Source of the DNA: Ignavibacteriales bacterium | Lineage (GTDB): Bacteria; Bacteroidota; Ignavibacteria; UBA10030; UBA6906 | Length of the DNA stretch: 31,899 nt | Assembly: GCA_037441705.1 (NCBI GenBank) | Contig: JBBIRR010000042.1 | Coordinates: forward strand, 1 to 31,899 | Direction: 5' to 3' | In this document: positions 1 to 31,899 of the stretch, one piece after another | How the letters are laid out: every line of letters begins with the position of its first letter | Numbering within the stretch: the first letter of the stretch is position 1 | Translations under genes and position numbers: made by a program | Notes under the pieces: model-generated | What the model was told of the DNA's origin: nothing | Databases searched by the model: none | What the model saw: the letters and a program-made list of their open reading frames with translations, nothing else

Positions 1-512
1 AGCACAGCTCGGGTGAGTATCGCTTCGTTCTGAAGGATACCTCCTCCAACTGGACACAGTATCAGGTCATCATCACTGTGCCCGATAACGCCGTCCGCGC
101 TGTCTCCGTTCGGCCTCGTGCCTTCCCCCTCTGGACGGGCATCTCCTACTACGACGACTTCGCAGTCAATGCGATAGACGTCGTGACCTCGGTCTCCGAT
201 CCGGGACCCACACCCGTCGGCACACACCTGCCGAAGGCGTATGCCCTCGAGCAGAACTATCCGAACCCGTTCAATCCAACAACCACCATTACCTACGACG
301 TTGCCACGATGGGTGAGATACGACTGAACATCTACAACATCATCGGGCAAAAGGTTCGCACGCTGGTCAATCAGGTACAGCCTGCGGGCCGATGGTCGGT
401 AGTGTGGGATGGCCGGGATGACTTTGGTAGTGCCGTTACGAGCGGCGTGTACTTCTATCGGTTGGAGACATCGGGCGTGGCACTGACGCGCAAGATGGTA
501 CTTCTCAAGTAA
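1..512 (+). CDS. Secreted protein with FlgD-Ig/T9SS type A C-terminal sorting domain (5'-partial)
   Basis: Frame is open from position 3 (HSSGEYRFVLKDTSSNWTQY...), so the gene starts upstream of the window. C-terminus LEQNYPNPFNPTTTI...WDGRDDFG...SGVYFYRL...KMVLLK is a typical CTD. The preceding segment (W..Y...G..YYDDF) looks like the end of a CBM-like beta-sandwich. Confidence 0.85.
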   Translation, partial: HSSGEYRFVLKDTSSNWTQYQVIITVPDNAVRAVSVRPRAFPLWTGISYYDDFAVNAIDVVTSVSDPGPTPVGTHLPKAYALEQNYPNPFNPTTTITYDVATMGEIRLNIYNIIGQKVRTLVNQVQPAGRWSVVWDGRDDFGSAVTSGVYFYRLETSGVALTRKMVLLK

Positions 513-523
513 TACGTTCCGTC

Positions 524-569
524 TGTGGGCGCCGCGGCGTGCGGCGTACGCGAACCGCGCGCGCCCACA
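524..569 (+). promoter_or_regulatory. Intergenic GC-rich stem-loop (mRNA stabiliser or partial terminator)
   Basis: tgtgggcgc (524-532) pairs with gcgcccaca (561-569), extended by cgcgg/ccgcg. No U-tract follows. Confidence 0.45.
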
Positions 570-597
570 TTGACTCTCTCATCACTGAAGGTGAGCT

Positions 598-3216
598 ATG
601 GTCATGCGATTTTGCTTCGTCACATCCCTCTGCCTGCTCGCCACATGCCTTGCCCGCGGCGGTACAACCGGCAAGATTGCCGGCAAGGTTGTGGATGCCG
701 CAACACAGGAACCGCTGGTGGGCGTGAACATCCTCGTTGAAGGAACAAAGCTCGGAGCGTCAACCGACGCAGACGGTCTCTACGCCGTCATCAACATTCC
801 GCCCGGCACATACACTGTTGTTGCATCAGCCATCGGATATCATCCGTCGCGCATCACCAAAGTCCACGTTTCAGTTGATCTCACCACCACGCTGAATTTT
901 ACGTTGAACGAATCCTCGGTTGCGCTTGGCGAGGAGATCACCGTGGTTGCCGAACGTCCGATGGTACAGAAGGATTTGACCTCCAGCTCTGCAAAAGTCA
1001 CTGCGGAACAGATCAAGGCATATCCCGTTGAAAACGTGTCGGCACTGATCAATCTTCAGGCGGGAGTTGTTGAAGGCCACTTCCGCGGAGGACGCAGCGG
1101 CGAAGTCCTCTACCTCATTGACGGCATCCCGGTCACCGATGCATACTCGGGCGCATCGGGGGTTACGGCGGAGACCAACGCAATCCAGGAATTGGAAATC
1201 ATCAGCGGCACGTTCAACGCCGAATACGGGCAGGCACTTTCGGGCGTCGTGAATCAGATTACAAAAGAAGGCAGCGGGCAGCTGCAGGCAGATATTTCTG
1301 CGTACACGGGCGACTACGTCAGCGCACACACAGACCTGCTTCCGAACATCCGTCGTGTCCGTCCGCAGGACGTGTATAATGTCGAGGGCAATATCAGCGG
1401 GCCGTTGTTTCCCGGCGCCACGTTCTTTTTCTCAGGGCGGCTGTATTACAACGATGGATGGTTGTATGGAAGGCGGATCTTCCTGCCGACCGATTCCTCC
1501 AATTTCAGTTCGAACGACCCGTCGCAGTGGTATGTACAGCGATCCGGCGATAGCGCGTATGTGCCCATGAACCCCGATCGGCGCTGGACAACTCAAGCAA
1601 AAATCACCTTCAATCTTTTTGGTGATGATAAGCTCCGACTCAATGTCTTGCATCAGGAAAACAGCTATCGCCGATACGATCATCGATACAAATACAATCC
1701 CGACGGCACGTATCGAAACTTCGGGAAGGGGACACTGGGAAGTCTGACGTACACCAAAGTGTTGAGCACATCGAGCTACATCGAGGCGAGCGCAGCATGG
1801 TTCAGCAATCGGGAAGATTCCTATGTGTATGAAGACCCGCTCGATCCTCGGTTTCCTCCGTACACGCGGCGACTGGCGACAGGAGGGTCGGCGTTTCTGA
1901 CCGGAGGCGCGGAGGATCTGCATCTGCACCGCGAGTCTCGATACATCGGCGGGAAGTTCGACATCGTTAGTCAACTCACACCGGAGCACCAGATCAAAGC
2001 GGGAGGCGAACTGAAGGCACATCGGCTCTGGATTCACAACTTCGGTATCCGCAACGATCAGAGCACAAACTTCAAGCCCGAGATTGTGGAGTTTGGACGA
2101 TCACAGTTTGCTCATCAGATTCTGCGGCCGTTGCAGATCGCCGCGTACGCTCAGGATAAGATGGAGTTTCGAGATTTTATCGTGAATGTCGGTGTGCGTT
2201 TCGATTACTTCAACCCCAAAGCCAAAGTTCTTCTCCAGCAACTTCGGTTGGGGCAGCAGCCGGTGCTCGCCGTCGCGCCGACGGAAAGCCAGATCAGTCC
2301 GCGCATCGGCATCTCCTACCCCATTACCGATCGAGGAGTGCTGCACTTAGCGTACGGACACTTTTTCCAGATTCCGCAGTTCGATCTGATGTACTTGAAT
2401 CCTGCGTACAACATCAACGCCACGGATGCATTTCAGGTGGGCAATCCCGGCCTCAAATCGCAGCGAACCGTTGCTTACGAATTGGGACTTCAGCAGCAGC
2501 TCAGCAACGACATCAAGCTCGACGTGACCGGCTACTACAAGGACTTTCGCAACCTTGTCGGAACGGAGATTTTCGACATCGGCAACGGAAACAAATACTC
2601 GCAGTACGTGAACCGGGATTACGGGAATGCGAAAGGCATCATCATCTCGTTGGAAAAGCGGCACACGCACGGATTCTCGGCGACGCTGGACTATACCTTC
2701 CAGGTTGCTCGCGGCAATGCGTCCGACCCCAATGCGGTGTTTCTCGATAACCAGACCGACCCGCCGCGGGAGAGTCAGAAACAACTTGCGCCTCTGGATT
2801 GGGATCGGAGACACTCGCTCAACGTTACGGCCACGGTCGGTTCCTTGCAGGATTTTACCGTCACCATCATCGGCAAACTCGGGTCGGGCCTGCCTTACAC
2901 GCCGGCGCTGTTCAACCAGCGAACCGGATTGCTCAACAGCGAAACGCGACCAACAAACGTGACCGTTGACCTCTACGCCACAAAATATCTCGATTTCTTC
3001 GGCTCTCCCGTCAACATCTTCATCAAGGTGTACAACCTGTTCGATACGAAGAACGAGCTTGACGTCTTCAGCGATACAGGACGTGCAACGTACAGTGTTC
3101 AGGCAAATTACGAAGGCATGCCGCGCGGTATCAATACGATTCAGGAGTATTACACACGGCCCGACTTCTATTCGGCTCCACGGCAGGTGATTGTTGGGCT
3201 TGGGATTTCATTCTAA
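598..3216 (+). CDS. TonB-dependent receptor with N-terminal carboxypeptidase-regulatory-like domain
   Basis: Signal peptide; GKIAGKVVD..T.EPLVGVNI...TDADG.Y N-domain; EEITVVAERP; plug motifs RGGRSGEVLYLIDG and FNAEYGQALSGVVN; barrel motifs SPRIGISYP and GNPGLK; C-terminal Phe. Start may be 604. Confidence 0.93.
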   Translation: MVMRFCFVTSLCLLATCLARGGTTGKIAGKVVDAATQEPLVGVNILVEGTKLGASTDADGLYAVINIPPGTYTVVASAIGYHPSRITKVHVSVDLTTTLNFTLNESSVALGEEITVVAERPMVQKDLTSSSAKVTAEQIKAYPVENVSALINLQAGVVEGHFRGGRSGEVLYLIDGIPVTDAYSGASGVTAETNAIQELEIISGTFNAEYGQALSGVVNQITKEGSGQLQADISAYTGDYVSAHTDLLPNIRRVRPQDVYNVEGNISGPLFPGATFFFSGRLYYNDGWLYGRRIFLPTDSSNFSSNDPSQWYVQRSGDSAYVPMNPDRRWTTQAKITFNLFGDDKLRLNVLHQENSYRRYDHRYKYNPDGTYRNFGKGTLGSLTYTKVLSTSSYIEASAAWFSNREDSYVYEDPLDPRFPPYTRRLATGGSAFLTGGAEDLHLHRESRYIGGKFDIVSQLTPEHQIKAGGELKAHRLWIHNFGIRNDQSTNFKPEIVEFGRSQFAHQILRPLQIAAYAQDKMEFRDFIVNVGVRFDYFNPKAKVLLQQLRLGQQPVLAVAPTESQISPRIGISYPITDRGVLHLAYGHFFQIPQFDLMYLNPAYNINATDAFQVGNPGLKSQRTVAYELGLQQQLSNDIKLDVTGYYKDFRNLVGTEIFDIGNGNKYSQYVNRDYGNAKGIIISLEKRHTHGFSATLDYTFQVARGNASDPNAVFLDNQTDPPRESQKQLAPLDWDRRHSLNVTATVGSLQDFTVTIIGKLGSGLPYTPALFNQRTGLLNSETRPTNVTVDLYATKYLDFFGSPVNIFIKVYNLFDTKNELDVFSDTGRATYSVQANYEGMPRGINTIQEYYTRPDFYSAPRQVIVGLGISF

Positions 3217-3225
3217 GGGTGATGT

Positions 3226-6200
3226 ATGAAGCAAGGTTTTCGTTGGCTGCTGGCCGTAGGTTGTCTGCTCGTCTCGGCATGGCACTCTCCCCTTGTCGCG
3301 CAGCGTTACATCGATCCCAACAAGGGCAACATCATCTACACCAAACGCGGGATCATGGATGGCAACAACGTACGTACGATCTACTTCAATCATGGAGAGA
3401 TCGCTCATTGGCCCGATCAGCCTTCCGGAGAGTGGCCGAAAGGCACGGGCCATACGTACGTTGACGGCGTGGCGGTGATTGTTCAAGCGGAGACGCGCGA
3501 CTCCTCCGGCCGCGTGATTCATCCTCTGGAAACAAACTACCGCGAGTTCATCCGCAAGGACCCCATCACGGGGATTCCCTGGGGGTGGGCACCGCTGCCG
3601 GGCTACGCGAACCCAACACAAAGCGAACCTGCACGCAGCGATAAACCTGACACCTGGCCCTCGACCTGGCCCGACCGTTCGCCCGAGTGGAACGGGCTGT
3701 GGAACGGTTTCTTCGGACGCGGCATCCTCAATGCGGATGTCGAAACCTATTTCCGGATGGACGACGCACCGGACAAGCAGTATGCCTACTGGCCCGATCC
3801 GGGCGATAGTTCTCGCGGCGGCCTGGGGCTTCAGGTGGCAGTGCGCGGTTTCCAGTGGTCGCAAGTGCTGGCTGCCGATGTTATCTTCTGGTATTATGAA
3901 ATCACCAACATCGCGCAACAGGATTATACCAAGACGGTGTTCGCACAGTATGTGGATTGGGGAATCGGCGGGAATCAGGACTCCAGCGACGACCGGGGAT
4001 TGTTCGACAAGGAACTCGACATTGCTTATGCCTTCGACGGTGACGGTATCGGCCAACCGGGAAACTGGGGCCCGACGGGGTACGCCGGCTATGCTTTCCT
4101 CGAGAGTCCGGGCATCGCCGTCAACAGCGTTGACGATGACGACGATGGAATCGTTGACGAACTTCGCGATAACGATGCAGGCATCAGACTTTCGGGGCGA
4201 GAAGCGGTCGTCGCGTACATACAATCCCACTACAACGTGCAAAAGTTCCTGAGTTTCTTCAACTATGACAGTCTGGGCGATGTGCCGGCCGTGCAACAAG
4301 GCTACGGTTGGACGGGCGACGAGAATTTGAACTGGCTCGGCTTCGCCGACCTCAACGGTAACGGCGTGTGGGATAACGGCGAGCCGTTGAACGACGATGT
4401 CGGCGCCGATGGCCTTGGACCCTTCGATGCAGCCTATCCGGGTCCCGATCCCGACGGCACGCAGGGCAACGGCAGACCAGAACAGGGCGAACCGAACTTC
4501 GGCATTCTCGACAAAGACGAATCGGATCAGATCGGCCTGACGGGATTCAGCATCTTCCCCGTTCACTTCTACGAGTTACACAACGACGAACAGAACTGGG
4601 AGGTGTTGACGACGTTGATCGACACGACGGGCGTGCAGCAGCTCAATGATGTCAATCTTGGAATGTTCTTCTCGGCAGGTGCACGACCACAGGGGAGTTT
4701 TCCGGGGAATCTTTTCCCGATGCGGCGACTTGCGACCGAGCGCTTCTCCATGGCGCTTCTGTTCGGAAATGATCGCGACGATCTCGTCCGACGCAAGAAG
4801 ACGATTCAGCAAATCTACAACGCGAATTATCGCTTCGCCAAGCCGCCCGATCGTCCTCGACTGACCGCGGTACCCGGGGATCGCAAGGTGACGCTGTATT
4901 GGGATGATGGAGCCGAACGATCGTATGACCCCTTCCTGCGCGAGCATGATTTCGAAGGCTACCGCATCTATCGCAGTACCGATCCCAGCTTTCTGGAAAG
5001 CATGTTGATTACCGACGCGTTTGGAAAGAAGACATTCCGAAAGCCGATTGCGCAATTCGATCTGAAGAATGGTAAGAAAGGCCTCCATCCTATTGACGTC
5101 AATGGCGTCAAGTTCGATCTGGGCAACGACACGGGGCTGCGCCATACCTATATTGATACCGATGTTCAGAACGGCCAGACCTACTACTACGCCGTTGTCT
5201 CGTATGATTACGGGCTTGTGACCACGACGGCGACGGGGCAGCAGGACGGCATCCCGCCCTCGGAATGCACCAGCACCATCAATGTGGACATCAACAATAA
5301 TGCGAAGACGGATATCAACACAGCCGTGGTCATCCCACGTGCGCCCGCAGCGGGTTACGTGGCGCCCGGCGTTGACGGTCAGATTCTTCACGAAGGACCC
5401 GGAACCGGGCGTCTGGATGTTGCCGTTCTCAACCCCAACCTGCTGAAGGATGGGCATATCTATCGTCTCACCTTCAGCAACGCAAGTGCGTTCCAGAACA
5501 ACCCCATCCCCACCTTCACGATGACCGATGAAACGGATCGGCGCATCCTGGTCACCGATCACCCCGTCAGCGCACCGGGCGAGGAAACGCCCATTGTTGA
5601 TGGAATGATCGGATACGTGTTCAACGACTCTGCTGTGACAATCAATGCCGATCGTACTCGGTGGAATGCAAACGATATCATGACGACACGCGTGCGGCTG
5701 GACGAGACGGGCGCATTCACGCTGCTGAATGTCCGCTATCCTGCAGATTTCGAAGTGCGGTTTTCGAGTACCATCGTTGACACGTCGGCCAGCGGGTTGT
5801 TCTTCGGCGCGCCGCCGGCGAGACCCGTGAATTTTACGGTGTTCAATACCACTGAAAATCGGAAAGCCCAATTTCTTTTCTACGATCCCGATAACAGCGG
5901 CACATTCACGCCCGGCGATCGCATCATTATTGTGTATGGGGACAGTCTCGGAAAGCGTCCGGAGCCCGGCAACTACCGTCCGACCTGGAGCGTGCAGATA
6001 TATTCCGACACGGCGCAACCGAATTTGCGATTGCCGCGTGCGGGCGATGTGTTGACGATCGCGACAACAAAACCGTTCCGCACCGGCGAGGCATTTCAGT
6101 TCAAGATTCGTGGAGCGAGAACCGACCCGAATAAGGCTAAATCGGATCTGGAGCGCATTGCCGTTGTGCCGAATCCTTACGTGGGGGCAGCATCGTGGGA

Positions 6201-6462
6201 GCCGCCGAATCTTTTCCGTGCCGGCCGGGGCGAACGCCGCATCTACTTCGTGAATCTTCCGGCCAAGTGTACTATCCGCATCTACACGATGAGCGGCGCA
6301 CTCGTCCAAACACTGCATCACGACGCCACAGTGGATAACGGACAAGAACCGTGGAACCTTGTGACACGAGACGGGATGGATCTCGCCTACGGCGTGTATA
6401 TCTATCATGTCGAGGCGCCGGGCATCGGTGAGCGGATTGACAAGTTTGCAATCATCAAGTAA
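3226..6462 (+). CDS. Large secreted protein (acidic Ca-binding-like loops, FN3-like domain, atypical T9SS-like CTD)
   Basis: Signal peptide ending PLVA-Q; DxDxDG-type motifs; FN3-like segment PRLTAVPGDRKVTLYWD...FEGYRIYRS...NGQTYYYAVVSYD; C-terminus IAVVPNPY...RIYFVNLP..CTIRIYT..G.LV...GVYIY.V...KFAIIK. Confidence 0.8.
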   Translation: MKQGFRWLLAVGCLLVSAWHSPLVAQRYIDPNKGNIIYTKRGIMDGNNVRTIYFNHGEIAHWPDQPSGEWPKGTGHTYVDGVAVIVQAETRDSSGRVIHPLETNYREFIRKDPITGIPWGWAPLPGYANPTQSEPARSDKPDTWPSTWPDRSPEWNGLWNGFFGRGILNADVETYFRMDDAPDKQYAYWPDPGDSSRGGLGLQVAVRGFQWSQVLAADVIFWYYEITNIAQQDYTKTVFAQYVDWGIGGNQDSSDDRGLFDKELDIAYAFDGDGIGQPGNWGPTGYAGYAFLESPGIAVNSVDDDDDGIVDELRDNDAGIRLSGREAVVAYIQSHYNVQKFLSFFNYDSLGDVPAVQQGYGWTGDENLNWLGFADLNGNGVWDNGEPLNDDVGADGLGPFDAAYPGPDPDGTQGNGRPEQGEPNFGILDKDESDQIGLTGFSIFPVHFYELHNDEQNWEVLTTLIDTTGVQQLNDVNLGMFFSAGARPQGSFPGNLFPMRRLATERFSMALLFGNDRDDLVRRKKTIQQIYNANYRFAKPPDRPRLTAVPGDRKVTLYWDDGAERSYDPFLREHDFEGYRIYRSTDPSFLESMLITDAFGKKTFRKPIAQFDLKNGKKGLHPIDVNGVKFDLGNDTGLRHTYIDTDVQNGQTYYYAVVSYDYGLVTTTATGQQDGIPPSECTSTINVDINNNAKTDINTAVVIPRAPAAGYVAPGVDGQILHEGPGTGRLDVAVLNPNLLKDGHIYRLTFSNASAFQNNPIPTFTMTDETDRRILVTDHPVSAPGEETPIVDGMIGYVFNDSAVTINADRTRWNANDIMTTRVRLDETGAFTLLNVRYPADFEVRFSSTIVDTSASGLFFGAPPARPVNFTVFNTTENRKAQFLFYDPDNSGTFTPGDRIIIVYGDSLGKRPEPGNYRPTWSVQIYSDTAQPNLRLPRAGDVLTIATTKPFRTGEAFQFKIRGARTDPNKAKSDLERIAVVPNPYVGAASWEPPNLFRAGRGERRIYFVNLPAKCTIRIYTMSGALVQTLHHDATVDNGQEPWNLVTRDGMDLAYGVYIYHVEAPGIGERIDKFAIIK

Positions 6463-6473
6463 GAGGTGGTGCC

Positions 6474-7526
6474 ATGAACAGGATGAGGCACATCGGAAAG
6501 CTGAAGGTGGCCGTGAGCGCCTTGACCATTCTTTTCTTCCTTGCTGCGGACCGGGGCGCAGCGCAAAGCGTCTCCAAAGCGGGCACGACGTCAGCCGTGT
6601 TTCTGGAGATTCCTGCGGGCGCGCGTGCCATCGCAATGGGCGGAGCGTTCGTCGCTACGGCGAACGATGTTTCGAGTCTGTACTGGAATGTTGCGGGCAT
6701 TGCTCGTCTGTACCGCAACGAGGCACTCTTCTCGCACAACGCATGGCTTGCCGATACACGTTTCGACTTCGCGGCGCTTGCTGTGCCGCTGGAGAGCTTC
6801 GGGACGCTCGGCCTCAGTTTCACTTCGCTTTCGATGGACGATATGATCGTACGAACCGTGGAACGACCCGAGGGAACGGGCGAACTGTTTAGCGCGGGAA
6901 GTTTCGCGGTCGGTGTACATTACGCACGCAATCTCTCCGAACAATTCAGCATCGGTTTCACGGCTAAGTACATCTCCGAATCCATCTGGAACATGCGCGC
7001 GCAGGCATTCGCCATTGATGTCGGCACGTTGTTCACGACCCATTTTCTCAACGGCATGCGCATCGGCGCGCAAATCTCCAACTTCGGCACCGATATGAAG
7101 CTTTCCGGACGCGACACGCGAACATTCCATCCCATCGATCCGAACAAACTTGGCAGCAACGATCGTATCCCGCAGAACATCGAAATGGATAGCTGGCACC
7201 TGCCGCTCAATTTCCAGTTCGGCGTCGCGCTCGATGCAATCAACAGCGACGACCATCTCCTGACGCTGGCGCTCGACGCGCTTCACCCAACCGCCAACTA
7301 CGAAAGTATGAACGTCGGCTTCGAATACGGATTTCGCAACACCTTCTTTGTTCGCGCGGGATTCCGCTCCCTGTTCCTGCAGGATCGTGAAGGAGGACTC
7401 TCGGCCGGCGCCGGCGTCCTCACCAGTCTCTTCGGCGAGCAGATCAAAGGACGGGTGGACTATGCCTTCCAGGATTTCGGACGTTTGAAGTCGGTTCATG
7501 TACTTGCCGTCTCCGTCCTGTTTTGA
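6474..7526 (+). CDS. PorV/PorQ (UPF0164)-family outer-membrane beta-barrel
   Basis: Signal peptide ending GAA-Q; FLEIPAGARAIAMGGAFVA..NDVSSLYWN.AG hallmark of the PorV/FadL-like N-terminus; amphipathic strands; C-terminal Phe; SD gaggt upstream. Confidence 0.85.
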   Translation: MNRMRHIGKLKVAVSALTILFFLAADRGAAQSVSKAGTTSAVFLEIPAGARAIAMGGAFVATANDVSSLYWNVAGIARLYRNEALFSHNAWLADTRFDFAALAVPLESFGTLGLSFTSLSMDDMIVRTVERPEGTGELFSAGSFAVGVHYARNLSEQFSIGFTAKYISESIWNMRAQAFAIDVGTLFTTHFLNGMRIGAQISNFGTDMKLSGRDTRTFHPIDPNKLGSNDRIPQNIEMDSWHLPLNFQFGVALDAINSDDHLLTLALDALHPTANYESMNVGFEYGFRNTFFVRAGFRSLFLQDREGGLSAGAGVLTSLFGEQIKGRVDYAFQDFGRLKSVHVLAVSVLF

Positions 7527-7533
7527 ACCGACA

Positions 7534-8835
7534 ATGCCTATGAAGATTGTGCCGATTGTTCTGGCCGTATGTGGATTGCTTGGTTGTCGTCAAGAACAGA
7601 TGTATGATCAAGCCCCTCCGGGGTTTGTCGAGCTGACCTACTGGCCTGCCCCGAACCAGCAGGAAGTACAGCTTGCCGACAGCCTCGTTCGAAAGTGGAA
7701 TCGCCTGCACCCGACCATCCGCGTTCGTATGCAGCCGATTCCCGTCAGCCAATCAACGGAGGAAGTTCTTCTGGCAGCTATTGCAGGCAAGACCACTCCC
7801 GACATCTGCTCCAATATATGGCCGGGGGCACTGCACGAGTACACGCGAGCAGGCGGCCTCATCGCCCTCGATCAGTTTCCAGACTTCGACTCCGTTATTT
7901 CCTCGCGAACATCGCGCGAGCTGCTGCTGAGCTTCCGCAGCGACGATGGCCATGTCTATCAGATACCATGGAAGACCAATCCTGTGATGATGTTTTTCAA
8001 TAAACGTCTGCTGCGCGAGGCGGGAATCCAGAACGTGCCACGAACTTTTTCCGAGTATCTTGCTGCCGGCATGCGCGTCACGAGAGATCGCGACGGCGAC
8101 GGTCAGATTGATGTGTGGATGGGAGAACGCGATATTCGACCGATCTGGTGGCAGCGTCTTTTCGATTTCTACCCCTTCTACATCGCTGCATCGCACGGCC
8201 GAACGCTGTTCCACCGCGGCGTCGTCTCCTTCCAGAACCGCGCGGCGGAACAGGTGATGGCGTTCTTTCAAGCTTGTTACTCCATGCGTCTGTATCCCCG
8301 TACGTTTTTCCAGGGCGGCGACCCGTTCTTGCTGGAAAAGAAAGCGACCCACTTCAGCGGACCGTGGGAGATTGCCGCCATCGAGAAGTTCGCTCCGCAC
8401 ATGGATTATGGCATCGCGCCGCTCCCCGTCCCCGACGATCATGACGGACCTGTGTACACTTATGGAGATTTCAAGAACATCGCCCTGTTTGCCAATACGA
8501 AGCACCCGCGCGAAGCATGGGAGTTCGCGAAGTTTCTTGTGCAAGCCGAACATGATGCGTTGCTCCTGGAGATTTGCAACCAGATTCCGGTTCGCAGCGA
8601 TCTTATGGAGAACCCGCTGTTCGGTGAGTACTTTGCGCGCCGCCCGATCATGCGCGCGTTTGCTCAGCAGTTACGCTTCACGCGCGGCGTTGATGCAGTG
8701 CCCGACCTGAAGGAGATTCTGGACGCCATCTCGCAAGAGTACGAAGCCTGCGCCGTCTACGGAACGAAGTCTCCGGGTGAAGCCGTTCGTTCGGCTGCGC
8801 GCCGGGCGGACATCATCATCGAATGGAACAAGTAA
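7534..8835 (+). CDS. Sugar ABC transporter solute-binding lipoprotein
   Basis: Lipobox LLGC; AIAGKTTPDI, YQIPW...MFFNK.LL.EAG, GPW, YGIAPLP and AWEFAKFL motifs of the CUT1 SBP family. Start 7534 or 7540. Confidence 0.9.
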   Translation: MPMKIVPIVLAVCGLLGCRQEQMYDQAPPGFVELTYWPAPNQQEVQLADSLVRKWNRLHPTIRVRMQPIPVSQSTEEVLLAAIAGKTTPDICSNIWPGALHEYTRAGGLIALDQFPDFDSVISSRTSRELLLSFRSDDGHVYQIPWKTNPVMMFFNKRLLREAGIQNVPRTFSEYLAAGMRVTRDRDGDGQIDVWMGERDIRPIWWQRLFDFYPFYIAASHGRTLFHRGVVSFQNRAAEQVMAFFQACYSMRLYPRTFFQGGDPFLLEKKATHFSGPWEIAAIEKFAPHMDYGIAPLPVPDDHDGPVYTYGDFKNIALFANTKHPREAWEFAKFLVQAEHDALLLEICNQIPVRSDLMENPLFGEYFARRPIMRAFAQQLRFTRGVDAVPDLKEILDAISQEYEACAVYGTKSPGEAVRSAARRADIIIEWNK

Positions 8836-8839
8836 CGCC

Positions 8840-9712
8840 ATGAGTCTTCGCTCCGTCATCCGCAATCCCGGCTATTGGTTTGCTCTCCCCTACGCCGTAT
8901 TCTTTCTTGCGTTTGTCGCGTATCCGTTATGCTTTTCGTTCATTCTCATCTTTCATCGCTGGAACATTGTCATGCCGATGGAGTGGATCGCTCTGAAGAA
9001 TTTTGCCCGCCTGACACAGGACTCTCTCTTCTTCAAAGCGTTGACCAATACACTAACATTTCTCGTGATCCACATTCCATTGCAGATTGTGGTTGCCCTC
9101 GGTTGCGCGATGCTGTTGAACACGAAACTGCGTGCGCGTGGTTTCTTTCGTTCGATCTACTTCCTGCCCGTCGTCGTCTCCGGCGTCGCCGTCACCATTC
9201 TCTGGCAGCAATTGTACGCGTACGACTACGGTGTTCTGAACACGCTGCTGCGCACCGTCGGTCTGCCACCTATCCCCTGGCTGGTTGACTCTTCATGGGC
9301 AATGCCGTCGATTGCCCTCATGGCAACATGGAAAAACGTGGGCATTTACATCGTGTTATTTCTTGCGGGATTACAGAACATCCCCGGAGAGTTGTACGAA
9401 GCCGCGAGCATAGACGGCGCAACACCGGCGAAGCGTTTCTGGTTCATTACTCTTCCCATGCTCAATCCCACGATTGTTGTCATTGTCGTGCTGTCCACCA
9501 TCGGAGGCTTCTCGCTGTTCATCGAGCCGTACGTTCTCACGGGCGGCGGCCCGATGCAGAGCACGCTCTCGGCCATGCTCTACATCTACAATCAGGCGTT
9601 TACGTTCGGCCACATGGGCTATGCAGCAACGTTAGGGTTTGTATTTGCAACGATGATTCTGATTGTAGTGCTTCTGCAGCGGAGACTCGTTGAGACGGAG
9701 CCGAACCTATGA
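8840..9712 (+). CDS. Sugar ABC transporter permease (MalF/UgpA-like)
   Basis: Multiple TM helices; EAA loop LQNIPGELYEAASIDGA; LTGGGP. ATG at 8840 lies just after the SBP stop. Confidence 0.93.
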   Translation: MSLRSVIRNPGYWFALPYAVFFLAFVAYPLCFSFILIFHRWNIVMPMEWIALKNFARLTQDSLFFKALTNTLTFLVIHIPLQIVVALGCAMLLNTKLRARGFFRSIYFLPVVVSGVAVTILWQQLYAYDYGVLNTLLRTVGLPPIPWLVDSSWAMPSIALMATWKNVGIYIVLFLAGLQNIPGELYEAASIDGATPAKRFWFITLPMLNPTIVVIVVLSTIGGFSLFIEPYVLTGGGPMQSTLSAMLYIYNQAFTFGHMGYAATLGFVFATMILIVVLLQRRLVETEPNL

Positions 9713-10518
9713 AGCGTGCCCTGGTCTATCTCATGCTCATCGTCGGAGCAGTCGTCTTCGGCTATCCGTTTCTGTGGATGATGGCCGGATCGCTCAAACC
9801 CGAACTGGACATTCCAAGCCTGAGCATCATTCCGGCGCAGCTGACGCTTCATAGCTATGAAGCCGTGTTCACGAAGATCCCGATCGTGCGCGCATTCTTC
9901 AACAGCCTGCTCGTCTCAAGCACCGTCACAGCGTCGGTGGTCGTTTTTGGCTCGATTGTCGGCTACGCACTCGCCAAGTTACAGTTTGCGGGACGCCGCA
10001 TGCTGTACATGCTCATTCTTTTCACGATGATGATTCCGTTTCAGATTGTTTTGATTCCCCAGTATGTGTTGATCGTGAAACTCGGCTGGACGGACTCCTA
10101 TCTGGGCTTGATTGCGCCGACGATGATGAGCGCCTTCAGCATCACGCTCTTCCGGCAATTCTTTCAAAGCGTCCCCTCGGCCCTGATTGACGCGGCCAGA
10201 ATAGACGGATGTTCGGAGCTTCGTATTCTGTTCTCGATCGTGTGGCCGCTGTCGCGCCCCGTCATCATCACGGTCGCCATTCTTACGTTCATGACAAGCT
10301 GGAACGAAGTTCTCTGGCCGTTGATGGTTGTCCGAGAGCGTTCGTTGATGACGATGCCCCAGTTGGTCGCTCTGTTCACCGTCGGAGGAGAGGCGGAGTC
10401 ACAACTGGGGGCCGTGCTTGCCGCAGCCACGCTGCTCTCGTTTCCGGTTATTCTGGCGTACGCGTTTTTCCAGCGCTATTTCATCGAAAGCATGGCAAGC
10501 ACAGGACTGAAAGGATAG
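9709..10518 (+). CDS. Sugar ABC transporter permease (MalG/UgpE-like)
   Basis: EAA loop VPSALIDAARIDGC; WNEVLWPL; FFQRYFIESM...GLKG. ATGA overlap with the previous gene. Confidence 0.93.
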   Translation: MKRALVYLMLIVGAVVFGYPFLWMMAGSLKPELDIPSLSIIPAQLTLHSYEAVFTKIPIVRAFFNSLLVSSTVTASVVVFGSIVGYALAKLQFAGRRMLYMLILFTMMIPFQIVLIPQYVLIVKLGWTDSYLGLIAPTMMSAFSITLFRQFFQSVPSALIDAARIDGCSELRILFSIVWPLSRPVIITVAILTFMTSWNEVLWPLMVVRERSLMTMPQLVALFTVGGEAESQLGAVLAAATLLSFPVILAYAFFQRYFIESMASTGLKG

Positions 10519-10519
10519 C

Positions 10520-12100
10520 ATGATAGTGATGGGAACCGATATGCGTGCGAGCGGCGTGAAGAGATCGGTCCGCAGAATAGTTATTCCCATGTTCTTTCTA
10601 CCGGCAATTCTCTGTCATGGGACCGCCAATGCCGGTGCCGATGACACGGTCGCAACCGTAGGCAGATTCATCATCACGAAACAAGACCTCTTGGATAGCT
10701 ACGAATTCGGACCGGCTTTTGTGAAACGCCTGCCTCAGCCGCTGCGGAGACATTTGAACTACATGGTGAACGAGCGGCTTCTGGCCCTGGAAGCCGAACG
10801 TCTTCGATTGGATACAACCGTCTTCGTGCGCGATCGTGTTGCAGCGTTGGAAGAGGACCTCGCCGTGGGTGAGCTGTACCGCGAGGAAATTCTCTCCCGC
10901 TTGCATGTTTCCGACACGGAACTCGACACGGCGCTCCAGAAAGCTCGAATGAGGGTACGATTACGCTGGCTCTTTGCCACGGATCGGTCACGTGCGGCAG
11001 CGCTCGCCGAACTTGCACGACGCGGCCGATTCGATTCTCTGTTCCTGGCACAACCGGATTCTCTCGGCGATCGCTCGCTCGAGACGACGGTGCTCGGGCT
11101 TGAGCTGTCGGTGCCGGACTTTGCATCCGCGATTCGCACGCTGCGTGTCAAAGAAATCTCGCCCCCGATTGAAGGGCCGGACGGCTTCTACATCGTGCGC
11201 ATCGAGCAGGTATGGCAAAACCCGCTGCTGACGGAAAGCGACGCTGCGCGTCTGCGTGCCGAGACGCTGTCGGCCCTTAAAGCAACCAGAGCGGAGGCAC
11301 TCGCCTCGGCGTTTGCAGAAGAAAAAATGCGCACTGCCGCGCCTGTCATCAAAGCAGAGGGCTACAATATCGTGCGGGCGTATCTTGCGGACAAAGGCCT
11401 CTCGCACGACCGGCGGCTTTCATGGAACATTCCCTCCACATTCATGACCGAAGCCGGCCCTATGCCCATTACCTCCTCCGATCAATTCCTCCATCGCCCT
11501 CTTGTTCAGTTCGGGTCACACGTGTTCACGGTCCGTGATTATCTCGGTTGGTTCGATATTCGTCAACCGCAGCTCAAACGATATTCGCTTTCGGCCTTCA
11601 ACACCAGCATCAGGCAAACAATTTGGAAAATGGTGCGGGACAAGCTGCTGAGTGAAGAGGCATACGCACGCGGGCTGCATCAACGGCACTCTCTCCGTCA
11701 TCAGGCAACGACGTGGGAGGCAAAAATCCTCTACCTCGCAGCCCGACGGCATCTGATGCGCTCCATTGTCGTGACCGACTCCATGCTGCAGGAACAATAT
11801 CGCAAGCGTTATACGCGCAAAGGCAACACCAACAAGTCGATCTCCTCCTTTGAACAAGTTCGTGATCAACTGTGGGCCGAGGAATACCTCCGTCAGGAGC
11901 AGGCACGGTTGTTGGACCTCTTGCAAGAACTTCGCAGGCGTCACCCGCCCCGGCTGAACGAGTCCCTTCTGCGTGAATTGAGTGCAACGATGCGAGCCGA
12001 TCCGGGAGCCATCGAGCTGAAAGTGTATAAACCTGGCGGAACGTTTTCGCGTGTTGCGTTCCCGACAATTGATGAACGGTGGCAGCTACTTTCACATTGA
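10520..12100 (+). CDS. SurA/PrsA-like periplasmic chaperone with degenerate parvulin (PpiC) domain
   Basis: Probable signal peptide (start possibly 10541); D.VATVG...IT..DL and LN.MVNERLLALEA..L SurA-N-like motifs; L.VKEISPPIEGPDGFYIVRI rotamase C-terminal motif; a second SurA-N-like module follows. Confidence 0.65.
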   Translation: MIVMGTDMRASGVKRSVRRIVIPMFFLPAILCHGTANAGADDTVATVGRFIITKQDLLDSYEFGPAFVKRLPQPLRRHLNYMVNERLLALEAERLRLDTTVFVRDRVAALEEDLAVGELYREEILSRLHVSDTELDTALQKARMRVRLRWLFATDRSRAAALAELARRGRFDSLFLAQPDSLGDRSLETTVLGLELSVPDFASAIRTLRVKEISPPIEGPDGFYIVRIEQVWQNPLLTESDAARLRAETLSALKATRAEALASAFAEEKMRTAAPVIKAEGYNIVRAYLADKGLSHDRRLSWNIPSTFMTEAGPMPITSSDQFLHRPLVQFGSHVFTVRDYLGWFDIRQPQLKRYSLSAFNTSIRQTIWKMVRDKLLSEEAYARGLHQRHSLRHQATTWEAKILYLAARRHLMRSIVVTDSMLQEQYRKRYTRKGNTNKSISSFEQVRDQLWAEEYLRQEQARLLDLLQELRRRHPPRLNESLLRELSATMRADPGAIELKVYKPGGTFSRVAFPTIDERWQLLSH

Positions 12101-12126
12101 ATTGCTGGAGTCTTCTTGAATAACAT

Positions 12127-14430
12127 ATGGAGAATTTGAAATACACGTATTCTGTTGATGATCTTTCAACCGGCAGCAGTCTCGGAAACCGACTCGTCTT
12201 TGCACGCCTTGACGAGCAATCCCACGTTCACGGACTGTGGAGTGCCTCCGACAACAGGTATTATCTGGGCAAATGGAATGTGGAGATTTTTGTCAACGGA
12301 CAGTCCCTGGTGCCGGTGGAAACATCATTCGAGCCGGAAGCGCAAGCAACACTGCTGATTCATCCCGAAGGGGAGGCCGAGCGAAAGTTTTTTCTCCCGT
12401 TCATTCTCGAACCAACTTCGCAGGATGATGATCAGCTGCGCGCGGGGATTTACCTCGTGCGACTGTGCAATACCGCAAGCAGGGCATGCGAGTTCCGCAT
12501 CAGGCATAAGCTAACGCTTGCGGCCGTCATCAGCGAAAAGTTTACAAAGAATCCCTCCCTCGAGGAGACGCTCGAAACATTTTCCTGCACGCAGAACGCA
12601 AGTCGCATCGACATCTCTGCAGCCGGCCGGCCTCACGAACTTCGCATGCTGGGGTCCACGATTCTTCCGGCGTCGGTTCAAAGCGGTGAGCAAACACTCA
12701 CGGTTGAGTACTGCGTCACGCTGCAACCGGGAGAGGTAATGGCGCTGCCGTTCGTGTTTGCCTTTTCTCCCGACAACCCTGATGCAGCCCTACGGACACT
12801 GCAGCAGTGCACGCAAGCTTCCGCCGTTTTGCAACAGACACGCCAGGAGTACGCCGCACTGCTTGCGCGCACGCATGTTTTCACGCCGGATGCCCTGATC
12901 AATCGCGGACTGCAGTGGGCGAAAATCAACACGGCACGTGTTCAACACCGCTATCGTATCGGGGTGGCATTCACCAACGATCCGCCGCAGGATATCGTGG
13001 TTGTACGCGATGTCGCCTGGTACGTTCTGGGAGCCGACTACATTGCGCCGACGTTTACCCACGAGATGCTGGAGATGCTGAATCGCTTCGCCGTTCATCC
13101 CGACGGCAAACTGACGGAGTATATCCACGCCGACGAAGTGCCGCCCACGCTTCACGACTATCACCTCAACATCAACGATGACACTCCACTGTACATCTAC
13201 GCGTTGTACCATCATGCTGTGACCTGTGAAGACACTGATTTCCTTCGCCGCGCGTACCCGATCATGCAACGCGCTGGTGAGTACATTTTGAGCCAGATGC
13301 GCAACGGGCTGGTCCATTGCACCGCTGAAGGAACGGGCGTGTGGGGAATTTGCAGCTGGCGCAACATCATTCAGAATTATACCCTCAACGGTGCCGTTAC
13401 CGAAATCAATGCCGAGTGTGTCGGGGCACTGCGCCTTCTTTCAGTCGCCGCATCTGCGGTGGGCAAGACAGAGGACTCGATCCGGTTTGCGCACGCCGCA
13501 GAGACCCTACAGCAGACTATGAATACGAAACTTCTGTCGGAGAAGACGGGCACATACGTATTGAATGAAGACATGTATGGAATTCGGCATCACGACCTGA
13601 CCGGCGATCTCATCTTTCCCGTTCTGTTCGACGTGGCCGAACCTGCGATGCGCACGCGGATCCTGGAGTTACTGCTCAGCGAAAAATTCTGGACGCCCTA
13701 CGGAGCACGCACCGTCCATCCGGATGAACCAACCTACGACCCCGAACGCGACTACCAACTGCTGGGGGGCGTCTGGCCAAACCTCACCGCATGGATTGCC
13801 TACTGCGTGCGCAGAGACAATCCCGACACGCTTGTCCAGGCCATGGCGAACTGCTACCGCCTCTGCGAAAGTGCGACACCAAAGAGCTTCGGTAACATCG
13901 TGCCGGGTCATTTCCCCGAGCGCTTGCACGGCGAAACGTTTGCGAGTCGTGGCATGACGATCAGTCCCTGGATGCCGCCGACGTACCTCTGGCTCGGCAT
14001 CGAGGGTCTTCTCGGCGTGCAGCCATCGCTTGAGGGCCTTGCAATCAATCCCGCAATACCCTCTTCATGGAAGTGGATTGCGGTGAACGAACTGCTGTAC
14101 CGCGGCCAACGCATCTCGGCATTTTTCTACGATGGCGTCCTGTATGCCACACATCCGGTACGCAGCAACTATCCCGTCCGTGTAGGCTCACCGGCTGTGT
14201 GTACGTCGAGCAGCAGTCATCTGTTTTCTTCCGCGATCGTATGCGATGACACGTTGTTCATGCTCGTAGCCGCGGACGAGGATGTTCGGGGGTGTGTCAC
14301 TGCTGAGACTTCGCACGGATACGCCATCAGGGAAGTTACGCTCAAAGCGGGCGAGGCAGAGTTCCTGAAAATCCCTGTTGCCTCCCTGAGCGTTTCCGAT
14401 ACAAATACGAAGGCAGCATCCCGGCAATGA
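12127..14430 (+). CDS. Cytoplasmic six-hairpin (alpha/alpha)6 glycoside hydrolase-like protein (GDE_C/GH63-like; family uncertain)
   Basis: No signal peptide; RDVAWY, NDDTPLYI.A..H, EINA, FWTPYGART...YDP...GGVWP, FPE motifs typical of six-hairpin glycosidases. Confidence 0.7.
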   Translation: MENLKYTYSVDDLSTGSSLGNRLVFARLDEQSHVHGLWSASDNRYYLGKWNVEIFVNGQSLVPVETSFEPEAQATLLIHPEGEAERKFFLPFILEPTSQDDDQLRAGIYLVRLCNTASRACEFRIRHKLTLAAVISEKFTKNPSLEETLETFSCTQNASRIDISAAGRPHELRMLGSTILPASVQSGEQTLTVEYCVTLQPGEVMALPFVFAFSPDNPDAALRTLQQCTQASAVLQQTRQEYAALLARTHVFTPDALINRGLQWAKINTARVQHRYRIGVAFTNDPPQDIVVVRDVAWYVLGADYIAPTFTHEMLEMLNRFAVHPDGKLTEYIHADEVPPTLHDYHLNINDDTPLYIYALYHHAVTCEDTDFLRRAYPIMQRAGEYILSQMRNGLVHCTAEGTGVWGICSWRNIIQNYTLNGAVTEINAECVGALRLLSVAASAVGKTEDSIRFAHAAETLQQTMNTKLLSEKTGTYVLNEDMYGIRHHDLTGDLIFPVLFDVAEPAMRTRILELLLSEKFWTPYGARTVHPDEPTYDPERDYQLLGGVWPNLTAWIAYCVRRDNPDTLVQAMANCYRLCESATPKSFGNIVPGHFPERLHGETFASRGMTISPWMPPTYLWLGIEGLLGVQPSLEGLAINPAIPSSWKWIAVNELLYRGQRISAFFYDGVLYATHPVRSNYPVRVGSPAVCTSSSSHLFSSAIVCDDTLFMLVAADEDVRGCVTAETSHGYAIREVTLKAGEAEFLKIPVASLSVSDTNTKAASRQ

Positions 14431-15446
14431 AAGCTGCACTCTTCACCGGTGATCGTCATCTCTCGATTGTCGAACGAGATCTGCGACGACTGTGCGACGG
14501 CGAGGCGCTTGTGCAGGTACATGCCTGTGGCATCTGCGGAACCGATCTTCACATCATCGAAGGCACGGCGCGTTCGTCACCGCCCGTCGTCCTCGGGCAT
14601 GAGTATGCGGGCCGCGTGCTTGACATCGCCGGCGAGTCACCTGTACTAACCATCGGCGCGCGAGTTGCGGTGGATCCAAATATCTCGTGCGGAAGCTGCG
14701 CGTATTGCAGGCGCGGCCTGGTGCATTTGTGCTCGAATCTCATTGCTCTGGGTGTCGATCGGGACGGCGGCATGGCCGAGTTCAGCATTGTACCGCTTCA
14801 GCAATTATACGCGCTGCCCGAAACCCTGACGCCCGAAACCGCATGCCTTGTCGAGCCGGTTTCGTGTGCACTGCACGGCATTGATCGGGCAGGAATTCGT
14901 CTGGGGGACACGGTGGTGATTCTCGGCGGAGGCACGATCGGTCTGCTCATGCTTCAGCTTGCGCGGCATGCAGGCGCAACGCGGATCATCGTGGTCGAAC
15001 CGGTAGAGCGCAAGCGAGCCGCCGCAATTGACCTCGGCGCAGATCACACGCTCGATCCGGTCACGACCGATATCCGTTCGGCCGTCTTCGACCTCACCTC
15101 CATCGGGGCCGACGTCGTGATCGAGTGCGCCGGCACGACTGCAACCGCCGAGCTTGCGCTGCGGCTTGCACGACGCGGCGGCACGGTTGTTTTCTTCGGC
15201 GTGTGCCCGCGCGCCGAAACATTCCCCCTGCCGCCGTACGACGTGTACGCTCGAGAATTGACCATCGTCGGATCGTACATCAATCCGCATACCTTCAGCC
15301 GCGCGCTCGACGTACTTGCTTCCGGCAGTATCACGATCGAGGCGCTTTCCCCGTCGTTCTTCTCACTCGAAGAACTTCCGGATGCCCTGCAGGCTCTGCG
15401 AGACGGAACAACAATCAAGAACATTATCCACTTCCGGAAGGATTGA
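14427..15446 (+). CDS. Zinc-dependent alcohol/polyol dehydrogenase (MDR family)
   Basis: CGICGTDLH and GHEYAG catalytic Zn motifs; CGSCAYC...HLC structural Zn; GGGTIG Rossmann motif. ATGA overlap with the upstream gene. Confidence 0.93.
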   Translation: MKAALFTGDRHLSIVERDLRRLCDGEALVQVHACGICGTDLHIIEGTARSSPPVVLGHEYAGRVLDIAGESPVLTIGARVAVDPNISCGSCAYCRRGLVHLCSNLIALGVDRDGGMAEFSIVPLQQLYALPETLTPETACLVEPVSCALHGIDRAGIRLGDTVVILGGGTIGLLMLQLARHAGATRIIVVEPVERKRAAAIDLGADHTLDPVTTDIRSAVFDLTSIGADVVIECAGTTATAELALRLARRGGTVVFFGVCPRAETFPLPPYDVYARELTIVGSYINPHTFSRALDVLASGSITIEALSPSFFSLEELPDALQALRDGTTIKNIIHFRKD

Positions 15447-15449
15447 AGG

Positions 15450-16847
15450 ATGCGCCTGCTGCCCACTGCCGCTCTCGGATGGTTCGTCACCGTTTCGGCG
15501 CCCGGTCAATCCACGCTGGTGAATTTCGATCACCTGAAACATCTTACCGAGCGGATTGTGTTTGAGGGAGATTCGGTGGAGATCGTGCATGTGTACGCAA
15601 ACTATCCCACCTATGAGTGGGTTGATGCGAAAGAATCCGGCATCGAAGGCATCGCGTGCGTGGACGATGCTGCCCGCGCCGCCGTTGCCTATCTCCGCCA
15701 CTACGAGCTTACGAAGGATAGCACAAGTCTGCGCCGCGCGGTTCCCCTTCTCCGCTTCGTGATGAAGATGCAAGCGGAAGATGGACAATTCTACAACTTT
15801 ATCTTCTCGGATCATTCGATCAACAAACACGGGCAAACGAGCATAAAATCTTTCGGATGGTGGGCCGCACGGGCCGTATGGGCCATGGCGTTAGGCCACC
15901 GTGTGCTGATGCATGTCGATGCCCCGTTGGCCGACTCGCTGCGTGCCCGCGTCGAACGGACGTTCCCCCACATCCAACACGTGCTGGCGCACTACGATTC
16001 GGTGCAGGTGTCGGGGGGCTACCGCGTTGCGCGATGGCTCTTGTATGAATCGGCGGCGGATGCGACGTCGGAGCTTCTCCTGGGCCTCGTCGAACACTAC
16101 GCTGCAACGCGCGACAGCCTCACGCACATCTTCATCCAACAGTTCGCTGCAGGCCTGATGATGATGCAGGATGGTAACTATCGTTCGTTTCCGTTCGGCC
16201 TCCACCGCTCGTGGGAGACGGTCTGGCACATGTGGGGCAATGGCCAGACGCAAGCGTTGGCCGCTGCAGGCGCGCTGCTTGCCGACAGGCGTATGATCGC
16301 GTCCGCTGAGCTTGAGGCACAGGCATTTTACAGCCGCTTGCTGATCCAGGGTTTCATCAGAGAAATGGATGTCCTCCAGCCACAATCGCGCAAGCAGTTC
16401 GATCAGATTGCTTACGCCGTTCGACCCATGGCCGTCGGCTTGATTCGTCTCTTTGAAGCGACGCGCAAACCGATGTATCTGACGATGGCGGGACTTGCCG
16501 CATCGTGGTTCTTTGGCAACAATCCCGCACAACAACAAATGTACGATCCGCGTTCCGGCAGATGCTTCGATGGCATCAACGACTCGGCAACGGTGAACAG
16601 GAATTCAGGTGCAGAATCCACGATCGAAGCTCTGCTCACCCTCATCGAGGTGGAGCGTTACCCGCAGGCACTGCGGTACCTGCACTATCGAAAAACGGAT
16701 GAGCGCACAACCGCTCGCTATCTCTTGGGAGTGTTCCAGAATCCATCGGGCGATGAAGTAACCCTTGCTGTTGATCTCAAGGAGTCACGCCTCCTGCTCT
16801 TCGAAGGAGAAAAAAGCAAGGCGTTCCGCCGGCGTGTGAAGGGCTAA
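15450..16847 (+). CDS. Exported uncharacterised six-hairpin glycosidase-like protein
   Basis: Signal peptide; ACVDDAARA, FYNF, FDQ, WFFGNN....MYDP.SG.CFDGI and VNRNSGAESTIEAL motifs resemble the helical-barrel domain usually fused to GT4 enzymes near GH130 genes. Confidence 0.65.
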   Translation: MRLLPTAALGWFVTVSAPGQSTLVNFDHLKHLTERIVFEGDSVEIVHVYANYPTYEWVDAKESGIEGIACVDDAARAAVAYLRHYELTKDSTSLRRAVPLLRFVMKMQAEDGQFYNFIFSDHSINKHGQTSIKSFGWWAARAVWAMALGHRVLMHVDAPLADSLRARVERTFPHIQHVLAHYDSVQVSGGYRVARWLLYESAADATSELLLGLVEHYAATRDSLTHIFIQQFAAGLMMMQDGNYRSFPFGLHRSWETVWHMWGNGQTQALAAAGALLADRRMIASAELEAQAFYSRLLIQGFIREMDVLQPQSRKQFDQIAYAVRPMAVGLIRLFEATRKPMYLTMAGLAASWFFGNNPAQQQMYDPRSGRCFDGINDSATVNRNSGAESTIEALLTLIEVERYPQALRYLHYRKTDERTTARYLLGVFQNPSGDEVTLAVDLKESRLLLFEGEKSKAFRRRVKG

Positions 16848-19800
16848 TGCTTCGACAACGACGACATCTTGTTCTGACCATCATCCTGATCACGACACGG
16901 GCGTTAACGCAGCAGGTTACCGTCCCGCGCATCGAACAAATGCCCAATATGCCCTCACCCTATTTCATGAGGGACTGGAAAGCGGTGGCGCGCGGGTACG
17001 ATTCTCTTGTGTTCGACTTTTCGCGTGCGGGAACACATCTCCCGTTGGGTGAAATCGTCACGAGCACGATCAATTATCCGAATCATCCCAGCTTCGGTCT
17101 GCATTCGTACGTCGGCACGAACTTTCCCACCACGCGAGAGGCAATCAATTGTTTGCCGGCAGTCATTGGTGCAACCCTTGCCGGCATCAACAAGAGTAAT
17201 CAGCACGGGCGCAACTGGGCGCTCATGGCCGAGGAGTGGTTCAACCGCCGTCCGGCGCAGAACGTGTACAAAAACGGCTGGGTTGATGATTCGGGCGAGG
17301 ATTTCTGGTATCTGACCATGCCCAACGTATTCTTCTATCAGCTCAATGCCCTCTATCCGCACACCGGAGACTTCGACTATCAGTTCACGATGGTTGCAGA
17401 CCGCTGGCTTCAAGCGGTAGGCGTCATGGGGGGACGCACAACGCCGTGGCAGGTTCCCAACATTAATCATCGCGGATGGTTTCTCCAAACCATGACACCC
17501 TACGATCAGGGTGTGCGTCAGCCCGAGGCTGCCGGAGCCTTAGCGTGGCTCTTCTATCATGCCTATACGCAAACCGACAGCGAGAAATATCGCATCGGCG
17601 CAGAATGGGCAATGGAATTTCTGGACAATTATGGCAGCAATCCTTCGTACGAACTGCAGCTGCCGTACGGCACGTACCTCGCCGCGCGGATGAACGCCGA
17701 GCTTGGTACCTCTTACAACGTCGAACGCATGCTCAACTGGTGCTTCGATGTCGGGCCTCTGCGATCATGGGGAGCCATCGTGGGCAGATGGGGTGCGTAT
17801 GATGTGAGCGGATTGATCGGGGAGGTGAACGGTACCAACGACTATGCTTTCGCCATGAACACATTCGAGCATATCGGTGCGTTGGTGCCGCTGGTGCGCT
17901 ACGACGATCGTTTTGCGCGCGCCATCGGCAAGTGGGTGTTGAATGCCGCCAATGCTGCTCGATTGTTCTATCCGGCGTTCTTACCCGATAGCTTACAGGA
18001 CAACGCCGCCTGGGCGCGTCAGCATGACTCGCTCTCGGTTATTGCTTATGAGGGGCTGCGACAGGTTCGTAATGGACGAAGTCCCTACGGCACCGGCGAT
18101 GCGATGGCAGCCGGCTGGGCACAAACCAATTTGGGTCTCTACGGTTCATCCCACGTGGGCATCCTTGCCGGCATCATTGACACGACGAACGTCCCGATGA
18201 TCCTGCGGCTCAATGTCCTCGCTACCGATTATTATCATGCGCCGGCATATCCCACCTACCTCTACTTCAACCCATATCCTCAGACACAGGCGGTTCGTAT
18301 TTCCCTCGGCGCGGGGATGCATGATCTGTACGACGCCGTGCAGAACACGTTCGTTCTCAGAAACGTTACCGGCGATGTCTTTCTGCCCATTGCATCGAAC
18401 AGTGCGTCTCTCGTCGTCATCACGCCGGCGGGCGGCACGGTAAGCTATCATCTCGATCAGCTTCTTGTGCACGGCATTATCGCCGACTATCGCTCGGGCG
18501 TGCCCGTCGCCAACTACCCTCCGCGCATCAAAGCGCTTGCGGCAGAACGTCCAACCGTTGTGCGCGATTCCGCGACTCAGGTGTTCTGTACCGCCGTTGA
18601 CCGTGATAATGATCCGCTGCTCTATCTCTGGCAGGCGAGCGCCGGAACGCTGTTCGGAAGCGGGTCGAACGTCGTTTGGGTTGCACCCGACACGGTCGGG
18701 AGCGCGACACTTCGCTGCATCGTCACCGACGGTCGCGGAGGCAGCGACACGGCTTCGATTCTCATCAACGTCGTTGCGTTCATCAATCGCCCTCCGACGA
18801 TCGTCGAAATCACGGCCCATCCCCGAAAGATCCACCTCAGCGGCTCAGCCGACGTTGTCTGTACGGCCGCCGATCCCGATGGCGATTCGCTTAGCTATCG
18901 GTGGTCGGCGCCGGCGGGAACCTTCAGCGGCAGCGGGCCGCGCGTCGTGTGGACGGCGCCTTCTGTGCCGATGGATGTGACGCTCCAGTGTCTTGTCTCG
19001 GACGGGCGCGGCGGTCAGGCTGAGGACAGCGTGCGCGTACGCGTGCGCGATCTTTCGGTGTTACAGTCGGGCAATCTCGTTGCCTTCTACCCTTTCAACG
19101 GATCAGCGCAGGATGCAAGCGGATTCGGCAATCACGGAACGGTGCACGGCGCCACACTAACAAGCGACCGACGCGGCCACCCGAATAGCGCCTACGCCTT
19201 CGATGGACTTGCATCGTTCATTGAAGTACCCGTCAGTCCGTCGTTGGGCTTTCAGCAAGCCGCAACCATCAGCTTCTGGATGAACATCGAGCGCTTTTAC
19301 GATCGCGAGCAATATCCGCTTTCACACGGCAACTGGCAGAACAGATGGAAGATTTCCCTCTCCAACCGACGGGCGCGATGGACGATCAAGACAACAGCCG
19401 GCATCAAAGATCTCGACTCTGAGGTCGAGCTGACCACCGGTATCTGGTACAACATCACGACTCTTTATGATGGAAGCGATATTGAAGTCTATCTCAACGG
19501 CGAACTGAATGCTTTCAGCACATGGTCGGGACAGATTCTTCAGACCCCCATCGCCCTGACGATCGGGCAGGTGCTGCCCGGCAATCAATCTTATAATTTC
19601 GCGGGCGTTCTCGATGATATCCGCATCTACAACTATGCCCTGCCCTACGACACGATTCGAGCACTTGGCAGCGATATTACGAGCGCGTCGCAAAACGAAC
19701 ACACTCCGACATCGTTGCGACTCGAGCCGAACTATCCTAATCCGTTCAACGCTTCCACGACGATCCGTTTCACGGTCCCCGAACCGACGCACGTACGGTT

Positions 19801-19972
19801 GTGTGTCTATAATGTGTTAGGACAGCTCGTAGCAACGCTGCTCGAGATGCAGGTCGAGGGAGGGCATCATCGTATTCGCTGGCACGCAGACACGGCGCCG
19901 AGTGGTGTGTACTTCATACGTTTGGAGACTGCAATGGGTATGCGGGTACTTCCGGCCGTTCTCCTTCGTTGA
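16847..19972 (+). CDS. T9SS-secreted multidomain protein: unknown ~550-aa putative catalytic domain + 2 PKD/Ig-like repeats + LamG/ConA-like domain + type A CTD
   Basis: Signal peptide ending RALT-Q; LVAFYPFNG.AQD.SG.GNHG...F.GVLDDIRIYN LamG signature; PNYPNPFN...SGVYFIRL CTD; TAATG coupling to the upstream gene. Confidence 0.85.
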   Translation: MLRQRRHLVLTIILITTRALTQQVTVPRIEQMPNMPSPYFMRDWKAVARGYDSLVFDFSRAGTHLPLGEIVTSTINYPNHPSFGLHSYVGTNFPTTREAINCLPAVIGATLAGINKSNQHGRNWALMAEEWFNRRPAQNVYKNGWVDDSGEDFWYLTMPNVFFYQLNALYPHTGDFDYQFTMVADRWLQAVGVMGGRTTPWQVPNINHRGWFLQTMTPYDQGVRQPEAAGALAWLFYHAYTQTDSEKYRIGAEWAMEFLDNYGSNPSYELQLPYGTYLAARMNAELGTSYNVERMLNWCFDVGPLRSWGAIVGRWGAYDVSGLIGEVNGTNDYAFAMNTFEHIGALVPLVRYDDRFARAIGKWVLNAANAARLFYPAFLPDSLQDNAAWARQHDSLSVIAYEGLRQVRNGRSPYGTGDAMAAGWAQTNLGLYGSSHVGILAGIIDTTNVPMILRLNVLATDYYHAPAYPTYLYFNPYPQTQAVRISLGAGMHDLYDAVQNTFVLRNVTGDVFLPIASNSASLVVITPAGGTVSYHLDQLLVHGIIADYRSGVPVANYPPRIKALAAERPTVVRDSATQVFCTAVDRDNDPLLYLWQASAGTLFGSGSNVVWVAPDTVGSATLRCIVTDGRGGSDTASILINVVAFINRPPTIVEITAHPRKIHLSGSADVVCTAADPDGDSLSYRWSAPAGTFSGSGPRVVWTAPSVPMDVTLQCLVSDGRGGQAEDSVRVRVRDLSVLQSGNLVAFYPFNGSAQDASGFGNHGTVHGATLTSDRRGHPNSAYAFDGLASFIEVPVSPSLGFQQAATISFWMNIERFYDREQYPLSHGNWQNRWKISLSNRRARWTIKTTAGIKDLDSEVELTTGIWYNITTLYDGSDIEVYLNGELNAFSTWSGQILQTPIALTIGQVLPGNQSYNFAGVLDDIRIYNYALPYDTIRALGSDITSASQNEHTPTSLRLEPNYPNPFNASTTIRFTVPEPTHVRLCVYNVLGQLVATLLEMQVEGGHHRIRWHADTAPSGVYFIRLETAMGMRVLPAVLLR
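18512..19050 (+). repeat. Two tandem ~91-aa PKD/Ig-like repeats within the CDS
   Basis: NxPPxI...CTAxDxDxDxLxYxWxAxAGTxxGSGxxVVWxAP...TLxCxVxDGRGG occurs at 18512 and again at 18785. Confidence 0.85.
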
Positions 19973-20001
19973 TTGTTTCAAGTATTGATTTGAAAAGTGA
20001 G

Positions 20002-22455
20002 ATGAAAAAGATCAGTCTTCGAGGCACGTGGCAATTCCGAGGCTTGCATCCGACTCCGACTCTTCCGCGCAACCGCAGGGGCATCCTGCATTGGATGCAA
20101 GCCAGCGTTCCCGGAACAGTCCACACAGACCTGATGAGGCATCACCGAATTCCCAATCCCTTTCATGGCATGAATGAAACGGAGGTAAAGTGGGTAGATG
20201 ACCTCCAGTGGCAATACCGCAAAAGCTTTGAGGTTCCTTCATCGTTCCTCGAACATGAGGTAATCGAACTGGTTGCCGAAGGATTGGATACGTACGCAAC
20301 GGTCAGTCTCAACGGAAAGGAACTCGGGCAAACTGCCAACATGTTCATGACGCATCGCTTCGATGTGAAGCCTCAGCTCCAACGAGCGAACACTCTGGAG
20401 ATTGTCTTCGACTCACCGACCATCCGCGCCAAACAATTGGAGCAGCAACACGGTCACCTCCGCGTCGCCTTGCAGTCGCATCGTGTGTATGTTCGCAAAG
20501 CGCAGTATTCGTTTGGGTGGGACTGGGGTCCGCAGCTACCCACATCGGGCATCTGGCGAGATATTTCACTGCAGGCGTATTCGTACGCACGGCTTCAGCA
20601 CCCGTTTGTGAAGGTGCTTTCCGTGGCAGACAAGGAAGCAATGGTTGAATTATCGGTAGAGATCGTGCGGTGCAGTCCTACACCGATCCACGTCCGGGTA
20701 AGCGTGCATGGACATGGCACTTCGTTCGAACAGACCATCCCCGTTTCAAGCGATCGTATGATTGTGATGGTTCCCATCATCCGGCCGAAGCTCTGGTGGC
20801 CCAACGGATTGGGCGAGCCGTCATTGTACACTGCCGTCTTTTCTCTGCTGAAGGATGATGAAGAGATTGATGTGGTGGAGGTGCCCTTCGGAATACGCAC
20901 GGTTCGATTAGTTCAGGAGCCGGATCATCGGGGGAAGTCGTTCGTGTTCGAGATCAATGGAACGAACGTCTTCTGCAAAGGTGCCGATTGGATTCCGTGT
21001 GACTCGTTTCTCCCCCGCGTGTCTCAAGCCACCTACAAACGGCTGCTGCATCTCGCGCACCACGCACACATGAACATGCTTCGCGTATGGGGCGGCGGCA
21101 TTTACGAACACGACCTTTTCTACCATCTGTGCGATCAGTTGGGCTTGATGGTGTGGCAGGATTTCATGTTTGCATGCGCCGAGTATCCGGAAGAACCCTG
21201 GTTTATCCAGCAGGTGACCGGCGAAGCCGAACAGGTCCTCAACCGCCTGCGCAATCATCCTTCCATCGTGCTGTGGTGCGGCAACAATGAATGCGAGTGG
21301 CTCTTTTGCACCGAGCAGCCCGACAAATCTCCCGATGACATGCGCGGGTCGAAGATCTTTCGCGACATTCTGCCTTCCATCTGCGAGACGCTCGACGGCA
21401 CACGACCGTATTGGCGCAGCTCGCCGTTCGGCGAAGGGTTTCCGAACGATGAATCGAACGGGAACCATCACGAGTGGATTGTCTGGAGCGGTTGGAAGGA
21501 CTTTACCGAATACGAAAACAACGACGCACGCTTCATCACGGAATTCGGCTTTCAGGCTCCCGCACATCGTAGAACAATGGAGACGGTGCTTCCGCCCACC
21601 GAGAAATACCCGCAAAGCCGAAGCATGGAGTATCACAACAAACAGACCGAGGGAATGGAGCGTCTGGTGCGGTTCCTTGCCCGTCATCATAACATTACGG
21701 GGGACTTTGACAAGTTCATTTATCGCTCGCAGCTGGTGCAGGCCGAGGCACTCAAGCGCGGTGTCGAACACTGGCGCCGGCGCAAGTTCGAGACCGGCGG
21801 CGCCCTCTTCTGGCAACTGAACGATTGCTGGCCCGTCATCAGTTGGTCGGTCATTGATTACGATCTGCGCCCCAAGGCAGCATACTACTACGCCCGACGA
21901 TTCTTTGCGCCCGTTCTCCTGAGCTACCGGCGCGTGGGCACAACGCTTGAACTCTGGCTTACCAACGACACGCTTCACCGCGTTGCGGCCGGACTCCATG
22001 TCTCTTTCCGCACATTTTGGGGAGACGTTCTCTGGAAAAAAAGCAAGCGCGTTTCCGTTGCCCCGAATACGTCGAAATGTGTCGCGCAATTCGATCTTTC
22101 CCCTTTTTCGCATCACGACCCGGCAGTGCATTACTTCCATGCTCAGCTCGATCATGAAGAGCATGCTTGCGAGCAACGATACTTCCTTCTGGAGCCGAAG
22201 CATCTCCGTCTGCCGGAACCTCGAATACGTAGCCGCATCCACCAGCATTCACCAGGAGAAATCCTTCTGAAAGTGTCGACGCGACATTTTGTGAAGGATG
22301 TCTGTCTGGACATCAAACGCGGAGAGGCGTTCTTCGAGGATAACTTTTTCGATCTCGATCCACGAACCTCGAAATTGATTCGTGTTCGCTCGAACCTCAC
22401 GCCCGGAAGGTTCTTCGAGCGCCTCACGATCTCGTCGTTGTATGAGAGGAGATAA
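20002..22455 (+). CDS. GH2 beta-mannosidase (cytoplasmic)
   Basis: RKAQYSFGWDWGP, KGADWIP, NMLRVWGGGIYE, WQDFMF, WCGNNE (acid/base), ITEFG (nucleophile), WQLNDCWP. No signal peptide. ATG at 20002. Confidence 0.93.
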   Translation: MKKISLRGTWQFRGLHPTPTLPRNRRGILHWMQASVPGTVHTDLMRHHRIPNPFHGMNETEVKWVDDLQWQYRKSFEVPSSFLEHEVIELVAEGLDTYATVSLNGKELGQTANMFMTHRFDVKPQLQRANTLEIVFDSPTIRAKQLEQQHGHLRVALQSHRVYVRKAQYSFGWDWGPQLPTSGIWRDISLQAYSYARLQHPFVKVLSVADKEAMVELSVEIVRCSPTPIHVRVSVHGHGTSFEQTIPVSSDRMIVMVPIIRPKLWWPNGLGEPSLYTAVFSLLKDDEEIDVVEVPFGIRTVRLVQEPDHRGKSFVFEINGTNVFCKGADWIPCDSFLPRVSQATYKRLLHLAHHAHMNMLRVWGGGIYEHDLFYHLCDQLGLMVWQDFMFACAEYPEEPWFIQQVTGEAEQVLNRLRNHPSIVLWCGNNECEWLFCTEQPDKSPDDMRGSKIFRDILPSICETLDGTRPYWRSSPFGEGFPNDESNGNHHEWIVWSGWKDFTEYENNDARFITEFGFQAPAHRRTMETVLPPTEKYPQSRSMEYHNKQTEGMERLVRFLARHHNITGDFDKFIYRSQLVQAEALKRGVEHWRRRKFETGGALFWQLNDCWPVISWSVIDYDLRPKAAYYYARRFFAPVLLSYRRVGTTLELWLTNDTLHRVAAGLHVSFRTFWGDVLWKKSKRVSVAPNTSKCVAQFDLSPFSHHDPAVHYFHAQLDHEEHACEQRYFLLEPKHLRLPEPRIRSRIHQHSPGEILLKVSTRHFVKDVCLDIKRGEAFFEDNFFDLDPRTSKLIRVRSNLTPGRFFERLTISSLYERR

Positions 22456-22459
22456 CCGA

Positions 22460-23512
22460 ATGGTGCCACATGTTGAACGGCTGAACGGCGGACAACCGCT
22501 TCTCGAACGGGTCGCCTCCCATCCGTGGGAAAGCAGGGTTACGTTCAATCCAGCATGTATACTCGTGCAGGATCGGGATTCCCTTGGACGGATTATTGCG
22601 AGCCTCCCCTTTCCCTCTGGGATCAAACATCAGCTCGAGCAGGAGGAGGCACTCTGCTTCTTGATCTACCGCGCGCAGGGAATGCGAACGCCGGATTGCG
22701 ATTACACGGCGTCGTCACTTGGGCTGGCCGTCCTCACGCCTGACCTGAAACTTCTTGCCCGACACGAGTCCCCAATCCTTGTTCCGCAGTACGAGTTTGA
22801 GAATCTCGGTCTTGAAGACGCACGCCTGACGAAAGTGGAGGAGAGATTCGTTTTGCTGTACACAGCATACGGTCGTCATTCTCCGCGCAACTCAATCCGG
22901 ATTGCGATGGCATCGAGTGAGGATCTGGTTCACTGGGAGAAGCACGGATTGGTTCAAGCGGATTTCAATACGGTGGATAACAAGAATGCGATGCTCTTCG
23001 AGCGGACAACCGGTGGGAAGTATCTGATGCTCCATCGCCCGATGGAAGGTGAGCATGCCATGGCGATTCATTGGGCAGAGGCGGACGACCCGTTCGGGAC
23101 ATGGCGTTCGCGCGGCCTTTTGATGAAGGCGCTTCCCAATCCCGCCTTTGCCGAAACCTGGGTCGGCGGCGGTGCACCGCCGTTGTGGCTCGGGGACACG
23201 CGATACCTCATGCTATACCACATCGGCAATCGCAGGGCCGGAGGCGAAAGAGAGTACGATCTGGGCATTGCGATCGTTGATGCTGAAGGCGACCAACCGA
23301 TCGTTCGTCGCGACGAGCCGCTGCTGCGTCCGGAAACCGTCTATGAAACGCTGGGAGACGAAGAGCTCGGCGTCAACAACGTGGTGTTCATTTGCGGCGC
23401 GTACTTCCATCACGGCGACCTGTACTTTCCGTACGCAGGAGCCGATAGTGTGGTCTTGGGCGGAAGGGTTTGCAGGGCAGAATTGGAAACGTATCTTGCC
23501 GGTACCAGCTAA
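22460..23512 (+). CDS. GH130 beta-mannoside phosphorylase/hydrolase
   Basis: WES.VTFNPA, YRA, LEDARLT, YTAY, S.DLVHW, NKNA.LF, HRP, GG.PP, YH, VNNVVF.CG. ATG at 22460 with SD gaggag. Confidence 0.9.
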   Translation: MVPHVERLNGGQPLLERVASHPWESRVTFNPACILVQDRDSLGRIIASLPFPSGIKHQLEQEEALCFLIYRAQGMRTPDCDYTASSLGLAVLTPDLKLLARHESPILVPQYEFENLGLEDARLTKVEERFVLLYTAYGRHSPRNSIRIAMASSEDLVHWEKHGLVQADFNTVDNKNAMLFERTTGGKYLMLHRPMEGEHAMAIHWAEADDPFGTWRSRGLLMKALPNPAFAETWVGGGAPPLWLGDTRYLMLYHIGNRRAGGEREYDLGIAIVDAEGDQPIVRRDEPLLRPETVYETLGDEELGVNNVVFICGAYFHHGDLYFPYAGADSVVLGGRVCRAELETYLAGTS

Positions 23513-23537
23513 GACGTCAACCGAGCGCGTCGCATCC

Positions 23538-24848
23538 TTACCGCAGTGCGTGGACGATATCTTTCGCGGGCCGCTTCCCCCTCACTCCGTCTGTTCTGCA
23601 CCGCTTCTCGAACTCGTCGCGGAAGCGCTTGATCATGCTTTGCACGGGCCACGCCGCGGCATCGCCCAACGCGCAGATCGTATTCCCTTCGATGTTGTTG
23701 GCAACATCGAGCAGGAGGTCAATGTCCTCCAGTGTGGCTTCGTAATTCTCAAACCGCTTCAGCAGCTTGAACATCCACACTGTTCCTTCGCGACAGGGCG
23801 TGCACTGGCCGCATGATTCGTGATAGTAGAATTTGGTGATGCGCGTGATCACCTTGATGAGGTCCGTATCTTCGTCCATCACAATCAATCCCGCCGTGCC
23901 GACGGAAGAGCCGGCGGCTTTCAAGCCTTCCGCGTCCATCGTCACTCCTTCGATGCTGTCGCCGCGGAGAATCATCGTGGACGAGCCGCCCGGAATGACG
24001 GCTTTGATTTTTTTCTGGCCGGGCACGCCGCGGCCGTATGTCTCTCCAATCGAAGGATTCCCGTAAATCAAGTCCGTCAGCAGCGTACCGGTAGGCACTT
24101 CATACACGCCCGGTGCGTTCACATGCCCGCTGATGCCCACGAGGATCGGGCCGGGATGTTTCGGATGGCCGATCTTCGAGTATGCCTCCCATCCTAACCG
24201 TAAGATGATCGGCACGTTGGCGATCGTCTCCACATTGTTGATGGTTGTGGGACAGCCCCACAGACCGAACTGCGCGGGAAACGGCGGCTTGACGCGCGGA
24301 TAGCCGCGCTCCCCTTCAATCGAGTTCATCAACGCCGATTCCTCGCCGCAGATGTACGCCCCTGCGCCGCGATGAATGTAGAACTGCGTGCTGAACCCCG
24401 AACCAAGAATATTCTCGCCGATGTAGCCGCGTGCGTATGCGTCGTCCACCGCCTTCTGCACCATTTTGATCCACTTGTTGTACTCGCCCCGCACGTACAG
24501 GTAAATCGTTTGCACGCCCATCGCGTATGCCGCGATCAATCCTCCTTCAATCATCAGGTGGGGATTGAACTCGAAGATCTGCCGGTCCTTGAACGTTCCC
24601 GGTTCACTCTCGTCGCCGTTGATGCACAGGTACTTCGGCTTGTCCGTTTGCTTCGGCATGAATGTCCACTTCAACCCTGTCGGGAAGCACGCGCCGCCGC
24701 GACCCCGCAGGTTGCTTTTCTTCACCTCTTCGGTCACTTCTTCGGGTTTCATGCCCAATGCCTTCCGCAGCATCTGGTAGCCGCCGTTGGCTTCGTACAC
24801 GTCAATCTTGTGAAGGTCTTTTATTTTCGGAAGGAGGAGTTTTTCCAT
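23538..24848 (-). CDS. nuoF: NADH-quinone oxidoreductase subunit F
   Basis: LRGRGGA.FPTGLKW, DESEPGTFKDR, GAGAYICGEE, ESCGQCTPCREG, ICALG. Confidence 0.97.
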   Translation of the reverse strand: MEKLLLPKIKDLHKIDVYEANGGYQMLRKALGMKPEEVTEEVKKSNLRGRGGACFPTGLKWTFMPKQTDKPKYLCINGDESEPGTFKDRQIFEFNPHLMIEGGLIAAYAMGVQTIYLYVRGEYNKWIKMVQKAVDDAYARGYIGENILGSGFSTQFYIHRGAGAYICGEESALMNSIEGERGYPRVKPPFPAQFGLWGCPTTINNVETIANVPIILRLGWEAYSKIGHPKHPGPILVGISGHVNAPGVYEVPTGTLLTDLIYGNPSIGETYGRGVPGQKKIKAVIPGGSSTMILRGDSIEGVTMDAEGLKAAGSSVGTAGLIVMDEDTDLIKVITRITKFYYHESCGQCTPCREGTVWMFKLLKRFENYEATLEDIDLLLDVANNIEGNTICALGDAAAWPVQSMIKRFRDEFEKRCRTDGVRGKRPAKDIVHALR

Positions 24849-24877
24849 GCTTTCTCAATCGTGAAGTTTGTGCATAC

Positions 24878-25465
24878 TCAACTCGACACACCTATTTTTG
24901 CAGGCCAGAGTTTTTGAAGGCCGAGACCGATTACCCACAAACCGAAAGCCGCTAACATCGTCGTGGCGGCCCAGAAGATGCCGTACGTGGCAAAGAAGTC
25001 TTCCAATCCGTCATACACTCTGTGTGCGATGTTCACATTCAACTCTGCGGGAGTGATCATGCGGCACATCTGCTGTATCGCTATGTACCAGACGCTCGCG
25101 TACAACCAGGTATGCGCGTCGGCGCCGACGCGGGAGATGGCAATCAGCCCCACAATGAGTCCTCCGATATGCGCAAGAACGGAGGGCAGCGTCGTACCCT
25201 CCCTCGCCACCACGAACCAGAGCCACAGTCCCAATCCGAGCAGCAACCAGGACACGCCGATGCGGATCGAATGCGCTACGCGCAGAAAAATACCGAACGC
25301 AATCAACAGGTTCCCGATGATGCACATCCACAACATGTGCGGCCAGCCGCCGTCACGCCAATCTGCAAGCGCGTGGAGCATGAAGAACACTAACGGCAGC
25401 ACGCCGAGAAGTCGGTGGGGATGGAGGGCAGCAGCGGGTTTGTTTCGGCCGGATTCAACATTCAT
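24878..25465 (-). CDS. Hypothetical integral membrane protein (about 6 TM) inside the nuo operon
   Basis: Co-oriented and fills the nuoE-nuoF gap; SD-like gagaggg upstream; alternating hydrophobic helices. Confidence 0.75.
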   Translation of the reverse strand: MNVESGRNKPAAALHPHRLLGVLPLVFFMLHALADWRDGGWPHMLWMCIIGNLLIAFGIFLRVAHSIRIGVSWLLLGLGLWLWFVVAREGTTLPSVLAHIGGLIVGLIAISRVGADAHTWLYASVWYIAIQQMCRMITPAELNVNIAHRVYDGLEDFFATYGIFWAATTMLAAFGLWVIGLGLQKLWPAKIGVSS

Positions 25466-25489
25466 GCACGCCCTCTCCCGCGCGTAGAG

Positions 25490-25954
25490 CTATCGCAGCT
25501 CGGCAAGCAACCGATCCACTTTCGCTTCGTCGAGGTTCTCGTAGTACTCATCGCCGCATTGCAGCATCGGAGCGCCGCCGCAGGCCCCGAGGCACTCAGC
25601 TTCGACGAGCGTGAAGCGCCTGTCGGGGGTCGTCTCCCCTACCTTGATGCCGAGCCGGTTTTCGATATGCTTCAGAATTTTTTCTGCGTTGCGCAGCATG
25701 CAGGAAACATTCGTGCACACTTCCAGCTTATACCTCCCGACCGGCTCTTTGTTGAACATCGTGTAGAACGTCACCACGCCGTACACATGATGCGCGGGAA
25801 TGCCCAGGATGCGTGCGACGTATTCCATCCCCTCTTTCGAAATCCAGCCGTATTGCTCCTGCCACATCCAGAGTGCTTCGAGCACAACGGACTGCGGATG
25901 CTGGTAGCGTTTCTTCAGTTCTTCGATTCTCTTGAGAGATTGTTCAGAGAGCAT
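25490..25954 (-). CDS. nuoE: NADH-quinone oxidoreductase subunit E
   Basis: VVTFYTMF, CTNVSC and ECLGACGGAP 2Fe-2S ligands. Confidence 0.96.
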   Translation of the reverse strand: MLSEQSLKRIEELKKRYQHPQSVVLEALWMWQEQYGWISKEGMEYVARILGIPAHHVYGVVTFYTMFNKEPVGRYKLEVCTNVSCMLRNAEKILKHIENRLGIKVGETTPDRRFTLVEAECLGACGGAPMLQCGDEYYENLDEAKVDRLLAELR

Positions 25955-26028
25955 GCGTGTTCAATGAGTGATTCATTTCAACATCTTGATCCATCAGCTA
26001 ATCACCATCACCGGCTCGCGTCCATCGG

Positions 26029-27285
26029 TTACTTATCGGCTTCGCCCATCACGGGGTCGATGCTGCCGATGATGGCAACGATATCCGAGACCATCGCTCC
26101 GCGGCACATTGCCGGAAGTGCGGAGAGATTAACCATGGACGGACTGCGGATCTTCATCCGCCACGGGTGTCCCGTTCCGTCACTCACGATGTAGATGCCG
26201 AACTCTCCTTTGGATGATTCGATGCCCTGGTACACTTCCCCCACCGGCGGATCAATACCGAGATTGATGAGCATGAAGTCGTGAATGAGCTCTTCCATTT
26301 TAGTGTAGATGCGCTCCTTGCGTGGGAGGACTTTCTTTGCCTCCTGCGCATGAATCGGCCCGTGCGGCATCTTTTCTAATGCCTGTCGAAGAATTCTGGC
26401 GCTCTCCTTTGCTTCCGAAAACCGAACGTAGAACCGGGCAAGCGCATCGCTTTCGGTCGCCGTTATGACATCGAAATCCAACTCGTCGTACACAAGATAG
26501 GGATTGTCGCGCCGCAGGTCGCGCGGCACGCCCGAGGCGCGAAGAATCGGGCCGGTCATTCCCATGCTGAGGCAATCTTCGCGCGAAAGGTAGCCAACCC
26601 CTTCGCAGCGATCAATAAAGATGCGATTGGTAAAGAGAAGATCCTGCACTTCCTGCATGTCCCGGTCGAACTCATCGAGGAATTTCCTCAGCATCTGCGT
26701 GCAGGTATCGGTCCAATCCTGCATCAGTCCACCGATGCGCGTGTAGCTCGTGGTGAAGCGCGCGCCGCAGAGAACATCGTAGATATCCATCAGCTTCTCG
26801 CGTTCGCGGAAGGTCCACAGCAGCACCGTCAGCGCGCCGACATCCATCGCCATGCTGCCGATCGCCACGAGATGCGAAGCGATACGCGCCATCTCGCAAA
26901 TCATCACACGAATGAATTGCGCACGCCGCGGCACCTCGACGCCGATAAGCTTCTCCACCGCCATCACGTACCCGACATTGTTCGAGAGAGGCGAGAGGTA
27001 ATCCAGCCGATCGGTATGCGGGATGAATTCATGGTAGGTCGCGTTCTCGGCAATCTTCTCATACCCGCGATGCAGGTAGCCGAGTTCGGGAACGCAGTTG
27101 ACCACGCGCTCGCCGTCCAGCTTCAACAGCACGCGCAGCACGCCGTGCGTCGCCGGGTGTTGCGGACCCATGTTGAGAATCATCGTGTTCTCAAGCGGGT
27201 CATCAATCGTAATGGAAGTGTCGGCGTCTTCGAGAGCCTGAAGGATCTGGGGTTTCTTTGAATGGTCGGTAACGAACATGGTCAT
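26029..27285 (-). CDS. nuoD: NADH-quinone oxidoreductase subunit D
   Basis: LNMGPQHPATHGVLR, GYLHRG.EK, DRLDY, SIDPVMGEADK. Confidence 0.97.
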   Translation of the reverse strand: MTMFVTDHSKKPQILQALEDADTSITIDDPLENTMILNMGPQHPATHGVLRVLLKLDGERVVNCVPELGYLHRGYEKIAENATYHEFIPHTDRLDYLSPLSNNVGYVMAVEKLIGVEVPRRAQFIRVMICEMARIASHLVAIGSMAMDVGALTVLLWTFREREKLMDIYDVLCGARFTTSYTRIGGLMQDWTDTCTQMLRKFLDEFDRDMQEVQDLLFTNRIFIDRCEGVGYLSREDCLSMGMTGPILRASGVPRDLRRDNPYLVYDELDFDVITATESDALARFYVRFSEAKESARILRQALEKMPHGPIHAQEAKKVLPRKERIYTKMEELIHDFMLINLGIDPPVGEVYQGIESSKGEFGIYIVSDGTGHPWRMKIRSPSMVNLSALPAMCRGAMVSDIVAIIGSIDPVMGEADK

Positions 27286-27295
27286 CGTTTGCAGT

Positions 27296-27778
27296 TTACT
27301 TCCGCGGCAAAGGAATGGAATCGGGAATGCCCATCAAGGGAAAATCTTTTCGGAGCGGATAGTACTGATAATCTTCCGGCATGTACATGCGGCGCAAGTC
27401 GGGATGACCCGAGAACTTGATGCCGAACATGTCGAACACCTCGCGCTCGTTCCATGCCGCGCCGGCCCACACCGTGGAGAGCGTCGGCGTCACAAGGTCT
27501 TCCTCATCCACCAGCACTTTCAGCCGAAGGTATTTCTTGTTGGCAGTAGAGTAGAGAATGTAGACGACCTCGAATCGGTTTTCGGGTCTATACATATCCA
27601 CGCCTAACGCATCCACCGGCAGGTCGAAGGCAAGCTCGGAATCGTTTTTCAGAAACTCCGCCACCTTCACAACATCGCTCTTCTTTACCTGAACCGTGAG
27701 GTCGCCTCGAAATTCATGCGTTGATTCGATACTGTCGGGGAACCGATTCTTGAGCTTCTCGATGATGAGAGTGTTCAT
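27296..27778 (-). CDS. nuoC: NADH-quinone oxidoreductase subunit C
   Basis: RFEVVY.LYS, W.EREVFDMFGIKFSGHPDLRR, PLRKDFPL. Start at ATG 27778 (or GTG 27805). Confidence 0.95.
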   Translation of the reverse strand: MNTLIIEKLKNRFPDSIESTHEFRGDLTVQVKKSDVVKVAEFLKNDSELAFDLPVDALGVDMYRPENRFEVVYILYSTANKKYLRLKVLVDEEDLVTPTLSTVWAGAAWNEREVFDMFGIKFSGHPDLRRMYMPEDYQYYPLRKDFPLMGIPDSIPLPRK

Positions 27779-27811
27779 ACGTACTGGTCGCTGTTCATGA
27801 CGCACCTCGCC

Positions 27812-28354
27812 TCACGCCGCCTCGCCGACGTTCTCCAGCTCTCCGCGTTCGTTGATTCGTATCGGGCCGCCGCTGATGAGTCTGCCCAGCGTGCGATCCC
27901 CTTCCACTTTCTTCTGAAGCGTGAGGAGGGCATTGAGCAAGTTCTCGGGTCGAGGCGGACAGCCTGCCACGTACACATCCACCGGCATGAACTGGTCAAT
28001 CCCCTGCACGACGGAGTAGGAACGGAACATGCCGCCGCTCGAGGCGCAGGCGCCCATCGAAATCACCCACTTCGGTTCGGGCATCTGATCGTAGATCTTG
28101 CGCACGACTCTCGCCATTTTGTAGGTAACGGTTCCGGCCACAATCATCACATCACACTGGCGCGGCGTAAAGCGCATGACTTCAGAGCCGAACCGCGAGA
28201 TATCGAACCGGGGCGATGCCGTTGCCATCATCTCGATGGCACAGCAGGAAATCCCCATCGGCATGGGCCAGAGGGAGTTCTTTCGAGCCCAATTGATGAC
28301 GGCATCCAGCTTCGTGAGCAGGAAGCCGTCCTGTTCAATGCGTGCTAATCCCAT
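27812..28354 (-). CDS. nuoB: NADH-quinone oxidoreductase subunit B
   Basis: [37 protein letters not shown]. Likely start ATG 28354, overlapping the nuoA end. Confidence 0.96.
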
Positions 28355-28701
28355 TGCAGCGCTCCTTTCCTCCAGATGTAAAGAAACCCCACCAACAACA
28401 CGATGATGAACACCATCATCTCCACGAACCCGAACAGGCCCAACTCCTTGAACCCCACCGCCCACGGATACATGAAGACAATTTCGATATCGAACACAAT
28501 GAACAGCATGGCAACGAGATAGAACTTCACCGAGAAGCGTTCACGCGCGGTGCGGATCGGCTCCATGCCGCTCTCGTACGTGGAGAGTTTCTCCTCGTTC
28601 GGCTTTTTCGGACCGATCCACCTGTTGATGTTGGCAAGCACGATGCCGAAGACGACCGCCAACACCATCATGATTCCTATGGGTGCGTATTGCTCAAGCA
28701 T
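28345..28701 (-). CDS. nuoA: NADH-quinone oxidoreductase subunit A
   Basis: [34 protein letters not shown]. Confidence 0.97.
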
Positions 28702-28737
28702 TTCTCTTCACGCATAAGATGGAAAAAACCCTCCAAA

Positions 28738-28766
28738 AAGGTAGAGAAAATGGAGCCGAAAGGCAA
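28738..28766 (-). promoter_or_regulatory. Putative sigma70-type promoter of the nuo operon
   Basis: Minus strand TTGCCT-N17-TACCTT, about 36 nt upstream of the nuoA ATG. Confidence 0.5.
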
Positions 28767-28822
28767 GGAAGAGAAAAGTGCGCGTAGCATCCCATTCAGC
28801 ACTGAACGAAAATGTGCGCACC

Positions 28823-28878
28823 AAAAAGAAAGCGCCCCGAAAAAATCGAGGCGCTTCTGCGTTGTAGCGGGGGTAGGA
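28823..28878 (-). repeat. 56-bp direct repeat copy (tRNA 3' end + terminator), identical to 28948-29003
   Basis: aaaaagaaagcgccccgaaaaaatcgaggcgcttctgcgttgtagcgggggtagga occurs twice, 125 bp apart. Confidence 0.95.
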
Positions 28879-28946
28879 TGCCGCCCGAAAGCGGCGGCAC
28901 TTCACACAAAGCGTTCAGCTTGAACCCGCTGCATCCCCGTCGCACT

Positions 28947-28983
28947 AAAAAAGAAAGCGCCCCGAAAAAATCGAGGCGCTTCT
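28947..28983 (-). terminator. Rho-independent terminator of the tRNA (duplicated at about 28823-28858)
   Basis: Minus strand gcgcctcga-ttttt-tcggggcgc followed by TTTCTTTTTT. Confidence 0.85.
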
Positions 28984-28989
28984 GCGTTG

Positions 28990-29062
<73 letters not shown>

Positions 29063-29113
29063 ATCAGGTATCACACTCGGATTCGAAGAAAGCCTCGTCT
29101 GCTTTCCGGACGG

Positions 29114-29130
29114 GCTCCACCCCGCGATCA
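29114..29130 (-). repeat. 17-bp direct repeat of the tRNA 5' end (identical to 29050-29066)
   Basis: gctccaccccgcgatca is present at both sites, 64 bp apart. Confidence 0.9.
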
Positions 29131-29139
29131 ATTGTACCA

Positions 29140-29170
29140 CAAATATACTAAATGTCGTGCACGGATGCAA
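29140..29170 (-). promoter_or_regulatory. Putative tRNA promoter
   Basis: Minus strand TTGCAT-N17-TATATT; the same site also fits the Bacteroidota-type TTG-N20-TAnnTTTG. Confidence 0.7.
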
Positions 29171-30160
29171 CTACTTGAGCCAGCCTTCCCGAATGTACCA
29201 CTGCACGGTTCGGGTCACTCCTTCTTCAAGAGAAATCTCCTGCTCAAATCCCAGCTCCCTTTTGGCTTTTGTGTGATCGCATGTCCAGTAGTTCTGGACC
29301 ATTTCCTGCGCTTTCTCGAAGTTGATGAGTGCGGGTTTCGAGCTGAAGAGCGCGCCGAGTTCGGCGAAGGCGGCGATCACGTACACGGCGAACTCCGGCA
29401 CATGAACGCGCAGCGCGCCCCGCTTCATTGCTTTGCGCGTTGCGTCGCCGATTTGCCGCCAGCCGTACACTTCTTTCGACGTGATGAAATACGTCTGGCC
29501 GCGCGCCCGTTCGGTTTCTCCGGCCAGCACAATGCCGCGCACGAGGTCGGCAATGTGAATCATGCTCACATACTTCTCCGAAAAACCCACCATCGGCTGC
29601 AAGCCCCGGCTGTAGGTTCGGAAAAACTCCAACACGTCCTTCTCGCGCTCGCCGTAGACCACCGGCGGTCGAACGATGGTAATGGGCAGTCGCTGCTGCA
29701 CGGCGCGGCACTCGACTTCCGCCTGCCACTTGCTCTTGCCGTAGGTGGTGATCGGACGCGCTTCGCGTTCTTCCGTAATCGGTGTGATGCTTTCGCTGGG
29801 GCCAACCGCCGCCTGACTGCTGATGTGCACGAAGCGTTTCAGCGTCGGATTGTGCTTGAGTGTTGCCTCGAGGATGTTGCGCGTGCCGGTCGCGTTGGCG
29901 CGAAAGTATTCTTCTCGTGTCTTCGCTTTGGTCAGACCCGCAGCATGATAGACATAGTCAACACCGCTGACCGCCGCGCGCAGCGCTTCATCATCAAACA
30001 AATCTCCTCTCACAACCTCAACAGGCTTGCCGTCCAACCAGCGGGTGTCGCTGGTGCTGCGAACGATGCACCGAACGGCGTAGGCTCTTTGGAGAAGGTA
30101 GTCGACCAGATGGCTGCCGACGAAGCCGGTGGCGCCGGTAACGAGTGCTTTTACTGCCAC
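29171..30160 (-). CDS. Extended SDR / NAD-dependent epimerase-dehydratase family; probable ceramide reductase (CerR-like)
   Basis: TGATGFVG, HAAG, ISSQAA, YGKSK, RPPVVYG motifs. The function is inferred from adjacency to spt and the bCerS-like gene. GTG start. Confidence 0.75.
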   Translation of the reverse strand: MAVKALVTGATGFVGSHLVDYLLQRAYAVRCIVRSTSDTRWLDGKPVEVVRGDLFDDEALRAAVSGVDYVYHAAGLTKAKTREEYFRANATGTRNILEATLKHNPTLKRFVHISSQAAVGPSESITPITEEREARPITTYGKSKWQAEVECRAVQQRLPITIVRPPVVYGEREKDVLEFFRTYSRGLQPMVGFSEKYVSMIHIADLVRGIVLAGETERARGQTYFITSKEVYGWRQIGDATRKAMKRGALRVHVPEFAVYVIAAFAELGALFSSKPALINFEKAQEMVQNYWTCDHTKAKRELGFEQEISLEEGVTRTVQWYIREGWLK

Positions 30161-30192
30161 AAAGCGGGCGACCTGATGCAGAAGGTGGTTGA

Positions 30193-30221
30193 TTGACTTT
30201 GAAAAGCGGTTGAAGTATATT
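30193..30221 (+). promoter_or_regulatory. Near-consensus sigma70 promoter upstream of spt
   Basis: TTGACT-N17-TATATT in the AT-rich divergent intergenic region. Confidence 0.7.
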
Positions 30222-30331
30222 GAAAACGAATTTGAGAGTCAATCCTGCACAGAAGGCGGCGAGTGAAGCGAGCGATGCGAGAATCCGGCGGTTTGACATA
30301 CATTTCCCATCACGGTCCTGAGGAATTGCGA

Positions 30332-31549
30332 TTGAGTACAACAGAGAAGAAGCCTGTTGATCTGTTTGAGAAGTGCTGGACGTTCACCCGCGCCGACGAA
30401 ATCAAAGCTGCCGGATACTATCCGTACTTTCGCCCCATCGAAGAGAACGAAGGGCCCGAGGTGATTATCGAGGGCCGGCATATCATCATGGCGGGATCGA
30501 ACAATTATCTGGGACTGACCTCCGACCCGCGCGTCAAGCAGGCTGCCATCAAAGCCATCGAGAAGTACGGCACGGGCTGTTCAGGCTCACGCTATCTCAC
30601 CGGCACGCTCGATCTGCACATCAAGCTCGAAGAACGCCTCGCCGATTTCTTTCACAAAGAAGCGTGCTTGCTGTACAGCACCGGGTACCAAACCGCGCAA
30701 GGAATCATTCCCACCCTCGTGCAAAAGGGGGAGTACGTTATCTCCGACCGCGACAATCACGCGTGCATCGTTGCCGGCAACCTCATGGCGAAGGGAGCTT
30801 TTGCGGAGTTCGTCCGCTTCAAGCATAATGACATGAAGGACCTGGAGCGTGTTCTCGCGTCGCTGCCGATGGAAAAACCCAAACTCGTCGTCACCGACGG
30901 CGTGTTCAGCACAACGGGCACAATCGCCGATCTGCCGAACATTGTGGTGACGGCGAAAAAATACAATGCCCGCATCATGGTGGACGATGCGCATGCGACG
31001 GGCGTCATCGGCAAAGGCGGACGCGGCACGGCAAGCCACTTCGGGCTGGAGAAAGAAGTGGACCTGACGATGGGAACATTCAGCAAGACGTTTGCGTCGC
31101 TGGGCGGTTTTGTGGTGGCCGATAAGCCGGTGATCAATTACCTGAAACACAACGCTCCGGCGCTCATTTTCAGCGCAAGTCCCACGCCTGCCTCCGTTGC
31201 TGCTGCTCTGGCGGCGTTGGATATTCTCGAACGAGAACCGGATCGGATCAAGAGACTGCTGCGTAATGCCGAAAAGATGCGCAAGGGCTTCAAGGACATG
31301 GGCTTCAAGATCATCGAAAGTCCCACGGCAATCGTCCCGGTCATCATCGGCGACGATCTGAACACGTTTGTATTCTGGCGGGCATTGTTCGATGCGGGCG
31401 TGTTTGTCAATGCCTTCATCAGTCCCGGCGTACCCCAGGGGATGCAGATGCTGCGCACGAGCTACATGGCAACACACGAGGATCGCCATCTCGATAGAAT
31501 CCTGGATACCTTCGGCACTATCGGCAAGAAGTTGGGCGTCATCACCTAA
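30332..31549 (+). CDS. spt: Alpha-oxoamine synthase, probable serine palmitoyltransferase
   Basis: [32 protein letters not shown], and PLP-Lys motif [12 protein letters not shown] (SPT-type GTFSK rather than GTLGK). Likely TTG start at 30332 with SD gagga; the ORF track starts at 30263. Confidence 0.8.
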
Positions 31550-31676
31550 GCGTTGCCGTTCTTTGGCACTCCCGCGCGGCGGCGCATCAAGCGCACGACG
31601 TCATCCAGCCCGTCCATTGTTGTTTGCATCTCCACAGGGGTCTTCAACTTCATCATCATAGCGAAAGGAATGAGCT

Positions 31677-31899
31677 ATCGGACCGATCACCATTCGTCCT
31701 GTGCGGTCGAAGCGTGAGGAGATGGTCTTCATCAAATTTCAGTGGCGCATCTATGAAGGCAACCCGTACTGGGTTCCTCCGCTGCTGCTGGATCGAAAGA
31801 AGCTGATTGATCGCAAGAACAATCCTTTCTACCGCCATGCCGAGATGGAGATGTTCCTTGCGGAACGAGACGGTACCACGCTCGGCCGCATCGCGGCAA
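31677..31899 (+). CDS. GNAT-family bacterial ceramide synthase-like protein (bCerS/YghO-like), 3'-partial
   Basis: Not in the ORF track. Translated by hand: IGPITIRPVRSKREEMVFIKFQWRIYEGNPYWVPPLLLDRKKLIDRKNNPFYRHAEMEMFLAERDGTTLGRIAA. The FI....IY..P.WVPPL...NPF......FLA......GRIAA pattern is the N-terminal signature of the family. Start codon uncertain. Confidence 0.8.
   Translation, partial: MGPITIRPVRSKREEMVFIKFQWRIYEGNPYWVPPLLLDRKKLIDRKNNPFYRHAEMEMFLAERDGTTLGRIAA

Follow-up and report, generated by a model that had tools for sequence, protein, structure and literature searches.

A candidate SusD-independent glycan-uptake triad of Ignavibacteriales with a TonB-dependent receptor, a protein bearing a variant T9SS tail and a PorV/PorQ-family barrel

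We describe a set of three adjacent genes from an Ignavibacteriales bacterium that seems to provide an uptake route other than SusC/SusD, of a kind not described before. The window, a stretch of 31,899 nucleotides (GenBank assembly GCA_037441705.1, contig JBBIRR010000042.1), carries three co-directional open reading frames separated by gaps of 9 bp (3217-3225) and 11 bp (6463-6473), encoding a TonB-dependent receptor, a large secreted protein (hereafter the middle protein) and a PorV/PorQ-family barrel (Table 1). We consider it probable (roughly 60%) that this triad pairs a T9SS-delivered, barrel-tethered glycan-binding protein with a TonB receptor and forms the core of SusD-less polysaccharide-utilization loci. 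An earlier note on this DNA had proposed the three-gene set with its short gaps, which the coordinates bear out, and had cast the middle protein as a lid on the receptor, a putative role that it may have. That interpretation is partly supported, and the computational checks encountered none of three outcomes that the note had named as contrary to it, namely a triad without conservation, a barrel that is the single housekeeping PorV of the genome or a missing interface. A literature search found no description of such a triad.

Table 1. Coordinates of the triad, its predicted domains and the surrounding genes in the window
Feature	Coordinates	Strand	Basis
Gene cut by contig end, 3' part, with ordinary type-A T9SS tail	3..512	+	FlgD_ig 36.5 bits, Por_Secre_tail 30 bits
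TonB-dependent receptor, 872 aa	598..3216	+	PF13715, PF07715, PF00593 (Pfam)
Middle protein, 1078 aa, secreted	3226..6462	+	Without Pfam or NCBIfam family
Modeled galactose-mutarotase-like beta-supersandwich, residues ~32-540	3319..4845	+	VIA-align wide search of model
Fn3/Ig-like beta-sandwich (tentative), residues ~545-690	4858..5295	+	Model strand pattern
Beta-rich variable domain, residues ~711-965	5356..6120	+	Least conserved part
Variant T9SS C-terminal domain, residues 966-1078	6121..6459	+	Profile homology and modeled fold
PorV/PorQ-family outer-membrane barrel, 350 aa	6474..7526	+	NF033709 212.8 bits (cut-off 90)
ABC sugar importer	7498..10518	+	SBP_bac_8, SBP_bac_1, BPD_transp_1 (Pfam)
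Importer solute-binding protein	7498..8835	+	
Importer permease	8777..9712	+	
Importer permease	9709..10518	+	
SurA-like PPIase-domain protein, 526 aa	10520..12100	+	Rotamase_2 38.9 bits
Rest of glycan locus: MGH1/GH63-like hydrolase, Zn-dehydrogenase, 465-aa unknown, LamG protein (1041 aa, ordinary type-A CTD), GH2 beta-mannosidase-like, GH130	12127..23512	+	Pfam; TIGR04183 on LamG protein

The genome carries six canonical triads (contigs C42, C16, C21, C20, C5 and C18) and two variants (C7 and C6), with seven triad barrels for eight middle-protein cargos, besides one true SusC/SusD pair. With the middle protein as query, 63 loci were retrieved, and all conservation counts are conditional on this choice of bait; 56 of the loci hold a complete middle-protein gene with the variant tail. 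The receptor gene is adjacent in 42 of the 47 loci with enough upstream DNA, and the barrel gene in 48 of the 51 with enough downstream DNA. Each of the 44 loci for which both flanks are available has the full set of three, and 40 keep them adjacent and in the order seen here; these loci come from Ignavibacteria, Calditrichia, KSB1, Marinimicrobia, Krumholzibacteriia and Rhodothermales/Balneolales. With six copies in its own genome and 44/44 testable loci elsewhere, the arrangement is far from chance, and the conservation on which the earlier note's reading depended is upheld.

The histories of the three genes also agree. Across seven triads of the genome, Mantel correlations were 0.82 for receptor and barrel (p 0.007) and 0.84 for tail and barrel (p 0.002). 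In trees of 41 triads, receptor and middle protein shared 23 of 38 bipartitions, and receptor and barrel, like middle protein and barrel, shared 17 of 38, against at most four with shuffled labels. The three genes have been passed on and copied together, as one block. Co-diversification is to be expected of any tightly linked genes.

The receptor consists of a CarboxypepD_reg-like N-terminal extension, a plug and a 22-strand-type barrel, and is recognized as a TonB-dependent receptor by PF07715 (36.1 bits) and PF00593 (78.8 bits). Its match to the SusC/RagA model TIGR04056, at 65.7 bits, stays below the cut-off of 368.25 and covers residues 26-154 only, whereas the true SusC of the genome, on contig C34, scores 562.6 bits. 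The receptor is therefore a non-SusC receptor, as had been proposed, that retains a SusC-type N-terminal extension. It belongs to a subfamily with eight paralogs above 200 bits in the genome, all on contigs with a middle-protein gene.

The middle protein occupies the position in which SusD would be encoded. Profile searches at E<=0.01 against Pfam and NCBIfam returned no family for it, SusD_RagB (PF07980) included. Its N-terminus was read by eye as a signal peptide ending ..VA|Q, and the leader of a 63-sequence consensus, likewise judged by eye for a lipobox, has no conserved Cys; the protein is read as the secreted non-lipoprotein that the earlier note had described. Its AF2 model (mean pLDDT 87.8, pTM 0.82) is mostly beta, unlike SusD, a lipoprotein with a helical, TPR-like fold. 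The family comprises 4770 representatives of 50%-identity clusters at E<=1e-3, and among the best 120 hits listed the source-given names are all "hypothetical protein".

The N-terminal half models as a galactose-mutarotase-like supersandwich. In VIA-align searches with the predicted model, the best matches were dextran dextrinase 9ju0 (Z 20.3, rmsd 3.2, 257 aligned) and glucoamylase 1lf6 (Z 19.6, rmsd 2.8, 234 aligned), with further matches to GH94 phosphorylases (Z 16.3-18.5) and aldose epimerases (Z 13-14). Such a supersandwich is the sugar-contacting N-domain in GH15, GH65 and GH94 enzymes, and the fold also occurs in proteins without sugar binding, such as the YidC P1 domain (Z 12.5). Residues ~362-440 form an acidic, D/N/G-rich loop region without regular secondary structure, in which consensus motifs such as DNDxDGxxDE suggest putative calcium binding. 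The Fn3-like region that follows has a weak profile match to 3mpc (E 0.01) and Foldseek matches to Fn3 arrays. Conservation falls from 0.43-0.69 over residues 41-680 to 0.29-0.43 in residues ~711-965, a region that short paralogs (694-752 aa) lack. Modeled separately with AF2 (pLDDT 90.0), this variable region gave its best partial matches to the beta domain of FlgK 4ut1 (Z 10.5, 85 aligned) and to FlgL 7c7z (Z 10.1, 89 aligned), and no carbohydrate-binding module was recognized in the structural search of the separate model.

The tail of the middle protein is a diverged type-A T9SS C-terminal domain (CTD) that is private to the middle-protein family. Its pattern consists of VVPNPY, an insert of ~20 residues and R.I.F.NLP..CTIRIYT ... 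GKFAIIK. The atypical CTD noted earlier is real: PF18962 and TIGR04183 found no match in the middle protein at E<=0.01, yet hhalign aligned 48 variant tails with ten ordinary type-A CTDs of the same genome (probability 95.6%, E 1.2e-8, 56 columns). No type-B CTD match was found at E<=0.01 in NCBIfam, a library that presumably contains a type-B CTD model. In the full model the tail fold is closest to the PorZ CTD 5m11_A (Z 12.5, rmsd 1.9, 92 aligned, 27% identity), and a separate tail model again places the PorZ CTD (Z 10.8) ahead of those of PorU (7.1) and NucA (6.3). A tail HMM gives eight proteins 78.5 bits or more and every other CTD protein encoded in the genome 33.6 bits or less. Within the order, 97 of 101 sampled genomes carry the variant tail, with 1-23 copies each.

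The third gene product is a PorV/PorQ-family barrel, as had been suggested, well above the family cut-off (Table 1), and six other triad barrels score 186-222 bits on the same model. It falls below the equivalog cut-offs for PorV (NF033710, 83.1 versus 250 bits) and PorQ (NF033711, 74.4 versus 220) and below that for PorV2 (83.4 versus 325); it has a sequence match in the PDB to F. johnsoniae PorV 6h3i_F (E 7.8e-9). The genome's own PorV (256 bits, next to PorU) and PorQ (256 bits) are separate genes that both pass their equivalog models, so the barrel is distinct from the housekeeping PorV, as the earlier note required. In a barrel tree, the triad barrels were not resolved as one clade apart from PorV/PorQ (three changes, long branches).

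The predicted interface that the earlier note envisaged between tail and barrel was recovered, with a complex score of 0.93 in three runs against 0.01 for the best of three controls. Contact agreement between the runs was at least 91%, and partner pLDDT was at least 77. Among 80 solved complexes, 58 come up to this mark, as do two of 110 mismatched pairs; these counts are approximate because the analyst's own alignments were used. Solved PorV-CTD complexes exist (8gl6 series; PMC10994853), and the high score may therefore reflect likeness to these rather than specific pairing. The barrel is the predicted holder of the variant CTD.

The genes around the triads encode glycoside hydrolases, T9SS cargo with CBMs, regulators of the LacI type and importers of sugars. 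In the window, the combination of GH2, GH130 and a GH63-like enzyme suggests a mannoside-type substrate; the locus lacks the adjacent susC-susD pair of a canonical PUL and has a CAZyme context. The slot upstream of the receptor, occupied here by the gene cut by the contig end, holds in related loci a CBM9, CBM4_9 or FlgD_ig protein with an ordinary Por_Secre_tail, and ABC importer genes also follow the triad in loci L020 and L031. The triads and variants of the genome lie mostly inside glycan-degradation loci, with contexts pointing to starch (LacI, GH13, CBM20), beta-glucan (CBM9, GH94, two PF10091), mannoside (GH2, GH130) and uronate (KduI, DUF4861, GH88); those on C5 and C20 are without clear CAZyme neighbors. 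A neighbor survey of 17 of the fetched loci, covering 75 of 147 listed neighbor proteins, found a glycoside hydrolase domain in nine and a GH, CBM, LacI or sugar ABC gene in 13, with four without clear CAZyme-type neighbors. Gene context and the galactose-mutarotase-like fold together support the glycan link made in the earlier note.

The genome encodes T9SS components SprA (880.6 bits), PorU (966.8 bits), PorV and PorQ, together with more than 50 CTD-bearing proteins; the GldM model TIGR03517 was unmatched in it and silent in all control genomes too. SprA is also present in all five distant triad-carrying genomes. Retained CTDs on cognate PorV-like barrels, and alternative carriers that anchor type-B substrates, are described in the available parts of PMC10202324 and PMC10994853. 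It is hypothesized that the middle protein would cross the inner membrane by Sec, be directed by its CTD through the SprA translocon and exit on its own co-encoded PorV-family barrel rather than on the general PorV. The CTD would then be kept, tethering the middle protein to the barrel at the cell surface as in PorZ-PorQ and PorU-PorV. There it would bind oligosaccharides produced by the surface enzymes of the locus and pass them to the co-encoded receptor, and the ABC importer with periplasmic or cytoplasmic enzymes (GH2, GH130, GH63-like) would complete the process. The conserved N-terminal 680 residues could serve common functions, such as sugar-chain contact and possibly receptor docking, and the variable region 711-965 may tune the module to its substrate. 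The basis of the whole triad reading is computational.

The barrel might instead be a private T9SS carrier only, which brings the middle protein out of the translocon, with the middle protein then released, or linked to LPS in the manner of ordinary cargo, and acting independently of the receptor as a free or surface glycan-binding protein or as an enzyme. PorU and the many CTD-bearing proteins of the genome would suit this, as would the homology of the tail to cleavable type-A CTDs, and the affinity of CTDs for PorV is thought to drop after translocon exit (Lauber et al., available part of PMC10994853). We regard it as unlikely, however: seven private barrels for eight cargos would be costly for transport alone because every other cargo makes do with the general PorV, the tail fold is nearest the retained CTD of PorZ, and the strict adjacency of the receptor (42/47 loci) would be left unexplained.

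That the middle protein is itself a surface carbohydrate-active enzyme of a new family (a hydrolase, lyase or phosphorylase), whose products the receptor imports, appears quite improbable. The top structural matches are indeed N-domains of GH15, GH94, GH65, GH116 and PL enzymes, and the family is large and without annotation; however, the matches are limited to the non-catalytic supersandwich (about 230-270 aligned residues), and the mostly-beta model has no (alpha/alpha)6 or TIM catalytic domain. The conserved core is moreover common to paralogs in starch, beta-glucan, mannoside and uronate loci, and thus fits a shared structural role better than a single catalytic specificity. It is hardly credible that barrel and surface protein act as a receptor-assembly accessory like BamG-BamH of the Bacteroidota BAM rather than in substrate capture. 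In the available part of PMC12578637, BamG is a 14-strand barrel of FadL/PorV type whose loops bind a surface protein, and SurA-like PPIase genes recur beside triads (on C16 of the same genome and in loci L019, L035 and L038). Triad barrels nevertheless score at most 27 bits on the BamG model, a separate BamG-like barrel is present in the genome, and the copy number, as high as 23 in one genome with a different substrate locus for every copy, argues for a substrate-specific function.

If the preferred reading of a barrel-tethered, T9SS-delivered glycan-binding protein with its receptor is correct, it would account for uptake of polysaccharide fragments in SusD-poor lineages, and receptor, variant-CTD protein and barrel would serve as a genomic marker for polysaccharide-utilization loci. 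Tools keyed to SusC/SusD would be expected to miss these loci because neither gene passes the SusC or SusD models. The PorZ-PorQ principle of a retained CTD on a cognate barrel would become a general means of anchoring surface proteins. The middle-protein family is central to glycan loci of several phyla that are plentiful in sediments and soils, in hot springs and in the ocean. How a CTD subclass selects its carrier barrel could be studied cleanly by experiment with the triad. More tentatively, and at somewhat less than even odds, the triad would be a third glycan-capture architecture of the Gram-negative surface beside lipoprotein-capped SusCD, a three-protein complex of T9SS-exported supersandwich protein, private PorV-family barrel and non-SusC receptor with a non-covalent tether formed by an uncleaved PorZ-like CTD. 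This complex would be the chief means by which Ignavibacteria, Calditrichota, KSB1, Marinimicrobia, Krumholzibacteriota and Rhodothermia take up polysaccharides. PorV-like barrels would in that case have been taken over more than once, beyond their part in secretion, to anchor surface proteins in general.

The triad shares with SusC/SusD (RagA/RagB) a receptor with a CarboxypepD_reg-like extension, a surface-partner gene directly after it, a setting among genes for CAZymes, regulators and glycan-binding proteins of the surface, and an occurrence in many copies per genome that differ in substrate. It differs in its receptor, which fails the SusC model, in a T9SS-tailed, mostly-beta, non-lipoprotein partner without SusD_RagB that is twice the size of SusD, and in an obligatory third gene, the barrel; the genome keeps its one true SusC/SusD pair. 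TonB receptors with lipid-anchored surface co-receptors that capture ligand are known from TbpA/TbpB and BtuB/BtuG, and TonB-receptor glycan loci without SusD from the CUT loci of Proteobacteria. Unlike the co-receptors of TbpA and BtuB, the triad partner is predicted to be exported by the T9SS and then anchored through protein-protein contact with a barrel of its own, and not by lipid. PorZ-PorQ and PorU-PorV likewise hold a CTD-retaining surface protein on a PorV-family barrel, and the triad tail is nearest the PorZ CTD, but the triad cargo lies outside the secretion machine, is multi-copy and is linked to a TonB receptor and glycan loci, and its barrel falls below the PorQ and PorV equivalog cut-offs in a genome with separate genes for both. 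The type-B CTD with PorP/SprF (SprB-SprF) is also a CTD subclass with a cognate, co-encoded carrier or anchor barrel (available part of PMC10994853), whereas the triad tail is type-A-derived and the window barrel belongs to the PorV/PorQ family. The precedent drawn in the earlier note from type-B proteins thus stands for the logic of a co-encoded barrel, and the closest precedent is PorZ-PorQ rather than type-B. Among the paralogs, only the barrel on C5 has a PorP_SprF match, a weak one of 27.4 bits.

The earlier note had described, in the window, three adjacent genes for a non-SusC TonB-dependent receptor, a secreted 1078-aa non-lipoprotein with an atypical C-terminal domain (CTD) in SusD's slot (hereafter, the middle protein), and a PorV/PorQ-family barrel, and our analysis agrees with each part of that description. 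The window makes up one entire contig (C42, 31,899 bp) of the source genome. The three co-directional ORFs are spaced by 9 bp and 11 bp. Pfam assigns the receptor a Plug, a TonB-dependent barrel and, at its N-terminus, a CarboxypepD_reg-like domain, and it scored 65.7 bits against the SusC/RagA model TIGR04056 (cut-off 368.25), over residues 26-154 only. For the middle protein, neither Pfam nor NCBIfam gave a match at E<=0.01; its leader, read by eye, ends in ..VA before Q with no conserved Cys in the consensus, which suggests a non-lipoprotein. The barrel reached the generic family model NF033709 (212.8 bits, cut-off 90), fell under the equivalog cut-offs of PorV, PorQ and PorV2, and had F. 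johnsoniae PorV as its sole PDB sequence relative (E 7.8e-9).

Coordinates of the triad genes and of other features in the source genome (C-numbers, contigs) and in fetched loci (L-numbers)
Contig or locus	Position	Strand	Feature
Window (C42)	598-3216		TonB-dependent receptor, 872 aa (ORF call)
Window (C42)	3226-6462		Middle protein, 1078 aa (ORF call)
Window (C42)	6474-7526		PorV/PorQ-family barrel, 350 aa (ORF call)
Window (C42)	10520-12100		SurA-like PPIase-domain protein
Window (C42)	15450-16847		465-aa ORF
Window (C42)	23538-28465	-	NADH dehydrogenase genes (51K, 49 kDa, 30 kDa, 20 kDa), right edge of glycan locus
Window (C42)	29027-30196		389-aa ORF
C6 (L084)	87781-94395		Triad-type receptor, then 210-aa unknown, then convergent 1136-aa variant-tail protein (78.5 bits)
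C14 (L083 6996-8453)	49995-51452		485-aa barrel
C34 (L085)	6657-10979	-	Only true SusC (562.6 bits) + SusD_RagB pair of the source genome
C46 (L017)	6327-8326	-	Tandem PorV/PorQ-family barrels (169.5 and 81.6 bits)
L010	9396-11087	-	SurA-like PPIase-domain protein
L019	10460-12058		SurA-like PPIase-domain protein
L035	10536-12227		SurA-like PPIase-domain protein
L038	10513-12255		SurA-like PPIase-domain protein
L030 (Calditrichia MAG)	622-10250		Two tandem middle-protein genes, then receptor and barrel
L039 (KSB1 MAG)	3-9279		Receptor, barrel, BNR protein, middle protein

Downstream of the triad lie an ABC sugar importer followed by a SurA-like PPIase-domain protein. Also present there are an MGH1/GH63-like hydrolase, a Zn-dehydrogenase, an unknown protein of 465 aa, a LamG protein (1041 aa) whose CTD is of the ordinary type-A kind, and two enzymes assigned to GH2 (beta-mannosidase-like) and GH130. 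Neither the 465-aa ORF, flanked within this glycan locus by the dehydrogenase and the LamG-CTD protein, nor the 389-aa ORF had a Pfam or NCBIfam match. Promoter and terminator scans of window positions 1-13000 gave counts not above those in shuffles (8 vs 6.9 and 15 vs 13.2, respectively).

The source genome (3.83 Mb, 92 contigs, rated 100% complete) holds nine PF19572 matches and 12 phmmer relatives of the window barrel, and the possibility that this barrel is the genome's single housekeeping PorV was ruled out. A distinct true PorV is encoded on contig C19 (256 bits, cut-off 250), adjoining PorU (966.8 bits) and near SprA (880.6 bits), and a true PorQ on C11 (256 bits, cut-off 220). NCBIfam sorting further placed a PorV2-like and a BamG-like barrel on C14 and a tandem barrel pair on C46; seven triad barrels reached the generic family model only (186-222 bits). 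The tree built from 57 barrels had an unresolved base and long branches leading to the non-triad barrels, so that monophyly of the triad barrels was neither supported nor contradicted. The GldM model TIGR03517 had no match in the source genome and was equally silent in every control genome.

The three triad proteins were searched against all ORFs of the source genome using phmmer. Together with gene context, this revealed five further copies in the canonical order of receptor, middle protein and barrel, on contigs C16, C21, C20, C5 and C18. Two variants were also seen: on C7 a receptor-barrel pair has the large protein two genes upstream, and on C6 the large protein is convergent with a receptor and the barrel is absent. 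Pfam searches of neighbouring genes placed four canonical copies inside recognisable glycan loci, whose likely substrates are starch for C16 (LacI, GH13, a SurA-like protein and a CBM20-CTD protein), beta-glucan for C21 (a CBM9-CTD protein, GH94 and two PF10091), uronate for C18 (KduI, DUF4861, GH88 and LacI) and mannoside for the window (GH2, GH130 and GH63-like). The C20 copy neighbours a CHRD protein and three BNR/CTD proteins, and the same scan found no clear CAZyme beside C5. The genome's SusC/SusD pair on C34 adjoins XPB-helicase-like and Bax1-nuclease-like genes, not CAZymes.

Beyond this genome, the middle-protein family had 5818 matches at E<=1e-3 among 8000 scored candidates; among the 120 matches listed, every source-given name was "hypothetical protein". 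Of the 50%-cluster representatives, 4770 passed E<=1e-3 and 709 passed E<=1e-30. Scanning one genome per species yielded 63 loci, from Ignavibacteria, Melioribacteraceae, Calditrichia, KSB1, Neomarinimicrobiota, Krumholzibacteriia, Rhodothermales and Balneolaceae MAGs, which were scored with HMMs built from the source genome's own paralogs; all counts are conditional on the middle protein as bait. A full-length large protein with the variant tail was present in 56/63 loci. The receptor was directly upstream in 42 of the 47 loci with at least 2.7 kb upstream, and the barrel directly downstream in 48 of the 51 with at least 1.1 kb downstream. Where both flanks were present, all three genes occurred in 44/44 loci and in the canonical adjacent order in 40/44, which bears out the conserved order posited in the earlier note, given that bait. 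The four exceptions comprise two order variants (L034, L039) and two loci in which the middle ORF is apparently split (L054, L077).

Neighbouring genes were scanned for 75 proteins from 17 loci, of 147 proteins from 32 selected loci. Nine of the 17 scanned loci contained a glycoside hydrolase domain (GH2, 3, 9, 15, 16, 92, 94 or PF10091), and 13 a GH, CBM, LacI or sugar ABC gene. The gene upstream of the receptor usually encodes a protein that combines CBM9, CBM4_9 or FlgD_ig with an ordinary Por_Secre_tail. SprA was present in all five distant triad-carrying genomes tested. The SurA-like PPIase-domain protein (520-580 aa) recurs in or beside triad loci and may be a dedicated periplasmic chaperone for receptor, barrel or cargo.

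The three genes also diversify jointly, tree congruence being a check that the earlier note had proposed. Among 41 triads, the receptor and middle-protein trees had 23 of 38 bipartitions in common, and the receptor-barrel and middle-barrel comparisons 17/38 each, against a maximum of 4 under label shuffling. Distance matrices of the source genome's seven own triads were correlated for receptor and barrel (r 0.82, p 0.007), tail and barrel (r 0.84, p 0.002) and receptor and middle protein (r 0.75, p 0.01), a correlation owed largely to the C42/C16/C21 group. The triad therefore duplicates and passes down as one unit; physical contact is a separate matter, for which these results are not by themselves evidence.

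Eight large proteins of the source genome share one C-terminal domain of ~110 residues, with the pattern VVPNPY, a ~20-residue insert, R.I.F.NLP..CTIRIYT..G.LV and a terminal GKFAIIK. An HMM of this tail scored all eight at 78.5 bits or more and the next source-genome protein at 33.6 bits; weaker matches include ordinary CTD proteins and PorU. A profile of 48 tails matched a profile of 10 ordinary type-A CTDs with 95.6% probability (E 1.2e-8). Because the HMM sets the eight proteins apart and the profile matches type-A CTDs, the tail is a diverged type-A CTD private to the middle-protein family: related to type A, yet distinct and atypical, as had been claimed. It was found in 97/101 genomes of the same order and 59/61 genera, in 1 to 23 copies. 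Three proteins from among the next-best HMM matches were considered as candidates for the source genome's PorZ and rejected as ordinary type-A CTD cargo; no PorZ was identified among them.

A single-sequence search of the middle protein against PDB chains found nothing, and a profile search gave marginal matches only (Fn3-like, E 0.01; PorU CTD, E 0.013; PorZ CTD, E 0.081). An AF2 model built from a 63-sequence alignment was mostly beta (mean pLDDT 87.8, pTM 0.82). Whole-chain Foldseek returned low-TM matches only, to Ig/Fn3 arrays, PorZ ranking second, and the ESM Atlas gave unnamed clusters only. Domains were assigned by an independent structure search. Residues ~32-540 model as a galactose-mutarotase-like supersandwich, the N-domain of several enzymes, matching dextran dextrinase 9ju0 (Z 20.3, rmsd 3.2, 257 aligned), bacterial glucoamylase 1lf6 (Z 19.6), glucodextranase 1ulv (Z 18.9), GH94 phosphorylases (Z 16.3-18.5) and aldose epimerases (Z 13-14). 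Residues 968-1078 matched the PorZ CTD (5m11_A 684-776; Z 12.5, rmsd 1.9, 92 aligned, 27% identity), and in a second model, of residues 690-1078 (pLDDT 90.0), the PorZ CTD match (Z 10.8) exceeded those to PorU (7.1), mirolase (6.9) and NucA (6.3). For residues 711-965 there were partial matches only, to the FlgK and FlgL beta domain (Z 9.3-10.5, 85-89 aligned), with no carbohydrate-binding module among the structure matches listed. The tail and residues 41-680 are highly conserved, and residues 721-960, a region that short paralogs lack, are the least conserved. Conserved acidic motifs at residues ~300-440 (DNDxDGxxDE, DDVGxDG, GEPNFDxTDxDESDQIGLT) look like calcium-binding loops, going by motif; the model is confident there and shows no regular secondary structure.

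The tail-barrel complex was modelled from barrel residues 31-350 (47-row alignment) and a 125-residue tail (48-row alignment). As the earlier note had supposed, an interface was predicted: all three runs scored 0.93, with contact agreement of at least 91% and partner pLDDT of at least 77, and the best of three controls scored 0.01. That mark is reached by 58/80 solved complexes and 2/110 mismatched pairs, counts that apply roughly here because custom alignments were used. The high score may reflect likeness to PorV-CTD complexes, because such structures have been solved (8gl6 series; available text of PMC10994853). On the tail side, the interface involves the PNPY segment, the CTIRIYT strand and the C-terminal KFAIIK, and on the barrel side an N-terminal segment (33-46) and regularly spaced segments, a spacing that a tail capping one barrel face would give.

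We read the three proteins as one functional outer-membrane module for glycan uptake, with a probability of about 0.8. PorV is described as the carrier of type-A cargo. As far as the partial text of PMC10202324 goes, PorU and PorZ retain their CTDs, remaining bound to PorV and PorQ, and CTD cleavage may be prevented by cognate PorV-like barrels; in the available part of PMC10994853, type-B cargo exits the translocon on alternative carriers, which then anchor it. The triad follows the same carrier and anchor logic with a different cargo, a sugar-binding-fold protein inside glycan loci, whose gene is placed between those of a TonB-dependent receptor and a private barrel. The predicted interface is consistent with a tail held by the barrel and a middle protein thereby tethered, an arrangement we somewhat favour. 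The middle protein may also sit over the receptor as a cap, in the way SusD covers SusC, which we rate as less likely than not.

Three rival readings are rated lower: a barrel that only ferries the middle protein, which is then released (unlikely), a middle protein that is a new surface enzyme (improbable), and a BAM-like assembly role for the barrel and surface protein (very improbable). The reading as a glycan-uptake module has precedents for both halves, namely a receptor working with a surface partner and a CTD retained on a PorV-family barrel; their union into a three-gene core, widespread among SusD-less glycan loci, seems not to have been described before. No description of the receptor, CTD-protein and PorV-like barrel triad was found in a full-text literature search that covered few subscription journals, and the accessible part of a Caldithrix paper (PMC5317091) held nothing relevant to it. 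The 2013 M. roseus genome paper, in its available part, reports genes named SusC, SusD and SusE for a starch operon similar in layout to the C16 locus; these may be true Sus proteins or a triad named by position.

Two other barrel loci of the source genome deserve mention. The 485-aa barrel on C14 has a sub-threshold BamG score (90.7 bits, cut-off 250), a hint that this lineage may have a BAM accessory of the Bacteroidota type. The tandem barrels on C46 lie directly 3' of a 514-aa ordinary-CTD protein, with the TonB-dependent receptor absent, and may form another private barrel-cargo set with it.
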